Shown here one piece after another: positions 1-64,000 of a DNA stretch of 64,000 nt. The DNA lies in the NCBI GenBank assembly GCA_000004985.1, contig GG738903.1, one strand, 5' to 3'. Made by a program: the position numbers and the translations under genes. The stretch is from Naegleria gruberi. Taxonomy: Eukaryota. Below the pieces are notes generated by a model. The model searched no databases, was not told where the DNA came from, and worked only from the letters and a program-made list of their open reading frames with translations. Positions within the stretch are counted from its first letter, which is position 1. Every line of letters begins with the position of its first letter.

Positions 1-490
1 TTTGTGATTTATTAGTGCAACTTGCAAAATTAAAGAACCAGCGAATCATTCACATCGATTTAAAGCCAAATAATATAGTGAAATATGGTGGCCATTATTT
101 TATAACTGATTACGGATTGTCAATTTGTTATCATTCATTGGATGGAGAGGTTTGCAGGGATGAGACTAATGAAATTATCAAATCAACAGCAGGCTCTCTT
201 TTTTATGAATCACCTGAGAAGGAGGAGGGTTTATATCTCCGAAAAGTGATATATTCTCATTGGGATGCACTATTGATGAGATAATCAACTATTCCAAAGA
301 TAATAATTCTACTAATGGAAATCAATTTAATAACAATGTAATAGAACTTATTTCGCATATGAAAGACCCATCGATTAAGACTAGATGGTCAATTGAACAA
401 TGTGTTACACTCCTGAAATCTCAATACAAAACAGAGCTAAAGACAAGTGTTGATCTTTTCTTGCAAAAGGAAAAGTATGTTAAACGATAA
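1..490 (+). CDS. Protein kinase catalytic domain, C-terminal part. The 5' end is cut by the window edge. The reading frame shifts once at about 215-240.
   Basis: The frame of ORF 15..284 (open from nt 3) has the catalytic loop 'IIHIDLKPNNIV', a DFG-like 'ITDYGLS' and the activation-loop end 'GSLFYESPE'. Kinase subdomain IX 'SDIFSLGCTIDEII' then continues in the frame of ORF 260..490, which opens after a TGA at 215-217. The shift lies in a purine/G run (gagaaggaggagggttt); one extra G would restore a single frame. Confidence 0.6.
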
Positions 491-654
491 CAATTGTTCG
501 GACGATTCATTGTTCTATTAAGCACTATAGGTTTCAATAAACCAAAAAATATGACTCAATTACTACTATTTAGATGGTGGTTTCAACATGTCTATATCTT
601 GGAATCGTCATTTGTAGGTAGTAAAGTAATTGTCCCTATATATGGAGAGATAGG

Positions 655-1755
655 TTACACTTTATTTGGGTCAATTGTTTCGTTTGTTTCGTCTTTTTCC
701 ACCACAATTTCTGAAACTACCTTAGTAGAAACATTTGCTTTCACATCCCTTTCCTCAATCTCAATCTTATTCATTGATTTCCTTTTTACAATATTTGCCA
801 ATTGATGTCCAAATTCAGAAACATTATCCAGTGGTCCAAAAGAAAAGTTTACAACAATACAAAAAATGAAAATTGATGATCTGTGAATTAAAATTGAAAT
901 TACACTGAGTGGCATGACAGCACTAGCAACTCCGGCAGTAATGACACCCACTGCATTCATCATAGACATTATAACTTGACCAAAGTTCAGAATTAGCAAG
1001 TTTCGGCAGACTTTCCTTTTTTGGTCGGTTATGACACTTTGATTTTGACCAAGTAGCTTTCTAATCAACAAGACGGTGATTGTAAAGTTGAGAATTGACA
1101 AATAAAAGAATGCTGCAGATATTACACTTCCAAGAGTTGGATGAAATATTTTTGTAAACTGTTGTATAGTAAGAACTTGACTCAAGCTCAGAATTTTCCT
1201 TCCCGGATCAATAAAAGTCAATAATGATGAGATAAACGCATAGGGCATGCTCAAAATCAACAGCAAATTGAAAAATGCAACAATTCCAATCGTTGAAATA
1301 AGCACCACTTTCTTACCAATCGAATGAAGTTTCGAATTTCTCATCCAAGTTTGATTTTCATTAAAATACACTGCATAAAGTACTTTCGTTATAACAGCCT
1401 GACAATCCAAACATAATGTCAAGCTCAATAAATATCCAGCAAACTCAAATCCAAGAAAAGTTCCGGTCAACCCAAGTGGACCAACAAGCAGAGCTGAAGT
1501 ATACCCAATTAAACCACATAATTGATAAATCTGCTGATTTAAACAGGTAAATATCAAGAGTAGGTACATTAATCTCTTGTTTTTCACCATTTTCTTCCAT
1601 TTATAGATTAGTAGAATCGTCATGGAAAGTAGAAGAAACAAGAAGAATAAAGCTCCGAGAGAATTGAGAGTAATGATGGAAATAAAGGTGCCAAGATAAT
1701 CTGATTTGGCTGTAGGTGAGGCAGATGTTGTAGAGTTGGTCAATGTCGAGTTCAT
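655..1755 (-). CDS. Seven-transmembrane receptor-like protein, paralog A of a local three-gene family (366 aa)
   Basis: True ATG at 1755..1753. Seven hydrophobic segments. N-terminal 'MNSTLTNSTT' ectodomain with N-glycosylation sequons. Motifs shared with the paralogs at 1904..2961 and 5437..6834: 'GTFLGFEFAGYLLSLTL..C(Q)A(I/V)ITKVL..VYF(N/H)(E/Q)SQ(T/S)WMR' and the C-terminal 'NFSFGPLDxVSExGxQLANxVKR(K/R)S'. Confidence 0.7.
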   Translation of the reverse strand: MNSTLTNSTTSASPTAKSDYLGTFISIITLNSLGALFFLFLLLSMTILLIYKWKKMVKNKRLMYLLLIFTCLNQQIYQLCGLIGYTSALLVGPLGLTGTFLGFEFAGYLLSLTLCLDCQAVITKVLYAVYFNENQTWMRNSKLHSIGKKVVLISTIGIVAFFNLLLILSMPYAFISSLLTFIDPGRKILSLSQVLTIQQFTKIFHPTLGSVISAAFFYLSILNFTITVLLIRKLLGQNQSVITDQKRKVCRNLLILNFGQVIMSMMNAVGVITAGVASAVMPLSVISILIHRSSIFIFCIVVNFSFGPLDNVSEFGHQLANIVKRKSMNKIEIEERDVKANVSTKVVSEIVVEKDETNETIDPNKV

Positions 1756-1903
1756 TCTTTTTTTTTGATGTCTTGAAATGTCAAACTGTCAAGAGATAAT
1801 TTAGAGACGAATCTAAAAACAAATTGGGAGAGACATTGTCATTTTCAGTTTTTCATTAGTTTTCATTCAATTTTCGCGAAATAGATACATATTTGTAGAA
1901 ATC

Positions 1904-2961
1904 TTAAACTTTATTTTCTGATTCCTTATTCGAAAGCTCTGCCTCCTTATCCTTAATATGAACATCAGTCTTAATAGAAAGAGATCTCCTCTTCACAACA
2001 TTTGCCAACTGCTCACCCAATTCTGAAACATCATCCAATGGTCCAAAAGAAAAGTTTACAAAAATACAAAAAAGGAAAATCGAAATTCTATGAGAAGCCA
2101 ATCCAATCACAAATAAAACAAGAGGAATTACAGTAGCCACTCCCATTATTATAATTCCAATGATATTGAGCAGTGCCATTAACACTTGTCCAATGCTTAA
2201 AATTATTAACTTTCTGCAACATTTCCTTTTTTGGTCAGTTATGATACTTTGACAAAGATAGAGTTTTCTGATTAGTGAAATTGAGAGAGAAAGATTAAGC
2301 ACGCAAAAATATAGGAAGGAAAGTGAAATGAGAGCTCCCAAAACTGGATGGAAAATTCCAGTAAATTGGCGAAGTGAGCTACTTTGAGATGGAGTGAGAA
2401 TATCAACTTTGACAATTATGGAAAATATAAAGGCGAAGGGGATGCTTAGTACTAATTGTAAATTAAAGATTGTTACTATGAAATACTTGTAAACTTTACA
2501 AAATTTCTAAATATGGAATTTTCTTTTGAATTTCTCATCCATGTTTGTGATTCATTAAAATATACTCCAAAAAGAACTTTAGTAATAATCGCCTGACAAT
2601 TCAATAATAATGTCAAGCTCAATAAATATCCAGCAAACTCAAATCCAAGAAAAGTTCCATTCAACTGAGGCGGACCTTTCAAGAATGAAGTTAAATATCC
2701 AACCAATCCACAAGTTTGATAAACAAACTGATTCAAACATGTAATTATCAACGCTATCGACATGATTCTCTTATTTTTAACCATTCCTTTCCATTGAACT
2801 ATCAAGAGAATGGTCATGAAAAGAACAAGAATGAAAAAGAGAAAACTTCCCACAGAATTCAAAGTAATGAGAGATATTACTTGGGCATTGTTAGTGGATG
2901 AAACTGTAGAGTTTTCTGTTGTGTTGGTAATGTTTGATATAATCGTCGAGTTGAATATCAT
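1904..2961 (-). CDS. Seven-transmembrane receptor-like protein, paralog B. It is disrupted by a single -1 frameshift near 2504-2507, which is either a homopolymer error or a pseudogene.
   Basis: ORF 2476..3021 gives the N-terminal half (real ATG 2961..2959, 'MIFNSTIISN...WMRNSKENSIF'). ORF 1904..2341 extended upstream to the TAG near 2503 gives 'KFCKVYKYFIVTIFNLQLVLSIPFAF...FSFGPLDDVSELGEQLANVVKRRS'. This aligns residue-for-residue with paralog A ('LHSIGKKVVLISTIGIVAFFNLLLILSMPYAF'). One missing T in the plus-strand run at 2504-2506 joins the two frames. Confidence 0.55.
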
Positions 2962-3334
2962 CTTGTTTTTTTTTATATTTGAGTTTCGTATCTCTTTTGG
3001 ATTCAATTGACCTATATACAAATATCTCTAATTGGTTGAATATCAACAACAAGCGTGATCTTTCTTTACATGCAATGATGGAGTTGTTCTGTAATTCTAA
3101 ATATCTTGTTCGGTCAATTTGTCAACCTGTCATATTAAATTATCTCTTTAAATCATAAACAATTTAATCTTTTCAAATAGTTTTACATTCGGTATTAAAG
3201 TTTTCAATTCTTTCAATTCAACCTTACTTTCGGCCACAATCTCAATCGAAGCAAATGTTTTAATTGTCTTGGCCAATTCAATGCCCAACTCTGAAACATT
3301 ATCCAGAGGTCAATTGGGTGTGATGCCAATAGAT

Positions 3335-4912
3335 TTACTTGGCTCTTGAATTTCTCAAAGTTGTTAAGAAAATACCAAATGTCTGAAGAAATGATTCTAG
3401 TTTGACAGTCAGATTATCTCCATTAATAGCTTTCATATCCATGTTTGTCCATAGTGTATATTCATTCCCTTTCCATCTAGAATACTGTTCAAATGATCTC
3501 ATACTTCGTGTCTTGTAAGTTTTCCAAATTTCCAATAGTCCTGAAGTTCCATCTGGAAGAAACAAACTATTTGTCAATCCAAGATCATGATAACCAATAA
3601 GAAAATCAGCTTGATGAACTCGTTTCACTTGCTCTACAAATGAAAACTTATTGAGATCAATTCGTTCTAAAGTAAAGGTATAACCATACTCTGGATGCTT
3701 TTTCAAATTGATTAAAACTTCATCTTCGTTTGTGATTTTTCCCGAGCTCACAAAAAGTCCTCTAATCATTTCATCTGATGATGAGAAAGAAGGTCTTCTC
3801 TTTTCTATTCCTAGAGTGCTTAGAATTCTATCTGAAAAGGCAGTTACGAGTCTAACTTTGGATTTGCATTGGCTTGGATCAAACTCTGAAAAATCTAACA
3901 AATTGGATTTGAGTTGAGTGGCCACTCCAGCATGTTGAAAGATGGCTCTTTCAAATCGAACTGTTTTTTCCTTGAAATAGGAAGCTTTTCTAGCAGGTCT
4001 CTTCAAGGAGAAGGTAGAATTCCACAAAAAGTCATATGGAGATTCGTAATGTTCATCCAACAATACAATTTGAACATTCTTACTATCCAATTTGAACATT
4101 TCAATCATTTGAAAAGTTGCAAAGAAATCTGACAAGGCATGAAACAAATTGGCGTGATCATCTTGTTCTCTAGTAACGAAAATAGTCACTCCATCAATGT
4201 ATTCAACCTTATCCTTCTTTTCCTTAAAATTTTCTTCCTTAAATGTTTTGAAACTTGAGAAAATTTCCTTTCCAAAGTGTTTTGAAAATTGAGAAAGATC
4301 CAAATTCACTGGATTTCTCTTACACTTGCCAAGAAGAGCTCCTGCCAAGTATGTGTAATAGGTTTTCCTTTTACAATTATAACCAGGTCTGTACTTTAAA
4401 CATGGCACTCGTTTCAATTTTGAAAAATCCATCACCAAATTACTTGATTCACAAACAGTGTGTGGAAATGTATCCGAATCAACATGTTTGTTATTGTTCT
4501 TGTAACATGTGAGAGTGGCTTGATTAGTTTCCATCTCCTTCTTCTTTTCCAAATCAATAAGACCAGAACTTGGAATGACATAATCGTCCTTTTCACACAT
4601 TTCAATAGCTTGTTGCTTCCATGTTTGCAAAAGACCACATCCATACTCTCTTTCACACAATTCCTTCTGCTTTTCTTCTTCAGATAGGTTAACACTTGAT
4701 GGTAGATTGTTCATTGAGATTGGTTTAGTACATATGAGTGGTGGAATCCTAGAAGGACGAAACTTTTCATCATCTGTTGAAACATCTTTCAAAGATGATG
4801 TTTCCTTAGAGTTTGTCGTTTCAATAGTTACTGAAAATTGCTCTCTCCTAGTTCCCTTCCCAACAGCAGTATTCACCAAACCAATAGTACGAGCATTCTC
4901 ATGGATATTCAT
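3335..4912 (-). CDS. Glycosyltransferase family 61-like protein (EOGT / DUF563-type), 525 aa
   Basis: ATG at 4912..4910. The C-terminal motif 'ADFLIGYHDLGLTNSLFLPDGTSGLLEIW' resembles the conserved GT61 motif (VGMHGAGLTHLLFLPDWAxVFEL). No signal peptide is obvious. The family assignment is by motif only. Confidence 0.5.
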   Translation of the reverse strand: MNIHENARTIGLVNTAVGKGTRREQFSVTIETTNSKETSSLKDVSTDDEKFRPSRIPPLICTKPISMNNLPSSVNLSEEEKQKELCEREYGCGLLQTWKQQAIEMCEKDDYVIPSSGLIDLEKKKEMETNQATLTCYKNNNKHVDSDTFPHTVCESSNLVMDFSKLKRVPCLKYRPGYNCKRKTYYTYLAGALLGKCKRNPVNLDLSQFSKHFGKEIFSSFKTFKEENFKEKKDKVEYIDGVTIFVTREQDDHANLFHALSDFFATFQMIEMFKLDSKNVQIVLLDEHYESPYDFLWNSTFSLKRPARKASYFKEKTVRFERAIFQHAGVATQLKSNLLDFSEFDPSQCKSKVRLVTAFSDRILSTLGIEKRRPSFSSSDEMIRGLFVSSGKITNEDEVLINLKKHPEYGYTFTLERIDLNKFSFVEQVKRVHQADFLIGYHDLGLTNSLFLPDGTSGLLEIWKTYKTRSMRSFEQYSRWKGNEYTLWTNMDMKAINGDNLTVKLESFLQTFGIFLTTLRNSRAK

Positions 4913-5436
4913 GGATGGAAGTTCTTCATGTTGTTCTTCTTGAAGAGTAGTAGTAGTAAGTAAATCCCCTCTACTCTACTCCATATATTATCCTCCGCAC
5001 TAGAATCCACGAAAATATAATAAACACCAAGCATATAACAAGATAAACCTTAATCAATCGTTTGATCTTGACTAAATTAAACAAACTCTTATTCATGATT
5101 GCTGCTAATTACACTAATATAACAAGTTACTCCTTCTTAATGTACAATGTGTGAGATTTAGCAATGAAATGCTCGCTTAGATGTTGTTGATTTTTTTTTC
5201 ATTGAGTAAAATAATCAACGCTCTCTCACGCTTAATTTGGCAACTGGTTGAATGACCCTAAAAGAATCTTTTTACCGACCCTTAGTTACTTGCTGAGAAC
5301 ATTGTTCGTGGAGCTGAGATTGGCGAGTATTAAGGCGCAACAACATTCATGTGGAAAGCTGATTGTGAGATTGCCAGTCAATGAGTTTTAAAGAGTGATG
5401 GTCCTGTTCTGGGTGTTGTTGATTGTTGTTGGGTTA

Positions 5437-6834
5437 TTAATCATTGAGAGGAATATCAACAAAGATATCTTCATATTGTATATTATCGATTTTCGTCGTA
5501 GTAGTTTGATGATGATCAGTAGCAGTACTCATAGTGGTATTACTGTCATTACTTTTCTTACTGTCATTACAATTGGTTGGAGCACGCAACTGATCAGTTG
5601 CAATCGCCTCCTGAGGCCCAAAGGAGCTAGTAATGTTGAAGGGTGAGTAAATGGGCTGCTTGTTTGTTGCTGTATACTTGATCATCATCATGGAAGATAT
5701 TTCGCTGGCTTTTCTAAATGCCTTTGAATCAATATTGAAAGAGTTTGAAGTTTTTTGATTGGTGAGTTGAATTTCACTGGTTTGACATGAGGATTGAGTA
5801 TTATCCCCATGTGGCTTCTTCTTACCTTCCAATTTTAATTCATAATGAAAGTAATCCATAGGTCCAAAACTGAAACTCACACAAATGGCAAATAACAGAA
5901 ACACAAATCTATGAATGACACCAGTCAATATGAACAAGTATGGATACCATATACCAATAGCTCCCAAAATAATTGAGATTGAATTAATAATTGCCATGTA
6001 GAATTGACCAAATGTTAAGAGTACCAACTTTTTACATGCATTTCTGCGAGGGATTGGGACTGGCCTGTTTTGGAGAAGGTATCTTGAGAGTAGAAGAACC
6101 AAAGTTAAATTTAACACTCCTGTAATGATGGCACATCCAGAGTTTACAAGACCAACAATGGCCACAGAAATAATTGACCAAATGCCAAGAATACTTCCAA
6201 CTCGTGTATTTCCTCCATCCATATAATATACCATTGAACAGATCAGAGTGAATGGAACGAGAATAATGAATGCAATAGTCCAAATTAATGTCATTCCAAT
6301 TGTGTAATATTTTGTAAATATTCTAAACTTTTCATTGAATGAATAGCTTTCTGCTCCCTTCCTCATCCATGAATGAGATTGATGAAAGTAAATTCCATAC
6401 AATACTTTTGAAACCATTGCTTGAAAATAGGTACACATTACAACAGTTGACACGAGTCCACAATAATAAATAACGAAAAATAATTGACTCAAAAATTCCT
6501 GAATATGAGTCAGTGCTCCAACATCGTGAGCTATTCCAACTCCCTGTGAGAGAATTTGCAAGATGGCTGTAAATATTAAGGAAATGTAAAAGAATCTCTT
6601 GAAGGGAATCATTTCCTTCCATCGTTTGATGAGGAGAGTGGTCATTATAATGGTCAGTATCAGATAACTCAGTATTCCAATTCCATGAGTAGTAACAGAA
6701 ATGTAGTATCGTTCTATTGCAGAAGTAAAAGTTGATGATGAAATATTGTATTGATGGAAAACTATTCCTGGATTCAATGAGCCATGCTGATGCTGGTCAA
6801 CAATAGAAACAGTCATCTCACGATTATTATTCAT
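5437..6834 (-). CDS. Seven-transmembrane receptor-like protein, paralog C (465 aa) with an extended S/T/N-rich C-terminal tail
   Basis: ATG at 6834..6832. Seven hydrophobic segments. It shares the family motifs ('AMVSKVLYGIYFHQSHSWMRK', 'VSFSFGPMDYF'). The tail is long and low-complexity. Confidence 0.7.
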   Translation of the reverse strand: MNNNREMTVSIVDQHQHGSLNPGIVFHQYNISSSTFTSAIERYYISVTTHGIGILSYLILTIIMTTLLIKRWKEMIPFKRFFYISLIFTAILQILSQGVGIAHDVGALTHIQEFLSQLFFVIYYCGLVSTVVMCTYFQAMVSKVLYGIYFHQSHSWMRKGAESYSFNEKFRIFTKYYTIGMTLIWTIAFIILVPFTLICSMVYYMDGGNTRVGSILGIWSIISVAIVGLVNSGCAIITGVLNLTLVLLLSRYLLQNRPVPIPRRNACKKLVLLTFGQFYMAIINSISIILGAIGIWYPYLFILTGVIHRFVFLLFAICVSFSFGPMDYFHYELKLEGKKKPHGDNTQSSCQTSEIQLTNQKTSNSFNIDSKAFRKASEISSMMMIKYTATNKQPIYSPFNITSSFGPQEAIATDQLRAPTNCNDSKKSNDSNTTMSTATDHHQTTTTKIDNIQYEDIFVDIPLND

Positions 6835-6976
6835 AGATATTTGTCAATGAGGTATTTGTTTTGAATAGTATTATCTCTCCGCTCTCAATGATATGCAACA
6901 AATCTTACAAGACAGGCATTGATGTGTAGTAACTTAATCTTACAATAGAAATTCGAAAGGGTGACCTTACCTTTAT

Positions 6977-8914
6977 TTAATCACTGAAAGAACCTTCTTC
7001 ATCAGAAATGGTAGCTTCTTGATTTTCTTCATTTTGAGATGTTGGTGATTGAGCATCTGAGTTATCCTCACGAATGATATCGTTCCATGTATGTTCCTCC
7101 TCTTCTTCACTTGAAGAGTCAACACTGCTCAATTCCATTCCATCATCAACATAATCCTCATCATTACGATCATTCTCCTCTGTCATTTCCTCATCCGAAT
7201 CCATTCCCATTTCTCGCATTAATATTCTTCTCTGAATGTCAGCCAAAAATTGATTAGCTGTTTCAATTCTATTTCTCAATGAAGTCAGTTTCTCAACGAG
7301 TCCTGACATTTTCTCTTCATCAGTGTAGGTCATTTCAGAATCATATAAATGATGGGCGAAACTTTCTGAATCATCGAAATATCTACTAATATCATCAAGT
7401 GATTTGGAAATATCATATCGAAAAGGTTCACTTCCAAAATTACATTTTGCTTTCATATTCTTCCAAAATCCAAGTCCAAAACGCATATCTTCTTTGAGAG
7501 TATGGAGAATAACTGGAGAGGTTAAAAAGGTGCCATTCAATGTAAAGAATACAGCCTTGTGATGTGAAGAAAATCCACATCCCAACACATCTCCAACAAT
7601 AATTTCCTTTCCATCAGTGTTAACTTTGAATTTCGAGCTTCCTTCCTCAAGGAAAAATCCTGCATCATCAGTGTGAAAACCTGTTGATAAATCATCCCAC
7701 CCAACTTGTCTATTTCCCAAATATCTGTTATGCATAATACCAATAGAGTTTCTACCATCCTTTACCTTCTTCTTGGTGGCCATCATCTTCTTCCAGAATG
7801 AATTTCCAGAACTAGATGAAGTACTAGACAAGGGAGTAATCGGAGTTACTGGTTCAGGTTTCTCCAAGACAAAAGTTTCAACTTCGAAATAATAGATAGG
7901 AACTAAATACTCGAGAAGATAATTTGATGAAAGTTGTTTTTCTATTGTTGTTGTTGTTGAAGAGGATGATGATACCAATGTTGATATTGATGTTGTTAGT
8001 GGAGCAACTTGTATTGGTTCTACCAATGTTGTTGTTGATGAAGAAGCTTGAGGTTGAGCATCCACTTCAGTTGAAGAAATCTTCTTCTTTGGTGGCTTGT
8101 AAGGTAGATTAGGAATACGTTTGTCTGTTCTCAAGTTAATATCATAGGAAAAGGCACGAAACGTATCAGAATTTCCCTTACTATAGATTAACAAGTTTGT
8201 ATCTTTGGAATCCCTAGATATGAGATCTCTCAAATGAAATTCTCTATCGGTATCCTCGGAAGGAGTGATAAATGTTGTTGGGAAGTAATCGGGAATTATG
8301 TACAATAATCTTTTCAAAATATATACATCATCAGATAATAGCAATGACAATGATGAATCATCAGTAGGGAATGGTGATGACTTTTCATGAGGTCCATCAT
8401 CCTCTTCTTCTTCACTGCTCATTATTTGGCTCTGTTTTTCACTCTTCAATTTACACAAATATTTACAATTATTTACATAGGATGACAGAACGGAAGAATG
8501 TAATTTGCTTTCCTTCAGGACAATATCATACCAAATTGATGTCTTGTTGCTCATGTTTTTCCATTTGTTACAAACAAGCGGAATGGTCATGATTGCTTCT
8601 CTATATTCTACAAAGGGTAAAACGCAATGCTCAATTACATCATCCGTAATTAATCCAAAACTTCCATCATATTTGATGAGAGAAGATTCATCATTGTTAT
8701 TATTATTATTATCATTTTGTTGTTGGAGAGTGGTTAATGATGCTACTCCGGTCGTGATGTTGTTAATTTGTTGGTCATCATGAAATGATGAAAGCTTAAC
8801 GGACGGTTTGTCCCATTGTAGCTCATCTTCCATTTTTTTACTTTTTGATTTTTTATTAAAAATTAATTTTATTTTCAATTTAATTTGAGATTTCGTTTTT
8901 TGTTTTGTGATCAT
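6977..8914 (-). CDS. F-box-like / SPRY domain protein (FBXO45-like architecture) with poly-N and acidic low-complexity regions
   Basis: SPRY signature 'GWDDLSTGFHTDDAGFF...GDVLGCGF...FFTLNGTFL...NFGSEPFRYD'. The upstream 'ITDDVIEHCVLPFVEYREAIMTIPLVCNKWKNM' resembles an F-box. The C-terminal tail is acidic and serine-rich. There are two candidate ATGs, at 8914 and 8833 ('MEDELQWDK'). Confidence 0.6.
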   Translation of the reverse strand: MITKQKTKSQIKLKIKLIFNKKSKSKKMEDELQWDKPSVKLSSFHDDQQINNITTGVASLTTLQQQNDNNNNNNDESSLIKYDGSFGLITDDVIEHCVLPFVEYREAIMTIPLVCNKWKNMSNKTSIWYDIVLKESKLHSSVLSSYVNNCKYLCKLKSEKQSQIMSSEEEEDDGPHEKSSPFPTDDSSLSLLLSDDVYILKRLLYIIPDYFPTTFITPSEDTDREFHLRDLISRDSKDTNLLIYSKGNSDTFRAFSYDINLRTDKRIPNLPYKPPKKKISSTEVDAQPQASSSTTTLVEPIQVAPLTTSISTLVSSSSSTTTTIEKQLSSNYLLEYLVPIYYFEVETFVLEKPEPVTPITPLSSTSSSSGNSFWKKMMATKKKVKDGRNSIGIMHNRYLGNRQVGWDDLSTGFHTDDAGFFLEEGSSKFKVNTDGKEIIVGDVLGCGFSSHHKAVFFTLNGTFLTSPVILHTLKEDMRFGLGFWKNMKAKCNFGSEPFRYDISKSLDDISRYFDDSESFAHHLYDSEMTYTDEEKMSGLVEKLTSLRNRIETANQFLADIQRRILMREMGMDSDEEMTEENDRNDEDYVDDGMELSSVDSSSEEEEEHTWNDIIREDNSDAQSPTSQNEENQEATISDEEGSFSD

Positions 8915-9729
8915 CCTAAACTTTGCTAATTATTGAACAATTTCAATAACAAATCCTTTCAAAAAATAGTGAATTATCATAATAGACTTAGCATTGTATA
9001 CATTAGTAACTTTAGAAAACTGGTCTTTTCATCAAAATTTACGAAAATCTCTTAAATTGTCCATCAATCCAAAAAATCTCTATTTCCCATCAACAGTCAG
9101 CAAAAAATTAAATCCATCAAAAAAAAATGCTTGGAAAGCTAACGAAGAAGGTAACGCCGGTGAAGTTTGCCTTCAATTTCTCTATCGACTACTTGTTCGT
9201 TGAGACTATGGGTAACAATACAGTGATTCTTGATGATAATTTGTATTCGGTAGGTTTCGAATATAACAGTTTCTAATTGCTTGACTTGTCCGAATCGAAA
9301 TTCCTTGTTAACAACTGTTGTTATTATTGGATTCATATCTCTTTCCATCATCATCATCACCCATTAAAATATGATTGACATATGACTTTCGAATAGATTC
9401 AATGGAAAAGAGGTAGAAAACGAAAGGGTGAAACAGAATTTGTTCATCCACCACCAGGTTCCAAACACACAACCAAAATTAAAGTCATTTACAATCGTGC
9501 CTTTAGATTTGGTGGAACACTTTACAAAAATGAAAAGAAGAATGAATGGCAAAAGAAAGATTTAGTAATTAGTATTGAAGAAGTTGTTGCTGGAAAGGAT
9601 ATTGAACTTGCCAAACAGTATAATCAATATTTGCAACAATTGCAACATGGTATGTTCTCAGATTCATTGTTAAGATTGTTAATATTTTAATGTTCCTTTC
9701 AATATTTAAATGTTTACAAAAAAAAATTA

Positions 9730-12700
9730 ATGAAAAATTTGTTAATGTGGAAAATAGAAAAGGAAAAGGGTTCTAAAAAGAAGGAAGAACCAAAAAAGCC
9801 AAATTTTGAAGTGAAAACACTTGCGAAGCATTCGTTGGATTTGACTGAATTTGTAAACGAAACTCAAGAAACCACAACCACTCGAGAATTACTTCTCACT
9901 CCAGAAAATAAGAAATTCAATTCAGGACTCAAAATTCTTGTCAAACTCGTGATGAATTGTAAATGTTTGAAAGATGTTCAGGATGATGAAGATTTTGAAA
10001 ATGTCAGTACATTTTCTGGAACTTATCGTGAAGGAGAATTGGACGATGATGAGAAATCTGAAGATGAGGATGATTTGGCAGAAGCTGAAAAGACATTTGA
10101 AAGTACCATGATTAAGAATAGTAGTTTATATTACAATAGTGTTTATGGAAATAATTCAAATTCAACCACCGCTAGTAGCACAACTCAAGCACCACCAACA
10201 AGTGGTGCTACCACCTCAACTGTTCAGAATGTAGTCTCCCAGAGTAGTACTATCAGTAGCAGTAGCAATTCTTCAGCAAGTCAACATGAGACTCCAAGTA
10301 GAGAAATGCAAGAAAAGTTGCACTTCCTCCAAATTGAAAATGAACAATTGAAACAAAATCTGGAAACTTCACAAGAGGCTGCTCAACAAGCAGAATCAAA
10401 ATTATTTGAAATTCAACTCAAAATGCAAATGGTTCAATCAAAGGCCGATAAGGAAATCAAAGCAGTTGAAGATAAGATTAAAGAGATTGAAAAGGAAAAT
10501 GAAGACCATGAAAAGCAGTTGAATTTCAAACACCAAGATCAAGTCAAACGTTTGGAAAGTGACATTGAAAAGATCAAGAGTGATTTGAGTAAGAAGAATT
10601 TGGATCTCCAAAATGATAAGGAAAAAACTGAAAAGAATTTGAAAAATGAAATTGAAAGATTGAATCTTGAACTCAAACAATCTAATGAGAGATTCTCTTC
10701 AAACTTGAACTCTTCTCAATCCTCTCATCAACAAGAAATTCAACGTTTGCAAGGAGAAATTTCCGAATTGAACAAAAAGAAGGACTCTGAAGTGAAAGAA
10801 CTCCAAAAGCAACTCTCAGAAGTTACTGCTCTCAAAAAGTCAATTGAAAACAAAAAGTTGGAATTGGAAAATTCTCTCAGTGACATGACTAAAAAGTTCC
10901 TCCAAGTTGAGAAGGAAAATAAGGAAAAGCAACAAGAGCTTTTCAATGCTTCTCAACAATTACAAAAGGAAATTAAGGAAAGAGAGACAATTACTGACAA
11001 ACTTCAAAATGAAAACAAGCTTCTCAATATTGAAATTCAAGAACTCAAGGTGAAACAATCCGAAAATGAAAAGAAGGGAAGTTTGGCCACTTCTGAAAAT
11101 TCTAAACTTGTCGAAACTTTAAAGAATGAAAGAGAAACTCTCAATAATCAACTCACTAAACTTGAGCAAACTCACAAGCAATTAGAAATGGACAAGTCAA
11201 ATCTCTCCTTCCAAATCACAACTCTTGAACAAGCATCTCAAGATAAGGAAAAGCAAATTTCCCAACTCAAGCAAGATTTGGAAAAGATCAAACAAGAATC
11301 TTCACAACAAATTCAAACAGCTAACACCAAGATTGATCATTTGGAAATCGATCTTAATAACCTAAAGGAAAAGGAATCTAAGTTAGAAAAGTCTGTATCC
11401 GAACAGACTTTACAAATCAACCAACTCAAACAAATTGTCACTGAGAAGGAACAATCGCTCCAAGAAAAGGATCAAGAAATTAGAAAGAATGAAAGTCAAA
11501 TTTCCAATTTGAATCAAGAAATTGATGATCTCAATTCCAAGATTAAATCTCTTGAGGAGAAACTTTCTGAAACTGAAAATTCTCTCAGAAAGGAATCTGA
11601 AAAGCTCAAATCGACTTCATCAGAATTGACAGCAAGTTTGATTTCTATCAAGAATCTTGAATCTGAAGTTGAGGAAAAGGAAGACAAGATTACTGAACTT
11701 GAAAACCAAATCAGACAATTAGAATCCAGTTCATCCAATGTTGGAAAGGAAAGTGCTGAAAAGATTAATGAAAGAAATGAGAGAATTCTCGACTTGCAAA
11801 ATGAGCTTTCAAAGCTCAAGTCACAAAAGAAAAAGTCTGACAAAAAGATTGAAGAACTTGAAGAGCAAAGCAAATCCTTGCAAGATGAAAATGTTGAATT
11901 AACTGATCTTATTGAAAAATGTTCCAAGCGTATGGATGATAAGGAAAAACAAGTCAAGAAATTGGAAGAATCTCACAAGAAGGCAATCGAAAGTGTCGAA
12001 CAAAAATGTGCTCAAGAGAAGGTCCTCGTAGAACGTGAGGTTGAAAAGGTCAAGATTGATCTATTGGCAGTTCAATATGCTACTCTAGAGCAATTCATTT
12101 TGGATAGAACTGTTTTGAATAGTGTCACCAATGACTTCCTTCCTTTGGAAAATCTTTCCAAGATTTACTTTAAGAACATCATGGTAAAGGACTTTTTATC
12201 TGATACCTATCCAACACCAGCCAAGATTCTCCTCAAGTGCATTCTTCAATGGAATCCAGACGAAGTCAAGAGTGCCACCGTCGATTCAAAGATTATTCTC
12301 GGCACTACTTTCTGCACCAATCTCAATATTGCTCTGAAATATCTCGTTGAAAAATTCAAGACCACTAGACACAAGGTCAATATCTATGCAGCTGGTGCAA
12401 GCGAATCTGGAGAAATTGAAAACTCTACCAGTCTCATTCTCTTCTGGATTCATACCTTGTACAGATTATTGCACGATTTGGAGCTCAAGAAGAAGGATCT
12501 CAAATTACCAACTACATTCTCTGAAGTTATTGCCAAGAGCTTTAAATTGGATGCAGCTCTCTTGTGTGGCGATGAAACTCAAGTTCCTAAATTTGCCACT
12601 CCTCCATACTTTGTCAAGTATAATGAAATGGAGAAAGTGGATGAGACTTTTACTGTCAAGAGTCTTCAACAATTGGTTGGTAGCATTTCAGAAATTATGG

Positions 12701-13983
12701 CACAAATGTACACTGAACTATTTAGACACATTGCTGTGAGATTGAGACCTTTCCTCATCAAGGCCATTTTCAATACCAAATTGACCAGTTCTAAATCAAC
12801 TGATGGTGGTTTGGAAACAAGACAACTTCATGCCTTCTTAAACAGGGTATTCGATTTATTCAAACAATTACGTATCGAACCAAGAATTACTCAACACTTT
12901 TTCGAAAACTTGGCCAAACTCTCTGATGCTCTAATTTTCAATCATTTCATTTATAAGGAACAAATTGGAGCTGCCATTGCATTACCTGTCAAGATGGGTC
13001 TCGTATTTACTGAAAATTGGTTCAATTCAAAGAATATTACAGAAACAACCGATCAAGGCACACAATCAATTGCCCTTCATTTGTCTAGAGAGGTCAGTGA
13101 TGTGTGTATCCTTGCCCAGAGACAAGTTCTCACTGATGAATCTATGAAAAATATGGTTTGCCCACATCTGAATAAGGCACAATTGACTCACATTTTTGCA
13201 AACATTCATGATGAGGAATTCAAAACATCACCACCAACCAATGAAGGAAATGTCAGCTCTAGAGTTACTTCACCAAAATCCAATTACACTGCCAGTGATT
13301 CTAATCTCTTCCATCAGGATTCTACTTCCTCTGTTGGTCAATTATTGACACCTAAACGTCCAACTCTTCAATCATCTCTTTCTTCATCAAATGTCAGCAC
13401 TCCTCCACAAGGATCTCTCTCTGCCAGAAGAAAATCAGTTCGTGGCTCAATTCCTAATCTTGCCGATCTTGAAGGTAAATCCAATGATCAAATTACAGCC
13501 AATCCAGAAATTCAACTCTTCCAATACACAGACAGAGAAAGCTACGGAACTGATCCAACTCTATTCTATGGCTCATTGACTCCACTTGCAGGAATGCTTT
13601 CTAGATCTTCATCTCTATCTAAAGGATTGGACAAGGATTCACCACGTGTTAAATTGAATAAGGACATTGAAAGTACTCAAATTCAAAAGGAAAATAACTT
13701 TTCAATTGTGGATGGAAAATTCCTATTCTATTTTTCAAGTTTACCAAATGTTGAAGGATCCAAATTGATTATTGAAGAGTGGCTCTTCTCAGTTATTTCA
13801 AATTATGGAGGAAAACGTGAGAATGGCGTTGAAGGTATTGTAAAGGTTACAAAGGAAAGAATCTTTAGTTCAGTTCTTAATGTTTTTGCAAATTCACCTG
13901 AACAACCTCCTCAATCCAGTCGTAAATCAAAGAAACCAACCTTCTCAATGGAAGACGAACTTGCCTTCCTATTCGATATTTAA
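9730..13983 (+). CDS. Long coiled-coil protein with a C-terminal DIL (myosin-V dilute-tail-like) domain, 1417 aa. It may have extra 5' exons.
   Basis: ATG at 9730. About 700 aa of E/K/Q/L-rich heptad-like sequence. The C-terminal 'LHAFLNRVFDLFKQLRIEPRITQHFFENLAKLSDALIFNHFIYKEQIGAAIALPVKMGLVFTENWF' parallels the myosin-V globular-tail DIL core (LNSVHRAMKAYHxE..QLFYLI..FN.LLMRRNF..W..G.QI..N...LEEWC). There is no motor domain. A possible upstream exon ends at a GTATGT donor at 9650, with an acceptor at 9757 in a compatible phase. Confidence 0.65.
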   Translation: MKNLLMWKIEKEKGSKKKEEPKKPNFEVKTLAKHSLDLTEFVNETQETTTTRELLLTPENKKFNSGLKILVKLVMNCKCLKDVQDDEDFENVSTFSGTYREGELDDDEKSEDEDDLAEAEKTFESTMIKNSSLYYNSVYGNNSNSTTASSTTQAPPTSGATTSTVQNVVSQSSTISSSSNSSASQHETPSREMQEKLHFLQIENEQLKQNLETSQEAAQQAESKLFEIQLKMQMVQSKADKEIKAVEDKIKEIEKENEDHEKQLNFKHQDQVKRLESDIEKIKSDLSKKNLDLQNDKEKTEKNLKNEIERLNLELKQSNERFSSNLNSSQSSHQQEIQRLQGEISELNKKKDSEVKELQKQLSEVTALKKSIENKKLELENSLSDMTKKFLQVEKENKEKQQELFNASQQLQKEIKERETITDKLQNENKLLNIEIQELKVKQSENEKKGSLATSENSKLVETLKNERETLNNQLTKLEQTHKQLEMDKSNLSFQITTLEQASQDKEKQISQLKQDLEKIKQESSQQIQTANTKIDHLEIDLNNLKEKESKLEKSVSEQTLQINQLKQIVTEKEQSLQEKDQEIRKNESQISNLNQEIDDLNSKIKSLEEKLSETENSLRKESEKLKSTSSELTASLISIKNLESEVEEKEDKITELENQIRQLESSSSNVGKESAEKINERNERILDLQNELSKLKSQKKKSDKKIEELEEQSKSLQDENVELTDLIEKCSKRMDDKEKQVKKLEESHKKAIESVEQKCAQEKVLVEREVEKVKIDLLAVQYATLEQFILDRTVLNSVTNDFLPLENLSKIYFKNIMVKDFLSDTYPTPAKILLKCILQWNPDEVKSATVDSKIILGTTFCTNLNIALKYLVEKFKTTRHKVNIYAAGASESGEIENSTSLILFWIHTLYRLLHDLELKKKDLKLPTTFSEVIAKSFKLDAALLCGDETQVPKFATPPYFVKYNEMEKVDETFTVKSLQQLVGSISEIMAQMYTELFRHIAVRLRPFLIKAIFNTKLTSSKSTDGGLETRQLHAFLNRVFDLFKQLRIEPRITQHFFENLAKLSDALIFNHFIYKEQIGAAIALPVKMGLVFTENWFNSKNITETTDQGTQSIALHLSREVSDVCILAQRQVLTDESMKNMVCPHLNKAQLTHIFANIHDEEFKTSPPTNEGNVSSRVTSPKSNYTASDSNLFHQDSTSSVGQLLTPKRPTLQSSLSSSNVSTPPQGSLSARRKSVRGSIPNLADLEGKSNDQITANPEIQLFQYTDRESYGTDPTLFYGSLTPLAGMLSRSSSLSKGLDKDSPRVKLNKDIESTQIQKENNFSIVDGKFLFYFSSLPNVEGSKLIIEEWLFSVISNYGGKRENGVEGIVKVTKERIFSSVLNVFANSPEQPPQSSRKSKKPTFSMEDELAFLFDI

Positions 13984-14043
13984 ATATTTAAATAAAAATT
14001 GTAAAAATTTTTGTAAAATATTTAAAAAAAATTGCAGAAAAAA

Positions 14044-16920
14044 ATGTTTCGACTCGTAAATGAAGAAACCAACAATGAAAGCAGCGCCGAAACTCCCACC
14101 ACTCCCATCGTTCCCATTGTTCGGGATGGTCTAGAAGTTGATCAAATCCTACAACTGCCCGATGATGACGAAAATTCAAGTCTCGATTTAAAATTATTTT
14201 GTAAATTATTTGCATTAGATTATGGACAACAGAATTTACTAGAACATGCAGAAAGCAATGAGAAACAAATTAGAAAAATTGAGGAATTTATATTTGAGTT
14301 TACGCGTGTTGAATCGGAGGAGGATGGATCGTCGTCGTCATCATCTTCTGAAGAAGAAGAGGATGAAGATTCTGATAATGAAAGGAATGATGATGATCGT
14401 GATCATTCGGAAGAGAGAAGAGATCATTCTGATGATGAAGATGTCATCACAGAGGAACAAATATCAAACGTAATGCAAGAAATTAAGAATGATATTAAAA
14501 AAGAGCAAGATAATCGTACTTTAAATCATCATCATCATCATCAGGCATCAGCATCATCATCACAAGAGCCTAGCAGTAGTAATAGTACTAATAGTAATGA
14601 AGTAAATATTCAAATGATTGATCGAGAAGATTCCGAAAAGGATCATAATGATGATGATGACGATGACAATGACGAATGTTCAATTTACAAGACAGAACCA
14701 ACAAGTACCAAGCTTAACATTCTCACACTTTCTTCCTTAAATTATTCACCCTATGAACATCCAGATAGATTCGAGGTTAGAAATATCATGTATTTTAGTA
14801 ATGTAACAAAATGTAAATTATTCAAGGAGAAGCAATTTATTGGGATTTCGGAAATTATTGATACCTTCTACAAACAGAAGAAGGTTCAATTGCCAAACTT
14901 TATAATTTTCCAAATTCTATTTGCAATTGTGGAAAAGTTGTATGAAATGAATGAAGCAGGTTTACTTAAGAGAATTCCAAATATTGAACAAGATGAACAC
15001 TTGTTTTATTTGAATAGAAATAGACACGTCGAGAAATACCATGTCATTGAAAGATTATTTTTGGATAATGTTGAAATTTCACCAAAATTTAAGACTGTAT
15101 TCCACTTTCAAGATCAAGTTGGATATTCTCAATTTGTTGATGTAAATATTAATGATAATTTTGAAAAGACAATCAAAAATTTAGACATGTACGAGAGTGA
15201 TATCATATTTTGTTTGGGAATATTCATTTTGGAAATAATGTTCTCCACAACAAGTGCACATAGAATGATTTTCAAAATATTATCACAACCATATAATGAA
15301 CCACTCGTCTGTGAAATGATGTTACAGGAGAATCGTAACAATTGGTGCATGATTAGAATTATCCTGTCCATGTTGAGAATTAACGAGCCATACAGACTTG
15401 TACCGAAACCATTTTATGAAAATCCAACAATTGAGGATGTCAACTTTGTGCCCAGAATTACGTTGGAGAATTTAATTGGTATTGAATTGCCACACGTTTG
15501 TACAATTTTAGCAGAAGATAGAAAAATTTTCGAATACTTTCTTGCCCCAGTGCTTTCCAAGCTCACAATTCCATATCCTTCCCACATGCTCAATAATCCA
15601 CTTCATCCCTCCTCATACAAGTACATAGCCACATTGGAAAATGGAAATGTAATTGACCTATACTTTAGCTTCCTAGCTGGTATCGTACTCTATGGTTCTA
15701 AAAGTATGCAAGCAGCAGACATGTATTTGAGACAGTCAGTACTACATCCACCTGTTGAGCATGATAAATATGTCCGTATGATAACAGATCTCTACGATAT
15801 GTTGGACAATAAGGAGAATGCTGGCAAGTTGATATCAGAAATTGAAAATATTTGTGAAATGAATTTGAAGTCCATGCACGCTGATATTACTGCTCGCTTT
15901 GCAAAGGCAAAAACATCAATTCCATTCTTTTCCTTTGTATCCTATTCATTCCTTGGAAAGGCACTTGCAGAAATGAAAAAGTATCCACTCTCGCTTTACT
16001 ATACCGAGTATTCAATGGTCTGCTCCAAGTTACAACAATCAGCCTCATTGCCACTCTTTAATTCGTCTGCAATTTTCACAAAGGCATACATTGTTCACAA
16101 ATATGATGTTTTTGATGTTTCAAACAAATTATATGAGCAAGTTATTTCAAATTTCAAAGGTCACTCTATGGCTCACAATAATAGAGGAATCTGCTTGAAA
16201 CGACTCAAAATGAATGAAGAGGCAATCAAGGCCTATGAAATGAGTTTGAGAATTGATCCTTCCAATCACTTGGCTTATAACAATAGAGCCATGTACTTTT
16301 ATTCGGATGAGGAACATGAAAATTCAATGCTCTATTACAAGATGGCCATTCGTTTGAAACCAACCTATCAGTGAGTATTTATTGATTAGTTTTGATATGA
16401 ATATTTAATTATAATAATTTATTAATTATACAATGTATTAAATAGATTGCCAATTACCAATCTTGGACTCACTCTAACTCAATTGACCAAATATGCAGAT
16501 GCCATAGAGCTGCTAACTATAGTATTGGAATGGTCTCCTGCCAATGTGAATGCTCTCATTACAAGAGGATTCTGTTATATGAGGAGAACTGATTTTGAGG
16601 AAGCCCTCGCTGACTATAACAAACTTGTTAACGAGCTTGAATCAGAAGAACGAAGCACCCTCTTCAATATGGCACTCTGCTACTATCATACCAGCAGATT
16701 AAGAGAGGCCATCTATTATGCAAGTAAGATTATCTCTAAAAATCCAAACGATGACAGAGCAAGATATTACAGAGCTCTCTTTTACGAAAAATATGAGAAA
16801 TTTGAGGAATCCTTTGAAGATGTCAATATTTTCCTTCAACTCTCTCCAGCCAATACTGCTGGAACCATCTTGAGAGATAGACTTTTGGTAATTATCAAGA
16901 AAATCACTCGTGTTTGTTAA
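14044..16920 (+). CDS. TPR-repeat protein with an acidic, serine-rich N-terminal region (about 930 aa). It has two exons: 14044..16370 and 16446..16920.
   Basis: First real ATG at 14044. TPR-like repeats lie either side of the junction ('AYNNRAMYFYSDEEHENSMLYYKMAIRLKPTYQ' | 'LPITNLGLTLTQLTKYADAIELLTIVLEWSP'). The donor GTGAGT at 16371 and acceptor AATAG at 16441..16445 give an in-frame join. Confidence 0.65.
16371..16445 (+). other. Spliceosomal intron (75 nt) in the TPR gene
   Basis: GTGAGT...AATAG. The intron is AT-rich. Removing it restores the TPR repeat across the junction (CA|A = Gln). Confidence 0.65.
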
Positions 16921-17093
16921 CAAGATTCAACATTTTGATTTCCAATAAAAAACCCAAAGTCACACAACTTGCAAAGATCATTAAGGGATGGTGTTGTATT
17001 TTTACCTTCCCTTGGAAATGCAGATTCATATTTTGAAGGGTCAATTATTAGTTTGATGTTTATTCAATGATTATACCATGGTCTTCACAATAT

Positions 17094-18383
17094 TCAACCA
17101 GTGAAGGAATAGCAGAAATTGGAATAATCTGTTTCTGGTAGAACAATAAAGTTGAAGAATTCAATAAATGGCTTTGAATGGACCGAAAGACTTTTGGAAT
17201 ACGAAATTGGATTATGGAAATTCTCAGAATCATTGAGGCACTTTTCACAAATTCGCAAGTTTCCAATCTCTGAGGAATAAATACCCACCACTGATCCATC
17301 TTCTTTCATTGATTGGTAATACTCTCTTAGACAATCACTGCATCTTACAAACCCTCCACCCTCATGAATTCCATGAAATTCAACCAAAATAAAATTGTTA
17401 ACATGGTGAACTTTACAAGATTTAGAAATCATTACACCCCCAGAGCTACCAAAAGTAAGACATTCAGAACTGGCTAAACACTCTTGAGTGGAGTGGTCGT
17501 ATTGGAATTCTTCGTTTTTCTCCCATATATCATTATTGGAAACTTGGAAAGGATGAAGAATTTTGCCAACACTGGCACACAAACTTCCATTACCATTAAA
17601 GATGTTGTTCTTTAAGAACGAATCTGTTGGAGCCCACTCTGCATAATTATGATAATCTATTAAAGGGGAAACAGAGTTTTCATTTCCAGGATACGAAAGT
17701 GTGATTATTTCATCTCCAGGTTGCAAAATGGTTGAAGAGGGAATAAAGAAAACATTGTTTGGTTGGCCAGAGTACTTGTTAGCTGCAAAATCAAAATACG
17801 AAAAATCCCCAATCTTTCCAGTAATTGGATCTCTACCAATCCATTCTTTTGTTTGTTTAAACTTTGTTGGAAAGGGTGCATCCTTATATACTTGACCAGA
17901 AAAGAAAAGTTGTTTCTGCTCTGGAAGATCTTTCAATCTAGCCAAGGCGTCTTCATAATTGCTAATGTTCCATGCATTGCTGTAGGCAAAACAAAGGTTA
18001 GATCCAGTAGCACTTTGCAATTTGTTATTCACATGACAATTAGTTATCACCACATTCGGGAGCACATAAAAACCAGAAGCAGCATATACTAATCTCCCTG
18101 TTTGCTTCTCAACTGAACATAATCTAACAACAGCCTTTGAGCCTTCCTTTGCACTCTCTAGGGACTTTAAAACATCCAAATATTCGATTAGATATTTGCA
18201 ATTTGGTGCTGTCCAGTTTAGTTGTTGATTAAACCAAAAAACATTGAAACATGTATTGGGAGGAAAATGAGCCTTATTGTCTTGACTTGGTGGAACTTTT
18301 TCAAAATTCTCTTCCGAAACAATTTCATTCCCCGAAGGAATGTAGCAAGTAATTACTTCTAAACGCTCCTTGAAGAATCTCAT
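17094..18383 (-). CDS. Trypsin-like (S1 / Deg-like) serine peptidase domain protein
   Basis: Real ATG at 18383..18381 ('MRFFKE'). 'ASGFYVLPNVVITNCHVNN' resembles the His-box of Deg/trypsin-like proteases (GSGFII..GYILTNNHVV). 'TFGSSGGVMIS' resembles the catalytic Ser motif GNSGGP. No signal peptide. The call rests on motifs only. Confidence 0.45.
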   Translation of the reverse strand: MRFFKERLEVITCYIPSGNEIVSEENFEKVPPSQDNKAHFPPNTCFNVFWFNQQLNWTAPNCKYLIEYLDVLKSLESAKEGSKAVVRLCSVEKQTGRLVYAASGFYVLPNVVITNCHVNNKLQSATGSNLCFAYSNAWNISNYEDALARLKDLPEQKQLFFSGQVYKDAPFPTKFKQTKEWIGRDPITGKIGDFSYFDFAANKYSGQPNNVFFIPSSTILQPGDEIITLSYPGNENSVSPLIDYHNYAEWAPTDSFLKNNIFNGNGSLCASVGKILHPFQVSNNDIWEKNEEFQYDHSTQECLASSECLTFGSSGGVMISKSCKVHHVNNFILVEFHGIHEGGGFVRCSDCLREYYQSMKEDGSVVGIYSSEIGNLRICEKCLNDSENFHNPISYSKSLSVHSKPFIEFFNFIVLPETDYSNFCYSFTG

Positions 18384-18862
18384 TGTAGCAATAAGTTTGT
18401 TTTTTTTCAAGTTTTTAATAAGGTTTGTAATAAGGTGAATAACTGCGCAAGCATTTTATTAAATTCGCGCTCAAAATCTACAGTAAAATACAACAAAATT
18501 TCAAGTTAAAAAAAATAACTCAAAATCTGTGTGGTATTGTTTTTGCTGCTCGGTTCGAACATTATAACATGTGCTTATCAGATTCTTCATCAACATCCTC
18601 TCTGATACACATTCGAATATTACAAACATATTTGTTTCTAACACGAAATCCAAAACTCATCGTGTAATAAGGGCTCATCCGTTAATACAACCTGATAGCA
18701 CTTTTGATTCGTGCTTTGACTTTGTTTGTTAACTCCTCCTAGGCGAGTCACTTCACAAGTCAGATCCAAATTCTATCAGTGACACTTGGTGAAAAGATAA
18801 AAGCTGTCAAATTGTGAGTAACGATCTGGTTCATCAGCTAAAAAAAACCAAACAAACACAAC

Positions 18863-21066
18863 ATGAACAGCAAGAGTATCATCTCATTGTTGCTCGTTGC
18901 CGTTTTGGCCATCGTTTTCATGTCAAGTGGAATTGATGCCAGAAAGAGCAAGGCAAAGAGAGCTGCTGAAGCAACACTGAAACGTTGCCAAGCATTAGGT
19001 GACCCACACTACAAAACTTTCAATGGAAAATTCGATTTCTACGGAGTTGGTGATTACGTTTTTGCTCAAACCAATGACGGTAATCTTATTATTCACACTA
19101 GAACTGGAAAGTGGAACAAGGCTTCAGTCAATACCGCTGTTGGTATGTAATTTAATTATTATTCCAATATCATGATTTTAACAATAATTATTCACATAAT
19201 ACATTTCATGATGCAATTTATTTTCAACTGATGACATTTGACATGTGGAAATTATTACTTCATATTTTTTCATGATGCATCCAATTCTTCTTTTAAAACT
19301 ATTTATCAAAAACAACAGCTGTTAAACTTGAAGGATCAAGAATTTTCGAATATGATGTTGTTTCTGATAAATTCTTCTTGAACAAGGTCCCAACCAAGAT
19401 TAACGTTGGTGAAACCGTCTCTTTGGGAACCAAATCATCAGTTAAGAGAGCTTCACAAACTTCATTCGTTGTCACTGCATCAAATGGTGCCATCTTGTCT
19501 GCCTCTTATTCCAGAAGCCCAGCTTATTTGAAGACTGGATCAATTGGTCACATTAACTTGATTCTCGATTCACCAAAGTCTGTTGACTACACTGAAGGAT
19601 CATTGTGTTCAAGAGCAAAGGTTAACGCCAGAACCCGATTGCCACGTGCTATTGGTATTTTGCATAACCACAAGATTAGAAAATTCAGAAAGGTTCCATC
19701 AACCAAGGATTTCCCAGCTGATAAGGTCAAGAAGGCCAGATCTGTCTGTAGAAAGGCTGGTATCAAGTTGAAGAAGCATCCAAATGCTTTCAAGGCTTGT
19801 GTTAAGGATCAACTTTTGACTGGTAAGAAATTGGGTAAGAAGATTGCCAAGAAGATCGCCAAGGTTGAAAAACTTGAAGATAAGAAGAAGAAGAAACTCG
19901 TCAAGAAGATTATCAAGAAGGCCAAGAAGGCTGCCAAGAAGAGACTTGTCAAGAAGAAGAAGTTGTTGAAGAAGTTGAAGAAATTGTTAAAGAAGAAGTC
20001 TCGTGCTGCTAAGAAGGCTGTTAGAAAATTGAAGAGAAAGCTCAGAAAGTTGAAGAGAAAGCCAAAGAAGGTCTCCACCAAGACTAAGAAGGCTAAGAGA
20101 GCTTCAAGAAAATTGAAGAGAAAGCTCAGAAAGTTGAGAAGATGTGCTAAGAAGGCTAAATCTTTGAAGAAGAGAAAGGCTTGCAGAAAGCTCTTGAAGA
20201 GAATTAGAAAGTTGAGAAAGCTCAGAAAGTTGAGAAGAAGAGGTGCCAGAAGAGGTGCTAGAAGACCAAGACGTGTTATCATCATCAAGAAATGCAAGAG
20301 ATCTCCAAGAAGAAGAGGTGTCAGAAGACCAAAGAGAAGAACTTCTAGAAAGATCAAGAAGGCCCAAAAGAAGAGAGCTAAGAAACTCGTTAGAAAGCTC
20401 AGAAAGATCAAGAAGGCTCAAAAGAAGAGAGTTAAGAAGGCTAAGAGAGCTGCTAGAAAGGCTAGACGTGCTGCTAGAAAGTTGAAGAGAAAGCTCAGAA
20501 GATTGGCTAGAAGACTCAAGAAGGCCAAGTCTTTTAAGGCTGCCAGACGTGCTAGACGTGCTTTGAGACTTGTTAAGAGACGTGCTAGACGTGCTGCTAA
20601 GCGTGCTTGTAAGCTCCGTAAGAGAGCCAAGAAGGTCAAGAAGGCTCTTAAGAGAAAGGTCAAGAAGGCCAAGAGAGCTGCCAGAAAGGCTAGAAAGGCT
20701 AGAAGAAACAGAAGACTCTCCAAGAAGGTTAAGAAGATCGTCAAGAGAACTTCTAGAGTTGTTGTCAAGAAGACAACTGCTAGAAAGATCAGAAAGTTGT
20801 TGAGAAAGGTCTTGAAGTTGAAGAAGAGATTGGGTAGAAAGTTCTGTCCAAAGAAGCACTTGCCAAGAAAGCTCAGATTGCTCTTGAAGAAATTGAAGGT
20901 CAAGATTGTTGCTTGTAAGAGAGGTAGAAGAGTTTCTAAGAGAAGAATCAACAAGAGAAAGCTCAGAAAACTCAGAAAGGTTAGAAAGGTCAGAAGAAAC
21001 AGAAGAGGTGTTACTGTCATTGGTAAGAGACTTGCCAGACAATTGGTTAAGGTTTCTAGATGTTAA
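18863..21066 (+). CDS. Secreted von Willebrand factor type D (VWD) domain protein with a roughly 430-residue polybasic (Lys/Arg/Ala/Leu) repeat tail. Two exons: 18863..19142 and 19319..21066.
   Basis: ATG at 18863. Signal peptide 'MNSKSIISLLLVAVLAIVFMSSGIDA'. VWD start 'GDPHYKTFNGKFDFYGVGDYVFAQTNDGNLIIHTR'. After the intron the VWD domain continues ('VKLEGSRIFEYDVV...NAFKACVKDQLL'). The tail is 'KKLLKKLKKLLKKKSRAAKKAVRKLKRKLRKLKRKPKK...'. The opposite-strand ORFs over the tail are L/S-rich mirror artefacts. Confidence 0.6.
19143..19318 (+). other. Spliceosomal intron (176 nt) in the VWD/polybasic gene
   Basis: Donor GTATGT at 19143 after '...NTAVg'. Acceptor AACAG at 19314..19318. The phase-1 join g|ct gives Ala and continues the VWD domain. 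Confidence 0.55.
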
Positions 21067-21195
21067 TTTAACTCTTAATAATATAATTTAATTTATTCAA
21101 AATTTCTCATATGTAAATATTGTTCTGTTAGCATGTAGATTGGGAGGTAGATGTCGAAATGTTGAATTTTATTTTTATTAAAAATTAAAAAAAAA

Positions 21196-23357
21196 ATGAA
21201 GAAGGTTCTTAGTCCATCATCTCTTCAACTCAATTTGAAAATTGCTTCGGGAGCTATTGCTTCATCATCAAAACATGCAACACAAATTGTAAAATATCTT
21301 GCTCAACAACAGCTGGCATCTGTTAATTCTTCCTATCATCAATCTAGTCGAGTTTCAACAAGCAAAAAAAAGGATAACGATGATGATGAATTTAAAAAGA
21401 ACATGAACAACATATTTGGAGCATTGGGAGGCTCGGAACAAGTGAAAGGACATTTGAATGATATATTCAATGCTTTTTTAAAACCTGGAGCAAATATTCA
21501 TACTTCAGGTGCTTCGAATTCTTCATCTTCATCATCTAAAAAGAGTGAACAACAAACAACGGAAAATGATGAAGCAAACAAGCCAAAGAATACCTTCATT
21601 CAAGATGAAGAACGATTAAACGAGAATTTCCACAAGATTGTCTTTGAAGCCTATCACATGCAACGTAAACAATTTGAAAACAAATTGACACCACAAGAAA
21701 TTGTGAATTGTCTTGATAAACATATTGTTGGACAAAAGGATGCAAAGAAGGCTGTCAGTGTAGCCCTTCGTAATAGATATAGAAGAAAGATTTTGATTGA
21801 TTGGGCAAAGAGTGAAAAAACTTTACTTGATCCTTCTGAGATAATTCCAAAGAATATTTTAATGATTGGATCAACAGGTTGTGGTAAAACTGAAATTGCA
21901 AGAAGATTGGCAAAATTAGTTTCTGCTCCATTCTTGAAGGTTTGTTTAATTCAATGTTCTCTATTAATTTATTATTATTATTTTATTATTATTATTATTA
22001 TTGGAATGTTCTTAATGAAAAAATTATATAGGTGGAAGCAACTAAATATACAGAACTTGGATATCATGGAAGAGATGTGGATACTATTGCTAGAGACTTG
22101 GTGGATGTTTCTATCAATGTTTTGAGAAATAATATTACTGATCTTTTCAAACAATTTTTAAATAGACCACCATCATCAACACCATCCGAACAAGAAGAAG
22201 GAACTTTGGAAGAACCAGACTTGTTTGGATCCTATCTTCAACAATTAATAGAGTATAGAATCATTCACTTGATGATTGGAACAAAAAATATAGCAAATTT
22301 GAGAAATGGTACCATTAAGGATTATTTGAACATGTTAAGAAATGGAGAATTGGACGATAGAAAAATTGAAGTGAGCATGCCTGAAAAGAAATCATCATTA
22401 GGATTATCTCAATTCAGTGACGTGTTTGATGCTGTCAAGGGTTCATTTGGATCATCTCTTGATAATTCCAAATTTTCAATGCCAGATGTTGCCAACTTGT
22501 CAGATCATCAAACACCACTTGACTCAATGTTAGGTCAATTAAATCCACAAAAATATAAAAAGGTTGAAATGACAATTAAGGAAGCCAAAGTGAGATTAGT
22601 AGAGTTGGAAATGGATAAATTTTTGAATAGCCCATTATTCATTGAAGAGGCAAGAAAGATTGCTGAAAGTGATGGAATTGTCTTTATTGATGAAATTGAC
22701 AAGATTTGTGGAAGTCCTGAAAAGAAGGCCGTTCAAGGAGATGCCTCAGGAGAGGGAGTGCAAAGGGATTTATTACCACTGTTAGAGGGTTGCACAATTA
22801 ATACTAAATATGGTCCAGTCAAGACGGATCATGTTTTGTTTATTGCTAGTGGTGCTTTCCATCAACAAAAGCCATCTGATTTAATGTCTGAATTCCAAGG
22901 TAGATTGCCAGTAAGAATCATGTTAACTGCACTTAATACGCCTGAAGAGCTCTATCAAGTATTAACAATGCCAGAATTCAACCTTGTGAGACAAAATATT
23001 TCCCTTATGAATAGTGAGGGTATTTCTTTGGTCTTTAGTGACGCAGCTAATAGAGAAATTGCCAATTTCAGTGCCTTGTGTAATGCAGGAAATGATAATC
23101 TTGGTGCAAGAAGATTAATTGGAATTATTGAAAAGGTAATTGATGAAATGTCTTTTATTATTCCAGACTTAGTGAGAATGGAGGATACTGAAAAAGCTGC
23201 ACAAGAATTGAGAAATATTGGATTTAACACTTTTGAAATATCAAGACAAGATAATAGAAATGCTATTACAATCACAATAACAGCCGAAGATGTGCAAAAG
23301 AAACTGGAAAAGAGCTCACAATTTAAAAAGTTGGATGTGAAGAAGTTTATGATTTAA
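21196..23357 (+). CDS. hslU: HslU (ClpY) AAA+ ATPase subunit of the HslVU protease, with a roughly 160-aa N-terminal extension. Two exons: 21196..21939 and 22032..23357.
   Basis: It aligns with E. coli HslU along its whole length: '[21 protein letters not shown]', Walker A '[19 protein letters not shown]', 'APFLKV|[22 protein letters not shown]' across the intron, Walker B 'VFIDEIDKI', and '[12 protein letters not shown]', '[10 protein letters not shown]', 'LQGRLPVRI', 'GARRL'. Confidence 0.88.
21940..22031 (+). other. Spliceosomal intron (92 nt) in hslU
   Basis: GTTTGT...(ATT)n-rich...TATAG. Exon 1 ends in phase 0 after 'PFLK'. Exon 2 begins 'VEATK', restoring the universally conserved HslU segment. 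Confidence 0.85.
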
Positions 23358-23376
23358 TAAATTTTGAAATTTAAAG

Positions 23377-26300
23377 TTAAAGTTCAAATCTTGCATTTGC
23401 TTTCATTCTTTGTTTGAGTTCGTTCACAATAGCAAATGATTTGTACTCATCTGTGAAAATAAACCTAGAGAAGGTATCACTCAAGTTCATAACAATTTGT
23501 TGATAGAGAGAATCAGCACATCCATTAATCATTCTTTGATAACCAACCCACATTACTTTGTTTTCTGTATTGTTTGCTTCTGCCTTCTTTTGTTCATCAA
23601 CCAATTTTACACTTGATTGACTAAAGTCAAGTTTGATTGGCTGGGCATTCATGGATTGCATTGGAATTGACTTTGTCTTTTTAGTATTCAACTCTCCATA
23701 CAGAATGCTTTCATAAACCTTATCCACAAATGGCTTGTCTTTACCTTGCTCGACAACCATCTTGAATAAGAGTAAGAATGAATTTCTTGAATGTGATGGA
23801 ATATTCACTTCCATAGTTGCTCCTAATTTGATGTAAACCTCGTAGGTGCTGACACAGTACGAGTAGAGATGTTTCAAGAACTCTTCAGAATCGTCCATCT
23901 TATTCTCCAAAGTATCCATAAAGAGCTTGATATCAACATACATGTAAAGATTTTCCAAAGACCATTCCTTTTTACAGAACTCCTCAAATAGAATAATACC
24001 TTCAGAGTCTGACATTACTTGAGAGAGTTCCTCATTTTCTAATTCCACTGCTTCTTCTTTCTTATTGTCATTAGGTTTTTCAGTTGTAATCTTCTTGTAG
24101 AAATTATAAAGTGAAACCAAGGAAACAAATCCACCAAATGCTAAAATATAAAATACAATATAGACAGTTTCAATGGCAAATCTGGCTGAGTCAAAGACAA
24201 GCCCAATTGTGAATTGTTTAGTGTCAGAGCTGGAGAATTTTCCATCAATACTGGCAAGACCTAACGCTTGAGAAACAATGAGGAAGATAAAGAATGCCAC
24301 AAAGAATATCATTTCCAAACGGTAGAACAGTGGAGTATCTCTTCTAACAAACCATTTCCATACTGTGTGTAATACTGTTGATATTTGAATTGTTTCCTTT
24401 CCTTTACCTGATGAAGTATCAGCACTAATTGGTTTAGTTTCTAATTTCTTTTGTCCTTTTCCTTCAGTAGTCGCTCCTTGATTTGTAAGTCTTGCAGAAA
24501 TTGAAGACTCCTTTGAATCGTCATCAAATTTGTAAGTCAAAATCATATCAGCAACGAAAATTAAAGCAACAATCAAGGCAAATGTCAAAATGACAACACA
24601 ATAGGATACAGAAACAATAGTAGTGTAGTCATTAGCACCAATAACTCCAGTATACTTGAGAACAAACCACAAAGTCCAATAGAGAATGTTAGCTACAGCA
24701 AACAAACATAAAATAGCATAATAGATTGGATTTGAGGTCAATCTCTTGAATGTTGTAATCTTCTTTGCATAATTTGCTAAAAGATTACCTTCCTTATTTC
24801 TCATCACATTCATTAAATTGTAAAGATGCTTCATGAATAAGTAACGAACCACTTGTAAGAGGAAGGCGAGAATGGCTGTTAAATTGAGAGTGTTGACAAT
24901 AATTGAAGCTATACCACCAAACCAATTGACTACATTAGTGACATCAGTTTCATAAGCTGCCGATTTCAATGTATTACTCAATAATTCATTAACAAGAATG
25001 GAATTTCTAATAATTGAAATCAAAACACATTCAGTCAACAGGGCAATCATACCCAAGTATGGAGCAACAAGTCTACTCTTAATAGGTTGCTTATTTTTAA
25101 ATATTGTGAGCAATACCAAAACAATAACAGCCACAATTCCATAAATTCCTCCAAAAACTATTTCAGCAATGTAATAACTGGCAACTTGTAATTTGTAGCT
25201 ACTATTAACAGCACTAGTCAAATTGAATTGCAAGAAAGTACCAAATCTTGTGGTATGGTCACACTTACAAACAACATCACCATTAACAAATGAAGAGACG
25301 TAACAACCATTTCCTAACCAAGCATTTTCGGTTTCATTCCAATATCTGCACTCCATTGTGGTATTGGTAATATTCTTATTTGATGTCAAGGTAGAAAGTG
25401 ATGTCTTGTCGAGAGAGAACGTCAAAGCAATAGGATTTTTGAGATTTCTCAATTCAACTTGACTGTCTGACATACTGAGTGTGAATTCCGTTAGAGGTGC
25501 AAGAATATAACTCTTCTTTGAGAAGGAATCAACCTTTGAGTTGATAGAGTAGGCTATGAATGATAAGCCAAAGGATCCAGTTGTTTCATTTGAAATTTGT
25601 TGGAAAATAGAATTCATATCCAAACTAACTTGATTAATACCAGTTGAAAGAGTTTGATTGGTAGTTGTTGGAGTTGACTTATCCAGAGAGAATGCAGAAA
25701 TTGTAATATTGACCATATCAGTTGCAAATGAAAGAGTTGGAACTGATCCAGTTGTAACCAATGTTGGAATTTCACCAATGAGAGCTGTATCAGCTGTACT
25801 TTCTGCAGTTGATTCCACCTTTTCAGAGTTTAGTCCAGTTTCCAATAAATTTGAAACAAGTTTTAGTGTTGAAAATGTGACAGTTGAATCCAAAATCTTT
25901 GTCTTGACAAATGAATACAATGCCTTTTCTTCTAAATATTGAGCTGTAACATTTGAAACGAAATTGGCTAACTTGGTGTTTACCTTGTCGACCATTTCAG
26001 AGCTCATCTTTGAAGGATCTGAAGTAATGGTAAGGAAAGAATCCAATGCACTTTGTGGATTCTTAATATCAAATTGAACATTGTCAATTAATTGATTCAA
26101 AACGGCTTGTGATTCATTGGTTGAAATTGATCGAGTAGAAATGGATGTATCATAAGAGTAAAGAACTGATTGCTCAGAAGAGCTAGCACTACTCAATAAA
26201 TTCAATAATTCCGAAACTGTTCCATTGTAAGGCGAAACTGTGACTGTTGAAGAATATGTCCACTCTTCATTACCATACTTATCGGCAACAAAGAGAATAA

Positions 26301-29300
26301 CAGTGACAGTCTCATCGTTGGTGCTTCTACTCTTCTTTGTTTGAGTCAAATAAGGAAGAATGGAACTGAAAGTGGAATTAGTAGTGTATGAAGTGATTCT
26401 GACAGGTTTTTGTTGTGTAGAATCATAAACACCTAAAGCATACGTGAGTGGTTTGAGAGAATCGGCAGCTGACCATTCCTGAACTGTGAAAACGAAATTT
26501 TCAATAAGTGCCATACCTTGAGTTGGCATTATAGTGACGAGTTTTGTTGTATTCTTTGGAGCTGATGCTGGTGGGATGATTGGATAAGTTGAGGTGATTG
26601 AAAAACTGGAATTACTGTCCTGATTTCTAAATTCCAAAATAATTTCCAAAATTGATTCTTCAGCAGTGTTCTGTGTGAGATTTGTAATTTGCGATTTGAA
26701 ATTGGAAACAGAATAGGAAAGATATGGAGAGCAAGTAAATCCATCAAGAGCAGAGTTTGGAACAATGGTTACATTTCCAGAAATGTCTAACATGTTAAGA
26801 GTTTGATTGAATCTAACGACAAGTGAGTATTCAACTTTCTTTGCTGCACAACCACCATTGTTACATCCCAAGAATCTTACCAAAGCACTTTGATTCAAAG
26901 AAACTGTCGGTACAACAATATCCAAACTAGTTGGTAAGGTATTGGTTGTGTAAGCTTCCTTCACACCAACAACAGATACAGAGTATGATTCTGGCACTTG
27001 AATAATGGTAATATTAAAACTAAATGTGTTTGATTGTCTGTAGAAGAAAACACCATCCTCTGAGGTTACAGCCATAGCCGACAATTCAAGATTGAAAGTT
27101 CCTGTTGGTAATACATAAACATTGAATAGGGCAATTGATTGAGTAATATTTGAAAGATAATCACTTCCATTATTTCCTTGACAATTAGTACATGTCCAAT
27201 TGTAAATCACATTTTCCAACAAGTATGGTTGTGGAAGAATCTCACCTAGAACAGCATGAAGTGACAAACTAGAAATATTGTTGTAGACACTATAACTCTC
27301 TACCGTGTAACCTCCAATTTTAAGTGAGACTGTAATTGGAGATTGTGTGATATTACAATTCTTACCAAACCATGGATAACTGCATTCACAAGTATTAGGA
27401 CTATTACAGATACCATTTTGTGAGCAAACATCCAAAGAAGTTGCATTCACACCAAAGCAAATTGGTGTTTGACAATTTTCTCCAGTGAAACCATTTGTGC
27501 ATTCGCAATTATTTGGCGATTTGCATTGACCATGTCCAGAACAAACATTCAATGTATCATTAAAGTACAAAGAATAGCATTGGTACAGAGTACATTCCTC
27601 TCCAAAGTAACCTTGTACTTGACAAGAGCAAGTATTTTCAGAATTACATTGACCTTTTCCATTACAAACTTGTGGATCGGTTGAATTCTTTCCGAAACAC
27701 GTTGAGAATTGACAATTATTACCAGAGTATGTTGAAGTACAATTACAGAAATCGACACCAATGCAGCTTCCTCTTTGGTTACAAACATTTGAAGAGTTGG
27801 CAAGAATATTTTCACACTTGAAGATTTCACAATTTGAACCGCCATATCCATAGCCACATGAACACAAATCAGTGTCAATACATTGACCAAAACCTGAACA
27901 AACTGATGGCATAGTTGAATTGATTCCGTAACAAATTGGGTATTGGCACTTGTCTCCAGTGTATCCTGTAACACAAGAACACTTATCAGGAGAAATACAT
28001 GAACCCTTTCCACTACAAATAAACTTGGAATCTTGTGAAGTATTATTTCCAAAGCAAGAAACATATTGACAGTTATTTCCACTATATCCTAAATTACATG
28101 AACAATTATTTGGTAAAATACATTTACCAAATCCAGAGCACACAGTATTATTGAGATAGTTCAATCCATAACAATTGTAATCTGTGCAATTCTTTCCATA
28201 GTAATTATAATCTGTACAGTAACAAACGTCTGGAGAAGTACAAATACCTTTTGCATTACATTGTGTTGGATCATCAAAGGTTCTATTATAACAAATTGGT
28301 TTGTTACATTGTCCACCAGACGAAAAACCAGATAGACATTGGCATGTATCTGGTGCAACGCAGCTACCATTATTGGAACAGACATTTGGATCTAGAGCCG
28401 AGAGTGAGTAACAAACTGGAATGTCACATCTGGAACCTGTGTATTGAGAGGTACAATTACATAAATTGGCACCAGTACAATTTCCCTGAGAGCTGCAATA
28501 TGCAACACCATCACATGAGTAGGCAGAACATTCTGCATTGCCTTTCCATCCAGTGTTGCACTGACAAGTATTATTGGAAATACACAAGCCATTTCCATGA
28601 CAGTTGTCAGAGGCATCACATGTGAAAGTATTACAATTTGAACCTGTCCAGCCAGATCTACATTGGCATGTGTTATTTCCAATACATTGACCATTTTGAG
28701 AACAAGAATTAACTCCGTCACAACTAATAACTGAACAATTGGAACTTCCTTTCCATCCACTTTGACATTGGCAAGTATTGTTTGAAATACATAAACCATG
28801 ATCGTAACAATTAAGCACACCATCGCATGTGAAAATGTCACATTTTGGTCCAGACCATCCAGATCTACATTGACATGTGTTATTTCCAATACATACTCCA
28901 TTTTGAGAACAGCCACTAACACCATCACATGAGAATTGGGAACATTCTGCATTGCCTTTCCAGCCACTATAACATTGGCAAGTGTTGTTGGAAATACACA
29001 AGCCATTACTGTTACAATTTGAAGAGGCATCACAAGTGAAAACATTGCAACTTGCTCCTGTCCAACCAGACCTACATTCGCATGTGTTATTTCCAATGCA
29101 TTGACCATTTTGAGAGCATGAATTAACACCATCACAAGTAATTGCCGAACAATTCGAGTTACCTTTCCATCCACTAACACAGTTGCATGTATTAGCGCCT
29201 GTACACGTACCATGTCCTGAGCAGAAATCTCTATCCTTACAAGTAAAAGTATTACAATTAGCTTCTGTCCATCCACTGTTACAATTACAAGTATTATTTG

Positions 29301-31509
29301 AAATACAAGTACCGTGTCCATTACAAGCTCCTAATGCATCACAACTGATTGCTGAACAATTTGCATTACCTTTCCATCCACTATCACAAGTGCATGTATT
29401 TGCGCCTGTACACGTACCATGTCCAGAACAGTAATTTCTTTGATCACAAGTGAAAACTGAACAATCGACAGCACCTCTCCAACCTGTTTTACAACTGCAA
29501 GTGTTATTCGAAACACAAGTACCCTTACTGGCACCTCCACAATTACTTAAGGCATCACAACTAATTGCTGAGCAATTTGCATTTCCTTTCCATCCACTTT
29601 CACAAGTGCATGTATTAGCACCTGTACACGTACCATGTCCTGAACAATAATTAGTTCCGTCACAAGTGAATTCAGAGCAGTTACTAGCTCCTCTCCATCC
29701 TGAATTACAGGTGCAGGTATTTGGACCGCTGCATATTCCGTGTCCATAACAACCTCCAACTAGCTCACAACTCACTGAATTACAACTTGTGTCTCCCTTC
29801 CAACCATCATTACATGAACAAGTATTTGCACCAACACATTCACCATGCCCAGAACAATAATTGCGCGAATCACACGAGAATATTGAGCAATTACTAGCTC
29901 CTCTCCATCCTGAATTACAGGTGCAGGTATTTGGGCTGCTGCATATTCCATGTCCATAACAACCTCCAACTAGCTCACAACTCACTGAATTACAACTTGT
30001 ATCTCCCTTCCAACCAGCATAACAAGAACAATTATTGGGTCCAATACAGTCACCATGAGATGAACAATAATTGCGCGAATCACACGAGAATATTGAGCAA
30101 TTGGCAGCTCCTCTCCAGCCAGTAACACAAGAGCATGTATTAGCAGAAGTACATGTTCCATGGTTTGAACAAACATTTGCTGTATCAGTTGCATTGTAAG
30201 AGTAACAAATTGGAATGTTGCACGAAATTCCAGTCCAATCAGTATTACATGAACAATATGTTTCTGAAGCACAAGAACCATGTCTTCTCCAACATTGTAG
30301 AGATGGCGAACACAATTCATAGGAACAATCAAGTCCTGTATAGTTGGTGGCAGTACAGTTACAACTGTTCGGAGCAATGCAATCTCCCTTATTGTAACAA
30401 ACATTTGGTGATGGATAATAGTAACCGTAGCAAATATTGTATTGGCATTCAGAACCAGTATAACCAGTATTGCAGGAACAAGTATTCGGTGAAGTACAGG
30501 TACCTCTCACAGATCCAGAGCAAGCATTTGCTGTATTATTGGAAGGTATTCCATAGCAAATTGGATATTGACATTTTGGCCCAGTGTATGTCGAATTACA
30601 TTGACATGTGTCAGTATCAATACAGTTACCATGCCCTGAACAAATAACTGATGAGATATTTTTAAAGGTACTCACTCCAAAACATATTGGAATTTCACAA
30701 TTATTTCCTGTGTAACCTTGTGGACATTGACATTGATTAGTAAAAACACAAGTTCCTCTTCCTGAACAAACAGTAGTATCATTTTGTAAAATTCCATTAC
30801 AAATAGTAACATTACAATCATTTCCAAACCAATTGGCTTTACAATTACAAGTATCCAAATCAGTACAATTACCATGTGAATTACAGACATTTGAGGCATT
30901 CTGAACTATTCCAAAGCATGAAGGAGTGCCACATTGAGTACCACTCCATCCATCATCACATTTACACACATTGGTATCGATACAATCTCCATTTCCTTTA
31001 CAAACAGAATTTGTTTCATTCTGTAATATTCCAAAACAGGAGGTAACATTACAATCAATTCCATACCAATTTGATGAGCATGAACAAGTATCAGTACCAG
31101 AACAAGTTCCATGCCCATTACATACAGCACTTGTTTCATTCTGTAATATTCCAAAACAGGAGGTGATTTGACATTGAGTGCCATACCAATCTGGATCACA
31201 TTCACAATTATCTTGTTCGGTACAGTTTCCTCTTCCGTTACAAACTTGGGTTGTGTTTGACAATTTTCCAAAGCAATAGATGAGTGTATTGTTGTTGGAT
31301 TCTTGTGCTTGTGTGAAAAGGAAACTCTCTTTAGTTTCGAATATTTGTTGTTGGTCTTGATGGAATAAAAACATCATGATGAAACAAGTTGACAAAATTG
31401 ATGCATATAAAATTATATTCATCAGAAAGGAATGATTACCCGGAGAAGATTGTTTCCTCCTTGTCATTCCAATACGAGAAAACCCATTATTATTATTGCT
31501 TCTCATCAT
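23377..31509 (-). CDS. Giant adhesion-GPCR-like receptor, 2710 aa. From N to C: signal/anchor, roughly 60 tenascin-type EGF-like repeats, an S/T-rich stalk, a GPS-like motif, 7TM, and a C-terminal RGS domain.
   Basis: Continuous 8.1 kb ORF. Repeats of the form C-x-C-xxG(W/Y)xGxxC. GPS-like 'CRYWNETENAWLGNGCYVSSFVNGDVVCKCDHTTRFGTFL'. Seven hydrophobic helices follow. The C-terminal RGS fold is 'ILFEEFCKKEWSLENLYMYVDIKLF...YEVYIKLGATMEVNIPS...'. Confidence 0.8.
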   Translation of the reverse strand: MMRSNNNNGFSRIGMTRRKQSSPGNHSFLMNIILYASILSTCFIMMFLFHQDQQQIFETKESFLFTQAQESNNNTLIYCFGKLSNTTQVCNGRGNCTEQDNCECDPDWYGTQCQITSCFGILQNETSAVCNGHGTCSGTDTCSCSSNWYGIDCNVTSCFGILQNETNSVCKGNGDCIDTNVCKCDDGWSGTQCGTPSCFGIVQNASNVCNSHGNCTDLDTCNCKANWFGNDCNVTICNGILQNDTTVCSGRGTCVFTNQCQCPQGYTGNNCEIPICFGVSTFKNISSVICSGHGNCIDTDTCQCNSTYTGPKCQYPICYGIPSNNTANACSGSVRGTCTSPNTCSCNTGYTGSECQYNICYGYYYPSPNVCYNKGDCIAPNSCNCTATNYTGLDCSYELCSPSLQCWRRHGSCASETYCSCNTDWTGISCNIPICYSYNATDTANVCSNHGTCTSANTCSCVTGWRGAANCSIFSCDSRNYCSSHGDCIGPNNCSCYAGWKGDTSCNSVSCELVGGCYGHGICSSPNTCTCNSGWRGASNCSIFSCDSRNYCSGHGECVGANTCSCNDGWKGDTSCNSVSCELVGGCYGHGICSGPNTCTCNSGWRGASNCSEFTCDGTNYCSGHGTCTGANTCTCESGWKGNANCSAISCDALSNCGGASKGTCVSNNTCSCKTGWRGAVDCSVFTCDQRNYCSGHGTCTGANTCTCDSGWKGNANCSAISCDALGACNGHGTCISNNTCNCNSGWTEANCNTFTCKDRDFCSGHGTCTGANTCNCVSGWKGNSNCSAITCDGVNSCSQNGQCIGNNTCECRSGWTGASCNVFTCDASSNCNSNGLCISNNTCQCYSGWKGNAECSQFSCDGVSGCSQNGVCIGNNTCQCRSGWSGPKCDIFTCDGVLNCYDHGLCISNNTCQCQSGWKGSSNCSVISCDGVNSCSQNGQCIGNNTCQCRSGWTGSNCNTFTCDASDNCHGNGLCISNNTCQCNTGWKGNAECSAYSCDGVAYCSSQGNCTGANLCNCTSQYTGSRCDIPVCYSLSALDPNVCSNNGSCVAPDTCQCLSGFSSGGQCNKPICYNRTFDDPTQCNAKGICTSPDVCYCTDYNYYGKNCTDYNCYGLNYLNNTVCSGFGKCILPNNCSCNLGYSGNNCQYVSCFGNNTSQDSKFICSGKGSCISPDKCSCVTGYTGDKCQYPICYGINSTMPSVCSGFGQCIDTDLCSCGYGYGGSNCEIFKCENILANSSNVCNQRGSCIGVDFCNCTSTYSGNNCQFSTCFGKNSTDPQVCNGKGQCNSENTCSCQVQGYFGEECTLYQCYSLYFNDTLNVCSGHGQCKSPNNCECTNGFTGENCQTPICFGVNATSLDVCSQNGICNSPNTCECSYPWFGKNCNITQSPITVSLKIGGYTVESYSVYNNISSLSLHAVLGEILPQPYLLENVIYNWTCTNCQGNNGSDYLSNITQSIALFNVYVLPTGTFNLELSAMAVTSEDGVFFYRQSNTFSFNITIIQVPESYSVSVVGVKEAYTTNTLPTSLDIVVPTVSLNQSALVRFLGCNNGGCAAKKVEYSLVVRFNQTLNMLDISGNVTIVPNSALDGFTCSPYLSYSVSNFKSQITNLTQNTAEESILEIILEFRNQDSNSSFSITSTYPIIPPASAPKNTTKLVTIMPTQGMALIENFVFTVQEWSAADSLKPLTYALGVYDSTQQKPVRITSYTTNSTFSSILPYLTQTKKSRSTNDETVTVILFVADKYGNEEWTYSSTVTVSPYNGTVSELLNLLSSASSSEQSVLYSYDTSISTRSISTNESQAVLNQLIDNVQFDIKNPQSALDSFLTITSDPSKMSSEMVDKVNTKLANFVSNVTAQYLEEKALYSFVKTKILDSTVTFSTLKLVSNLLETGLNSEKVESTAESTADTALIGEIPTLVTTGSVPTLSFATDMVNITISAFSLDKSTPTTTNQTLSTGINQVSLDMNSIFQQISNETTGSFGLSFIAYSINSKVDSFSKKSYILAPLTEFTLSMSDSQVELRNLKNPIALTFSLDKTSLSTLTSNKNITNTTMECRYWNETENAWLGNGCYVSSFVNGDVVCKCDHTTRFGTFLQFNLTSAVNSSYKLQVASYYIAEIVFGGIYGIVAVIVLVLLTIFKNKQPIKSRLVAPYLGMIALLTECVLISIIRNSILVNELLSNTLKSAAYETDVTNVVNWFGGIASIIVNTLNLTAILAFLLQVVRYLFMKHLYNLMNVMRNKEGNLLANYAKKITTFKRLTSNPIYYAILCLFAVANILYWTLWFVLKYTGVIGANDYTTIVSVSYCVVILTFALIVALIFVADMILTYKFDDDSKESSISARLTNQGATTEGKGQKKLETKPISADTSSGKGKETIQISTVLHTVWKWFVRRDTPLFYRLEMIFFVAFFIFLIVSQALGLASIDGKFSSSDTKQFTIGLVFDSARFAIETVYIVFYILAFGGFVSLVSLYNFYKKITTEKPNDNKKEEAVELENEELSQVMSDSEGIILFEEFCKKEWSLENLYMYVDIKLFMDTLENKMDDSEEFLKHLYSYCVSTYEVYIKLGATMEVNIPSHSRNSFLLLFKMVVEQGKDKPFVDKVYESILYGELNTKKTKSIPMQSMNAQPIKLDFSQSSVKLVDEQKKAEANNTENKVMWVGYQRMINGCADSLYQQIVMNLSDTFSRFIFTDEYKSFAIVNELKQRMKANARFEL

Positions 31510-31814
31510 TGTTGATACGAAAAGTGAAGATGATGAAATAACTTCTGTTAAGAAGTGAAGGGTTTTTTTTTGTTAGGTGATGTTCGGTATTTCTTGACTA
31601 AAGCAACATGTCAATCTGTCCAACGTTGGCTTTGTTAGTGTGAAAAAATTAGAATGGAAAGTAATCCGCCCTTGACTAGTGACAAAAACACTAATAGATT
31701 AGGTTTTAGTCTGCAATTAGAATGTAAGCCGTAAATTGTCACTTATCTCAATCGATTATAAACTCAATGATTTAAGGTGTGTACAAAATATATTGAGACA
31801 ATATCATTTTAATA

Positions 31815-34322
31815 CTAAAAAATGTGATCATCAGAATCATCATCATCGTCATCATCTTCATCATAGTAATTACCATATATATAACCCATATCAAGATCAT
31901 CAGAATCATCAGAGTTATAATCCTCATCAGATGTGTCTTCTTCCATGCTGTCTGTGTTAACCTGTACTTCTAATTGCTGTGTAATCCTTTTCAAAAGGGA
32001 TGTCACATACAGGCTTCTCGACTCATTGAATGAAATGCAATCTGTTATAGCATCAAAAATGTCATCAACATTCAAATGTTTTGGTCTTACATCTAGATTG
32101 TGCTCTAAAATATTTAAAAAATTTGTTAAAACAAGCTCAGATAATACATCGGTATCATTTTCATAGAGGAATCCACAGGGACAGCCAAACTGGCCCATGC
32201 CAGTGGAAATCTTTCCAAAATCTCCAAAATGAGCAACTGAATAGATGAATCTTTGATTCTCTATTTCATGTATTTGAGGACATTCTAATTTTTCATTAAT
32301 AAGTCTGTCAATTTCTGATTGAGGAAGTATCGCGACACCTGTTGAAAGAAAATAATTGTTCAAAATACGTCCCAACGTGATATGAGCGTCTTTAGATTTG
32401 GATTTGGCAAGAGATTTAACAATAACTTCTTCATTTCCTATTTCAGGATGAATACGAACACCCTTAAAAAATTTGACATCAAAAAAGAAGCTCACTACAA
32501 TTGGTGATAACTCTCTATCATTCTCAACTAAAAAACCCAACATTTCTGGAATTTGAAAATGCTTTGATATTTCATTCAATCGATCCTCGCATTCTTTTGT
32601 TTCAGGTAGATTGTTTCTATGGACAATATTTCCTAAATTTTTGAAAACCAACTTAGTAAGCTCTGTGTTCAACAAGGACTCAACCAATTTTTGAACAATA
32701 TCCACTACTTCCAAAGATTTAGAATCTATTGCTCCACGAACAATCTCATCAAGTGGACGTACAAGTGTCTCACTAAAAACAGAGGGCAGAGCAGGTATGT
32801 TCAGCAAGGCCTGAATACTGTCGGCAACCTGTAAAAAATAGTCCTGCTCTTTCATACATTCAGCTACTTTTTGAATAACCTCGAGAGCTTTTTCTGAAAA
32901 AATACTTTCTGTACAACAATACTTAAATGCTGCTGTGAATATTTTCAGATAATTAACTTTTGGTATTGGATTGAGAGAAAAGGCTTTCAAAATCTTGTGC
33001 ATTATCTGAGAGTCGTATGCATAATCAAATGTCAAGTGTTTGGCACCACAATTATATGCCTCCTCTCTTACTATTAAAGATTCCCTTTCTAGCAATGGCA
33101 ATATAGCTTGAACAACATTCTTACATCTAGAAAAATTTCTGTTGAAAACATGTTAGCAAGAAATAATATGATCCACTACTAACCTTTGATTATTACTCGG
33201 TGATGAAAGAGCTCTCAAACAATCTATTACTAATTCTTCATCAGAATATTTCAATAGTCTCGTTAAGAAGCTTGAAATGCTTTCAACAATATTATTATCA
33301 CCTCTTTGATCAATTATTTCCATTATAGAAATTATCTTTCTAACTCTCTTGTACTTTTCCTCTTTTGGAAATATTTTGATGCTTTCTTTTTCTATAACAT
33401 TGATATCATATGAAACTTCCTGATAGAGAGTAAAGAAGGGATGTAAATCTTTGGCTGATTTATAAGCCTCACGAATTGAAGGTATTTTTGGATTGTCTAT
33501 ATGTTGATAAGCAGTCTTTCCTAATCTTGTTATACACATTGATCTTTGATCCTCATCTTTTGACTTGTAAATTAAATCTAATAATATGCAATCCATGTCA
33601 TTCATATCAATATAACTACCTTCCCAGTTAGATGCATTATAATAGGTAACTATTAGAGACTTGAAATGTTTTAAGAAATATTTGACCTGTAAACTTGGTA
33701 CACCTGCTTCTGCAATCTTGATGGTTGCCACAAAGAGTGAAATCTTCCAATCAGGTATTTTCATTGATTGTGTGGTATAAAGTGTTATTGGCTGTTCAGT
33801 CTGACCTATTGCCACATTCAAGAAATTTAACATGTTTGTTCCGAATGTAGAATCCAAACAATAGATATGCTTTAAAAATCCTCTTGCTGTGTTCTGGTTA
33901 TTTTCTTCAAATAGGAAAGCATTCGGAAGTGCCTCGGCAGCCATCATACATATTTTGTAATTTACAATCATTTCATCATCGCTTGATTCAATTTTAAAAG
34001 TATCATCTTCAGTACAGCCAAAACTCCACTCCTTTCCATTTGATACTGTTTTATACATTTCAATTAAATTTTGTACAAGTGTTTTACATGGCTCCTTTCG
34101 GTAAGAGGCTTGATTTATCACTCTATTTCTCATCTCCTTTAAATGTTGTAATAATTCCTCTGATGTATATGTTGGCCAAGCCTCTGCCTTTTGATTTATA
34201 TCCTGTTGAGTTTCATCAGAGTAATAATCAGAGTCATCATCACTCGAAGAATAATCCCGTCCATGCATATGATAACCAAACGAATGACCAAATCTTCGCA
34301 CCAATCCCATATGATTGAACAT
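31815..34322 (-). CDS. Large soluble protein of unknown function with acidic D/E/S-rich N- and C-termini (about 810 aa). Two exons, 34322..33184 and 33138..31815, if the 45-nt intron is real.
   Basis: ATG at 34322..34320 ('MFNHMGLVRRFG'). ORFs 33153..34322 and 31815..33101 share one frame and are separated only by a single TAA (plus 33153-55). That TAA lies inside a candidate intron with donor AAAG|GTTAGT (minus strand, plus 33183) and acceptor TTTTCAACAG| (plus 33139). The 45 nt keep the frame. I see no recognisable domain. Confidence 0.5.
33139..33183 (-). other. Candidate 45-nt in-frame spliceosomal intron that contains the only stop codon between two co-framed ORFs
   Basis: GTTAGT...CAG on the minus strand. 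Its length is a multiple of 3. The alternative reading is two separate genes or stop-codon readthrough. Confidence 0.4.
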
Positions 34323-35262
34323 GTTGTATTTTCTTTTGTTTGATTTTTTTCAAATTTTAAAAAAAAAATTAAGCGCGAAAATATTGTTATTATATTAACA
34401 AAATATTATGTACTGTCTCGGAAGTGAATTGATCGTTGTCGGAATGGTTTTTCATCGGGAAGGTCTAGGAAGTGGATAGTATTTGCTCAACAACACTTGA
34501 ATGGTAGTGGTAATGGAAATCTTAAAGATTTGGGTCAACATCATGGAATTGGAAATTATTTTCTTGTTGGGAAAATAAAGGCAACACCATCATCATGAGT
34601 TCTTCATCAAATTATTAAAAATTATTAATTATGATGAATATCAAACAGCTGTTTTCAATTATGAATTGATGGCAATCTACACTTTGAAACAAAATCCGTT
34701 AATTTAGTACTAATTTAACCTGTTCCGAGTATTAAAACAGCACAACTGCTTCATTGAATTGAACACTTACAACATGTTCAATTTCTTTGACGTCAAAGCT
34801 TAGCTCCTCACAAATTTGAACATCAACAACAATTCGGAATTTGGAATAAATTGAAGTTCAGTCAATTAACCAGCGATATATTTCATTAATCATAGCTTAA
34901 CATTTTCAACAGAGAGACTGCTGACATCTTGGCCAACAAGATTATCTCTCGGCAAAATCAATACCATGTGTTGATGTTGAACAGTGTCATCTCCAACAAC
35001 ATAATGTCACAATCAACTACCGTAGTTTAGATTAGTCTAGAACTTGAATAATCATTGGAAACTACTTCCAATTTGTTAGAATTTAGGTTTCAATTGTCCT
35101 TTCATCACTTGGTTTCTAAGGTAAAGAATTGTGCACAGTATCACTTTTCAAGTCAAATAAATAAACTTGTTCCTTCTTTCGTCCAGAATCGCCATTTTAA
35201 ATTGTAAAATCACAAGCTTTGACGTCTTTCACACACTTTAAAAAATTAAAACAACGTAAGCT

Positions 35263-36840
35263 ATGAAATTCAAGAGGAATAAAACGTTAGACGAAACCGT
35301 TGTGTCTCCTTCCTCGTCAACACCAACCAATACATCATCTTCTTCTACATCCTCTTCAAAGAAAAGACCTAGCAGTGTGAATAGTGACTTTGATGTTTCG
35401 AATTATGCCATTGTTTTTGAAGAAATGATGGATTCGAAAGAAACTCGTGATTTATTCTATGAATATTTGCAGCTTAATCGTTCGGTGGAATCTCTCATGT
35501 TCATGAATCAAGTTGAAGAATATCGTGCGGAATATAACAAGAAATTCGAGAATGTTATTTGTGGTGAAAATGTTGATAAAAAGCAAGTTCATACCAAGAT
35601 TGTGGAAATCTATTCGAAAGCAAGGGGTATTCTTGATCAGTTTGTGTTTCAAGGAGGTCAATTCGAGTTGAATTTGGCCTTTGCTAACAAGGATAAGATT
35701 CGAGAACTTTGGGAAACAAAAGTTTGTGAAAGTTTTGAAAAATTGGACAAGGAAAGATTGGAGGTTGAGAAACTTTCGAAAATCATTTCCATGTTGGAAA
35801 CTGATACATTGTTTGGACTTGCAATGTTTAGTGTGAATTTGGATTTGAGGTTTGATCAATTTCCAAGATTTTCCAGATCTGAAATGTTAATGAAATTCCT
35901 CGAGTCGAAAGGAGAACGATTCACCAGAGCCATTGCAACAGATATTTCTAAAGGTTTCCAATTAGATATTCGATTCAAACCTCATCATTTACAAGATTCA
36001 ACCATTGATGACAAGTTTATTTACTTTGGTTTCACCCTCGCTGAGGACACACCTGATTGGGAATTGACCTATTCAGATAAGAAGAATACCTGTGAATTGT
36101 ACCAATCCAAAACTTCCTATGTATTCGATACTGAAACATTGAAAGGTTTGAGATTGAGTAAGGTTGTCACTCGTGTACCATATCCAATTGAAGAAGTCTG
36201 GGCATGCTTCTGGAATATAGATCTCCATAAGGTGATAGATCCTATGGGAGGTGCAGAAACTTTCAAATTAATGGATTACATTTCACCTGTATCTGAAGCT
36301 GAAGGAAAACCAAATTATTCGAATCAACAAGTTTCATGTTGTACGAAATTCCCAATTCCATTCATGAAGAAGAGAGATTTACCAATCACCATGACAGCAA
36401 TCAGAGATCCAGAACTTAACATGATCATGGTTGCAGGACACACTTGTTCACTAATCGAAACTAGAGAAGATTGCATCCCAGCTCAACTCATGTTTTACTA
36501 CATGTTCTATAAGGTCAGTGATAATGAAACTCGTTTCATTCACACTGTGTATACTGATTTGAAGTTGCCTCTAAATCCTTCCTTAATGCTCAAAGTAATC
36601 ATGTTGAAGAGAGCTAAGGATTATAAGAAAGGTTTCGAGCAACAAATTACTCGCCTTCGTAAGGAAAAAAGTACAAAGGATGGTCTGATGGATACTTCCC
36701 AATTTGTGGATGCTATGAAATATAATTTGGCCATTGAGGAGAATACTAAATTATATCCTAATAGATCGTGGTATAATGAATGGCTTCAGTTGAGAGAGAA
36801 ACGACTCAGCTTGAACATGTCAGATGCAAAATCAAATTAA
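35263..36840 (+). CDS. RGS-domain protein (N-terminal RGS, C-terminal domain unknown), 525 aa
   Basis: ATG at 35263. The RGS signature is 'FEEMMDSKETRDLFYEYLQLNRSVESLMFMNQVEEYR...IYSKARGILDQFVFQGGQFELNL' (compare ...F..FL..E.S.ENL.FW...E.YK....EVNLD). The S/T-rich N-terminus has no signal peptide. Confidence 0.6.
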   Translation: MKFKRNKTLDETVVSPSSSTPTNTSSSSTSSSKKRPSSVNSDFDVSNYAIVFEEMMDSKETRDLFYEYLQLNRSVESLMFMNQVEEYRAEYNKKFENVICGENVDKKQVHTKIVEIYSKARGILDQFVFQGGQFELNLAFANKDKIRELWETKVCESFEKLDKERLEVEKLSKIISMLETDTLFGLAMFSVNLDLRFDQFPRFSRSEMLMKFLESKGERFTRAIATDISKGFQLDIRFKPHHLQDSTIDDKFIYFGFTLAEDTPDWELTYSDKKNTCELYQSKTSYVFDTETLKGLRLSKVVTRVPYPIEEVWACFWNIDLHKVIDPMGGAETFKLMDYISPVSEAEGKPNYSNQQVSCCTKFPIPFMKKRDLPITMTAIRDPELNMIMVAGHTCSLIETREDCIPAQLMFYYMFYKVSDNETRFIHTVYTDLKLPLNPSLMLKVIMLKRAKDYKKGFEQQITRLRKEKSTKDGLMDTSQFVDAMKYNLAIEENTKLYPNRSWYNEWLQLREKRLSLNMSDAKSN

Positions 36841-37021
36841 CTTCAAATAAATGTTGTGTTGACTGTACAAATTATAGAAGAAGTATCAAAAATCCTTGCG
36901 TAAAATTATTTCAACTCCTGCTCCCGCAGATTCTCCGTTGTAACAAATTTTACTCCGCAAACACAGTGTGCATAAATCAGGCGCAAGCATTGAACATCTC
37001 TCGATAACACTCAACAAAAAA

Positions 37022-37792
37022 ATGCAAACACTCCACCTTGCCATCATTGCTGTCTTGTTAATGACCTTGGCCGTCATCTCTCATGGCCAAAACTCCAAGA
37101 TTAACATAAAGACTCCAAAGTATACTTGCTGTATGCCTCGTGCTCACACTGTCCACGCCAAAGTCACTAGAATGGGACTTTCCAACTGTAATCCATCAAA
37201 TGGTGATTGTCACTTTGATGGAATGAAGATTATTCGTGAAAAACACATGCCAGATTTCTTCCATCGTCGTTATCGTTTAGATTTACAAATTGAAGTGAAT
37301 GGAAAGGTGGTGAGTGATGAAACTACATTAGGTTTCATGGATACTTATCCATCTAACTTTGGTGTGGAATATGTTTTTAACAAAACTACTTGTTCCTGTA
37401 AACAATTGACTAGACAAGCTGCTTACTTGATGGTTTCATGTGTTGATGCTGATTATCAATTGGAAGGACATGTTGATATCGGAATTAAGAGTGAAGATCA
37501 TATTAAATCCCAGAAATTCGTTCGTACAAAGCAATTGCACTCCAATACTACACAAATTGATGTGATGGTCGTTCAACCAGTTCAAACTAAACCCCAACCA
37601 CTTCCATATCCAGATCCATATCCATCAGATTATAATTGTGCTATTGTTTATTCCGATACTAGAATTGAAAGTAGAGACACCAAAGGTCAATTGAATAATT
37701 TGGAAACTATTTCAAGTGAATGTTGGGACTTTTTGCCTTTTAACACTGATAGTGATTATGTGCTTCCATCTTATTGTCCAAAATGTCATTAA
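37022..37792 (+). CDS. Small secreted cysteine-containing protein, about 256 aa, function unknown
   Basis: ATG at 37022 in an A-rich context. Signal peptide 'MQTLHLAIIAVLLMTLAVISHG'. There are about 10 Cys and a C-terminal Pro-rich patch. Confidence 0.5.
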   Translation: MQTLHLAIIAVLLMTLAVISHGQNSKINIKTPKYTCCMPRAHTVHAKVTRMGLSNCNPSNGDCHFDGMKIIREKHMPDFFHRRYRLDLQIEVNGKVVSDETTLGFMDTYPSNFGVEYVFNKTTCSCKQLTRQAAYLMVSCVDADYQLEGHVDIGIKSEDHIKSQKFVRTKQLHSNTTQIDVMVVQPVQTKPQPLPYPDPYPSDYNCAIVYSDTRIESRDTKGQLNNLETISSECWDFLPFNTDSDYVLPSYCPKCH

Positions 37793-37875
37793 ATTCTTTT
37801 AATCCTTGTAGTATGTTAATATTCAACACGTGTTGAAAATGTTGTTGTTTTATTGTTAAAACAATGTTTTCATTC

Positions 37876-38400
37876 ATCTGATAATAAATATGATGTTTAT
37901 TATCTATTTAAATAGTAGTACTAAAAGACGATTCAAGTTGGTGAAGTACATGTTGAGTTATGGTCCATGTACTTTTTCAAAATTCACATGTACCAATCCC
38001 TATCAAACTTGACCAAAATTGATAAGAGAAAGCTCTCTTACCTACTATTGACCATTCCGAACAATACTACATTGACAGTTTTCCAAGTTGTCCAGTAGAT
38101 CCAGCAGTGATGATGAATTTAGTGAAAATTTTGACATTTCACCAAAATTACATTACTAAAAATTAAATTTCCACAAATACTATTATTATATTGATAATGA
38201 AACAATAGTATTGATGATGGTTGGTGAATGATCGGATAATGGCACCAGGTTGTGATTTTCCATCATGATGAAAAATAAATTCCAATTTCATAATGATAAT
38301 AAAAATTACTATTATTACTATTCAGATGTTGAGATGGTGATGTGAAAGTTTGATAGCTTCAAGATGTGAAACCACTCCTAAAATCAGCATTACCACAAAT
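37876..38400. repeat. Dispersed non-coding repeat, copy 1 (about 0.5 kb). It is the same family as 49987..50375.
   Basis: Long near-identical stretches match 49987..50375, for example 'tctgataa..atatgatgtttattatctatttaaatagtagtac..aagac..gattcaagttggtgaagta' and 'cttgaccaaaattgataagagaaag.tctcttacctactattgaccattccgaacaatactacattgacagttttccaa'. This copy carries an extra segment of about 58 bp (37951..38008) and a second insertion of about 70 bp. Confidence 0.65.
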
Positions 38401-39210
38401 TACATTTGTTGATTTTAAAAATATTTTTTATAAATATTTTTAATGCATTTACCACCAAAAACCGTTGCGTTTTCAAAATCAAGAAAAAAACAACAATGCA
38501 TTAAATAGACTTTCATCATTATTAATTTTGATAAAATAAATAGACTTCACCAGATGGCGGCTTCGTCTATTGTATCCAATTCAATCATCGTCATCAAGAG
38601 AGAGTTCAACTTTAACAAGCAGCGTCTAGGCATGAAAATACACTCATCAACATTCAGAGATTACCAGTTGCATCTCTTCATCACAATATTTAATTTAAAT
38701 AATGTATAGAATATTGTGGCCGTGTTCATCTAATTGGTGATATCTACAATCTCTTCCCATCACGATTATTCTTCGTACGCTACATTTTCAACGAATATTG
38801 CTGTTGAAACCATCGAGGAATCAACAATTAAGAGCAATTGGTATCAAAAGAAGTTTAATCACTATCTGTTAACCAATTTATCATTCAATCTAATTATCGA
38901 CTGAAGTGTATTGGAGACGAGATGCATTACTATGAACATTAAAATTCCAGAATGGTTCTCTAAATTCCAAAACAAATATCCTTGGATAATATTGTATCAG
39001 CAATTTCTCTTACAGTTTTGTATTGCATTCCATAAATGGAAGATTCGCGAGTAGTTTAGTTCATGTTAGTAGTATCCTAATGTCATCTATCACCATCAAG
39101 TAAGCAATAGTTTACAACATACAAAACTTTATTCGATACTCGAGATACAAAATTCACAAACAAGTTAAAAAGGTCACTTTGGATGCTATTACTACAATTC
39201 AAACAAAAAA

Positions 39211-42200
39211 ATGTCTCTTGACTACTGTATGGTCTCTAACAGAGTAAAACTCTGTAAGGTTACTGTTTGTATGCTTGTGACCCTAGTTATCTTGTCCATT
39301 TTGGCTTCTAATACTAATGCATTTGAATGTACAGGTACAGATTCTTGTAATGGTAGAGGTTTTTGTTCAACCACAGGTGATTCTTGTCAATGTTTGACAA
39401 CTCTCAACTATGATTTGAATAATAATGCCAATACTATGGTTGCTAACTCTTCCCTTTCATTCTATACTCTAGGTTCAAGTGATGGAGAAGAACCATCCTA
39501 TACTTTCATTTCTGGTAATACTACCTATGTTTCCAAAATTACTTTTGATGGTACTAATGTAAATGTTATTGTAAAGAATCAAAGTATTTTGACTCAAGAT
39601 GTTGGTAGTGGATATCAATACCTCACTCTCAAAATTGATGGTAGTTTAGGAATGTGTCAAAGTGATAAGATTGATTGTGTTGCTCTCACTAGTAACGGTG
39701 GTGTTAATTCTGCTGCTTGTAATGGAACTGGTCCTTTCTATTTCTTCTTTAGAAAGGATGGTTTAATCTCTGTTTTAGATAGTACTGGTGCAGAATGTTG
39801 GAACAGTAATGTTTTCGATTCATCAGTTAAATATCAAGATTTTGCTGGTACTAGTTGTCAAGATTCATTGTATTATTGTAATGGTATTGTAAATACTGAT
39901 GCTAATGTTTGTAGTGGTAAGGGAAAGTGTGGTTCTACTGGTTGTACTTGTAACAATACAACTCAATGGACTGGATCTGATTGCTCAACCCCTATTTGTT
40001 ATGGTTTACCTTCTACTGATGCTAACGTTTGTAAAGGAAGAGGTTCATGTGCTGCTCCAGATTCTTGTTCATGCACTATTGGTCAAGCTCCATATTGTAA
40101 TGTAACTTGTGGAAATGTTTCTGAAAGTTCTCCTAGTGTCTGTAATGGATTTGGTCAATGTATTTCCCAAGATACTTGTCAATGTACAAATCCAAATTAT
40201 TCTGGTAAGAATTGTGATGTTTATAGTTGGGTATGTCAAGATGTCAATTCTTGTAACTCTAAAGGTTTCTGTGCCAATAGTACTTTGTGTGATTGTTCCT
40301 ATGATTACATGAATATTGTTAATGGTGGTGCTACTCTCTATCGTGATGTTGTTACTAATGCTTTTGCTAATTCTCCAAATTTCAATTGTTCCCTTCGTCA
40401 AGTTGCTACTGTTGTAAATAATCAAACTGTATATCCATTGGTAGGAATTTGTGGTGGTGTCACTATTTGGACTTATCCAATTACTACTTTTACTAGTTTA
40501 CTTGAATATCTCACAATTACAGCAAATGGTCACGTTCTTGTTGAAGGTAACACTCAACTCTTAGATTTCAATTCTAATATGGCAATTAATACAACCACTC
40601 CTGTTTACAGTATGGGAAATGATGGTGTATTCAGAATTTACTCATCCACTGGTACAAATACCTATTCTCTTGGTACTTCAAATGGTCTTACAGGTTGGAC
40701 TCTTGCTTATGGTCAACAATGTCAATCTTCACACAGTTTTTGTAATGGTCTCCTCGATACTGATCCAAATGTTTGTAGTAGACGTGGTTCATGTGTTATG
40801 GGAAGTTATTGTGATTGTAAGCATGGTTTTGGTGGTACTAATTGTGAAAAGGAAGCCACTTGTGATGGAATTCCTCAATCATCCAACTTAACTTGTTCAG
40901 GACATGGTAATTGCACTTTCCAGGGATGTACTTGTACTGCTCCATACTATGGAAGTAATTGTTCTCAAAGATATTATACCTGTTATGGTATTGCTTCAAC
41001 AAATCCATCTACTTGTAGCGCTAATGGTAAATGTGTTGAAGACAATACTTGCGTTTGTAATAATGGTTTCAGTGGATCAATGTGTCAAAGTCTTTCATCT
41101 AACAATGGAACTAACAATGGTACAATCAACAATAATGGTACAATTAATAACAATGGTACTGTTAATAATAATGGAACTATTAACAATAATGGTACAACCA
41201 ATAATAATGGTACTGCTAACAATGGTACTGTTAATAACAATGGAACAATTAACAACAATAATGGTACATCTAATAATGGTACTTCCAATAATAATGGAAC
41301 CGTTGTTGATCCATGTAAGAATATCACTTGTCAATATGGTATTTGCTCTGCAGGCAAGTGTATCTGTAGTTATAGTACCGATTATTTCTATTATGGACCT
41401 ACTTGTTCAAAATACAGTGCAGTTATGTGTCAAAGCTTAATGCAAGCTTCCACAGCTCCATTCTGTGCCTCAGTTGGTGTAACTCCTAATATTATGAATT
41501 TTGTTTCTGAACTTGGTTATAATCTTCTTGCTAAATATAATGGTGCGCTTAATGAAAGCGTTGTCAGTGCTCAAGCTGTTTCAGAACTAGATAATGCTGC
41601 CTTGTTAATGTCTCAAGCATTCGTCAAAGCTTGTACCAATGATGCTTGCCGTCTTGCCTATAAGAGATATGCTTGCTATTCACAATTCCCAATTTGTTCT
41701 GCAAATACTTACATGCCAGTTTGTAATGGTGCTTGTACTACTGCCCTTAGTCCATATCCACTTCCAAATGTTAATTTGACAAGTTTGTGTGGATCTCTTC
41801 CATCTAAATATTGTACCAATGATATTAACTATGTAGATGCCAAGTGTGTTGGTGTAACTTGTTCTGGTCGTGGATCTTGTTCAAATGGAACTTGTAATTG
41901 TGCAAGTGGCTATACTGGTGCTAATTGTGAACAAGTTATCATTCCATACTCTCTCACTCCTGCCTGTGTAAATGTAATGTCCTCATCTTCAACTCCTTTC
42001 TGTGCCTCTGCTGGAGTTGTTCTCCCATTGTATAATGTTAATTTAATGAATGGTGCTAAGAGTGAAAGCCAAGCTGCTAGTATGCTTGCTGCTAGTTTAG
42101 CTCAATTAGATGCCCAAGCTAATGCTACCTTCTTAACTGGATCTTCTTATAATCCTAATTGTGCAACTGCTGATTGCTTGATTCATATTAAGAGATATGC

Positions 42201-45200
42201 ATGTTATACTACATTCAAGTCTTGTATTAATACTACTTCAACTGCTGTTCCATGGTGTAAATCTGCATGTCAAATCATGTATACTCAAGCTAGTACTATT
42301 GCTAATTTTAGTTATCCAATGAATGCTACATGTGACTCATTCCCTGACTCCAACTGTAACTACGGTGTCTACCTTCCTTCCACTACCACTTGTTTTGGTA
42401 AATCAATTAAGGATGCTACTGTATGTTCAGGAAAAGGATCATGTATTTCTCAAGATACTTGTAATTGTGCAAATGGTTATTCTGGAAGCAATTGTGAAAA
42501 GGCAGTTTGTTTCTCAAAGATTAGTTCTGATTCATCAGTTTGTTCAGGAAGAGGTTCATGTGTTGCTCCAAATAGTTGTACATGTAAAACAGGATACACA
42601 GGAGAAAAATGTGAACTTCCAACATGTAATGGTAAGAGTGATGTTTTGGGTGGTTGTTCATTCCGTGGATCTTGTAATACTACTGATTCTTGTATCTGTA
42701 ATGGTAATTTTGATTCATCAACATTCTGTTCTAAATGTAAGAGTGGTTATGTTGGATCAAATTGTGATGTTCCAGTATGTTTCTTAATTTCTGCCACTGA
42801 TAGTACTGTTTGTGGAGGTCAAGGTTCTTGCATTAGTCCAAACACTTGTAAATGTAAATCAGGATATTCAGGCACTGCTTGTCAAACCTTCTCTTGTTAT
42901 GGTATTTCAAAGACTGACAGTAATGTCTGTGGTGGAAGTACAAGAGGTTCATGTATTGGTCCAGACAATTGTAAATGTGTTACCAATTGGAACAATAAGA
43001 ATAATACTTGTACTAGTTGCAGTCCTGCATACACTGGTTCTTCATGTACTACTCCAGTTTGTAGTGCAACTGATACATGTAATTCTCATGGTACTTGTGA
43101 TTCTAATTTCAAGTGTGTCTGTACTGGTAATTTCATTGGTGATTATTGTTCATCATGTGCCACTGGATTTGTTGGTGCAAATTGTGATATTTCTTGCTCA
43201 GCTGCCAAGACATGTAATTCACACGGTTCATGTACCAATACTGGTTCTTGTACTTGTAATGGTAATTTTGATCCTTCTTTCAATTGTGCATCTGCTAAAT
43301 GTCTTAATGGTTTCTTGGGTGATGGATGTAATTACAAGGTTGATACATCTTCTTTCAAGTTCAATGCTAATGGTGATAGAATTACTGCTACCATTTATAA
43401 TGCTGTCAAGACTCAAGTTGCCTGTTCTCAAATTATTTCATCTCTCTCCAAGCTTGGTACTGGTCCAATTTGTAACATGGATGGTAAATCATCTATTGAA
43501 ATTATTTTAGGTGTTGGTGCTACCATTGTTACTGGTGATTCATTAACTCTTTATTCATTGATTGGTGACTCTAGCTCAACTGTTAATGCTGTTGTTTCTG
43601 CTGGTGAATTTGTTGCTTTAGCACCAACTTCTGCATTGACTTCTGACAAGTCTCTTGTTTCCCAATGTGATGTTTTGAATTTGAATGCATTTGATTCTGT
43701 TTCTCTTGATCGTCGTCCTCTTACATTCTCTTGGACTTGTACTGCTGGTCCATCATCAGATGATCAAACCAAATTGAATTCTTTAATTTCCTCTACTACA
43801 TTGAGTGGTATCNNNNNNNNNNNNNNNNNNNNNNNNNNNNNNNNNNNNNNNNNNNNNNNNNNATTGCTCAAGCAGCTCCAACTCTTTCAATTAAGGAAGG
43901 TACTTCTGTTAAATTCCTCATTGGAACTACAAGTCTCATTACACCAGTAATTTCATTCCCAACTTGTTATACTGGTACAGGTGCTACAACTTATACATTT
44001 ACACTTGATGGATCTGTTTCAAAGGTTTCATCCTTATCAGTTTCTACCAAGAATAACTTGTTGGTCCTTGGTTCTAGTTTTACCAATATTAATCAAGAAG
44101 GTGATTATTACTTTATTGTAACTGCATCTGCTGATAGTGCTCAAGCAGTTAGTACAACTGTTAAAGTTAGTGCTGTTGCTCAACCTATTTCAGTTGCATT
44201 CAGTGTTCCAGATATGACTCAATCTAAGGATGACCCAGTTGCCTTCTCTATTTCTGTTACTGATCCAAGTAATACTCAAGATACATTGACTCTCTCAACA
44301 ACATGTATTGATTCAACTGGTACTTCTTGTTCTAATCCAGGTTCTGCTTCATCATTCAGTTCTTCATTCGCAGCTGGTACTTATATCTTTACTACCACTG
44401 CTACTAAGGGTTCAAGAACTTCAAGTGCCAAATTGACAATTACAGTTCTCGATACTTCAAAGAGTTTAATTGTCAGAGTTTCAATTACTTCCAATGTTGA
44501 TTTGACAACTGTTGATCCAACAAAGGACTTGTATTTGACCTATAATACTTTGGATTCCTTGTCTGCTCCAACATTCTCTTGGACCTCTGCTACTGGTGAT
44601 GTTTCTTCAAGTTCTCTTCTCATCATTCCAAGCTCTAATCTTGTTCCTGGTTCTTCCTATGTTGTTTCTTTATCAGTTGTTGATGGTGCTAAATCCGGTA
44701 CTGCATCTGTCACAATTACAGTCAACTCTCCTCCAACAGTTGGTGTCTTTGAAGTTTATCCAACTAGTGGTGTTGCTTTGAGTGATTCATTCAGTCTCAA
44801 GTGTGGTAATGGTTGGTCTGATCCACAAACTCCATTATCATTCCAATTCTTCTTCTATGATTCTGTATCTATGAAGTGGAATTCACTCACTGAAAAGTCT
44901 CAACAACAAAGTGCCAACATTCAACTTCCATCACCAAGTTCAGGTTCAACATTGACTATTAAGGCTGTTGTTTATGATGCTTTGGGAGCTTCTTCTGAAT
45001 CTAGAACAAATATTACCATTACTCAACCAAGTAATGCCGACGTTGCAAGTACTTTAACTTCAATGGCAAAGGGTACTAATACTGTTACCTTGTCTGGTGT
45101 TAGTGCTGCAATGTTTGTTATTGGTGCTGTTAGTAATCCAACTGATGCTGAAAAGGCAGCCATTCAACAAGCTTCTACTGCACTTGCCAATTCATTCTTA

Positions 45201-46151
45201 TTACAACAAGCTCAAAGTGCTGCTGTTACATCACTTTCTTCATCAGCAGCTGAAAGTAGTATCTCCTTCTCAAGCTCTGTTGCTGGTTCAGTTTCAAAGG
45301 GTCTCTTTGCTGATTCAACAACTTCTCAAGTTATTTCAAGCTTGTCAAATACTACATCTTCTGTAACATCAAGTTCTTCTGTTAGTCTTTCTGATGATGC
45401 TATTGCAAGTACTTTGGCAACTGCTAATAATTTCCTTGCCTACATCAAGTCCAAATTATCAAAGAGATCTTTCAGTTCTGCTGATCTTACTAATTTGAAT
45501 GCTGTCTTTGCAAGTGTTGCTTCTATCAAGACTAAGAATGTTGTTCCTGATGCACCAGCTGCTACTGTAACTGCCAATGGTGTCACAACTTCTTCTCGTA
45601 AGGTCAATCTTGCTTCTTTGAATTCTATGGCTCAAAATACTACAGGAAAGGATCAAATCAAGTTCAAGAATAATATTGCCGCATTGACTGCCTTTGCTAA
45701 TGCCAAATCTGTTAGTGTTACAGTCAAGACAACTAGTACATCTGTTACTAATGCTGTCACCAATGCCATGACATTCTCATTTGCTGATGGAACTAGTTCT
45801 GCAACTATTTCAGTTTCTAGCTCTTCTCCAATTGCTGATTTGGTATTTGGTACAACCAAGAGTTTGACAAGATCAATCACTGCAACCCAAGTCATCTGTA
45901 AATCTGTCGATTCAAGTGGTGCTGCTTCAGATGCTTCAGGATGTACTGTTGTAATTGGAAGTGATGGTACTGCCACAGCAACTGTTTCAAGTACTGGTAC
46001 TTATTTGTTGACTCAACAAACAATTACTGCTACATCGAGTGGTAAAACTGTTACTCCTAAACCTTCAAAGCTCAGTAGTGCTCCAGCAAGTACTTTCTCA
46101 ATGATGTTGACTCTTTTCATTGCTGCTATTACATTGATTATTTTACAATAG
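39211..46151 (+). CDS. Giant cell-surface protein, over 2300 aa. It has a signal peptide, EGF-like cysteine repeats, two Frizzled-type CRD-like modules, a tandem NGT sequon array, an S/T-rich stalk and a GPI-anchor-like C-terminus. It spans a 50-N gap.
   Basis: ATG at 39211. Signal/anchor 'VTVCMLVTLVILSILASNTNA'. Repeats of the form CxCxxG(Y/F)xGxxC. Two CRD-like modules with '...CRLAYKRYACYSQFPICSANTYMPVCNGAC' and '...CLIHIKRYACYTTFKSCIN...PWCKSAC'. 'NGTNNGTINNNGTINNNGT...' lies at about 41098..41295. The frame that is open from the gap edge (43863) runs to 46151 and ends 'STFSMMLTLFIAAITLIILQ'. Continuity across the gap is assumed. Confidence 0.65.
43813..43862. other. Assembly gap (50 N) inside the giant surface-protein gene
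   Basis: A run of N characters. Confidence 1.
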
Positions 46152-46289
46152 ATAATAAACAATTTACAATTCTTCTAACTCATTACTATTACTCATCATA
46201 TTAAGTATTGGCTTTAATGACTCTAAATTTGTTAGAATTGGCATTATTAACACTTTACAAAATCAATCAATACGTCAAGTGTTAAAAAA

Positions 46290-48209
46290 ATGAAAACGCT
46301 TGTCAACAAGGTTCTCTCATCATCGATTATTACTGCTTCTCGAAGATCCTCATCATCATTATCATCTCTCAATAATGGTTCTATTCTTATTGGTGGATTG
46401 AATAATTCCGTACCACTGATCAATGTCTTTGGAAAACATCATCAATTAAACTTTTCAATAATGGAAAATGCAAATGGAAGAAATTATCATGCAACAAGTA
46501 AAATGTTGAAAAAGGCTAAACAACAAGCACCAGAGACAACAGTTTATTCCGAACAAGAACAGAATGAATTGATCAAAAATTATATAGAACTTGAGGACAA
46601 ATTTAAGAAATTAACTGAAAATATTATTGAATATCGTAGAAATCATCCTACTCCTGTTCAATTATTGGAAACTAATCACTTATTTGTTCAAGTTTGTGAT
46701 TTAGTTAATTTTTGTTACAAAACCTTTCCAAAAACTAATGATCCAGTTAATATGCAAGTTAGATACTTCAAATCAAATGTTGGTATGAAGTTATATGTCT
46801 TGATGAAGAAGGTTGAATTGTTAATGTTAAAGATTGTGAATCAGGAATGGTTCCCAGTTGAAACAATCAGAACTCAATTCAATGAGGAAAATATCATGCA
46901 ATCCCTTCCTACTGTTTATCATGTTGCTACACCTGTTGACGATACACTCTTCTTGTTTGCTGCTTATGAGGCAGCACTTTCTTATGCAGCTTTCATTCCA
47001 AACATGAGAGATATTGTGAGACCAACCACAAAAGAAAATCTAATTGCTGCAGCTTTATTCTTGTTTAATAGATTGAAGGATTTCCCAATTTTGAATGATG
47101 GTATTCGAAATTATGCAGATATGGTCTTTTCAGATTATGAAGCAGCCAAATTGGCCTACACTACTGCAAAGCCAATTGAAAATGAACCAGATTTCCATTA
47201 TAATGCTGATAAGAATGCTTATTCTTACTTGGGAAAGACATTTACAGAGCACGAGTTTGATTGGTTCGAAGATATTGAAACAAATATTCCAATTCATCTT
47301 GGAAACTTTATCAAAGCTTTGAAGGTTGCTGCTTATGATGGTGATAGAAAGCAAAGTATGGATGTTTTGGATGAATGTATCAAAACTGATCCAAATAATA
47401 TTTATATTCACTATTTGAAGGCATCTCGTTTGGACATTCTCACTGATTCAGAGCCAGACCTCAATATTGCTCACAATAATTACTCAAATGCCATTCATCA
47501 TTTGGAGATGGCATTGGCCTATCTTGCAAAAACTCCAAAGTTGCCACTCCCTACTCTTGCAAAGACCAATTTTTCACCTGACATTGAAGTACCAGAAAAA
47601 CAGGTTGAAAGAATTAACGATCTCAAATTCTCACCAATTAGTTTGATATTGGCCAGCATGTATGCAAGAGCTGCTGAATCTGGAGTTTCAATAGATTTGA
47701 GACACATTTATGGTGCAAAGGGGGTCGATTTTGTCAGACAAGCTGAATTATATTCGAGATCACCTAATGGACCATATTTTTATATGATTAAGGGAGCTTG
47801 CTATTATGATTGTGACATGTATGAATTGTCAATCAATGCCTATTCTTCTGTTGAAAGATTTGAAGCAGTTTTGGATCCAAGTTTTATTATTGACTCTCTT
47901 TGTTATGCTTCTCAGGGAATGATTGCTCTTGGATATGCTGATAAGTGTTTAGAAGTAATGGACTTTTATATTGAAAAATATAATGATGCAAGATTAGTTT
48001 GCCAAAAGATTCTCTGTAAAGATTACTTGTGTAGATCAAAGGATGAATTGAGACAGGTTTTGAAAGAATTCGAACAATTAAAGGAGAGCATTCAAGATTT
48101 GAAACTCACTGATCCATACGTTTTTTCAAAAGTTAACATGCATACCAATACAAGAATTAATGAAATTTTGATAGCTATCAACAATCCACAAGTTGCTGAA
48201 TGTTGGTAA
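46290..48209 (+). CDS. Hypothetical protein, 639 aa, with an S/R-rich N-terminus that may be an organellar presequence and helical-repeat character
   Basis: ATG at 46290 (aaaaaaATG). Uninterrupted ORF. N-terminal 'MKTLVNKVLSSSIITASRRSSSSLSSLNNGS'. No domain recognised by eye. Confidence 0.55.
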   Translation: MKTLVNKVLSSSIITASRRSSSSLSSLNNGSILIGGLNNSVPLINVFGKHHQLNFSIMENANGRNYHATSKMLKKAKQQAPETTVYSEQEQNELIKNYIELEDKFKKLTENIIEYRRNHPTPVQLLETNHLFVQVCDLVNFCYKTFPKTNDPVNMQVRYFKSNVGMKLYVLMKKVELLMLKIVNQEWFPVETIRTQFNEENIMQSLPTVYHVATPVDDTLFLFAAYEAALSYAAFIPNMRDIVRPTTKENLIAAALFLFNRLKDFPILNDGIRNYADMVFSDYEAAKLAYTTAKPIENEPDFHYNADKNAYSYLGKTFTEHEFDWFEDIETNIPIHLGNFIKALKVAAYDGDRKQSMDVLDECIKTDPNNIYIHYLKASRLDILTDSEPDLNIAHNNYSNAIHHLEMALAYLAKTPKLPLPTLAKTNFSPDIEVPEKQVERINDLKFSPISLILASMYARAAESGVSIDLRHIYGAKGVDFVRQAELYSRSPNGPYFYMIKGACYYDCDMYELSINAYSSVERFEAVLDPSFIIDSLCYASQGMIALGYADKCLEVMDFYIEKYNDARLVCQKILCKDYLCRSKDELRQVLKEFEQLKESIQDLKLTDPYVFSKVNMHTNTRINEILIAINNPQVAECW

Positions 48210-49986
48210 TTAAACTAAGAATCCATCTTCAGTGTTTGAGTGAACCTCGGATACCTCTTACTCCAATCTCTTATTGATTCAAGATTTTTCTTATTACACT
48301 TGATTGAAGTGGGAATTTCCAGACTTCTTTTTCAAGGTAGTTCAACTCCAGCTATTTTGATATGAGCTGATGAAATACCTTCTATCTCAATTAATTTGTC
48401 AGATATTGAAGTAATAAATTGTATAGAGAGAGAATATATCACTGGGAATCTATCTTTTTCTAATGAATGTTTCTCATCCCTTGTTCGTTGAATATAATAG
48501 TAAAGTATCACAAATATTAAAAGAAAAATATCCAATAGTGAAAATTACAGGAAAAGATAATTATCTGGTGGAGAATGGATGAATTACATACTATTCGTGA
48601 TGTTTCAGTGAGAAGTCAATATCTACTACCACATCATGAGAAAAACAATAAAAATACATTGTTAAAAACGAAATAAACCCGTTTTAAAAAATTATTCGGT
48701 AATATTCGGTAGCATTCTTCCATGCAAAAACAGAACTTGGAAAAATATTTCAAAAATATTGGAACAACATCAGGTACATCACGACTCTGTTGATTCTTGG
48801 AGTAATTTCACATCTATTAACTCCAAGAATTTCACCACATCATCTCATCATGATTTAAATAATAGTATTAATAGTAATTTTTGGAATTTAATTCTTCATC
48901 ATATGATTTGGAAATAATTTTATTATTTGGAAAAATTCAAGTTGGCACCAACCATCATCGGAACTACTACCAACCATCATCATTGTTATTTATCATCATT
49001 ATAATAGTAATATTTGCGGAAATAAATCTGATAATAGTAATATTTTAGTGAAATTTAATATTTTCACTAAAATCATCATCACTGCCCGATTTATATGATA
49101 ATTTGGAAAACTTTTAATCTAGTATTGTTCAGCATGGTCGATTCCATCAGGTAAAATCACTTCCGAACATTTCCCTATTGTTTATCATGATGATAGGTAC
49201 ATGTATATTTTCAACATGTACATGCCATATCTCAACATGTACTTCACCAACTTGGAAAATGTCTTTCATCACTACTATTCAAATACATAATAAACAATAT
49301 ATTTATTATCAGATTTTCATCATTTTGTGTTTTTGGCAACTTCGGGCTATTCATGGTCCCAATCATGATTCATGCCAAAAGTACAGTCAATCTTCTTGAA
49401 ACATTAATAAACTTTTATTAGTACTATTGTAGATGTACCATATCAATTATTTCGTCTTGTTTCGTTGAAATCATGAAGATTTTGATTTTTCTGTTTTTAA
49501 TTAAATTTCACAACACATACACCATATTTGTTGATGTAAACTAGACAAGTTACATGTAAATAATCCATTGTTGATTCTCTAATCATATTTTATTGTGTTT
49601 TTGTGTATCTAGGTTTTTGAAATCTTGCAAATTATTCTGCGGTTATTCTTCATATAAATATGATTCCTCACTTCATGATATGAGGAGGGATTGATATCAT
49701 GATTGTTTGAAAGTGTTGTACAAATTTTGGACACTCCCTGAATTGAAATCAGGAAGAAAGAGTCAAATCTTTAACACCATATAAAATATGACTTTTGACG
49801 ATGGTTTTGGTCTGCCTGGAACAAACACGAAAATATCAGATATCCATGATGCTTGACAAGACTCGAAATTATACATTCAATAACATAATAAACATATGAA
49901 TAGTTTTATTATTATTGTTTGATTTGTAATTGGGCTACTCTGGTAGCATGAAATATCGGAACTTGGTAAATTGACAACACGACGAA

Positions 49987-50375
49987 AATCTGATAAATAT
50001 GATGTTTATTATCTATTTAAATAGTAGTACTTAAAGACACGATTCAAGTTGGTGAAGTAACTTGACCAAAATTGATAAGAGAAAGTTCTCTTACCTACTA
50101 TTGACCATTCCGAACAATACTACATTGACAGTTTTCCAACTTGTTCAGTAGATCCAGCAGTGATGATGAATTTAGTGAAAATTTTGACATTTCACCAAAA
50201 TTACATTACTAAAAATTAATTTCCACAAATACTATTATTATTGATGGAAAACAATGATGATGGTGGTGAATGATCCGATGATGAAACACCAAATTGTGAT
50301 TTTCCATCATGAAAAATAAATTTCAAGACGATAATCCATGATGATGTGTAAAACCACTCAGAAAATCATCTCAAT
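49987..50375. repeat. Dispersed non-coding repeat, copy 2 (about 0.39 kb). It is the same family as 37876..38400.
   Basis: See copy 1. Identity is roughly 85-90% over the aligned blocks. It lacks the two insertions present in copy 1. Confidence 0.65.
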
Positions 50376-50863
50376 ATTCCTTTGATAATTTTTCAATCAC
50401 TCTTGAGGAGTGAATCAAAAAGGTTTGGTTTGGAAAATTACCTATCCCTATCAAGTTTAAAACCAACTTGAAAAATTATACTCCAAACATTAATTTCTAT
50501 TTCAGAGCCATTTTCTGCCAATACTTTGCATATCATCTCCACATCCTTCTCATAATCTTTTCAAAGTAGCATTTTAGAGTTTGGAATTGATTACATTGAA
50601 ATGCAGCATTGAGTATTTCCTCATCTAGTTTCATTTCATTTGATAGACACGTGAGAATTTATCCTGTTCGAAACTTAACAAACCTTGCATTCAAAAATCA
50701 ACCTCTGAAAATTGTTTTTTGGAATTGACATTCCAAATAGATCTATAACTTGAAGTTTGGCGTGTAATTGACCGCTACTTTATGTGAGATTCCTCTACGC
50801 GAACTATCGTCGATGATTCTAGCTCATTACCTTTCAATATGTCATTCGGTTAAATGAATAATA

Positions 50864-52022
50864 CGAGAAACCATGACATAAATTTTTCGATGGATTTTTT
50901 TTACCCATCGATGATTGATCGAGATGGAAAATGATCGATTGAATGGATGAAACATAGAATTTTATCAATTAATTGATCGATCAATCGATCGATCGATCAA
51001 TGTTTTCATCAGATATCTCGAAATCCTCATTGAACTGAGCTTGAGACTTTGATTTTGATGATTTCTTTTGTTCTTCCAGTTCAGGTTTGATTTTTTTCTT
51101 GCCTTTTTGACTTTTTGAGAGTTGTTTTTTGGTTTTTCAATTATTTTTTTAGAGTCACAGATTTCATTCTCCCTTACTTATTTCACTAAGCTTCGAAATG
51201 GCTTCTCCAAATTGCTCCTTTTTTCATTTTAAATCAACCCTTGGTTAGATGTCAGTACAGAGTGCCTTGAAAATCACCTTATTGGTATTACTGAATTCCA
51301 TATCAAGCTGGGATGGCATCGGAACGATTCATTAAGTTTGAATGTTTTAATTTCTTTACAATGTGGATCTTCTACTACATCAAATGAGTTTCTCAAGTAC
51401 TTGACATGATAAAATACAACACTTGAAAAAAGGTTTCCAGTATTGAGTGCCTTAATTAATGACAAAGGGTGAGAATGAAAGCAAACTTGATAAAATGGTC
51501 TTTGAACAAAACCACATGTTCAGGAGCAACAACGTCCAAACTTGTGTAAGCAATCATTTAATCAAGAACCAACACTCTTATGTAATATTGCAATATCCAC
51601 ATCCCAAATTAAAATCAAGAGTGAGCACTTGACATATTCGTGGAAAAAGGTTGGGAGCAACCTTCTGTCACTGAGCTCAGAAAGGATTATAAGAAATTTA
51701 TATTCAAATGCCACATCGGAGGAGATTGGCTTCTAACATGATTTTAAGCACTTAGAAAACCAACTTTTTGTGTTTTAAGTTCTTTATTTTGAAACATCAT
51801 AAGAAATCAAACAACATCTTTTGATAATTAGCTGAAGGTTGAGCCTTTTCAAATAACATCAAGTCTTTATTCAATATGATTGAAATTGTTGATAAATCAT
51901 GATCGATTGTTTGATAGATTGATCAAAAAACAGATTGAATAGATGGATTTTAATCGATCAACATGGATGAGATGGAAAAAAGATTGGTGTTGAGGTGAAA
52001 AAATTTATGTCATGGTTTCTGG
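50864..52022. mobile_element. Candidate non-autonomous DNA transposon / MITE-like element of about 1.16 kb with roughly 23-bp terminal inverted repeats and subterminal GATC/ATCGAT-rich repeats
   Basis: Left end 50866..50887 'agaaaccatgacataaattttt' is the exact reverse complement of 51999..52020 'aaaaatttatgtcatggtttct'. The next flanking base also matches. Both subterminal regions carry 'gatcgatt', 'gattgaat(g/a)gatgg' and 'atcgat' motifs. An (ATCG)n tract lies at 50980..51000. It contains only small ORFs (63-64 aa). Its right end is 26 bp upstream of the ATG at 52048. Confidence 0.4.
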
Positions 52023-52047
52023 AAAACTACAATAGTCAGACAAAAAA

Positions 52048-54099
52048 ATGGCTAAATTTCACATTTGTTTGTTCACACTAATGTTGCTGTTACTAATTTC
52101 TTGTTCAACAGTGGCTGGAATTTCGTCTGGGCTTTTGTCAAAGGTGAAGGATGGTGATTGTGTGGTTGGGGTGAGAACGTTTCTGATAATGTTTGTGTGG
52201 AAACATAAATTTTCAAACGAAACTTTGACGAAACTGATTACTGCTAAAGATAATGATTCCAGAAGAAAGTATTTGGTCGAAAATTTGCAGGAGAGAGGTT
52301 TAACTATCGGTACCATACGCGACTATACTCCTTTTCTTTCAAATTATTTCAAATATTCTAATCTTTCGCTTTCTCATGGCCTTTCGAATAGCATACTATC
52401 ATCTAGCTATTTTTCCATTTACCCACAAGTTGACATGTGTCAAAGAAGAGATTATTTTACGAGATATGATGCCTTTTTGTTAGATCCCTATGACTTTGCT
52501 TATTACGTCAGGTTTTACAGAGATCTTGGGATGACATCTGGCATGTTCATGAATAGTGATGACTTTGTAGCTGTACCACTCATTCCCTTCGAAGTCTACA
52601 CTCAAACTACAAGAAATCAAGTTTCCTCCTTATTTGATTTGAATGTTGCAAGCTGTGATGCAAAACCTGATATTTCTGATGCGCAGTTTTTGAGAAGGTT
52701 GACAGGTTATGCTAATTTTTCACAGCAAGATGTTGAAATAATTGGTAATGTTACTGGTAAATCACAAATTTATGGAAATTGGACACTTGTGAATAACTTT
52801 CTAAATATGGAGATGACAGAACTTACCATAAATGAAACATGGCAAGAATTACTACCTTCCACATGCTACATGTGTTCAACAGATGGTTGTTATGGTGAAA
52901 ATTTCAGGCCTGATCTTGATCTTTTCTTCATTCCACAGTTAGTAATTATAGTAATTTACTTTTTATTACTTTTTGGGTTGAAAATTTACAAAAAACCTTC
53001 AATGAAACGAAGAATTGGAATTCCCTATACTCCGATTCTTATCTTGGTTGTCATGATTACCTTTGCCGGAGTTTCTAGAACTTGTGTTGGCGTTTGGTAT
53101 AGTGCATGTTTGTTTTGTTTGTTTTGGTGGATATTGATCTATATCAGTACAATTATTCGATTCTACTATTTGCGTAATTTGTATGCTCTCATAGTGATGT
53201 TTCCAAATAGAGAAAAGATGTTGAAAATGTTAGCTTCTCAGAAAGTTGGAATACTCATGACAGTTATGTTGACTTTTGTCATTTCACAAATATTGAATCT
53301 AGTGAGTGTTTACTTTTTTGTAAATGAAGATAAGGCTGCCACTGATTTTTATAGACCCATTATTGGTATCATTATTTTATTATCGTTGTGGGTCTTTGGT
53401 GGTTGTTGCTTTTTATTAGATTTGTTTCTTCAGAGAAAAACTATTCGACAGGGTGGTATTCGAAAGTTTTTCTTCTTTGATGATCCATTCTACTTGAGAA
53501 TAGACTTGATTTCTACCATATTACCTGTCATTATTGCGATACTTACAGGAATTGAGGCAACCTCAAATGAAGTTGTTGATGGTCTTGCAGGAGTTTCCAA
53601 TACTTTACTTTGTTTTAGTTTCGTTCAGATTAGTGGGGGAAATGTGCTAATGATTGAGATTTTCAAAAGGGTAAAAAGAAGAAAGGAATCTTCGCAATTG
53701 ACATGGGATCAAGAATTAACAAATACAGATTTACTCCAAATTTTAAAGGAGTATTGCGAAAAGGAGTTTAGTTCAGAGAATTACGAATTTTATATTAAGT
53801 TGAAATCACTCCAGAATAGAAAGTTTATCAAGTTGAAGGAACTGCAAAAAATTGAAGCTGAATTTATTCGAAACTATTCAAAATACGAAGTGAATATTCC
53901 ATCTTCATGCAAAAAGACTTTTTATGAACTTTTAAACAAATGCCAAGAAGAAACTCAATTAGAATTTCAATTAATTTGGGATTGTGTTGCTCCAGAATTA
54001 TTACTCAACCTTCAAGATACCTTCAGTCGATTACAAGATACCTCAATATATGCCAAATGGCTTTCAGTCCAATCTTTGAAAGAAAATAATAATGTTTAG
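52048..54099 (+). CDS. 7TM receptor with a C-terminal RGS domain, 683 aa. It has a signal peptide and an ectodomain of about 270 aa.
   Basis: ATG at 52048 (aaaaaaATG). Signal 'MAKFHICLFTLMLLLLISCSTVAG'. Seven hydrophobic helices between about aa 290 and 520. C-terminal RGS 'LLQILKEYCEKEFSSENYEFYIKLKSLQN...YSKYEVNIPSSCKKTFYELL'. Confidence 0.75.
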   Translation: MAKFHICLFTLMLLLLISCSTVAGISSGLLSKVKDGDCVVGVRTFLIMFVWKHKFSNETLTKLITAKDNDSRRKYLVENLQERGLTIGTIRDYTPFLSNYFKYSNLSLSHGLSNSILSSSYFSIYPQVDMCQRRDYFTRYDAFLLDPYDFAYYVRFYRDLGMTSGMFMNSDDFVAVPLIPFEVYTQTTRNQVSSLFDLNVASCDAKPDISDAQFLRRLTGYANFSQQDVEIIGNVTGKSQIYGNWTLVNNFLNMEMTELTINETWQELLPSTCYMCSTDGCYGENFRPDLDLFFIPQLVIIVIYFLLLFGLKIYKKPSMKRRIGIPYTPILILVVMITFAGVSRTCVGVWYSACLFCLFWWILIYISTIIRFYYLRNLYALIVMFPNREKMLKMLASQKVGILMTVMLTFVISQILNLVSVYFFVNEDKAATDFYRPIIGIIILLSLWVFGGCCFLLDLFLQRKTIRQGGIRKFFFFDDPFYLRIDLISTILPVIIAILTGIEATSNEVVDGLAGVSNTLLCFSFVQISGGNVLMIEIFKRVKRRKESSQLTWDQELTNTDLLQILKEYCEKEFSSENYEFYIKLKSLQNRKFIKLKELQKIEAEFIRNYSKYEVNIPSSCKKTFYELLNKCQEETQLEFQLIWDCVAPELLLNLQDTFSRLQDTSIYAKWLSVQSLKENNNV

Positions 54100-54244
54100 A
54101 ACCTTACAACTCTATTGTCATAATAAATATGATAATATTTCAATGTAGGTTCTTGGGTTTTCGGACAAATCGATTCAACACTACAAAGAAAGACCAGTAA
54201 GAAAGCTGCTCTATTTTGGCGTATAATTTTTAAAATTACTTTTC

Positions 54245-57200
54245 NNNNNNNNNNNNNNNNNNNNNNNNNNNNNNNNNNNNNNNNNNNNNNNNNNNNNNNN
54301 NNNNNNNNNNNNNNNNNNNNNNNNNNNNNNNNNNNNNNNNNNNNNNNNNNNNNNNNNNNNNNNNNNNNNNNNNNNNNNNNNNNNNNNNNNNNNNNNNNNN
54401 NNNNNNNNNNNNNNNNNNNNNNNNNNNNNNNNNNNNNNNNNNNNNNNNNNNNNNNNNNNNNNNNNNNNNNNNNNNNNNNNNNNNNNNNNNNNNNNNNNNN
54501 NNNNNNNNNNNNNNNNNNNNNNNNNNNNNNNNNNNNNNNNNNNNNNNNNNNNNNNNNNNNNNNNNNNNNNNNNNNNNNNNNNNNNNNNNNNNNNNNNNNN
54601 NNNNNNNNNNNNNNNNNNNNNNNNNNNNNNNNNNNNNNNNNNNNNNNNNNNNNNNNNNNNNNNNNNNNNNNNNNNNNNNNNNNNNNNNNNNNNNNNNNNN
54701 NNNNNNNNNNNNNNNNNNNNNNNNNNNNNNNNNNNNNNNNNNNNNNNNNNNNNNNNNNNNNNNNNNNNNNNNNNNNNNNNNNNNNNNNNNNNNNNNNNNN
54801 NNNNNNNNNNNNNNNNNNNNNNNNNNNNNNNNNNNNNNNNNNNNNNNNNNNNNNNNNNNNNNNNNNNNNNNNNNNNNNNNNNNNNNNNNNNNNNNNNNNN
54901 NNNNNNNNNNNNNNNNNNNNNNNNNNNNNNNNNNNNNNNNNNNNNNNNNNNNNNNNNNNNNNNNNNNNNNNNNNNNNNNNNNNNNNNNNNNNNNNNNNNN
55001 NNNNNNNNNNNNNNNNNNNNNNNNNNNNNNNNNNNNNNNNNNNNNNNNNNNNNNNNNNNNNNNNNNNNNNNNNNNNNNNNNNNNNNNNNNNNNNNNNNNN
55101 NNNNNNNNNNNNNNNNNNNNNNNNNNNNNNNNNNNNNNNNNNNNNNNNNNNNNNNNNNNNNNNNNNNNNNNNNNNNNNNNNNNNNNNNNNNNNNNNNNNN
55201 NNNNNNNNNNNNNNNNNNNNNNNNNNNNNNNNNNNNNNNNNNNNNNNNNNNNNNNNNNNNNNNNNNNNNNNNNNNNNNNNNNNNNNNNNNNNNNNNNNNN
55301 NNNNNNNNNNNNNNNNNNNNNNNNNNNNNNNNNNNNNNNNNNNNNNNNNNNNNNNNNNNNNNNNNNNNNNNNNNNNNNNNNNNNNNNNNNNNNNNNNNNN
55401 NNNNNNNNNNNNNNNNNNNNNNNNNNNNNNNNNNNNNNNNNNNNNNNNNNNNNNNNNNNNNNNNNNNNNNNNNNNNNNNNNNNNNNNNNNNNNNNNNNNN
55501 NNNNNNNNNNNNNNNNNNNNNNNNNNNNNNNNNNNNNNNNNNNNNNNNNNNNNNNNNNNNNNNNNNNNNNNNNNNNNNNNNNNNNNNNNNNNNNNNNNNN
55601 NNNNNNNNNNNNNNNNNNNNNNNNNNNNNNNNNNNNNNNNNNNNNNNNNNNNNNNNNNNNNNNNNNNNNNNNNNNNNNNNNNNNNNNNNNNNNNNNNNNN
55701 NNNNNNNNNNNNNNNNNNNNNNNNNNNNNNNNNNNNNNNNNNNNNNNNNNNNNNNNNNNNNNNNNNNNNNNNNNNNNNNNNNNNNNNNNNNNNNNNNNNN
55801 NNNNNNNNNNNNNNNNNNNNNNNNNNNNNNNNNNNNNNNNNNNNNNNNNNNNNNNNNNNNNNNNNNNNNNNNNNNNNNNNNNNNNNNNNNNNNNNNNNNN
55901 NNNNNNNNNNNNNNNNNNNNNNNNNNNNNNNNNNNNNNNNNNNNNNNNNNNNNNNNNNNNNNNNNNNNNNNNNNNNNNNNNNNNNNNNNNNNNNNNNNNN
56001 NNNNNNNNNNNNNNNNNNNNNNNNNNNNNNNNNNNNNNNNNNNNNNNNNNNNNNNNNNNNNNNNNNNNNNNNNNNNNNNNNNNNNNNNNNNNNNNNNNNN
56101 NNNNNNNNNNNNNNNNNNNNNNNNNNNNNNNNNNNNNNNNNNNNNNNNNNNNNNNNNNNNNNNNNNNNNNNNNNNNNNNNNNNNNNNNNNNNNNNNNNNN
56201 NNNNNNNNNNNNNNNNNNNNNNNNNNNNNNNNNNNNNNNNNNNNNNNNNNNNNNNNNNNNNNNNNNNNNNNNNNNNNNNNNNNNNNNNNNNNNNNNNNNN
56301 NNNNNNNNNNNNNNNNNNNNNNNNNNNNNNNNNNNNNNNNNNNNNNNNNNNNNNNNNNNNNNNNNNNNNNNNNNNNNNNNNNNNNNNNNNNNNNNNNNNN
56401 NNNNNNNNNNNNNNNNNNNNNNNNNNNNNNNNNNNNNNNNNNNNNNNNNNNNNNNNNNNNNNNNNNNNNNNNNNNNNNNNNNNNNNNNNNNNNNNNNNNN
56501 NNNNNNNNNNNNNNNNNNNNNNNNNNNNNNNNNNNNNNNNNNNNNNNNNNNNNNNNNNNNNNNNNNNNNNNNNNNNNNNNNNNNNNNNNNNNNNNNNNNN
56601 NNNNNNNNNNNNNNNNNNNNNNNNNNNNNNNNNNNNNNNNNNNNNNNNNNNNNNNNNNNNNNNNNNNNNNNNNNNNNNNNNNNNNNNNNNNNNNNNNNNN
56701 NNNNNNNNNNNNNNNNNNNNNNNNNNNNNNNNNNNNNNNNNNNNNNNNNNNNNNNNNNNNNNNNNNNNNNNNNNNNNNNNNNNNNNNNNNNNNNNNNNNN
56801 NNNNNNNNNNNNNNNNNNNNNNNNNNNNNNNNNNNNNNNNNNNNNNNNNNNNNNNNNNNNNNNNNNNNNNNNNNNNNNNNNNNNNNNNNNNNNNNNNNNN
56901 NNNNNNNNNNNNNNNNNNNNNNNNNNNNNNNNNNNNNNNNNNNNNNNNNNNNNNNNNNNNNNNNNNNNNNNNNNNNNNNNNNNNNNNNNNNNNNNNNNNN
57001 NNNNNNNNNNNNNNNNNNNNNNNNNNNNNNNNNNNNNNNNNNNNNNNNNNNNNNNNNNNNNNNNNNNNNNNNNNNNNNNNNNNNNNNNNNNNNNNNNNNN
57101 NNNNNNNNNNNNNNNNNNNNNNNNNNNNNNNNNNNNNNNNNNNNNNNNNNNNNNNNNNNNNNNNNNNNNNNNNNNNNNNNNNNNNNNNNNNNNNNNNNNN

Positions 57201-58238
57201 NNNNNNNNNNNNNNNNNNNNNNNNNNNNNNNNNNNNNNNNNNNNNNNNNNNNNNNNNNNNNNNNNNNNNNNNNNNNNNNNNNNNNNNNNNNNNNNNNNNN
57301 NNNNNNNNNNNNNNNNNNNNNNNNNNNNNNNNNNNNNNNNNNNNNNNNNNNNNNNNNNNNNNNNNNNNNNNNNNNNNNNNNNNNNNNNNNNNNNNNNNNN
57401 NNNNNNNNNNNNNNNNNNNNNNNNNNNNNNNNNNNNNNNNNNNNNNNNNNNNNNNNNNNNNNNNNNNNNNNNNNNNNNNNNNNNNNNNNNNNNNNNNNNN
57501 NNNNNNNNNNNNNNNNNNNNNNNNNNNNNNNNNNNNNNNNNNNNNNNNNNNNNNNNNNNNNNNNNNNNNNNNNNNNNNNNNNNNNNNNNNNNNNNNNNNN
57601 NNNNNNNNNNNNNNNNNNNNNNNNNNNNNNNNNNNNNNNNNNNNNNNNNNNNNNNNNNNNNNNNNNNNNNNNNNNNNNNNNNNNNNNNNNNNNNNNNNNN
57701 NNNNNNNNNNNNNNNNNNNNNNNNNNNNNNNNNNNNNNNNNNNNNNNNNNNNNNNNNNNNNNNNNNNNNNNNNNNNNNNNNNNNNNNNNNNNNNNNNNNN
57801 NNNNNNNNNNNNNNNNNNNNNNNNNNNNNNNNNNNNNNNNNNNNNNNNNNNNNNNNNNNNNNNNNNNNNNNNNNNNNNNNNNNNNNNNNNNNNNNNNNNN
57901 NNNNNNNNNNNNNNNNNNNNNNNNNNNNNNNNNNNNNNNNNNNNNNNNNNNNNNNNNNNNNNNNNNNNNNNNNNNNNNNNNNNNNNNNNNNNNNNNNNNN
58001 NNNNNNNNNNNNNNNNNNNNNNNNNNNNNNNNNNNNNNNNNNNNNNNNNNNNNNNNNNNNNNNNNNNNNNNNNNNNNNNNNNNNNNNNNNNNNNNNNNNN
58101 NNNNNNNNNNNNNNNNNNNNNNNNNNNNNNNNNNNNNNNNNNNNNNNNNNNNNNNNNNNNNNNNNNNNNNNNNNNNNNNNNNNNNNNNNNNNNNNNNNNN
58201 NNNNNNNNNNNNNNNNNNNNNNNNNNNNNNNNNNNNNN
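54245..58238. other. Assembly gap (3994 N)
   Basis: A run of N characters. The ORFs reported across it are artefacts. Confidence 1.
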
Positions 58239-58747
58239 ATTAGTAAGGTCCTGTATCAATTTCATGAGGATCTGTATTGTGGATGTAATTGTCACATCCC
58301 TGTAGGTGTCAAGTAGATCAGCCATGTACCATGTATGATATGGATGATCTTCAAAATCATATAGATATATTTAATTATCATGTATAGATGTATTAGAAGT
58401 GAATTGAAGTGGTATAGATTTCTATCTTCAATGTTAGAACAGGTTAGTTGACAAGTTGAATATTAAATATCCTGAAATGATACCAAAGTATATGAAATTG
58501 ATATATATTGTTATTAACATTATTTATAAGATGATATATTGATTTGAAATGATTTAGAAATGTTTTCATTGATATTCTAATTGTCTAATCTATTATATGA
58601 AATTAACTTATATAAGTCATTATAATGATGTAATATTATGTTATAATATGATTATATATTCAATTTGGAGTAAATTGATATATAATATATTGATTTATAA
58701 TGAGTATTTATTGAGATAATGAATTAAGATGAATAAAAGTCAAAATG

Positions 58748-59083
58748 TTGGGTCTGGCCTTAGTCGTGGGTTTGGGTTTGGTTAGGTTGGGTTTGGGTGT
58801 TGGTTGGGGTTTGGGTGTTGGTTGGGGTTGGGTTTGGGTTTGGGTTTGGGTTTGGGTTTGGGTTTGGGTTTGGGTTTGGGTTTGGGTTTGGGTTTGGGTT
58901 TGGGTTTGGGTTTGGGTTTGGGTTTGGGTTTGGGTTTGGGTTTGGGTTTGGGTTTGGGTTTGGGTTTGGGTTTGGGTTTGGGTTTGGGTTTGGGTTTGGG
59001 TTTGGGTTTGGGTTTGGGTTTGGGTTTGGGTTTGGGTTTGGGTTTGGGTTTGGGTTTGGGTTTGGGTTTGGGTTTGGGTTTGG
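58748..59083 (+). repeat. Telomere-type (GGGTTT)n array, with the G-rich strand on the plus strand. Its proximal edge is degenerate and it runs into a gap.
   Basis: It begins with degenerate units 'gggtctggccttagtcgtgggtttgggtttggttaggttgggtttgggtgttggttgggg', then about 45 perfect GGGTTT units up to the N run. Confidence 0.85.
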
Positions 59084-62000
59084 NNNNNNNNNNNNNNNNN
59101 NNNNNNNNNNNNNNNNNNNNNNNNNNNNNNNNNNNNNNNNNNNNNNNNNNNNNNNNNNNNNNNNNNNNNNNNNNNNNNNNNNNNNNNNNNNNNNNNNNNN
59201 NNNNNNNNNNNNNNNNNNNNNNNNNNNNNNNNNNNNNNNNNNNNNNNNNNNNNNNNNNNNNNNNNNNNNNNNNNNNNNNNNNNNNNNNNNNNNNNNNNNN
59301 NNNNNNNNNNNNNNNNNNNNNNNNNNNNNNNNNNNNNNNNNNNNNNNNNNNNNNNNNNNNNNNNNNNNNNNNNNNNNNNNNNNNNNNNNNNNNNNNNNNN
59401 NNNNNNNNNNNNNNNNNNNNNNNNNNNNNNNNNNNNNNNNNNNNNNNNNNNNNNNNNNNNNNNNNNNNNNNNNNNNNNNNNNNNNNNNNNNNNNNNNNNN
59501 NNNNNNNNNNNNNNNNNNNNNNNNNNNNNNNNNNNNNNNNNNNNNNNNNNNNNNNNNNNNNNNNNNNNNNNNNNNNNNNNNNNNNNNNNNNNNNNNNNNN
59601 NNNNNNNNNNNNNNNNNNNNNNNNNNNNNNNNNNNNNNNNNNNNNNNNNNNNNNNNNNNNNNNNNNNNNNNNNNNNNNNNNNNNNNNNNNNNNNNNNNNN
59701 NNNNNNNNNNNNNNNNNNNNNNNNNNNNNNNNNNNNNNNNNNNNNNNNNNNNNNNNNNNNNNNNNNNNNNNNNNNNNNNNNNNNNNNNNNNNNNNNNNNN
59801 NNNNNNNNNNNNNNNNNNNNNNNNNNNNNNNNNNNNNNNNNNNNNNNNNNNNNNNNNNNNNNNNNNNNNNNNNNNNNNNNNNNNNNNNNNNNNNNNNNNN
59901 NNNNNNNNNNNNNNNNNNNNNNNNNNNNNNNNNNNNNNNNNNNNNNNNNNNNNNNNNNNNNNNNNNNNNNNNNNNNNNNNNNNNNNNNNNNNNNNNNNNN
60001 NNNNNNNNNNNNNNNNNNNNNNNNNNNNNNNNNNNNNNNNNNNNNNNNNNNNNNNNNNNNNNNNNNNNNNNNNNNNNNNNNNNNNNNNNNNNNNNNNNNN
60101 NNNNNNNNNNNNNNNNNNNNNNNNNNNNNNNNNNNNNNNNNNNNNNNNNNNNNNNNNNNNNNNNNNNNNNNNNNNNNNNNNNNNNNNNNNNNNNNNNNNN
60201 NNNNNNNNNNNNNNNNNNNNNNNNNNNNNNNNNNNNNNNNNNNNNNNNNNNNNNNNNNNNNNNNNNNNNNNNNNNNNNNNNNNNNNNNNNNNNNNNNNNN
60301 NNNNNNNNNNNNNNNNNNNNNNNNNNNNNNNNNNNNNNNNNNNNNNNNNNNNNNNNNNNNNNNNNNNNNNNNNNNNNNNNNNNNNNNNNNNNNNNNNNNN
60401 NNNNNNNNNNNNNNNNNNNNNNNNNNNNNNNNNNNNNNNNNNNNNNNNNNNNNNNNNNNNNNNNNNNNNNNNNNNNNNNNNNNNNNNNNNNNNNNNNNNN
60501 NNNNNNNNNNNNNNNNNNNNNNNNNNNNNNNNNNNNNNNNNNNNNNNNNNNNNNNNNNNNNNNNNNNNNNNNNNNNNNNNNNNNNNNNNNNNNNNNNNNN
60601 NNNNNNNNNNNNNNNNNNNNNNNNNNNNNNNNNNNNNNNNNNNNNNNNNNNNNNNNNNNNNNNNNNNNNNNNNNNNNNNNNNNNNNNNNNNNNNNNNNNN
60701 NNNNNNNNNNNNNNNNNNNNNNNNNNNNNNNNNNNNNNNNNNNNNNNNNNNNNNNNNNNNNNNNNNNNNNNNNNNNNNNNNNNNNNNNNNNNNNNNNNNN
60801 NNNNNNNNNNNNNNNNNNNNNNNNNNNNNNNNNNNNNNNNNNNNNNNNNNNNNNNNNNNNNNNNNNNNNNNNNNNNNNNNNNNNNNNNNNNNNNNNNNNN
60901 NNNNNNNNNNNNNNNNNNNNNNNNNNNNNNNNNNNNNNNNNNNNNNNNNNNNNNNNNNNNNNNNNNNNNNNNNNNNNNNNNNNNNNNNNNNNNNNNNNNN
61001 NNNNNNNNNNNNNNNNNNNNNNNNNNNNNNNNNNNNNNNNNNNNNNNNNNNNNNNNNNNNNNNNNNNNNNNNNNNNNNNNNNNNNNNNNNNNNNNNNNNN
61101 NNNNNNNNNNNNNNNNNNNNNNNNNNNNNNNNNNNNNNNNNNNNNNNNNNNNNNNNNNNNNNNNNNNNNNNNNNNNNNNNNNNNNNNNNNNNNNNNNNNN
61201 NNNNNNNNNNNNNNNNNNNNNNNNNNNNNNNNNNNNNNNNNNNNNNNNNNNNNNNNNNNNNNNNNNNNNNNNNNNNNNNNNNNNNNNNNNNNNNNNNNNN
61301 NNNNNNNNNNNNNNNNNNNNNNNNNNNNNNNNNNNNNNNNNNNNNNNNNNNNNNNNNNNNNNNNNNNNNNNNNNNNNNNNNNNNNNNNNNNNNNNNNNNN
61401 NNNNNNNNNNNNNNNNNNNNNNNNNNNNNNNNNNNNNNNNNNNNNNNNNNNNNNNNNNNNNNNNNNNNNNNNNNNNNNNNNNNNNNNNNNNNNNNNNNNN
61501 NNNNNNNNNNNNNNNNNNNNNNNNNNNNNNNNNNNNNNNNNNNNNNNNNNNNNNNNNNNNNNNNNNNNNNNNNNNNNNNNNNNNNNNNNNNNNNNNNNNN
61601 NNNNNNNNNNNNNNNNNNNNNNNNNNNNNNNNNNNNNNNNNNNNNNNNNNNNNNNNNNNNNNNNNNNNNNNNNNNNNNNNNNNNNNNNNNNNNNNNNNNN
61701 NNNNNNNNNNNNNNNNNNNNNNNNNNNNNNNNNNNNNNNNNNNNNNNNNNNNNNNNNNNNNNNNNNNNNNNNNNNNNNNNNNNNNNNNNNNNNNNNNNNN
61801 NNNNNNNNNNNNNNNNNNNNNNNNNNNNNNNNNNNNNNNNNNNNNNNNNNNNNNNNNNNNNNNNNNNNNNNNNNNNNNNNNNNNNNNNNNNNNNNNNNNN
61901 NNNNNNNNNNNNNNNNNNNNNNNNNNNNNNNNNNNNNNNNNNNNNNNNNNNNNNNNNNNNNNNNNNNNNNNNNNNNNNNNNNNNNNNNNNNNNNNNNNNN

Positions 62001-62871
62001 NNNNNNNNNNNNNNNNNNNNNNNNNNNNNNNNNNNNNNNNNNNNNNNNNNNNNNNNNNNNNNNNNNNNNNNNNNNNNNNNNNNNNNNNNNNNNNNNNNNN
62101 NNNNNNNNNNNNNNNNNNNNNNNNNNNNNNNNNNNNNNNNNNNNNNNNNNNNNNNNNNNNNNNNNNNNNNNNNNNNNNNNNNNNNNNNNNNNNNNNNNNN
62201 NNNNNNNNNNNNNNNNNNNNNNNNNNNNNNNNNNNNNNNNNNNNNNNNNNNNNNNNNNNNNNNNNNNNNNNNNNNNNNNNNNNNNNNNNNNNNNNNNNNN
62301 NNNNNNNNNNNNNNNNNNNNNNNNNNNNNNNNNNNNNNNNNNNNNNNNNNNNNNNNNNNNNNNNNNNNNNNNNNNNNNNNNNNNNNNNNNNNNNNNNNNN
62401 NNNNNNNNNNNNNNNNNNNNNNNNNNNNNNNNNNNNNNNNNNNNNNNNNNNNNNNNNNNNNNNNNNNNNNNNNNNNNNNNNNNNNNNNNNNNNNNNNNNN
62501 NNNNNNNNNNNNNNNNNNNNNNNNNNNNNNNNNNNNNNNNNNNNNNNNNNNNNNNNNNNNNNNNNNNNNNNNNNNNNNNNNNNNNNNNNNNNNNNNNNNN
62601 NNNNNNNNNNNNNNNNNNNNNNNNNNNNNNNNNNNNNNNNNNNNNNNNNNNNNNNNNNNNNNNNNNNNNNNNNNNNNNNNNNNNNNNNNNNNNNNNNNNN
62701 NNNNNNNNNNNNNNNNNNNNNNNNNNNNNNNNNNNNNNNNNNNNNNNNNNNNNNNNNNNNNNNNNNNNNNNNNNNNNNNNNNNNNNNNNNNNNNNNNNNN
62801 NNNNNNNNNNNNNNNNNNNNNNNNNNNNNNNNNNNNNNNNNNNNNNNNNNNNNNNNNNNNNNNNNNNNNNN
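59084..62871. other. Assembly gap (3788 N)
   Basis: A run of N characters. Confidence 1.
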
Positions 62872-63524
62872 GTATATATGGTTGGTTATGTATTTGATAG
62901 AGTTGGTCTGACTTGTCTTTCTCTAAAGTCAACCAAAAAATATCAACATATACCTTCCCATGATACCATTTCTGATTATTAGGACATGAAATTGAATTCT
63001 ATATCATTATAGATCATGTACATCATTTTGGTAAAGTTTCAATAGGTGGTCCTTTTTCAAGATTTCATCCTTTTCATCATAGTAGACCATGTGTGATTGA
63101 GGGAAGAAATCTTTAAATATGAAAGTTAAAATAAATTTGATATTCGATGTTTACTCATCAAATGGAACATTTTCATATTAGGATTCAATATGTTTTGATG
63201 AGAAACTCAAAAGTTATAGTTGACCTCTTTTACCTCACAACTTCCCTTTTCACTTCATACTCTTGTGTCTACAAACTTGAACTTTTGAAATTAGATATGA
63301 GAGTGATTATGAATGTTGTTAATGATGATATTGACTATATAATCTCATTAAAGGATTTTGAAATTAACTTTCTTCCTATGGTATCATTTTACAAATTTTA
63401 ATCTGACATTATTTACAAAGTTAATATTTTATAAATTGAAAAACTAAATATACTACGTTGTTCTACTCATCATTTACAATCGAATGATATAAAATTTTAT
63501 GATATTTGAATAAGTTTATAATTT

Positions 63525-64000
63525 TGGGCTAGGGTTTGAAGGTTGGGTTTAGAAGAATTCTATTTTTAGTTCTGGGTTTGGGTTTGGGTTTGGGTTTGGG
63601 TTGGGTTTGGGTTTGGGTTTGGGTTTGGGTTTGGGTTTGGGTTTGGGTTTGGGTTTGGGTTTGGGTTTGGGTTTGGGTTTGGGTTTGGGTTTGGGTTTGG
63701 GTTTGGGTTTGGGTTTGGGTTTGGGTTTGGGTTTGGGTTTGGGTTTGGGTTTGGGTTGGGTTTGGGTTTGGGTTTGGGTTTGGGTTTGGGTTTGGGTTTG
63801 GGTTTGGTTTTGGTTTTGGGTTTGGGTTTGGGTTTGGGTTTGGGTTTGGGTTTGGGTTTGGGTTTGGGTTTGGGTTTGGGTTTGGGTTTGGGTTTGGGTT
63901 TGGGTTTGGGTTCCGGTTTGGGTTTGGGTTTGGGTTTGGGTTTGGGTTCTGGGTTTGGGTTTGGGTTTGGGTTTGGGTTTGGGTTTGGGTTTGGGTTTGG
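63525..64000 (+). repeat. Telomere-type (GGGTTT)n array reaching the window end, with the G-rich strand on the plus strand. It has a degenerate proximal edge and occasional variant units.
   Basis: 'ttttgggctagggtttgaaggttgggtttag...ctgggtttgggttt' then more than 70 GGGTTT units. Sporadic variants occur: GGGTT, GGTTTT, GGGTTCC and GGGTTCT. Confidence 0.85.

What the first reader, a model, noticed from the sequence alone, without database searches (positions are those of the whole stretch)
655..6834. Tandem cluster of three paralogous 7TM receptor-like genes with a conserved C-terminal 'NFSFGPLD..VSE.G.QLAN.VKR(K/R)S' motif; the middle copy is frame-disrupted
Three minus-strand genes (655..1755, 1904..2961 and 5437..6834) encode related 7-pass membrane proteins with short N-glycosylated N-termini and shared internal motifs. 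I could not place them in a named GPCR family by eye, so they may be a lineage-specific receptor family. Copy B needs a single extra T in a TTT run at 2504-2506 to read through. That makes it either a very young pseudogene or a homopolymer sequencing error. A GT61/EOGT-like glycosyltransferase gene (3335..4912) lies between copies B and C.
Basis: partly seen in the sequence, partly recalled or inferred. Interest (0 to 1): 0.5.

Follow-up and report, generated by a model that had tools for sequence, protein, structure and literature searches.

The report
Orphan GPCR-fold receptor family in Naegleria
Three neighbouring genes near a chromosome end of the amoeba Naegleria gruberi belong to a small, unnamed family of seven-helix membrane proteins with the predicted fold of G-protein-coupled receptors. 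The family is known only from Naegleria and Willaertia, which makes its members candidates for the largely unidentified receptors of these amoebae.

Summary

No Pfam family matches. An exhaustive HMMER search of 1.84 billion representatives finds only 22 relatives. Every named one is from Naegleria or Willaertia and is called "hypothetical". Conservation is concentrated on the cytoplasmic face (37 of the 42 best-conserved columns), as expected for receptors that share a transducer. G-protein coupling is inferred, not shown.

A 97.9%-identical environmental contig reads TTTCCATAG where the window reads TTTCATAG. One base is therefore missing at 2480/2481, not in a homopolymer. B's dN/dS between strains is 0.04, so any inactivation is very recent or an assembly error. 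The reference gene models for A and C are truncated and B is unannotated.

The parts
655..1755 (-). Copy A: intact 366-aa 7TM protein. The N-terminus carries 2 N-x-S/T sequons. The tail reads NFSFGPLDNVSEFGHQLANIVKRKS and the protein ends ...PNKV.
1904..2961 (-). Copy B: 352-aa paralogue, 55-59% identical to A, interrupted by a -1 frameshift in this assembly. It has no NCBI protein model.
   Evidence: Two frames overlap at 2476-2506. The HMM aligns positions 2-134 in one frame and 126-289 in the other. Only a 91-aa environmental fragment is on record.
2480..2481 (-). Site of B's lesion. One C is missing on the coding strand (window TTTCATAG, environmental strain TTTCCATAG).
   Evidence: Alignment of L002 (97.9% identical, covering window 2492-1651) with the window. 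With the C restored, the frame reads ...FVKFTSISIVTIFNL....
3180..3309 (-). Non-coding relic of the C-terminal tail of a fourth family copy (PLDNVSELGIELAKTIK...). It starts 25 nt downstream of the GT61 stop codon.
   Evidence: tblastn with A and B gives 65% identity over 17 aa and 44% over 34 aa. Translation. The relic is also present in the environmental strain, where it carries its own 1-nt indel.
3335..4912 (-). Intervening GT61 (EOGT-like) glycosyltransferase gene. It is not part of the family.
   Evidence: PF04577, E 6.5e-15. 100% identical to a N. gruberi predicted protein. The Willaertia orthologue has no family member within 10 kb on either side.
4971..5096 (-). Short ORF encoding the signal-anchor N-terminus of GT61 (MNKSLFNLVKIKRLIKVYLVICLVFIIFSW...). 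In this assembly a frameshift separates it from the catalytic ORF.
   Evidence: The environmental contig L003 encodes a continuous 586-aa protein. The window differs by a complex indel, GGAGTA-GAGTAGAGGGG against GGAGGAGGAGT--AGGGG.
5437..6834 (-). Copy C: intact 465-aa divergent paralogue, about 30% identical to A and B. It has a long S/T-rich tail ending ...EDIFVDIPLND.
   Evidence: ORF and alignment. The NCBI model NAEGRDRAFT_73282 starts at an internal Met and lacks TM1 (402 aa). A full-length 469-aa orthologue exists in environmental contig L003.

Best explanation
A, B and C are tandem paralogues of an orphan family of seven-helix membrane proteins. The family is restricted to Naegleria and Willaertia and has the GPCR fold. 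A, B and C belong to a clade that has expanded in the N. gruberi lineage, and they sit in a subtelomeric region.

The most likely mode of action is that of a cell-surface receptor:
1. A short, glycosylatable N-terminus and the variable outer half of the helix bundle bind an extracellular cue.
2. The strongly conserved cytoplasmic face engages a shared transducer. This face comprises WKxMVxNKR after TM1, YFNxxQxWMR after TM3, LN...L.RKL in TM5, QRxxACR...GQ entering TM6, and FxFGPLD at the end of TM7.
3. That transducer is most plausibly one of the many Naegleria heterotrimeric G-alpha subunits.
4. S/T-rich tails could serve desensitisation.

Shown: paralogy, 7TM topology, predicted GPCR fold, restricted distribution, conservation biased to the cytoplasmic side, and purifying selection. 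Inferred: surface location, ligand binding and G-protein coupling.

Copy B in this assembly lacks one base at 2480/2481. This is either a very recent strain- or haplotype-specific null allele or an assembly error. It is not an old pseudogene.
For: - Paralogy.
- Topology: about 7 hydrophobic segments, with K/R-rich loops alternating so that the N-terminus is outside.
- Structure: AF2 with 22 sequences gives pLDDT 82 and pTM 0.76, seven TM helices, a short ICL2 helix and a C-terminal helix.
- Conservation: 37 of the 42 best-conserved columns lie in the cytoplasmic half or loops; the cytoplasmic side is more conserved than the outer side, Mann-Whitney p = 8.6e-7.
- Distribution: only 22 representatives among 1.84e9 proteins. 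All named ones are N. gruberi, N. fowleri, N. lovaniensis or Willaertia magna.
- One N. fowleri member carries UniRef's automatic name 'G-protein coupled receptors family 1 profile domain-containing protein'.
- Phylogeny: the NJ tree places A, B and C in a clade with only N. gruberi-type sequences.
- Purifying selection between strains: dN/dS is 0.04 for B, 0.27 for C and 0.18 for GT61.
- Context from the literature: N. fowleri has 13 G-alpha subunits, some with slow nucleotide exchange that presumably needs a GEF, yet only one cAR-like candidate GPCR. Other 7TM proteins 'with no significant similarity to known receptors' were reported there only as data not shown (PMC9283941).
- B lesion.
Against: - There is no experimental or expression evidence.
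- The fold is a prediction, and AF2 could be biased towards GPCR-like packing for any 7TM protein.
- No sequence-level link to any GPCR class holds up. There are no Pfam hits, even for the family consensus at E <= 10.
- The ADGRG2 match (E 1.8e-4) disappears with a trimmed profile and scores only 17% by hhalign.
- The class A DRY, CWxP and NPxxY motifs are absent from the alignment.
- Foldseek TM-scores are only 0.25-0.54.
- Several GPCR-fold proteins in other organisms are not G-protein coupled.
- The family is small (about 7 loci in N. gruberi and about 3 in N. fowleri), which is unlike large chemoreceptor repertoires.
Confidence: 0.5

Rival explanations
1. The proteins have a GPCR fold but do not couple to G proteins. 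They would act as sensors, scaffolds or trafficking and cargo-receptor proteins, signalling through kinases or arrestin-like proteins or not at all. GPCR-fold proteins of other lineages that work in membrane trafficking are the precedent.
For: - No class-defining G-protein-coupling motifs are present.
- Many members end in a C-terminal hydrophobic residue (-NKV, -ELKNV, -ENVV, -NRV). One clade shares a C-terminal EIF(T/V)(E/D)IPL motif. Both look like sorting or export signals.
- The family is small.
- Naegleria has largely moved 7TM sensing onto 7TM-RGS proteins. N. fowleri has 28 of them (PMC9283941), and one lies in this window.
Against: - The strongest conservation is exactly at ICL1, ICL2, ICL3 and the TM7 end, where GPCRs contact G proteins or arrestins.
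- Naegleria has many G-alpha subunits and few recognised GPCRs.
Confidence: 0.3
2. The proteins are not receptors at all. They would be a lineage-specific 7TM transporter, channel or lipid-handling protein whose predicted structure only superficially resembles GPCRs.
For: - Foldseek E-values are weak (>= 2e-3), TM-scores are 0.25-0.54, and a few microbial rhodopsin pumps (KR2, ErNaR) appear in the list.
- Sequence identity to any GPCR is only 5-12%.
- With the shallow-alignment model, unrelated helical bundles scored almost as well as GPCRs.
Against: - No transporter family is hit in Pfam.
- A conserved cytoplasmic face combined with a variable outer face is a receptor-like pattern.
Confidence: 0.12
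3. Sub-question on copy B: the frameshift is an error of the NEG-M Sanger assembly and B is an intact, functional gene in that strain.
For: - The orthologous site is in frame in an environmental strain.
- dN/dS is 0.04 over 196 codons.
- Apart from this single base, the ORF is complete.
Against: - The missing base lies in a CC dinucleotide, not a long homopolymer.
- Real indel polymorphism between these strains is frequent: 20 gap openings in 5.5 kb.
- The neighbouring GT61 gene carries a complex, clearly non-artefactual frame-breaking indel in the same assembly.
- One environmental haplotype carries a frameshift in A. Segregating null alleles in this cluster are therefore plausible.
Confidence: 0.4

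Closest known systems
Fungal class D pheromone receptor Ste2 (PDB 7AD3)
Class A (rhodopsin-like) GPCRs of the delta group, e.g. GPR55, P2Y1/4, PAR1/2, LPA6
   Different: There is no 7tm_1 Pfam hit at E <= 10. No conserved N1.50, D2.50, DRY, CWxP or NPxxY equivalents are visible in the family alignment. Identity is 6-12%.
Adhesion/secretin (class B) GPCRs, e.g. ADGRG2
   Same: This is the only sequence-level lead. The 22-sequence profile matched ADGRG2 from TM5 to TM7 at E 1.8e-4. The match is in register and aligns the invariant TM5 Asn, a QRK motif entering TM6, and a TM7 Gln with the class B LN, QRK and QG positions.
   Different: The match is not robust. It is lost with a trimmed profile, and hhalign gives 17% probability. 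There is no 7tm_2 Pfam hit, no GAIN/GPS region and no large ectodomain.
Naegleria 7TM-RGS proteins (e.g. window 52048-54099)
   Same: Same organism, same 7TM membrane-sensor concept and the same pathway context (PMC9283941). One is encoded about 45 kb away in the same subtelomeric window.
   Different: The family has no RGS domain and no large ectodomain. hhalign of the family profile against that protein's 7TM region gives 2% probability.
Tandemly arrayed, lineage-specific chemoreceptor families (vertebrate TAS2R, nematode Sr families)
   Different: The family is far smaller: about 7 loci in N. gruberi. Homology is not detectable; the only TAS2R Pfam hit is at E 0.66 in one member. No chemosensory role has been tested.

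Membership tests
GPCR-fold 7TM superfamily (structural) | Seven TM helices with the N-terminus outside and the C-terminus inside | tested here: met
   Hydropathy and positive-inside loop charges. AF2 helices at 14-51, 58-89, 94-130, 142-182, 191-236, 244-277 and 282-306, followed by a C-terminal helix. These are predictions only.
GPCR-fold 7TM superfamily (structural) | Helix packing superposable on solved GPCRs | tested here: met
GPCR (functional definition) | Ligand-dependent activation of a heterotrimeric G protein | not testable with these tools
   Requires biochemistry. The only support is indirect: a conserved cytoplasmic face and the excess of G-alpha subunits over known GPCRs in Naegleria (PMC9283941).
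Class A / rhodopsin (Pfam 7tm_1) | Significant match to the 7tm_1 profile | tested here: not met
   No hit for 22 members at E <= 1, nor for the family consensus and 5 members at E <= 10.
Class A / rhodopsin (Pfam 7tm_1) | Conserved DRY (TM3), CWxP (TM6) and NPxxY (TM7) motifs | tested here: not met
   The family alignment shows Q..ITK.LY..YF at the end of TM3, FGQ in TM6 and (Q/H)R..IF.F...V.F.FGPLD in TM7. None of the class A motifs is present.
Class B adhesion/secretin (Pfam 7tm_2) | Significant and reproducible profile match to class B 7TM domains | tested here: inconclusive
   ADGRG2 TM5-TM7 matched at E 1.8e-4 with profile A2. Profile A3 found nothing at E <= 10. hhalign probability is 17%. 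No 7tm_2 Pfam hit.
Class D (Ste2) / class E (Dicty_CAR) / Frizzled / class C | Match to the corresponding Pfam profiles | tested here: not met
   No such hits. Ste2 similarity is structural only, at 8% identity.
7TM-RGS proteins | C-terminal RGS domain and a homologous 7TM region | tested here: not met
   No RGS hit in A, B or C. hhalign against the 7TM region of the window's own 7TM-RGS protein gives 2% probability.
Glycosyltransferase family 61 (intervening gene 3335-4912) | Match to PF04577 above the gathering score | tested here: met
   56 bits against a cut-off of 27, E 6.5e-15. An orthologue exists in Willaertia magna at 41% identity.

The most novel reading that the evidence does not exclude
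This family is a previously unrecognised, Heterolobosea-specific class of true G-protein-coupled receptors. It would supply the missing exchange factors for the slow-exchanging G-alpha subunits of Naegleria. Three clades are conserved in the pathogen N. fowleri (FDP41_001027, FDP41_006273, FDP41_013725). A further clade is expanding, with copies being gained and lost, in N. gruberi subtelomeres, and would sense environmental or prey cues.
Probability: 0.35. Interest if true: 0.65.

Novelty: new variant of a known kind. Interest (0 to 1): 0.45.

Why it matters
Naegleria encodes an unusually rich G-protein machinery. N. fowleri has 13 G-alpha subunits, about 100 RGS proteins and 28 7TM-RGS proteins. 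Homology searches have nevertheless found essentially one cAR-like candidate GPCR (PMC9283941).

An orphan family with a confident GPCR-like predicted fold, conserved across N. gruberi, N. fowleri, N. lovaniensis and Willaertia, gives concrete candidates for the missing receptors. These candidates can be tested, and GPCR-like proteins are potentially druggable in N. fowleri.

There is also a practical point. Most N. gruberi reference models of this family are N-terminally truncated and one copy is unannotated. That helps explain why 7TM-based screens would have missed them.

In the wider picture this is a modest addition: one more lineage-specific 7TM family. It is not a new kind of system.

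Tried and rejected
1. Word-indexed homologue search with copy A found nothing. With the family alignment it found only 4 proteins. The exhaustive HMMER search was needed to find the family.
2. Pfam scans of all members and of the family consensus gave no 7TM family.
3. The link to adhesion GPCRs through ADGRG2 is kept only as a lead. It was not reproducible and was weak in hhalign.
4. Homology to the window's own 7TM-RGS protein is rejected.
5. A functional link between the GT61 gene and the receptors is rejected as unsupported. The Willaertia GT61 locus has no family member within +/-10 kb.
7. Independent sequence across the B lesion was sought in JGI metagenomes. The DNA pattern search and the protein-pattern search both found nothing, and alignment A3 was too divergent for the tool.
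8. The afdb50 fold library was unavailable.
9. Exact look-ups of N. gruberi proteins in the contig index failed. The left flank holding NAEGRDRAFT_73279 could therefore not be read. Its environmental orthologue contig L005 does not overlap the window.
10. Literature searches for the accession numbers and for the ENA project returned nothing.
Full report
**Origin of the window.** The ORF at 3335-4912(-) is 100% identical to a 'predicted protein [Naegleria gruberi]' on a 304,373-bp scaffold. The sequence has 33-35% GC and long ORFs with few apparent interruptions. It contains three N-gaps. It ends in 71.5 copies of a TGGGTT/TTTGGG hexamer at 63573-64000. The window is therefore a chromosome end of N. 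gruberi NEG-M, and the finding lies about 57-63 kb from the telomeric repeat, in a subtelomeric position.

**The observation.** ORFs A (655-1755, 366 aa) and C (5437-6834, 465 aa) are intact. B occupies 1904-2961 in two frames that overlap at 2476-2506.
- tblastn of A hits B at E 6e-95 (53-59% identity) and C at E 1.6e-32 (29%).
- A family HMM run on the six-frame translation finds only these three loci in the 64 kb.
- All three proteins have N-x-S/T sequons before the first hydrophobic segment and about seven hydrophobic segments. K/R-rich loops alternate in a way that places the N-terminus outside.
- The gene between B and C is a GT61 glycosyltransferase (PF04577, E 6.5e-15).

**What the proteins are.**
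- Pfam has no model for them, whether queried with individual members at E <= 1 or with the family consensus at E <= 10.
- A word-indexed search of 5.8 billion proteins with A found nothing.
- An exhaustive HMMER search of 1.84 billion cluster representatives, using a profile of A, B and C, found only 22 proteins.
- Every one that carries a name is a 'predicted' or 'hypothetical' protein of N. gruberi, N. fowleri, N. lovaniensis or Willaertia magna. The rest come from ENA, JGI or Logan environmental assemblies.
- AlphaFold2 with only the window's sequences gave a mediocre model (pLDDT 66). With the 22-row family alignment it gave pLDDT 82 and pTM 0.76. The TM helices are mostly above 90. The model has seven TM helices, a short helix in the second cytoplasmic loop, and a helix continuing from TM7.
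- Foldseek agreed on the kind of match but weakly (E >= 2e-3, TM-score 0.25-0.54).
- In summary, the fold is GPCR-like, and no class is singled out.

**Class assignment attempts.**
- A 22-sequence profile searched against all PDB sequences matched the adhesion GPCR ADGRG2 across TM5-TM7 at E 1.8e-4. The match was in register: the TM5 Asn, QRK before TM6, and the TM7 Gln all aligned.
- A trimmed 17-sequence core profile found nothing at E <= 10. hhalign gave 17% probability. I keep this only as a lead.
- The class A signature motifs are absent from the alignment.
- The 7TM region of the window's own 7TM-RGS protein is unrelated (2% probability).
- One N. fowleri member carries UniRef's rule-based name 'G-protein coupled receptors family 1 profile domain-containing protein'.

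**Anatomy of the family.** The invariant or near-invariant positions, in A numbering, are V57, K60, W137, N223, L230, Q260, F304 and P308. They sit in these motifs: WKxMVxNKR (ICL1), CQxxITKxLYxxYFNxxQxWMR (TM3 end and ICL2), LNxxLxxxLxRKL (TM5 end), QRxxACRxLxxLxxGQ (ICL3 and TM6), and (Q/H)RxxIFxFxxxVxFxFGPLD (TM7 end).

I projected column conservation onto the AF2 topology. Of the 42 best-conserved columns, 37 lie in the cytoplasmic halves of the helices or in cytoplasmic loops, and 5 lie on the outer side. Mean conservation is 0.56 inside against 0.46 outside (Mann-Whitney p = 8.6e-7). This pattern is expected for receptors that share an intracellular partner and differ in what they bind.

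The tails are S/T-rich. Many end in a hydrophobic residue (-NKV in A and B; -ELKNV, -ENVV and -NRV elsewhere). C and three other N. gruberi-type members (P0005/P0037, P0008/P0027 and P0013/P0031) share EIF(T/V)(E/D)IPL near the C-terminus.

**Evolution.** A neighbour-joining tree of the cores shows three clades with orthologues in N. fowleri or N. lovaniensis (P0018/P0035, P0007/P0028/P0014, P0006/P0033). The two Willaertia sequences lie outside these clades, nearest the P0006/P0033 pair. A further clade contains only N. gruberi-type sequences: A, B, C, P0004, 77904, 65787 and 73279. The window's genes therefore belong to an expansion in the N. gruberi lineage.

The cluster itself holds more than three copies.
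- Immediately downstream of the GT61 stop codon lies a relic of a family C-tail (PLDNVSELGIELAKTIK..., about 3309-3180). It is detectable by tblastn and visible on translation. It is also present in an environmental strain, with its own 1-nt indel, so it is not coding.
- NAEGRDRAFT_73279 (EFC39029) is on the same scaffold, and its accession directly precedes that of A (EFC39030). It probably lies just left of the window. I could not read that DNA.

The GT61 orthologue of Willaertia has no family member within 10 kb on either side. The adjacency of GT61 and the receptors is therefore not conserved, and I do not read it as functional.

**The frameshift in B.** One metagenome assembly (ENA ERZ929261) contains contigs 97-98% identical to the window.
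- L002 covers window 2492-1651. It reads TTTCCATAG where the window reads TTTCATAG on the coding strand.
- With that C restored, the upstream frame (...RNFVKFTSIS) runs straight into the downstream frame (IVTIFNLQLVLS...). This gives a 352-aa protein.
- The HMM likewise aligns the upstream frame right up to 2479.
- The lesion is therefore a missing base at + strand 2480/2481, about 24 nt from the proposed site, and it is not in a homopolymer.
- Over the 196 codons shared with L002, B shows 7 synonymous changes and 1 non-synonymous change (dN/dS 0.04). B has been under strong purifying selection for essentially all of the 1.4% divergence between the strains. If the deletion is real, it is very recent.

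Two observations argue against dismissing it as an error.
- The NEG-M GT61 gene next door carries a complex indel that cuts its signal-anchor exon-less N-terminus (4971-5096) off from the catalytic ORF. Contig L003 encodes a continuous 586-aa protein.
- A second environmental haplotype, L006, has a 1-nt deletion in the A orthologue at window position 1584.

Frame-breaking alleles therefore differ between strains in this cluster. Only read-level data can settle each case.

**Annotation.**
- The NCBI/JGI model for A is a 104-aa C-terminal fragment.
- The model for C starts at an internal Met and lacks TM1.
- B has no model.
- Models 77904, 65787 and 73279 are also N-terminally truncated relative to full-length environmental orthologues.
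- None of these accession numbers occurs in the searchable literature.

**Mechanism and context.** Bosch et al. (PMC9283941) report the following for N. fowleri:
- 13 G-alpha subunits, some of which exchange nucleotide slowly and presumably need a GEF;
- 28 7TM-RGS proteins;
- a single cAR-like candidate GPCR;

De Mendoza et al. (PMC3971589) note lineage-specific radiations of G-alpha subunits and RGS proteins in Naegleria and other heteroloboseans.

Against that background, the best-supported reading is that this family are surface receptors whose conserved cytoplasmic face couples to heterotrimeric G proteins (confidence about 0.5). The main rival is a GPCR-fold protein that signals or traffics without G proteins (about 0.3). 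A non-receptor membrane function is less likely (about 0.12). None of the functional steps has been tested.

**Verdict.** It needs a corrected lesion site and a wider cluster. The finding is a new, taxonomically restricted family within a well-known fold. It is useful for Naegleria signalling research and for re-annotation, but it is not a new kind of system. Interest 0.45.

Noticed in passing
window 63573-64000: There are 71.5 tandem copies of a TGGGTT (TTTGGG) hexamer running to the end of the window. This looks like a telomere, so the whole window is subtelomeric. Assembly gaps lie at 43813-43862, 54245-58238 and 59084-62871.
   Followed up: partly
window 4971-5096 (-) and 3335-4912 (-): In this assembly the GT61 gene is split by a complex indel near 4975-4990. 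A 41-codon ORF encoding a type-II signal anchor is out of frame with the catalytic ORF. The 97%-identical environmental contig L003 encodes one continuous 586-aa protein. The NCBI model (525 aa) lacks the anchor.
   Followed up: partly
window 3180-3309 (-): A decayed fragment of a family C-terminal tail (PLDNVSELGIELAKTIK...) starts 25 nt after the GT61 stop codon. It suggests a former fourth copy that was largely deleted or displaced when GT61 came to lie inside the array.
   Followed up: partly
L006 (ENA ERZ929261 contig), equivalent to window 1584: In one environmental haplotype the orthologue of copy A has a 1-nt deletion in an A5 run, which frameshifts it after TM1. L002 and L006 overlap but differ, so the sample holds at least two haplotypes or strains.
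   Followed up: partly
window 52048-54099 (+): A 683-aa protein has an N-terminal ectodomain of about 290 aa, a multi-pass TM region and a C-terminal RGS domain (PF00615). It is a member of the Naegleria 7TM-RGS class described by Bosch et al. 2022. It ends in -ENNNV, as many members of the 7TM family also end in V.
   Followed up: partly
window 35263-36840 (+); 44058-46151 (+); 23377-31509 (-): Further signalling-type genes lie nearby. One is an RGS-domain protein with the RGS domain at residues 52-209. One is a REJ-domain (polycystin-like) protein (PF02010, E 3e-47). There is also an unexamined 2710-aa ORF.
   Followed up: no
window 6977-8914 (-): The 645-aa ORF next to copy C gives weak F-box-like and SPRY hits, both below the Pfam cut-offs. 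It has acidic and serine-rich low-complexity tails.
   Followed up: no
NCBI models NAEGRDRAFT_73280, 73282, 73279, 77904, 65787: The reference gene models of this family are systematically N-terminally truncated: 104, 402, 207, 338 and 338 aa, against full lengths of 366-465 aa. They lack TM1 or more, so TM-count-based GPCR screens would miss them.
   Followed up: yes
L005 1917-2066 vs window 51736-51876: A 150-nt stretch downstream of the environmental 73279-like gene matches a window segment just upstream of the 7TM-RGS gene at 81% identity. It may be a dispersed repeat.
   Followed up: no
C-termini of family members (A 655-670, B 1904-1920, C 5437-5470): C-terminal motifs recur. Many members end in a terminal hydrophobic residue (-NKV, -ELKNV, -ENVV, -NRV). 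C and three other N. gruberi-type members (P0005/P0037, P0008/P0027 and P0013/P0031) share an EIF(T/V)(E/D)IPL motif. The P0018/P0035 clade has a Cys-rich stretch in the tail. These could be export, PDZ-type or palmitoylation signals.
   Followed up: no

What the first reader, a model, noticed from the sequence alone, without database searches (positions are those of the whole stretch)
18863..21066. Secreted VWD-domain protein fused to an extreme polycationic tail, about 430 residues with roughly 50% Lys/Arg
After a clear signal peptide and a canonical VWD domain (GDPHYKTF...), exon 2 runs into about 1.3 kb encoding K/R/A/L repeats such as (RKLKRKL), (AKKAKRAARKARRAARKLKRKLRRLARRLKKAK). These would form a very long amphipathic cationic helix. 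This architecture combines a secretory route, an adhesive or oligomerising VWD head and a protamine-like or antimicrobial-peptide-like tail. I do not recognise it from any described family. Candidate functions are extracellular polyanion binding (DNA, polyphosphate, acidic polysaccharide or spore-coat matrix) or membrane-active defence. The coding repeat also creates long mirror ORFs on the opposite strand, which should not be annotated.
Basis: partly seen in the sequence, partly recalled or inferred. Interest (0 to 1): 0.65.

Follow-up and report, generated by a model that had tools for sequence, protein, structure and literature searches.

The report
Secreted VWD protein with polycationic tail
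This is a real but unannotated gene of the amoeba Naegleria gruberi that encodes a secreted protein with a von Willebrand D-type head and a roughly 400-residue tail that is over half lysine/arginine and has no acidic residues; it belongs to a small uncharacterised family in Naegleria and Willaertia, and probably acts as an extracellular polyanion-binding "cement".

Summary
The window is Naegleria gruberi NEG-M. Exon 1 (18863-19142), a GT..AG intron and exon 2 (19319-21066) give a 675-aa protein: signal peptide, a GDPH-type VWD domain, a short two-Cys helical subdomain, and a tail with 55% K+R and no Asp or Glu over its last 394 residues (net charge about +255).

Four things argue that the tail is translated. 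It lies in the same exon and frame as most of the VWD domain. Its codon bias is extreme (AAG 92% against 52% in neighbouring genes). Its non-polar residues have a 100-degree helical periodicity. It ends in a roughly 70-aa two-Cys module that is conserved in a paralog and in Willaertia.

Neither head nor tail retrieved an N. gruberi protein, so the gene appears unannotated. It is not an orphan: relatives with a signal peptide, the same head and a basic tail exist in N. gruberi, N. fowleri, N. lovaniensis and Willaertia magna, all listed as hypothetical.

A functional precedent is the flatworm glue protein Mlig-ap1 (VWD plus K/R-rich regions).

Function is inferred only. An extracellular polyanion-binding matrix or adhesive protein is most likely, and an antibacterial polycation is the main rival.

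The parts
18863..19142 (+). Exon 1: start codon, signal peptide (residues 1-26, nt 18863-18940), Cys42 and the first strands of the VWD domain. Ends in phase 1.
   Evidence: The protein is colinear with Naegleria relatives across the junction.
18998..19009 (+). GDPH motif (residues 46-49), the Asp-Pro autocleavage site of VWD domains, preceded by Cys42 at the canonical C-x3-G spacing.
   Evidence: Read from the sequence. D, P and H are invariant in 18 relatives. The block aligns to FCGBP CQASGDPHY. The requirements for cleavage are described in PMC10880436.
19143..19318 (+). Intron, 176 nt, GTATGT...AACAG.
   Evidence: Removing it gives ...SVNTAV|AVKLEG..., which matches the uninterrupted N. 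lovaniensis exon sequence ...SVNTAFAVKINQ....
19319..21066 (+). Exon 2: the rest of the VWD domain, the helical subdomain, the polycationic tail, the C-terminal module and the stop codon.
18986..19479 (+). Pfam VWD match (residues 42-147), spanning the intron. The homologous head continues to about residue 262 (nt 19824).
   Evidence: VWD in 18 of 18 relatives. The profile search covers head positions about 8-297 in relatives.
19717..19821 (+). Two-helix subdomain (residues about 227-261) with invariant Cys237, Cys254 and Asp257. It resembles the start of a C8 domain in sequence pattern only (my own reading), and no Pfam C8 match was found.
   Evidence: Invariant columns. AlphaFold helices with pLDDT above 90. 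No C8 hit.
19825..20757 (+). Polycationic K/R/A/L tail (residues 263-573). It is predicted as four long amphipathic helices separated by Pro/Gly-rich linkers. The acid-free run starts at residue 282 (nt 19882).
20758..21063 (+). C-terminal two-Cys module (residues 574-675: ...LKLKKRLGRKFCPKKHLP...C626...[basic insert]...VIGKRLARQLVKVSRC675), conserved in relatives.
   Evidence: BLASTP with composition adjustment: E=8e-8 to N. gruberi NAEGRDRAFT_59485 and E=5e-4 to Willaertia magna. Alignments and HMM search. No Pfam family.
19809..21042 (-). Three antisense 'mirror' ORFs (19809-20411, 20104-21042, 20418-21020). They are Leu/Ser/Phe-rich by-products of the codon composition and are not genes.
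   Evidence: The tail has only 1 TTA, 0 CTA and 1 TCA codon, so the codon-aligned antisense frame (one of the three) has almost no stop codons.

Best explanation
SHOWN
- This is a genuine two-exon protein-coding gene of Naegleria gruberi that is missing from the public protein set.
- It encodes a 675-aa precursor with these parts in order: a signal peptide; a 21-residue basic leader; a GDPH-type VWD beta-sandwich; a two-helix, two-Cys subdomain; about 310 residues of K/R/A/L amphipathic helix in four segments; and a conserved roughly 70-100-residue two-Cys C-terminal module.
- It is one member of a Naegleria/Willaertia family that couples this head to basic, mucin-like or proline-rich low-complexity regions.

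INFERRED
- The protein enters the secretory pathway.
- The VWD domain cleaves itself at Asp47-Pro48, as in FCGBP, mucins and RGM. The leader would stay attached through a Cys42-Cys190 disulfide.
- The head and the odd number of tail cysteines would allow self-association or disulfide cross-linking.
- The tail is unfolded alone because of charge repulsion. It would become helical on binding polyanions such as acidic wall polysaccharide, polyphosphate, DNA, bacterial envelopes or negatively charged substrata.
- The molecule would therefore work as an extracellular electrostatic cement. It could be a structural component of the cyst wall or surface coat, or a substrate adhesive, in the way the K/R-rich, VWD-containing flatworm glue protein Mlig-ap1 works.

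The confidence given is for this functional reading. That the gene, its architecture and its family are real I put at about 0.9.
For: Gene reality and translation of the tail:
- The frame is restored by a GT..AG intron.
- Relatives are colinear across the junction even though their intron sits 9 codons upstream, so each species' uninterrupted exon validates the other's splice.
- Against N. lovaniensis the head has dN/dS of about 0.3 with saturated dS.
- Codon bias in the tail: AAG 92% and AGA 91%, with no A- or G-ending Ala, Val or Gly codons and only one among seven Thr codons. Neighbouring genes have AAG 52%.
- A module conserved with a paralog and with Willaertia lies in frame downstream of about 1 kb of low complexity.

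Family:
- The HMMER profile search gave 945 hits.
- Full-length relatives: N. gruberi D2VXA1 (two heads, a 352-aa tail with 46% K+R, and the same C-terminal module); N. fowleri FDP41_012263 (239-aa tail, 45% K+R); Willaertia magna ABK040_003113; N. lovaniensis C9374_004053; and a Logan contig whose visible tail is also acid-free.
- Other members attach the same head to Ser/Thr/Pro-rich or PEPK-type regions or to a transmembrane stalk. This is typical of extracellular matrix or surface proteins.

Tail physics:
- 100-degree periodicity of non-polar residues, reached by 0 of 500 shuffles.
- AlphaFold helices of 78, 60, 64 and 61 residues at pLDDT 80-93.
- Across relatives the tail is conserved in composition and local pattern but not in position-specific sequence. 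Composition-adjusted BLAST finds no significant alignment to four relatives and only one weak 44-residue match (E=0.002) to N. fowleri FDP41_012263, yet unadjusted scores exceed shuffles. This points to selection on bulk properties.

Precedent:
- Mlig-ap1 is secreted, has K/R regions of more than 3600 aa together with VWD-C8-TIL, is needed for adhesion, and heparin blocks attachment (PMC6410801).

GDPH chemistry: PMC10880436.
Against: - There are no expression, localisation or binding data for this gene or any family member. Literature searches for the locus tags found nothing.
- Naegleria cyst-wall composition was not established here, so no specific polyanionic partner is known.
- The roughly 118 dibasic pairs in the tail would be targets for kexin or furin-type proteases in the secretory pathway, so the tail might not survive intact.
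- The head lacks most canonical VWD cysteines and has no C8 or TIL domains. Mucin-style disulfide polymerisation therefore cannot be assumed.
- The similarity to Mlig-ap1 is architectural only.
Confidence: 0.42

Rival explanations
1. Antibacterial or prey-handling polycation. The secreted, or phagosome-delivered, amphipathic cationic helices would bind, agglutinate and permeabilise anionic bacterial envelopes. They could act as an intact giant polycation, or after cleavage at dibasic sites as a polyprotein precursor of many short cationic peptides. The VWD head would then serve as a carrier or sorting domain.
For: - Naegleria is a bacterivore (general knowledge).
- The tail has the K/R plus Leu/Ala 3.6-residue periodicity typical of helical antimicrobial peptides.
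- There are 118 dibasic pairs and 7 R-x-[KR]-R sites.
- The codon bias suggests high expression.
- From my own knowledge, Naegleria makes its pore-forming naegleriapores from multi-peptide precursors.
Against: - No discrete repeated peptide units with conserved flanking cleavage sites are visible. Repeats are short and degenerate, and the tail sequence is not conserved between relatives.
- A conserved module at the extreme C-terminus and paralogs with mucin-like or proline-rich regions fit a structural protein better than a peptide precursor.
- No activity data exist.
Confidence: 0.22
2. The tail is a rapidly evolving low-complexity expansion with little function of its own, or a pro-region that is removed. 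The working parts would be the VWD head and the C-terminal module, with the K/R tract acting only as a spacer.
For: - Tail length and acidity vary widely between relatives (115 to about 400 aa; D+E 0-12%).
- There is no position-specific conservation.
- Other family members replace the tail with Ser/Thr/Pro-rich spacers.
Against: - Total exclusion of Asp and Glu over 394 residues, strict helical periodicity and very strong codon bias all indicate selection on the tail itself.
- Basic tails recur in at least five relatives from four named species plus an unidentified sequencing sample.
Confidence: 0.12
3. An intracellular nucleic-acid-binding (protamine- or histone-H1-like) or nucleolar protein, with the N-terminal hydrophobic segment not acting as a secretion signal.
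For: The extreme K/R content resembles nuclear basic proteins, and poly-basic tracts act as nuclear or nucleolar localisation signals (general knowledge).
Against: - An n/h/c signal-peptide layout is conserved in all relatives that have a complete N-terminus.
- VWD domains are extracellular and disulfide-bonded.
- The GDPH motif and the conserved cysteines are retained.
Confidence: 0.05
4. Not a functional gene: a pseudogene, a mis-assembly or an untranslated AAG/AGA-rich simple repeat that happens to be open.
For: - The gene is absent from the public N. gruberi protein set.
- No transcript evidence could be obtained.
Against: - A 2028-nt open frame across a clean intron, purifying selection on the head, and a conserved in-frame C-terminal module.
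- The codon bias runs opposite to the genome's AT-richness.
- Homologous genes are annotated in four species.
- There are no assembly gaps near the locus; the N runs are at 43.8 kb and beyond 54 kb.
Confidence: 0.03

Closest known systems
Uncharacterised heterolobosean 'VWFD domain-containing' proteins: N. gruberi NAEGRDRAFT_59485 (D2VXA1), N. fowleri FDP41_012263 (A0A6A5C1R4), N. lovaniensis C9374_004053 and Willaertia magna ABK040_003113
   Same: - A signal peptide, a homologous roughly 230-aa GDPH-VWD head with a two-Cys helical subdomain (42-51% identity), and a K/R/A-rich tail.
- D2VXA1 and the Willaertia protein also share the C-terminal two-Cys module.
   Different: - The window protein has the most extreme tail: a 394-aa acid-free run with 56% K+R, against 46% K+R / 2% D+E and 45% / 6% in the next closest.
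- It has one head where D2VXA1 has two.
- It branches separately in a head tree.
- The upstream neighbours of the N. lovaniensis gene have no counterpart in the window, and the intron position differs. One-to-one orthology is therefore not established.
- None of these proteins has a known function.
[quoted passage not shown]
   Same: It is secreted and combines a VWD domain with very large, extremely basic Lys/Arg-rich regions. Its function depends on charge, since heparin blocks attachment and polycations block release.
   Different: - Mlig-ap1 is a giant metazoan protein with C-type lectin, VWD-C8-TIL and 17 EGF modules. Its K/R regions flank the domains at both ends, and its repeats are of the SRKPRRKNRK type rather than amphipathic K/R/A/L helices.
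- Sequence homology outside the VWD domain was not tested, and convergence is the likely explanation.
FCGBP and gel-forming mucin VWD domains with GDPH autocleavage
   Same: The C-x3-GDPHY-x-F-x-G-x2-DF-x-G block gives the best PDB profile hit, to FCGBP at E=9e-42 summed over six FCGBP VWD domains. The Asp, Pro and His needed for cleavage are present.
   Different: - There are no C8, TIL or E modules.
- Most canonical VWD cysteines are replaced (for example G-x-C becomes GVG).
- There is a single VWD domain.
- The low-complexity partner is polycationic, whereas in mucins it is O-glycosylated PTS.
Repulsive guidance molecules (the RGM_C partial VWD domain)
   Same: A stand-alone VWD-type domain with GDPH autocleavage and no C8 or TIL. 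Eight of 18 family heads give RGM_C matches, the best at E=3.9e-9.
   Different: The window protein scores only 15-16 bits against a gathering score of 27. It has no RGM N-terminal domain and no GPI-anchor signal.
Basic extracellular wall proteins (Giardia cyst-wall protein 2 with its basic C-terminal extension; plant extensins). Recalled from my own knowledge and not tested here.
   Same: Secreted wall proteins whose basic regions are thought to interact ionically with acidic wall polymers.
   Different: There is no sequence or domain relationship. Their basic regions are much shorter or are Pro/Hyp-rich and glycosylated.

Membership tests
VWD domain superfamily (Pfam PF00094) | A match to the VWD profile above the curated threshold. 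| tested here: met
   26.1-28.2 bits against a gathering score of 22.9, E=1e-5 to 3e-6. All 18 aligned relatives match VWD. The PDB profile hit to FCGBP has E=9e-42.
VWD domain superfamily (Pfam PF00094) | A GDPH motif with a Cys four residues upstream of the Gly, and a G-x-C cysteine at the end of the sandwich (the partners of the first canonical disulfide). | tested here: met
   C42-QAL-G46-D-P-H49 and GSLC190 are read from the sequence. D, P and H are invariant and G is nearly invariant. The Cys42-Cys190 pairing itself is inferred.
VWD domain superfamily (Pfam PF00094) | A beta-sandwich fold. | tested here: inconclusive
VWD domain superfamily (Pfam PF00094) | Autocatalytic Asp-Pro cleavage actually occurs. 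| not testable with these tools
   This needs protein chemistry. The residues required according to PMC10880436 (Asp and His) are present.
D assembly of mucins, VWF and FCGBP (VWD-C8-TIL-E) | C8 and TIL modules following the VWD domain. | tested here: not met
   No C8 or TIL hit at E<=1 in the protein or in any of 18 relatives. There is only a two-Cys, two-helix subdomain.
Repulsive guidance molecule family | An RGM_C match above threshold, an RGM N-terminal domain and a GPI signal. | tested here: not met
   RGM_C scores 15.4-16.2 bits against a gathering score of 27. There is no RGM_N hit. The C-terminus is basic, not hydrophobic.
Heterolobosean secreted VWD-head / basic-tail family (uncharacterised) | Full-length homology of the roughly 230-aa head (VWD plus two-Cys helical subdomain). 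| tested here: met
   A profile built from the window and N. lovaniensis heads matches relatives over positions about 8-297 at E=1e-71 to 1e-174. Identity is 42-51%.
Heterolobosean secreted VWD-head / basic-tail family (uncharacterised) | An N-terminal signal peptide and a K/R-rich, acid-poor C-terminal tail. | tested here: met
   Sequences. Tail statistics. The signal peptide was judged by eye only.
Heterolobosean secreted VWD-head / basic-tail family (uncharacterised) | The two-Cys module (LKKxLGxK[WF]xPxKHL...C...C). | tested here: met
   Composition-adjusted BLASTP E=8e-8 and 5e-4. Alignments. The module is N-terminal in N. fowleri FDP41_011818. No Pfam model exists.
Flatworm Mlig-ap1-type adhesive | A secreted protein that combines a VWD domain with extreme K/R-rich regions. 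| tested here: met
   The architecture was compared with the description in PMC6410801. This is resemblance only.
Flatworm Mlig-ap1-type adhesive | Sequence homology outside the VWD domain, C-type lectin, EGF and TIL modules, and a demonstrated adhesive role. | tested here: not met
   No lectin, EGF or TIL hits. Homology to Mlig-ap1 itself was not tested because its sequence was not held. The adhesive role cannot be tested here.
Helical cationic antimicrobial peptides | An amphipathic cationic helix. | tested here: met
   100-degree periodicity reached by 0 of 500 shuffles. Helices are predicted.
Helical cationic antimicrobial peptides | Released as short peptides with membrane-disrupting activity. 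| not testable with these tools
   No defined repeat units or conserved cleavage sites were seen. Activity needs an experiment.

The most novel reading that the evidence does not exclude
A bacterivorous amoeba secretes a giant polycation of about 75 kDa with a net charge of about +255. This would be a self-processing VWD head carrying four helices of 60-78 residues that fold only on polyanions. It would act as a new class of charge-driven extracellular effector. One possibility is a coacervate-forming cement that builds the cyst wall or a reversible adhesive footprint together with polyphosphate, DNA or acidic glycans. The other is an agglutinating and bactericidal weapon. The unnamed two-Cys terminal module would serve as the family's anchoring or dimerisation domain. 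The same family occurs in the pathogen N. fowleri.
Probability: 0.25. Interest if true: 0.75.

Novelty: new variant of a known kind. Interest (0 to 1): 0.55.

Why it matters
- Annotation. It adds a missing gene to the N. gruberi reference annotation. It also shows how gene finders and assemblers fail on such loci: the N. lovaniensis gene and the Logan relative are both cut at contig ends just inside the repeat.
- A new family. It defines a heterolobosean family that includes proteins of the brain-eating amoeba N. fowleri. The family joins an autoprocessing VWD head to extreme polycationic helices and to a previously undescribed two-Cys module.
- Biology. Almost nothing is known about extracellular matrix, cyst-wall or adhesion proteins in Naegleria. 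Cysts underlie environmental persistence, and adhesion underlies motility and pathogenicity.
- Convergence. If the electrostatic-cement reading is right, this would be an independent, protist-level invention of the VWD plus K/R-region design used in flatworm temporary glue, which is of interest for bioadhesion.
- Translation. A 394-residue acid-free K/R tract encoded almost only by AAG and AGA is a natural test case for how ribosomes tolerate polybasic sequences.

Tried and rejected
- The word-indexed protein search was nearly blind to this family. The head query, the tail query and an 18-sequence head profile returned only the N. lovaniensis fragment or nothing. Its failure to list N. fowleri or N. 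gruberi relatives was therefore not evidence of absence. The index-free HMMER search found them.
- Transcript evidence could not be obtained.
- The first AlphaFold run, with a 3-row alignment, was unusable (pLDDT 49).
- The metagenome scan with the head found only distant VWD relatives and no close orthologs with complete tails. The module alignment was too divergent to scan with.
- Synteny: tblastx of the 10 kb upstream of the N. lovaniensis gene against the window gave nothing. I therefore dropped the word 'ortholog' for that gene.
- Literature: nothing was found for the locus tags or for Naegleria with VWFD. The N. fowleri cyst transcriptome paper and its held supplement mention none of the family. 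Acrasis and Naegleria pangenome papers mention only VWA.
- Neighbouring genes are unrelated and give no functional hint: TPR proteins, a coiled-coil protein and an HslU-like AAA ATPase.
- Rejected ideas: a membrane anchor or GPI signal, because there is no hydrophobic segment after the signal peptide; and a recent tandem-array artefact, because the repeats are short and degenerate.
Full report
**Source of the window**

Four long ORFs of the window are exact matches to annotated Naegleria gruberi NEG-M proteins on a 304,373-bp scaffold, for example 3335-4912(-) = NAEGRDRAFT_73281 and 35263-36840(+) = NAEGRDRAFT_73291. The window has 30-40% G+C and short GT..AG introns.

**The observation**

- An ATG at 18863 opens an ORF that terminates a few codons into an AT-rich stretch.
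- Joining 19142 to 19319 (GTATGT...AACAG, 176 nt) restores the frame. The result is a 2028-nt CDS of 675 residues that ends at TAA 21064-21066.
- The N-terminus MNSKSIISLLLVAVLAIVFMSSGIDA|RK has the charged, hydrophobic and small-residue layout of a signal peptide. I judged this by eye because no predictor was available.
- Pfam VWD matches residues 42-147 just above its gathering score: 26.1 bits against 22.9, E=1e-5.
- A two-sequence profile matches the VWD domains of FCGBP, MUC5B, MUC5AC, VWF and MUC2 in the PDB. The best hit is E=9e-42, through the block C-x3-GDPHY-x-F-x-G-x2-DF-x-G.
- From residue 262 to the end (414 aa) there are 134 Lys and 95 Arg, which is 55% K+R. The last acidic residue is 281, so 394 consecutive residues contain no Asp or Glu.
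- The mature protein has a net charge of +255 and a pI of about 12.
- No other stretch in any of the six frames of the window reaches 35% K+R per 100 residues.
- Tandem repeats are short and degenerate, with periods of 9-54 nt and about 2-4 copies. The locus is therefore not a recent array, and it is far from the assembly gaps.
- The three antisense ORFs of 200-312 aa are real but trivial. The tail contains one TTA, no CTA and one TCA codon, so the codon-aligned antisense frame, one of the three, almost never meets a stop.

**Is the exon junction right, and is the tail translated?**

No transcript data could be reached, so the case rests on comparison and sequence statistics.

1. *Junction.* The closest relative is N. 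lovaniensis C9374_004053, a 'partial' protein of 298 aa with 49-51% identity. It is colinear with the spliced N. gruberi protein.
   - Its intron lies nine codons upstream, after GKWK, whereas the N. gruberi intron lies after NTAV.
   - The sequence that N. gruberi splits (SVNTAV|AVKLEG) is therefore uninterrupted exon in N. lovaniensis (SVNTAFAVKINQ), and the reverse also holds. Each species validates the other's splice.
   - A third relative, on a Logan contig (L003), has the N. lovaniensis intron position.
2. *Selection on the head.* dN/dS is about 0.28-0.32 with saturated dS.
3. *Same exon.* The tail lies in the same exon and frame as the C-terminal two-thirds of the head.
4. *Codon usage.* In a 33% G+C genome, the tail uses AAG for 92% of Lys, against 52% in nine other genes of the window and 77% in the head.
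   - It uses AGA or CGT for all Arg, and only T- or C-ending codons for Ala, Val and Gly and for six of seven Thr.
   - This is the pattern of translational selection, and it also avoids A-runs within Lys runs. It is not the pattern of a non-coding purine-rich repeat.
5. *Conserved C-terminal module.* The last 100 or so residues are not low complexity.
   - The motif is ...LKLKKRLGRKFCPKKHLP...C626...VIGKRLARQLVKVSRC675.
   - With composition-adjusted BLASTP it aligns to the C-terminus of the N. gruberi paralog NAEGRDRAFT_59485 (E=8e-8) and to that of Willaertia magna ABK040_003113 (E=5e-4).
   - The same module sits at the N-terminus of N. fowleri FDP41_011818 and of an environmental relative.
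   - A module conserved in frame downstream of about 1 kb of K/R codons means the ribosome reads through the whole tract.
   - The module matches no Pfam family.

**Shape of the tail**

- Non-polar residues (L, I, V, F, M, A, W, C) recur with a sharp 100-degree periodicity, which 0 of 500 residue shuffles reach.
- AlphaFold2 was run on the exon-2 product with a 22-row family alignment and gave a mean pLDDT of 78.
  - Strands of the VWD sandwich and a two-helix subdomain have pLDDT above 90.
  - The tail forms four helices of 78, 60, 64 and 61 residues with pLDDT 80-93. In full-length numbering these are about 263-340, 349-408, 432-495 and 499-559.
  - The helices are interrupted by low-confidence Pro/Gly-rich linkers (343-348 and 409-431).
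  - The module is predicted as short helices around a low-confidence basic insert.
- The relative packing of the helices is not reliable (pTM 0.33), and a real +200 polycation would not pack on itself. I read the model only as high helical propensity.
- Fold searches returned generic helical hairpins.

**The family**

The word-indexed searches were almost blind here. An index-free HMMER search of 1.84 billion representatives with the head profile gave 945 hits, 16 of them below 1e-30. Exact look-ups named the best ones:

| Protein | Length | Architecture |
|---|---|---|
| N. gruberi NAEGRDRAFT_59485 / D2VXA1 | 926 aa | signal peptide, two tandem heads, 352-aa tail (46% K+R, 2% D+E), same C-terminal module |
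| N. fowleri FDP41_012263 | 533 aa | signal peptide, head, 239-aa K/R/A tail |
| ENA environmental protein | 603 aa | same architecture as FDP41_012263 |
| Willaertia magna ABK040_003113 | 455 aa | signal peptide, basic leader, head, basic tail, module |
| N. lovaniensis C9374_012355 | 1658 aa | head embedded in Ser/Thr/Lys/Pro-rich regions |
| N. fowleri FDP41_005632 | 921 aa | head embedded in Ser/Thr/Lys/Pro-rich regions |
| N. gruberi NAEGRDRAFT_49892 | 1256 aa | head embedded in Ser/Thr/Lys/Pro-rich regions |
| N. fowleri FDP41_011818 | 491 aa | module, Pro/Thr/Glu-rich region, then head |

- More distant relatives are unnamed environmental sequences. One carries the head on an Asn/Thr-rich stalk with a transmembrane anchor.
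- In an 18-sequence head alignment the invariant residues are D, P and H of GDPH, several Gly, and the Cys237...Cys254-x2-Asp257 pair of the helical subdomain.
- All 18 sequences hit Pfam VWD, 8 also hit RGM_C, and none hits C8 or TIL.
- The window protein has the most extreme tail of the set.
- The visible 150 or so tail residues of the L003 relative are also K/R/A/L with essentially no acidic residues.
- Between relatives the tails share composition and local pattern, with unadjusted BLAST scores 5-11 SD above shuffles. After composition adjustment four relatives give no significant alignment and N. fowleri FDP41_012263 gives only one weak 44-residue match (E=0.002), so there is no clear position-specific similarity. 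Selection seems to act on bulk properties.
- Neither head nor tail of the window gene retrieved an N. gruberi protein with the word-indexed search, which also missed other family members, and the index-free search listed no separate entry for it. The gene therefore appears unannotated.
- I avoid calling the N. lovaniensis gene its ortholog, for three reasons. The head tree does not pair them, the intron differs, and the upstream neighbours in N. lovaniensis (Tra1 and an S18-domain gene) have no counterpart in the window.

**How it probably works**

*Shown:* a secretory-type N-terminus, a VWD domain with all residues needed for Asp-Pro autocleavage, a polycationic amphipathic helical tail, and a conserved terminal two-Cys module.

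*Established for other VWD domains:* the Asp and His of GDPH are required for spontaneous cleavage, and cleavage stabilises the domain (PMC10880436). Cleaved fragments stay joined by disulfides in FCGBP (PMC8267560, abstract).

*Inferred here:*
- After signal-peptide removal the protein cleaves at D47|P48.
- The 21-residue basic leader stays attached through Cys42-Cys190. These are the positions of the first canonical VWD disulfide, which I recall from VWF and mucin structures.
- Cys237 and Cys254 staple the helical subdomain.
- The seven tail cysteines, an odd number, leave at least one free for intermolecular bonds.
- The tail is extended and disordered alone. It becomes helical when its charge is neutralised by a polyanion.

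The family context, in which the same head is joined to mucin-like, proline-rich or membrane-stalk regions, looks like extracellular matrix or surface proteins. The best-documented extracellular structure of these amoebae is the cyst wall. Trophozoites also need reversible adhesion to negatively charged substrata.

A characterised precedent exists. The flatworm glue protein Mlig-ap1 combines a VWD-C8-TIL unit with more than 3600 residues of Lys/Arg-rich sequence. It is secreted and required for adhesion, and it is blocked by heparin (PMC6410801).

I therefore favour an electrostatic cement, either a cyst-wall or coat matrix component or an adhesive, at about 0.42. The main rival, at about 0.22, is an antibacterial or agglutinating polycation or a peptide precursor. 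The periodicity, the 118 dibasic pairs and the bacterivorous lifestyle fit it. The lack of defined repeat units and the conserved terminal module argue against it. Lesser rivals are a spacer or pro-region with no function of its own, an intracellular nucleic-acid binder, and a non-gene.

**Comparison with what is known**

- It is a member of the VWD superfamily. The profile threshold and the motif are met, and the fold is only partly tested.
- It is not a D assembly, because C8 and TIL are absent. It is not an RGM, because the RGM_C score is below threshold and there is no RGM_N domain or GPI signal.
- It is a member of the uncharacterised heterolobosean family described above.
- It works like Mlig-ap1 only by analogy.
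- Lang et al. 2016 had already noted that VWD occurs in a few protists 'such as Naegleria' (PMC4948705), without describing this architecture.
- No paper in the searchable library mentions the family's locus tags.

**Verdict**

The gene is a new, unannotated and most extreme member of an existing but unstudied family. Its design, a VWD head with a charged low-complexity region, is a variant of a known extracellular theme rather than something categorically new. Interest is moderate to high (0.55), for four reasons: the physical extremity of the tail, the undescribed terminal module, the presence of the family in N. fowleri, and the almost complete lack of knowledge about Naegleria extracellular proteins.

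Noticed in passing
window 63700-64000 and about 58770-58800: Long arrays of the hexamer GGGTTT, with occasional variants, run to the end of the window. A shorter patch lies next to an assembly gap. They look like telomere-type or subtelomeric repeats flanking the N-filled gaps at 54245-58238 and 59084-62871. There is also a 50-N gap at 43813-43862.
   Followed up: partly
window 21196-23357 (+): The gene immediately downstream, about 130 nt after the stop codon, is an HslU/ClpX-like AAA ATPase split over two overlapping ORFs, presumably by an intron. The N-terminal part reads ...[21 protein letters not shown]..., and Pfam AAA_2 matches the second ORF.
   Followed up: partly
window 19143-19318 versus L002 10273-10427 and L003 1959-2224: The single intron of this gene family sits at different positions and phases. 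In N. gruberi it is phase 1, after NTAV. In N. lovaniensis and the L003 relative it is phase 2, after GKWK/GKWN. This points to intron sliding or independent gain and loss within Naegleria.
   Followed up: partly
L001 and L002 (N. lovaniensis PYSW02000019.1 and PYSW02000045.1), position 11050; L003 end: Two N. lovaniensis contigs carry the related gene. Both stop at the same base, about 35 residues into the K-rich tail. The Logan contig also ends inside the tail. Assemblers evidently break in this repeat, which explains the 'partial' annotation and probably why such genes go missing from annotations.
   Followed up: partly
P0019 (N. fowleri FDP41_012263) and P0020 (ENA), C-termini: These two basic-tail relatives lack the two-Cys module and instead end in a shared C-[LI]-R-I-A motif (...RRRQCLRIA and ...IEKCIRIA). 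Its meaning is unknown.
   Followed up: no
window 17094-18410 (-), 5437-6834 (-) and 6977-8914 (-): Three sizeable ORFs near the locus have no Pfam match at E<=1e-3. The two at 5437-6834 and 6977-8914 are also not present as exact sequences in the protein collection, so they may be further unannotated or differently modelled genes.
   Followed up: no
window 23377-31509 (-): A single 2710-aa ORF with a G+C-rich, strongly C-skewed segment around 29-30 kb (G+C 0.41, GC skew -0.30). This suggests another compositionally biased coding repeat. It did not reach 35% K+R per 100 aa in the six-frame scan.
   Followed up: no

What the first reader, a model, noticed from the sequence alone, without database searches (positions are those of the whole stretch)
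21196..23357. Bacterial-type HslU (ClpY) in a eukaryotic nuclear gene with a spliceosomal intron and an N-terminal extension
The protein aligns end to end with proteobacterial HslU, covering Walker A and B, the sensor and the C-terminal motifs. It is interrupted by a 92-nt GTTTGT...TAG intron exactly inside the invariant 'PFIKVEATKFTEVGY' segment. It also carries about 160 extra N-terminal residues that could form an organellar presequence. HslVU is patchily distributed in eukaryotes, where it is mitochondrial in some protist lineages. Its presence here implies an HslV partner gene elsewhere in the genome. It is a useful phylogenetic marker.
Basis: partly seen in the sequence, partly recalled or inferred. 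Interest (0 to 1): 0.55.

Follow-up and report, generated by a model that had tools for sequence, protein, structure and literature searches.

The report
Mitochondrial HslU gene of Naegleria gruberi
This is a real, expressed nuclear gene of the amoeba Naegleria gruberi for a bacterial-type HslU unfolding ATPase that works in the mitochondrion; such genes are already known in protists, so the finding is correct but ordinary.

Summary
Window 21196..23357 (+) encodes a 689-aa HslU/ClpY. It has two exons split by a 92-nt GT..AG intron (21940..22031) inside PFLK|VEATKYTE, and 163 extra N-terminal residues.

The window is Naegleria gruberi NEG-M nuclear DNA. The gene is already in RefSeq as XP_002671711.1 ("predicted protein"). 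A published organelle proteome places it in the N. gruberi mitochondrial fraction (19 peptides, 47.6% coverage). So expression and location are settled by literature.

New details:
- This is the divergent, roughly 15-fold less abundant of two N. gruberi HslU paralogues. I call it B; the canonical A is XP_002673356.1.
- B carries eukaryote-type HslU signatures.
- B orthologues share an intron at the same position and phase, inside the Walker A motif, with A genes of Naegleria and Willaertia. B therefore arose by duplication of a nuclear gene, not by a new bacterial transfer.
- The RefSeq model adds a probably spurious 3' intron (23150..23283) that deletes the conserved HslV-docking tail (…LDVKKFMI).

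An HslV partner was not shown for N. gruberi; one is reported for N. fowleri. Known biology, low interest.

The parts
21196..21939 (+). Exon 1 (codons 1-248): N-terminal extension plus the start of the HslU AAA+ core, through Walker A to ...APFLK
21196..21372 (+). Presequence-like segment (aa 1-59): 9 K/R, 0 D/E, 16 S/T; first acidic residue at position 60
   Evidence: AF2 pLDDT is low. Published predictions, with columns read as: PSORT II mito 70, MultiLoc mito 58, TargetP mito 40 versus other 46.
21373..21591 (+). Acidic and Ser-rich low-complexity linker (aa 60-132), variable between Naegleria species
21592..21684 (+). Conserved pre-core helix (aa 133-163, [31 protein letters not shown])
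   Evidence: Near-identical in N. lovaniensis and in a metagenomic Naegleria species. AF2 helix 133-163, pLDDT 77-92.
21868..21891 (+). Walker A motif GSTGCGKT (aa 225-232). It is uninterrupted here, whereas six related genes carry a phase-2 intron inside it.
21940..22031 (+). Spliceosomal intron, 92 nt, GTTTGT...TATAG, phase 0, 13% GC, (ATT)n-rich. It is N. gruberi-specific and varies in length between strains (80 nt in the environmental strain).
22032..23357 (+). Exon 2 (codons 249-689 plus TAA)
   Evidence: (P0001 is 100% identical)
22059..22070 (+). Pore-1 loop GYHG (aa 258-261). Bacteria have GYVG and other eukaryotic HslUs have GFHG.
22125..22652 (+). I (intermediate) domain, approximately aa 280-455. 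It is about 44 aa longer than in E. coli and keeps the [18 protein letters not shown] element.
   Evidence: Boundaries are inferred from the alignment to E. coli HslU chains. AF2 confidence is partly low at 373-416.
22680..22700 (+). Walker B motif VFIDEID (aa 465-471)
22896..22910 (+). QGRLP with the arginine finger (aa 537-541). It is preceded by KPSD (aa 528-531), which keeps the equivalent of E. coli Pro315.
   Evidence: PMC4106860
23103..23117 (+). Sensor-2 motif GARRL (aa 606-610)
23150..23283 (+). Stretch that RefSeq XP_002671711.1 removes as a second intron (134 nt, GTCTTT...ACAG, shifts the frame). It is most likely coding.
   Evidence: The model was reconstructed from its published mass and confirmed by exact look-up. 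The region is conserved in orthologues. The one strain difference inside it is synonymous in the unspliced frame.
23331..23354 (+). C-terminal HslV-docking tail LDVKKFMI (aa 682-689)
   Evidence: Compared with tails tested in PMC6429459 Table 1.

Best explanation
This is a nuclear gene of Naegleria gruberi for the second, divergent paralogue ('B') of mitochondrial HslU (ClpY), the AAA+ unfoldase of the bacterial-type HslVU protease.

Shown here: a 92-nt intron must be removed to give a 689-aa precursor. Residues 164-689 form a complete HslU: Walker A GSTGCGKT, pore loop GYHG, an enlarged I domain, Walker B DEID, the arginine finger, sensor 2 GARRL, and the tail DVKKFMI.

Shown by literature: the protein is made and co-fractionates with mitochondria.

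Inferred: the basic, acid-free first ~59 residues direct import. The mature protein forms an ATP-driven hexameric ring that grips substrates with the pore-loop tyrosine and selects them through its I domain. The C-terminal tail inserts between HslV subunits to open and activate the HslV threonine protease.

Origin: B arose by duplication of the nuclear, intron-bearing eukaryote-type HslU gene (paralogue A) in the ancestor of Naegleria and Willaertia, and has since evolved roughly twice as fast. Its likely role is a different substrate range on the same HslV.
For: - Family: TIGR00390 scores 411.9 bits, above the 362.45 cutoff. PDB HslU chains reach 1e-97. The AF2 model has pTM 0.73, and the 50 best matches listed in the PDB fold search are all HslU/ClpY.
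- Organism and context: the window is N. gruberi NEG-M, with eukaryotic neighbour genes.
- Expression and location: XP_002671711.1 is in Sheet 1 (putative mitochondrial proteome) of PMC8134430 Suppl. Data 2, with 19 unique peptides and 47.6% coverage. Its LFQ values rise from undetected to 24.6 to 27.1 towards the densest, most mitochondria-enriched fraction.
- Selection: against an environmental strain, exon 2 shows 5 substitutions and all are synonymous, while the intron carries a 12-nt indel.
- Eukaryote-type signatures shared with other eukaryotic HslUs and absent from the bacterial sequences aligned: pore loop G[FY]HG versus GYVG; DAS.EGVQ versus DVSREGVQ; loss of the Pro in DLLPELQGR.
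- Tree: in NJ bootstraps the sister group of B is purely eukaryotic in 184 of 200 replicates, and B plus alphaproteobacteria appears in none.
- Shared intron: a phase-2 intron in the Gly codon of Walker A (GPT|G.GKT) occurs in B genes of N. lovaniensis, Willaertia and a metagenomic Naegleria, and in A genes of N. fowleri, Willaertia and an N. gruberi-like strain. It is absent from Acrasis and Andalucia.
- Distribution: no further B-type sequence appears among the 150 best hits in the 1.84 billion representative proteins.
- Tail: [10 protein letters not shown] resembles tails that activate HslV in vitro, namely LmHslU1 KKVDIKKFIL, Ec EDLSRFIL and Pf DLKKYII.
- HslV: a MEROPS T01B homologue is reported in N. 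fowleri.
Against: - No HslV of N. gruberi itself was retrieved. It is not in the window and not in the stored part of the proteome table.
- TargetP in the published table is undecided (mito 40, other 46).
- The amphipathic-helix signal of the N-terminus is not better than shuffles (208 of 2000 shuffles reach it).
- Walker A has Ser where every other aligned HslU has the near-invariant Pro.
- The pore loop has His instead of Val, and the tail ends -FMI rather than -F/Y-I/L-L.
- About 30 residues specific to Naegleria B orthologues precede the tail and could change docking geometry.
- The NJ tree puts B at the base of the eukaryotic sequences, not next to paralogue A. B plus heterolobosean A appears in 0% of bootstraps, and B plus eukaryotes versus bacteria in only 70%. 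The duplication scenario therefore rests on the shared intron and the restricted distribution, not on the tree.
Confidence: 0.9

Rival explanations
1. Paralogue B no longer works as an HslV activator. It acts as a stand-alone unfoldase or chaperone, or as a regulatory subunit in mixed hexamers with paralogue A.
For: B evolves much faster than A: 69% versus 86% identity between Naegleria species over the same trimmed alignment columns. It is about 15-fold less abundant than A in the mitochondrial fraction (LFQ 27.1 versus 31.0). It has non-canonical Walker A (GSTG) and tail (-FMI) residues and extra segments. In T. brucei only the HslU2 tail activates HslV (PMC4106860 and PMC6429459).
Against: The D-[VI]-x-K-[FY]-x-I tail is conserved in all four B orthologues despite 45-60% overall identity. 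The Pro315 equivalent and all ATPase motifs are intact. In L. major the HslU1 tail, which is very similar to this one, does activate HslV.
Confidence: 0.2
2. B is the heterolobosean orthologue of kinetoplastid HslU1 (or HslU2). Under this view the two-HslU state is ancient in Discoba and not a Naegleria/Willaertia-specific duplication.
For: The tail [10 protein letters not shown] is close to LmHslU1 KKVDIKKFIL, and Phe plus Pro315 are kept as in HslU1. The NJ tree places B deep among the eukaryotic sequences.
Against: Paralogue A has the same kind of tail (KKSDLKKFIL) and also keeps Phe plus Pro, so these are ancestral states. B plus Bodo HslU1 (P0286) appears in only 4.5% of bootstraps. B is no closer to HslU1 (45.8%) than to bacterial HslUs. 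The Walker-A intron is shared by A and B only within Naegleria and Willaertia. No B-type sequence was found outside them.
Confidence: 0.1
3. The gene is bacterial contamination of the assembly or a recent bacterial gene transfer.
For: The best named non-eukaryotic hits are alphaproteobacterial HslUs (Falsiroseomonas and Roseomonas group) at about 44% identity.
Against: The gene has a required spliceosomal intron and the GC content of the surrounding window, about 34%. Eukaryotic genes lie within 130 nt upstream and 20 nt downstream. Orthologues exist in N. lovaniensis, Willaertia and a metagenomic Naegleria. It has eukaryote-type signature residues and an intron position shared with paralogue A.
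Confidence: 0.01
4. The gene is a decaying pseudogene or an annotation artefact.
For: The public model is labelled only 'predicted protein', and its 3' end differs from the model used here.
Against: The reading frame is intact and all motifs are kept. Strain differences in exon 2 are synonymous only. The protein was detected with 19 unique peptides.
Confidence: 0.01

Closest known systems
Bacterial HslU (ClpY) of the HslVU protease (E. coli, H. influenzae; NCBIfam TIGR00390)
   Same: Same domain order: N-terminal AAA+ domain, inserted I domain, C-terminal domain. Walker A and B, the arginine finger, sensor 2 and the C-terminal D-x-x-[KR]-[FY]-x-x tail are all present. The protein scores above the equivalog cutoff.
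   Different: It is a nuclear gene with an intron. It has 163 extra N-terminal residues and an I domain about 44 aa longer. About 30 extra residues precede the tail. The pore loop is GYHG instead of GYVG, Walker A is GSTG instead of GPTG, and identity to bacterial HslU is about 44-49%.
N. gruberi paralogue A, XP_002673356.1 ('ATP-dependent protease', 505 aa)
   Same: It comes from the same organism and the same mitochondrial proteome. It shares the eukaryote-type signatures. Its orthologues share the Walker-A phase-2 intron with B orthologues.
   Different: A is conserved, at about 53% identity to bacterial HslU and 86% between Naegleria species. It is shorter (about 70-aa extension), roughly 15-fold more abundant, and has GPTGVGKT and GFHG. 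B is 50.6% identical to A over the core.
Kinetoplastid mitochondrial HslU1 and HslU2 (T. brucei, L. major; PMC2277460, PMC4106860, PMC6429459)
   Same: These are also nuclear-encoded mitochondrial HslUs, with two paralogues whose I domains differ. The tail of B is close to that of LmHslU1.
   Different: There is no phylogenetic support for orthology with either one. B lacks the Tyr/Thr pair that marks HslU2. The duplication here appears to be independent.
ClpX, the other bacterial-type mitochondrial unfoldase
   Same: It belongs to the same AAA+ clade (Pfam AAA_2) and works by a similar mechanism.
   Different: ClpX models score far below their cutoffs (191 bits against a cutoff of 359). The protein has no zinc-binding domain and no IGF loop. 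It has the I domain and the HslU tail instead.

Membership tests
HslU/ClpY (TIGR00390) | Whole-protein score above the curated equivalog cutoff | tested here: met
   411.9 bits against a cutoff of 362.45, E 3.2e-123
HslU/ClpY (TIGR00390) | AAA+ nucleotide-site motifs: Walker A GxxxxGK[ST], Walker B hhhhDE, arginine finger, sensor-2 GARRL | tested here: met
   [20 protein letters not shown] and GARRL are all present. The Pro to Ser change in Walker A still fits the consensus.
HslU/ClpY (TIGR00390) | I (intermediate) domain inserted between Walker A and Walker B | tested here: met
   About aa 280-455, including the conserved [11 protein letters not shown] element. The 50 best fold matches listed in the PDB are all HslU.
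HslU/ClpY (TIGR00390) | Pore-1 loop GYVG (aromatic then hydrophobic) | tested here: inconclusive
   The loop is GYHG: the Tyr is kept and Val is replaced by His. The same His occurs in 13 of the 15 non-B eukaryotic HslUs aligned (GFHG). It is therefore a eukaryotic variant and not a defect peculiar to this gene.
HslU/ClpY (TIGR00390) | C-terminal HslV-activating tail ending D-[LIV]-x-[KR]-[FY]-[ILV]-[LI] | tested here: met
   The tail is ...LDVKKFMI in the two-exon model and is conserved in four orthologues. It is lost in the RefSeq model. Compared with experimentally active tails.
HslU/ClpY (TIGR00390) | HslV (ClpQ) partner encoded in the same genome | not testable with these tools
There is no HslV in the window. 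An N. fowleri T01B HslV homologue is reported at 2e-62.
HslU/ClpY (TIGR00390) | Hexamer with ATPase and unfoldase activity | not testable with these tools
   This needs biochemistry.
Eukaryotic mitochondrial HslU | Nuclear gene with eukaryotic gene structure | tested here: met
   The gene needs a GT..AG intron, has eukaryotic neighbour genes and lies on an N. gruberi scaffold.
Eukaryotic mitochondrial HslU | N-terminal targeting sequence and presence in mitochondria | tested here: inconclusive
   The first 59 aa are basic and free of acidic residues, but the amphipathicity test was not significant and no targeting predictor is available here. Published proteomics places the protein in the mitochondrial cluster. 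Published predictors give PSORT II 70, MultiLoc 58 and TargetP 40 versus other 46.
Eukaryotic mitochondrial HslU | Groups with eukaryotic HslUs and not with bacterial ones | tested here: met
   Signature residues are shared with eukaryotic HslUs. The sister group is eukaryotic in 184 of 200 NJ bootstraps and the bipartition has 70% support. An intron position is shared with paralogue A.
Kinetoplastid HslU2 type | Tyr at position -3 of the tail and Thr in place of E. coli Pro315 | tested here: not met
   This protein has Phe at -3 and keeps KPSD.
Kinetoplastid HslU1 type | Specific phylogenetic grouping with HslU1 (Phe plus Pro alone are ancestral states) | tested here: not met
   B plus Bodo saltans HslU1 appears in 4.5% of bootstraps.

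The most novel reading that the evidence does not exclude
Naegleria and Willaertia independently evolved a two-HslU mitochondrial protease system. A lineage-specific duplicate (B) of the nuclear HslU gene acquired a long N-terminal extension, an enlarged I domain and an insertion before the tail. It now serves as a separate substrate selector for the single HslV, converging on the HslU1/HslU2 arrangement of kinetoplastids. In N. gruberi the ancestral Walker-A intron of this copy was lost, and a new (ATT)n-rich, length-polymorphic intron appeared 61 nt downstream at an AAG|GT proto-splice site. That would be a recent intron relocation or gain.
Probability: 0.45. Interest if true: 0.4.

Novelty: already known. 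Interest (0 to 1): 0.2.

Why it matters
Nuclear-encoded mitochondrial HslVU in protists is well documented (PMC2277460, PMC7050145, PMC6429459). This particular protein is already in RefSeq and in a published mitochondrial proteome.

Three modest points are useful:
- The public gene model probably lacks the HslV-docking tail, which would mislead functional or structural work.
- Naegleria carries two HslU paralogues. HslVU is reported absent from animals, fungi and plants (PMC7050145) and has been proposed as a target for assembly inhibitors in parasites, which gives it some relevance to the pathogen N. fowleri.
- The shared and replaced introns give a clean small example of paralogue dating by intron position, and of intron turnover.

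Tried and rejected
- **HslV search.** tblastn of E. coli HslV against the window and two orthologue loci (L001, L003) found nothing. Text searches of the supplements of PMC8134430, PMC7050145 and PMC12699882 gave only chance letter matches or rows without sequences, because the files were cut when stored. The PDB sequence search puts T. brucei HslV (4hnz) at rank 14, beyond the five alignments shown, so I could not obtain a eukaryotic HslV query. I ran no further search on a bacterial HslV query, because its best 120 hits would all be bacterial.
- **RefSeq model.** My first reconstruction, an in-frame intron 23020..23196, was rejected. Its mass was off by 0.003 kDa, whereas calibration error was at most 0.0004 kDa. 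The second reconstruction, 23150..23283, was confirmed by exact look-up.
- I used an alignment of the exon translations plus orthologues instead.
- **Trees.** NJ trees could not resolve where B sits among the eukaryotic HslUs. No maximum-likelihood program was available.
- **Missing locus.** The genomic locus of N. gruberi paralogue A is not on record. I used a contig from a 100%-identical environmental strain instead.
- **Amphipathic helix.** The test on the N-terminus was not significant.
Full report
**Observation.** The region holds two open reading frames in different frames, 21196..22125 and 22032..23357. Removing 21940..22031 (92 nt, GTTTGT...TATAG, 13% GC) joins them into a 689-aa protein and restores ...APFLK|[11 protein letters not shown].... 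Reading through in the exon-1 frame gives junk and a stop. The exon-2 frame is closed by TAG 22029..22031. ATG 21196 is the first ATG after an in-frame TGA at 21163.

The protein scores 411.9 bits on NCBIfam TIGR00390 hslU (cutoff 362.45), with residues 164-629 matching profile positions 1-412 of 441. It matches solved HslU chains at E 1e-97 to 1e-88, against 1e-36 for ClpX. An AlphaFold2 model of the 634-aa public version has pTM 0.73. The 50 best matches listed from the PDB fold search are all HslU/ClpY.

**Source and public status.** Four other ORFs of the window are exact matches to N. gruberi NEG-M RefSeq proteins on a 304,373-nt scaffold. Neighbouring genes are eukaryotic. A 2,710-aa protein with EGF/teneurin repeats and an RGS domain converges on the HslU stop codon, and a TPR protein lies upstream.

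The gene is annotated as XP_002671711.1 / EFC38967.1 / D2VW81 / NAEGRDRAFT_73288, 'predicted protein'. I rebuilt that model from its published mass (70.749 kDa) and confirmed it by exact look-up. It also removes a second 'intron', 23150..23283 (GTCTTT...ACAG, 134 nt), which shifts the frame and ends the protein in ...[18 protein letters not shown]. The 689-aa sequence is not in the protein collection.

The unspliced reading is better supported, for three reasons:
- The removed stretch and the true C-terminus align with orthologues from N. lovaniensis, Willaertia magna and a metagenomic Naegleria, and with bacterial HslU.
- It restores the conserved tail ...LDVKKFMI.
- The one strain difference inside it is synonymous in that frame.

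**Expression and location (literature).** Horvathova et al. 2021 (PMC8134430) fractionated N. gruberi organelles and defined 946 putative mitochondrial proteins. XP_002671711.1 is in Sheet 1 (mitochondrial) of their Supplementary Data 2.
- It has 19 unique peptides and 47.6% coverage.
- Its best BLAST hit is HslU of Roseomonas stagni (1e-116).
- Its LFQ values are undetected, 24.6 and 27.1 across fractions of increasing density. The densest fraction is the one most enriched in mitochondria.
- Predictor scores are PSORT II mito 70, MultiLoc mito 58, and TargetP mito 40 versus other 46.

**N-terminal extension.** Residues 1-59 have 9 K/R, no D/E and 16 S/T, which is typical presequence composition. 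My hydrophobic-moment test was not significant (208 of 2000 shuffles). Residues 60-132 are acidic and Ser-rich, variable between species and of low model confidence. Residues 133-163 are nearly identical in three Naegleria species and are modelled as a confident helix leading into the core. The extension is therefore a presequence-like part, a linker and a conserved helix, not one long presequence.

**Two paralogues.** The same proteome table lists a second HslU, XP_002673356.1 (505 aa, 37 peptides, LFQ 31.0, about 15-fold more abundant). I call it paralogue A. It has orthologues in N. fowleri, Willaertia and Acrasis and is conserved: 86% identity between Naegleria species and about 53% to bacterial HslU. 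The window gene, paralogue B, shows 69% and 46-49% over the same alignment columns. A profile of B sequences searched against 1.84 billion representative proteins recovered only the N. lovaniensis, Willaertia and metagenomic Naegleria orthologues ahead of generic HslUs.

**Origin of B.**
- B shares residues that distinguish the eukaryotic from the bacterial HslUs aligned: His in the pore loop (G[FY]HG versus GYVG), DAS.EGVQ versus DVSREGVQ, and loss of the Pro in DLLPELQGR.
- In NJ bootstraps B is monophyletic (100%). Its sister group is purely eukaryotic in 184 of 200 replicates. B plus eukaryotes versus bacteria has 70% support, and B plus alphaproteobacteria has none. Its position among the eukaryotic sequences is unresolved.
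- The strongest evidence is gene structure. A phase-2 intron inside the Gly codon of Walker A (GPT|G.GKT) is present in B genes of N. lovaniensis, Willaertia and the metagenomic Naegleria. It is also present in A genes of N. fowleri, Willaertia and an N. gruberi-like strain. It is absent from Acrasis A and from Andalucia.

B is therefore a duplicate of an intron-bearing nuclear gene. The duplication most likely happened in the common ancestor of Naegleria and Willaertia. Recent bacterial transfer is excluded.

N. gruberi B is the only one of the seven genes that lacks the Walker-A intron. It is also the only one with an intron at FLK|VEA, 61 nt downstream. Orthologues read AAG|GTR or AAA|GTG without interruption at that point. 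The intron is (ATT)n-rich. In an environmental strain that is 99.2% identical over 7.4 kb, it is 12 nt shorter, while exon 2 differs by five substitutions, all synonymous. The intron is real, young and specific to this lineage.

**Function.** All ATPase motifs are intact. The tail [10 protein letters not shown] keeps the Asp, the Lys and the aromatic residue, and the equivalent of E. coli Pro315 is retained. In kinetoplastids, HslU2 has Tyr and Thr at those two sites, while HslU1 and bacteria have Phe and Pro (PMC4106860). Synthetic tails of LmHslU1 (KKVDIKKFIL), E. coli HslU and P. falciparum HslU all activate L. major HslV (PMC6429459). I infer an HslV-activating unfoldase with its own substrate range, given its enlarged and divergent I domain. 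Hexamer formation, HslV docking and substrates are inferred, not shown.

**HslV.** HslV is not in the window and I could not retrieve it for N. gruberi. A supplementary protease table for N. fowleri lists a MEROPS T01B 'HslVU peptidase subunit' homologue (NfowleriV212_g5444, 2e-62) (PMC8296547).

**Comparison with kinetoplastid HslU1 and HslU2.** The resemblance of the tail to LmHslU1 is shared by paralogue A, so it is an ancestral state. B groups with Bodo saltans HslU1 in only 4.5% of bootstraps. The two-HslU state in Naegleria is most simply an independent duplication.

**Verdict.** The biology is already known: mitochondrial HslVU is documented in several protist lineages (PMC2277460, PMC7050145, PMC12699882), and this protein has been published as part of a mitochondrial proteome. 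The additions here are a corrected 3' gene model, recognition of the gene as the divergent paralogue B, and the intron-based evidence for its origin.

Noticed in passing
window 23150..23283: RefSeq XP_002671711.1 splices this stretch out (134 nt, weak GTCTTT donor, shifts the frame). That replaces the last 69 residues, including the conserved HslV-docking tail, with 14 unrelated residues. Orthologue conservation and a synonymous strain difference indicate that the stretch is coding.
   Followed up: yes
L001 6732..6870, L003 6375..6414, L004 559..598, L005 3408..3456, L006 3507..3785, L009 around position 170: A phase-2 intron at the same position inside the Walker A Gly codon is shared by HslU paralogues A and B in Naegleria and Willaertia. 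It is missing only from the window gene, and is absent from Acrasis and Andalucia.
   Followed up: yes
window 21939..29355 versus L002 (ENA ERZ929261 / run ERR1078381): A contig from a data set labelled 'metagenome' is 99.2% identical to the window, so an N. gruberi-like strain is present in that sample. The HslU intron there is 12 nt shorter, an (ATT)n length polymorphism.
   Followed up: partly
window 19378..21066 (+): A 562-aa ORF immediately upstream is made almost entirely of Lys/Arg-rich low-complexity repeats and has no Pfam match. It coincides with a strong purine skew (GC skew 0.23 and AT skew 0.21 at 20-22 kb). The long ORFs on the opposite strand are probably by-products of the repeat.
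   Followed up: no
window 23377..31509 (-): A 2,710-aa single-exon ORF carries dozens of teneurin-type EGF repeats and a C-terminal RGS domain. Its stop codon lies 19 nt from the HslU stop, so the two genes converge tightly.
   Followed up: partly
window 43813..43862, 54245..58238, 59084..62871: These are assembly gaps (runs of N, 7,832 N in the whole window). The very long ORFs listed at 54096..58325 and 58745..62982 are artefacts of these runs.
   Followed up: yes
window 52048..54099 (+): The RGS-domain protein XP_002671716.1 falls in the same 90%-identity cluster as XP_002671703.1, which is reported on a contig of the same length. This suggests a recent local duplication.
   Followed up: no
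alignment (not in the window): In the alignment, 13 of the 15 non-B eukaryotic HslUs (streptophytes, Andalucia, heteroloboseans and others) have GFHG in the pore-1 loop, while all eight bacterial sequences aligned have GYVG. Streptophyte HslU homologues (Chara, Marchantia, Sphagnum, Ginkgo) appear among the hits, although one paper states that plants lack HslUV.
   Followed up: partly

What the first reader, a model, noticed from the sequence alone, without database searches (positions are those of the whole stretch)
23377..31509. Self-contained adhesion-GPCR-like receptor with roughly 60 EGF repeats, a GPS-like motif, 7TM and an intramolecular RGS (GAP) domain
A single intronless 2710-codon ORF joins four parts: a very large tenascin-type EGF ectodomain, the juxtamembrane motif CxxW...W..GC...C.C.H.T.F, a 7TM bundle and a cytoplasmic RGS domain. 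This puts an adhesion-GPCR ectodomain and GPS on the same chain as a G-alpha GAP, a GPCR-RGS fusion of the plant AtRGS1 type. Such fusions are known from plants and some fungi and protists, but adding a GPS/EGF adhesion module to one is unusual. The GPS-like motif reads 'CDH-T-T' where the canonical autoproteolysis site is H-L|T/S. It may therefore be cleavage-incompetent.
Basis: partly seen in the sequence, partly recalled or inferred. Interest (0 to 1): 0.7.

Follow-up and report, generated by a model that had tools for sequence, protein, structure and literature searches.

The report
Naegleria EGF–GAIN 7TM-RGS receptor gene
This is a real, already annotated Naegleria gruberi gene for a giant surface protein that joins an adhesion-receptor-style outer part to a seven-helix membrane domain and a built-in G-protein "off switch"; proteins built this way were described in the sister species N. 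fowleri in 2022, so it is an interesting family member, not a discovery.

Summary
The 2710-codon ORF at 23377-31509 (minus strand) is real. It is Naegleria gruberi NAEGRDRAFT_73289 (EFC39035.1, UniProt D2VW82, "predicted protein"), identical from M46 onward.

Domain order:
- signal segment
- 35 EGF repeats (not about 60)
- seven TM helices with a generic GPCR fold but no class-B (7tm_2) signal
- a C-terminal RGS box with the G-alpha contact residues conserved

At least 76 cluster representatives carry GPS/GAIN + 7TM + RGS on one chain. All the named ones are Heterolobosea (Naegleria, Willaertia).

Bosch et al. (JBC 2022) already described 28 N. fowleri "7TM RGS" proteins, some with GPS motifs and EGF repeats, and showed GAP activity for three RGS domains. 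The window protein aligns end to end (34% identity) with their Nf 7TM RGS1.

The "HTT" triad fits the canonical H-X-S/T cleavage motif and is the family norm (44 of 45 motifs). It is therefore no evidence of cleavage incompetence.

Verdict: the architecture is confirmed and the novelty claim is not. This is a new member of a known kind.

The parts
23377..31509 (-). Whole ORF, 2710 codons plus stop. It is N. gruberi NAEGRDRAFT_73289 / EFC39035.1 / D2VW82, whose annotated start is M46.
   Evidence: It is 100% identical over 2665 aa to P0017, which is named.
31360..31419 (-). Hydrophobic signal peptide or signal anchor, aa 31-50. It lies upstream of the annotated start codon.
   Evidence: Kyte-Doolittle peak 2.06. 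Paralogs start with classical signal peptides.
27355..31275 (-). Array of 35 teneurin/tenascin-type EGF repeats, aa 79-1385.
   Evidence: Pfam EGF_TEN 441 bits, EGF_2 316 bits. 210 Cys and 35 signatures. DNA tandem repeats of 105/207-216/414 nt at 28504-30117.
26239..27243 (-). Diverged REJ-like module, aa ~1423-1757.
   Evidence: An iterated family profile hits the Pfam-REJ region of the neighbouring ORF 44058-46151 at 4.9e-8 before that ORF is included. Pfam REJ passes its threshold on the matching region of relative P0025 and on a stretch that contains the matching region in P0077. Pfam REJ does not hit the window protein itself.
25222..26217 (-). GAIN domain, aa ~1765-2096: a helical subdomain A followed by a beta-sandwich subdomain B.
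25225..25350 (-). GPS motif, aa 2054-2095, with 4 Cys, 2 Trp, the GC pair, H-T-T and a Stachel-like strand TTRFGTFLQF.
   Evidence: Pfam GPS 29.5 bits. A family profile matches the GPS of ADGRG3, F1, E5, D1 and L3 in the PDB.
25249..25257 (-). H2085-T2086-T2087 triad. The predicted scissile bond is T2086|T2087.
   Evidence: Invariant in 4 close homologs. HTT occurs in 44 of 45 family motifs. The H-X-S/T rule is from PMC13062082.
24109..25161 (-). Seven-helix transmembrane domain, aa 2117-2467. Family motifs: KQPxKSR (ICL1), QxxRY (end of TM3), D (end of TM5), DPLxFRxE (before TM6), FGG (TM7).
24313..24540 (-). Long third cytoplasmic loop, aa 2324-2399. It is low-complexity and predicted disordered.
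23380..24048 (-). C-terminal RGS box, aa 2488-2710. It is split by a poorly conserved insert between the Pfam-matched N-terminal part (aa 2495-2577) and the last helices; aa ~2612-2652 of the insert are modelled as disordered.
   Evidence: Pfam RGS 27.5 bits. Family profile versus RGS10 8e-7. Foldseek probability 1.00 to RGS4, 1, 8 and 16. SxEN (aa 2517-2520), EVN (aa 2567-2569) and D-x2-S-R-F (aa 2678-2683) are conserved.

Best explanation
The ORF encodes a heterolobosean "7TM RGS" receptor, a membrane-anchored GTPase-activating protein for G-alpha subunits. Its outer part is adhesion-type. It is a full-length homolog of Nf 7TM RGS1 of N. fowleri.

Topology (inferred from hydropathy, the positive-inside pattern and the model):
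- A signal segment comes first.
- About 2050 extracellular residues follow: 35 EGF repeats, a REJ-like module and a GAIN domain.
- Then come seven TM helices.
- A cytoplasmic RGS box forms the extreme C-terminus.

Mechanism, with shown and inferred steps marked:
1. The RGS box binds the transition state of Naegleria G-alpha subunits and speeds GTP hydrolysis. The contact residues are conserved here. The activity itself was shown only for N. fowleri paralogs, so it is inferred for this protein.
2. Some Naegleria G-alpha subunits exchange nucleotide on their own. A receptor-GAP held at the membrane therefore keeps them off. This is inferred from the N. fowleri and AtRGS1 work.
3. Contact or pulling on the EGF/REJ ectodomain is passed through the GAIN domain to the 7TM bundle. 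The GPS has the H-X-T triad, the aromatic residue and the Gly-Cys pair needed for self-cleavage, so a tethered peptide (TTRFGTFLQF...) could be exposed. That would change GAP access, or remove the receptor from the surface, and release the G protein. This step is inference only.
For: Identity:
- Neighbouring ORFs are exact N. gruberi proteins. The ORF is 100% identical to D2VW82.

Domains:
- Pfam EGF, GPS and RGS all pass their thresholds.
- All 32 relatives scanned match RGS and 28 match GPS.
- The AlphaFold model with 32 sequences has mean pLDDT 79.
- The RGS fold has Foldseek probability 1.00.
- The RGS contact motifs SxEN, EVN and DxxSRF are invariant or nearly invariant in the family.

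Family:
- The profile search gave 88 hits below 1e-30.

Literature:
- N. fowleri has 28 7TM RGS proteins, some with GPS, EGF and lectin domains. The RGS domains of Nf 7TM RGS2-4 are selective GAPs for Nf G-alpha 2, 3, 5 and 7 (PMC9283941).
- Both primers for Nf 7TM RGS1 map exactly onto P0019/P0164. That protein aligns with the window protein at 34% identity over 2577 columns.
Against: - No biochemical or expression data exist for this protein.
- Its RGS score is only just above the Pfam cut-off when the whole protein is scanned (24.2 against 23.9 bits).
- The one direct full-length homolog tested, Nf 7TM RGS1, gave uninterpretable GAP assays and was dropped from the study.
- Nothing here shows that the ectodomain regulates the RGS box or that the GPS is cleaved. 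An H-X-S/T motif is necessary but not sufficient: BAI2 has HLS and is not cleaved.
- The link between the 7TM and AtRGS1 was not tested.
Confidence: 0.78

Rival explanations
1. It is a true adhesion GPCR (class B2) that activates G proteins as an exchange factor after tethered-agonist exposure. The fused RGS box is a built-in timer that ends the signal.
For: It has a complete GAIN domain, and its GPS resembles the adhesion-GPCR consensus: T+1, F+3 and a hydrophobic residue at +6/+7 are conserved. The best Foldseek hit is CD97 GAIN+7TM. The 7TM has a GPCR fold with a conserved Arg-Tyr at the cytoplasmic end of TM3. N. fowleri also has slow-exchanging G-alpha subunits, which need an exchange factor, yet few candidate GPCRs were found there.
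Confidence: 0.12
2. The GAIN/GPS is a purely structural, non-cleaving spacer. The receptor signals, if at all, without a tethered agonist.
For: The -1 residue is Thr, not the usual Leu. Some receptors with a canonical triad are not cleaved, for example BAI2 and ADGRG5. Whether the flaps around the GPS allow cleavage cannot be judged here.
Against: HTT fits H-X-S/T. Across the family, His, Thr+1, the aromatic residue in C-x-[YF]-W and the Gly of Gly-Cys are kept in 44-45 of 45 motifs. That is the pattern reported for cleavage-competent receptors. Mapping the aromatic residue to position S10.49 is my inference.
Confidence: 0.3
3. It belongs to the polycystin-1 / sea-urchin REJ receptor family, which has REJ + GAIN/GPS next to the membrane.
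For: A REJ-like module lies directly before a GAIN/GPS domain. That pairing is typical of polycystin-1-like proteins (my knowledge).
Against: It has seven TM helices, not eleven. Pfam finds no PLAT domain and no polycystin channel domain. The C-terminus is an RGS box. Pfam REJ does not reach significance on this protein itself.
Confidence: 0.03
4. The long ORF is an assembly or annotation artefact that joins two genes.
For: The window is a draft scaffold with N gaps elsewhere. The adjacent EGF/REJ gene is broken by such a gap.
Against: There are no N runs or stops inside 23377-31509. The same collinear architecture is found in N. fowleri, N. lovaniensis, Willaertia and metagenome contigs.
Confidence: 0.02

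Closest known systems
Naegleria fowleri 7TM RGS proteins, especially Nf 7TM RGS1 (NF0014590 = FDP41_005437), Bosch et al., J Biol Chem 2022 (PMC9283941)
   Same: Same domain order: EGF array, REJ-like module, GAIN/GPS with HTT, 7TM, C-terminal RGS. The two align end to end at 34% identity, and the RGS box is 35% identical. The paper already notes GPS motifs and EGF repeats "reminiscent of the adhesion GPCRs".
   Different: Different species. The EGF signature count is 35 here and 28 there. The paper did not report the REJ module, the full GAIN fold, the HTT rule or the class of the 7TM. GAP activity was shown for paralogs RGS2-4, not for RGS1.
Arabidopsis AtRGS1 (plant 7TM-RGS)
   Same: Seven TM helices followed by a cytoplasmic RGS box. 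The proposed role is a receptor-GAP for self-activating G-alpha (and my knowledge).
   Different: AtRGS1 has a very short extracellular N-terminus and no EGF, REJ or GAIN domain (my knowledge). Homology between the two 7TM domains was not tested here.
Metazoan adhesion GPCRs (for example ADGRG6, ADGRL3, ADGRE5/CD97, BAI3)
   Different: The 7TM is not class B. It has a C-terminal RGS box, and the -1 residue is Thr, not Leu.
Polycystin-1 / suREJ / PKDREJ
   Same: A REJ module directly followed by GAIN/GPS next to the membrane.
   Different: 7 TM helices, not 11. No PLAT or channel-like domain. RGS at the C-terminus.
GPR158-RGS7-Gbeta5 complex (class C orphan receptor that holds an RGS protein at the membrane)
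   Same: A GPCR-fold 7TM whose role is to position an RGS GAP, not to act as an exchange factor (my knowledge). GPR158 appears among the 7TM fold matches (ranks 29 and 42).
   Different: In GPR158 the RGS protein is a separate chain. There is no GAIN domain and no sequence relationship.

Membership tests
7TM RGS proteins (Naegleria family; AtRGS1-type architecture) | Seven transmembrane helices with the N-terminus outside | tested here: met
7TM RGS proteins (Naegleria family; AtRGS1-type architecture) | RGS box C-terminal to the 7TM on the same chain | tested here: met
   Pfam RGS 24.2-27.5 bits against a cut-off of 23.9. Family profile versus RGS10 8e-7. Foldseek probability 1.00 to RGS4, 1, 8 and 16.
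7TM RGS proteins (Naegleria family; AtRGS1-type architecture) | G-alpha contact residues of the RGS box retained (equivalents of the RGS4 Glu-Asn, Asn128 and Asp163/Arg167 positions) | tested here: met
   SLEN at aa 2517-2520, EVN at aa 2567-2569 and DTFSRF at aa 2678-2683 align with RGS10. They are invariant or nearly invariant in 32 family members. The RGS4 numbering is from my knowledge.
7TM RGS proteins (Naegleria family; AtRGS1-type architecture) | Sequence homology of the 7TM-RGS cassette to described N. fowleri members | tested here: met
   Collinear with Nf 7TM RGS1 (P0019/P0164), 34% identity over 2577 columns.
7TM RGS proteins (Naegleria family; AtRGS1-type architecture) | GAP activity toward a G-alpha subunit | not testable with these tools
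   Shown only for Nf 7TM RGS2-4.
7TM RGS proteins (Naegleria family; AtRGS1-type architecture) | 7TM homologous to that of plant AtRGS1 | not tested
   No AtRGS1 sequence or profile was available. The AFDB fold library was offline.
Adhesion GPCR (class B2) | GAIN domain fold next to the membrane | tested here: met
Adhesion GPCR (class B2) | GPS motif with an H-X-S/T triad | tested here: met
   Pfam GPS 29.5 bits. H2085-T-T2087. Motif definition in PMC13062082.
Adhesion GPCR (class B2) | Secretin-like 7TM (Pfam 7tm_2) | tested here: not met
Adhesion GPCR (class B2) | Autoproteolysis at the GPS and tethered-agonist activation | not testable with these tools
   The sequence determinants are present, but cleavage needs an experiment.
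Polycystin-1 / REJ receptor family | REJ domain | tested here: inconclusive
   No direct Pfam hit on the window protein. A transitive profile link to a Pfam-REJ ORF at 4.9e-8, and Pfam REJ hits on relatives P0025 and P0077 that cover the matching region.
Polycystin-1 / REJ receptor family | Eleven TM helices with a PLAT domain and a polycystin channel-like C-terminal part | tested here: not met
   Seven TM helices. No PLAT or PKD_channel Pfam hits.

The most novel reading that the evidence does not exclude
The GAIN domain and its tethered peptide gate a transmembrane GAP instead of an exchange factor, a kind of "reverse adhesion GPCR". Pulling off the EGF/REJ fragment would expose TTRFGTFLQF, which docks into a non-class-B 7TM bundle and switches the fused RGS box. 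If so, GAIN/Stachel signalling is an ancient module. It would work with unrelated 7TM domains and would have been present in Discoba independently of animal class B receptors. The 2022 paper raises the resemblance to adhesion GPCRs in general terms, but no one has tested the mechanism.
Probability: 0.25. Interest if true: 0.65.

Novelty: new member of a known kind. Interest (0 to 1): 0.3.

Why it matters
The gene shows, in a free-living relative of the brain-eating amoeba N. fowleri, how adhesion-type modules (EGF, REJ, GAIN) are wired to a G-protein off-switch and not to an on-switch.

This analysis adds four things to the published description:
- The ectodomain contains a REJ-like module.
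- The GPS is part of a complete, confidently modelled GAIN fold.
- The family uses an H-T-T cleavage triad almost without exception.
- The 7TM is a GPCR fold with no class B signal, and it also occurs without GAIN. This suggests that the 7TM-RGS cassette is the older unit.

These points make a clear experiment possible: does GAIN cleavage regulate a GAP? They do not change the picture already drawn for N. fowleri.

Tried and rejected
- The word-index homolog search on aa 1900-2710 returned only 3 hits and missed the 100% identical N. gruberi entry. The exhaustive profile search later found that entry. A second word-index search with a 7TM-only alignment returned only 2 family members. It therefore said nothing about AtRGS1 or other 7TM families.
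- The first AlphaFold run, with 4 sequences, was too weak to use (mean pLDDT 51). It was replaced by a 32-sequence run.
- The AFDB Foldseek library, which could have shown AtRGS1-like matches, was not available.
- A direct Pfam REJ scan of the window protein gave no hit. BLASTP against the neighbouring REJ ORF gave only a 43-residue match at E 0.004. The REJ assignment rests on the iterated profile and on relatives.
- I considered a conserved C-terminal hydrophobic-x-hydrophobic (PDZ-ligand-like) tail. Only 31 of 112 family members have it, so I dropped the idea.
- I checked whether the choanoflagellate GPCR survey describes GAIN-RGS fusions. It does not.
- Primer mapping identifies Nf 7TM RGS1 securely. 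For RGS2, 3 and 4 only the C-terminal primer matches (P0030, P0024, P0041), so those assignments remain tentative.
Full report
**Observation**

The window holds one uninterrupted ORF on the minus strand at 23377..31509, 2710 codons. The DNA is about 34% G+C, so a stop-free run of this length cannot be chance. The strand was not stated.

**Organism and identity**

Four neighbouring ORFs are exact matches to Naegleria gruberi proteins on a 304,373-bp scaffold (NAEGRDRAFT_73281, 73291, 81458, 73295). An exhaustive profile search found a 2665-aa entry that is 100% identical to the ORF from Met46 to the end. That entry is NAEGRDRAFT_73289, also EFC39035.1, XP_002671779.1 and UniProt D2VW82, named "predicted protein". 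The gene is therefore already annotated as a single exon but is uncharacterised.

The annotated start removes the only N-terminal hydrophobic segment (aa 31-50). Paralogs begin with normal signal peptides. The true start is therefore more likely M1, M15 or M30.

**Anatomy**

1. EGF array. Residues 79-1385 hold 210 cysteines in regular six-cysteine units and 35 C-x-C...G...C signatures. Pfam gives EGF_TEN 441 bits and EGF_2 316 bits. There are 35 EGF repeats, not about 60. Part of the array is a DNA-level tandem repeat with periods of one, two or four EGF units and 56-90% matches.

2. REJ-like module. Residues ~1423-1757 have no direct Pfam hit. A profile iterated from this segment within the family hits the REJ region of the neighbouring ORF 44058-46151 at 4.9e-8 before that ORF is included. 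Pfam REJ scores 3e-47 on that ORF. Pfam REJ also passes its threshold on relatives P0025 (28.4 bits, the matching region) and P0077 (109 bits, a stretch that contains the matching region). I read this segment as a diverged REJ module.

3. GAIN domain. Residues ~1765-2096 form a GAIN domain. An AlphaFold model built on 32 family sequences has mean pLDDT 79. It shows a helical subdomain followed by a beta sandwich whose last strand is the GPS strand.
   - Foldseek gives E about 2e-8 to the same set, including CD97 GAIN+7TM over 721 columns.
   - The GPS motif itself (aa 2054-2095) scores 29.5 bits against a 22.5 cut-off.

4. Seven TM helices. These lie at aa 2117-2467, with a 76-residue disordered third cytoplasmic loop.

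5. RGS box. It spans aa 2488-2710 and runs to the last residue. It carries an insert before its final helices, about 40 residues of which are modelled as disordered.

**The GPS site**

The triad is H2085-T2086-T2087. A 2026 structural study defines the canonical site as H-X-S/T. His acts as the base, Ser/Thr is the nucleophile, and the -1 residue is variable (PMC13062082). HTT fits this rule.

The study also names two further determinants. One is an aromatic residue (Phe, or Tyr in ADGRE3) that stacks on the His. The other is the Gly of a Gly-Cys pair. The window protein has Y2056 in C-R-Y-W and G2068-C2069. Mapping Y2056 to position S10.49 is my inference from motif spacing.

Among 45 GPS motifs in family members that also have the 7TM and RGS:
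- 44 read HTT and one reads HAT;
- 44 have Tyr or Phe at the aromatic position;
- all 45 have the Gly.

HLT occurs only in distant hits without RGS. Such strict conservation of the catalytic His and Thr argues for function, not decay. A canonical motif is still not sufficient for cleavage, as BAI2 shows. Cleavage here remains untested.

**The 7TM domain**

- No Pfam 7TM family matches the window segment at E<=10, and none matches any of the 32 relatives at E<=1.
- A profile of 11 diverse family 7TM regions finds no solved GPCR at E<=10.
- The best matches are spread over several classes: class A (PAF receptor, CB2, GPR34, P2Y), class C (GPR156, GPR158), class B1 (GIPR, PTH2R), Frizzled and taste receptors. 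There is no preference for adhesion receptors.
- Family-conserved motifs are KQPxKSR in loop 1, QxxRY at the end of TM3, an Asp at the end of TM5, DPLxFRxE before TM6 and FGG in TM7.
- The same 7TM, in collinear alignment, occurs in 36 shorter representatives that have RGS but no detected GPS or GAIN domain.

The conserved unit is the 7TM-RGS cassette. I infer that GAIN and the adhesion modules were added to it, or lost from it.

**The RGS box**

All 32 relatives scanned match Pfam RGS, the best at 4e-12. The family profile hits RGS10, 5, 3, 16 and 4 in the PDB, down to 8e-7. The alignment to RGS10 shows three motifs:
- S-x-E-N at aa 2517-2520;
- E-V-N at aa 2567-2569;
- D-x-x-S-R-F at aa 2678-2683.

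These positions are invariant or nearly invariant in the family. From my knowledge of the RGS4-Gi-alpha1 complex, they correspond to the residues that contact the G-alpha switch regions.

**Family and literature**

The profile search gave 1080 hits below 1e-3 and 88 below 1e-30. Local domain profiles classify 76 proteins as GPS/GAIN + 7TM + RGS. Every hit that carries a name is from Heterolobosea: N. gruberi paralogs, N. fowleri, N. lovaniensis and Willaertia magna. Ectodomains vary among members and include EGF, REJ, NHL, RCC1 and PKD modules.

Bosch et al. (J Biol Chem 2022, PMC9283941) reported the following:
- N. fowleri has 28 7TM RGS proteins.
- The RGS domains of Nf 7TM RGS2-4 are selective GAPs for several Nf G-alpha subunits, including self-activating ones.

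Their two primers for Nf 7TM RGS1 translate to NKDMSI and NVVYLC*. Both match P0019/P0164 (FDP41_005437) exactly, 180 residues apart, as their table states. That protein aligns with the window protein at 34% identity over 2577 columns, with 35% identity in the RGS box. An earlier survey had already noted that many bikonts have 7TM-RGS architectures (PMC3971589).

**How it most likely works**

Shown by sequence and model:
- a type-I-like topology with a very large extracellular region, a GPCR-fold bundle and a cytoplasmic RGS box with intact contact residues.

Inferred from N. fowleri and AtRGS1:
- the protein is a membrane-anchored GAP that holds self-activating G-alpha subunits in the GDP state.

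Inferred by analogy with adhesion GPCRs, and untested:
- contact or force on the EGF/REJ part is passed through GAIN, possibly by cleavage and exposure of TTRFGTFLQF, to the 7TM;
- that changes GAP access or receptor residence at the surface.

The main rival is that the 7TM is a real exchange factor and the RGS box is a built-in terminator. The data here cannot exclude this, but no class B signal supports it.

**Comparison and membership**

- It is a member of the Naegleria 7TM RGS family. The architecture, the homology and the RGS residues were all tested and met.
- It works like AtRGS1 in outline, but homology of the two 7TM domains was not tested.
- It shares the GAIN/GPS module with adhesion GPCRs but fails the 7tm_2 criterion, so I do not file it as an adhesion GPCR.
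- It shares a REJ-GAIN cassette with polycystin-1-type proteins but fails on TM number and on the PLAT and channel parts.

**Verdict**

This is a new, uncharacterised member of a published kind. Interest is 0.3. The most novel reading still open is a GAIN-gated transmembrane GAP, with probability about 0.25.

Noticed in passing
window 39211-43950 (+) and 44058-46151 (+), N gap at 43813-43862: The first ORF (1579 aa) has a signal peptide and teneurin-type EGF repeats. It is followed by a 697-aa ORF with a strong Pfam REJ domain (3e-47) and a single C-terminal TM helix. They are probably one EGF-REJ single-pass gene split by the assembly gap. That would be a relative of the receptor's ectodomain without the 7TM-RGS part.
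   Followed up: partly
window 52048-54099 (+): NAEGRDRAFT_73295 / D2VW88, 683 aa. It has a signal peptide, an ectodomain of about 290 aa, six hydropathy peaks after the signal peptide (aa 292-499) and a C-terminal RGS box (27.4 bits), but no GPS. It is a second, simpler multi-TM RGS gene in the same window. A paralog in the same 90%-identity cluster (D2VW55) lies on the same scaffold.
   Followed up: partly
window 35263-36840 (+): NAEGRDRAFT_73291 / D2VW84, 525 aa, with no TM helix and an N-terminal RGS domain (30.4 bits). The window therefore holds three RGS-domain genes within 31 kb.
   Followed up: no
window 3335-4912 (-): NAEGRDRAFT_73281 / D2VW74. UniRef names it [quoted passage not shown]. 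It lies about 18 kb from the 35-EGF receptor and could modify such repeats.
   Followed up: no
window 31375-31509 (-), codons 1-45 of the ORF: The public gene model starts at M46. That removes the hydrophobic signal segment (aa 31-50). The ORF offers in-frame M1, M15 and M30, and paralogs have normal signal peptides. The annotated start is therefore probably too far downstream.
   Followed up: partly
window 28504-30117 (-): Inside the EGF array the DNA forms tandem repeats with periods of 105, 207-216 and 414 nt, that is one, two and four EGF units, at 56-90% matches. This points to recent in-gene duplication. The array also produces several spurious overlapping ORFs on both strands.
   Followed up: partly
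window 21196-23357 (+): Two overlapping ORFs with AAA-ATPase hits look like one gene with an intron or a frameshift. They end 19 nt from the receptor's stop codon, so the two genes converge almost tail to tail.
   Followed up: no
L001 6147-14227 (Logan SRR29240419 contig): The 45%-identical homolog P0002 was called from an internal position ("MNCNISL...", which aligns with the end of the last EGF repeat). An EGF-coding ORF and broken small ORFs lie upstream. The metagenome gene is probably also a long EGF-REJ-GAIN-7TM-RGS gene that a prokaryotic gene caller cut up.
   Followed up: no
method note: The word-index protein search missed the 100% identical N. gruberi entry and nearly all of the family. 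The exhaustive HMMER search found them. A plausible cause is that low-complexity and hydrophobic words filled the candidate list.
   Followed up: no
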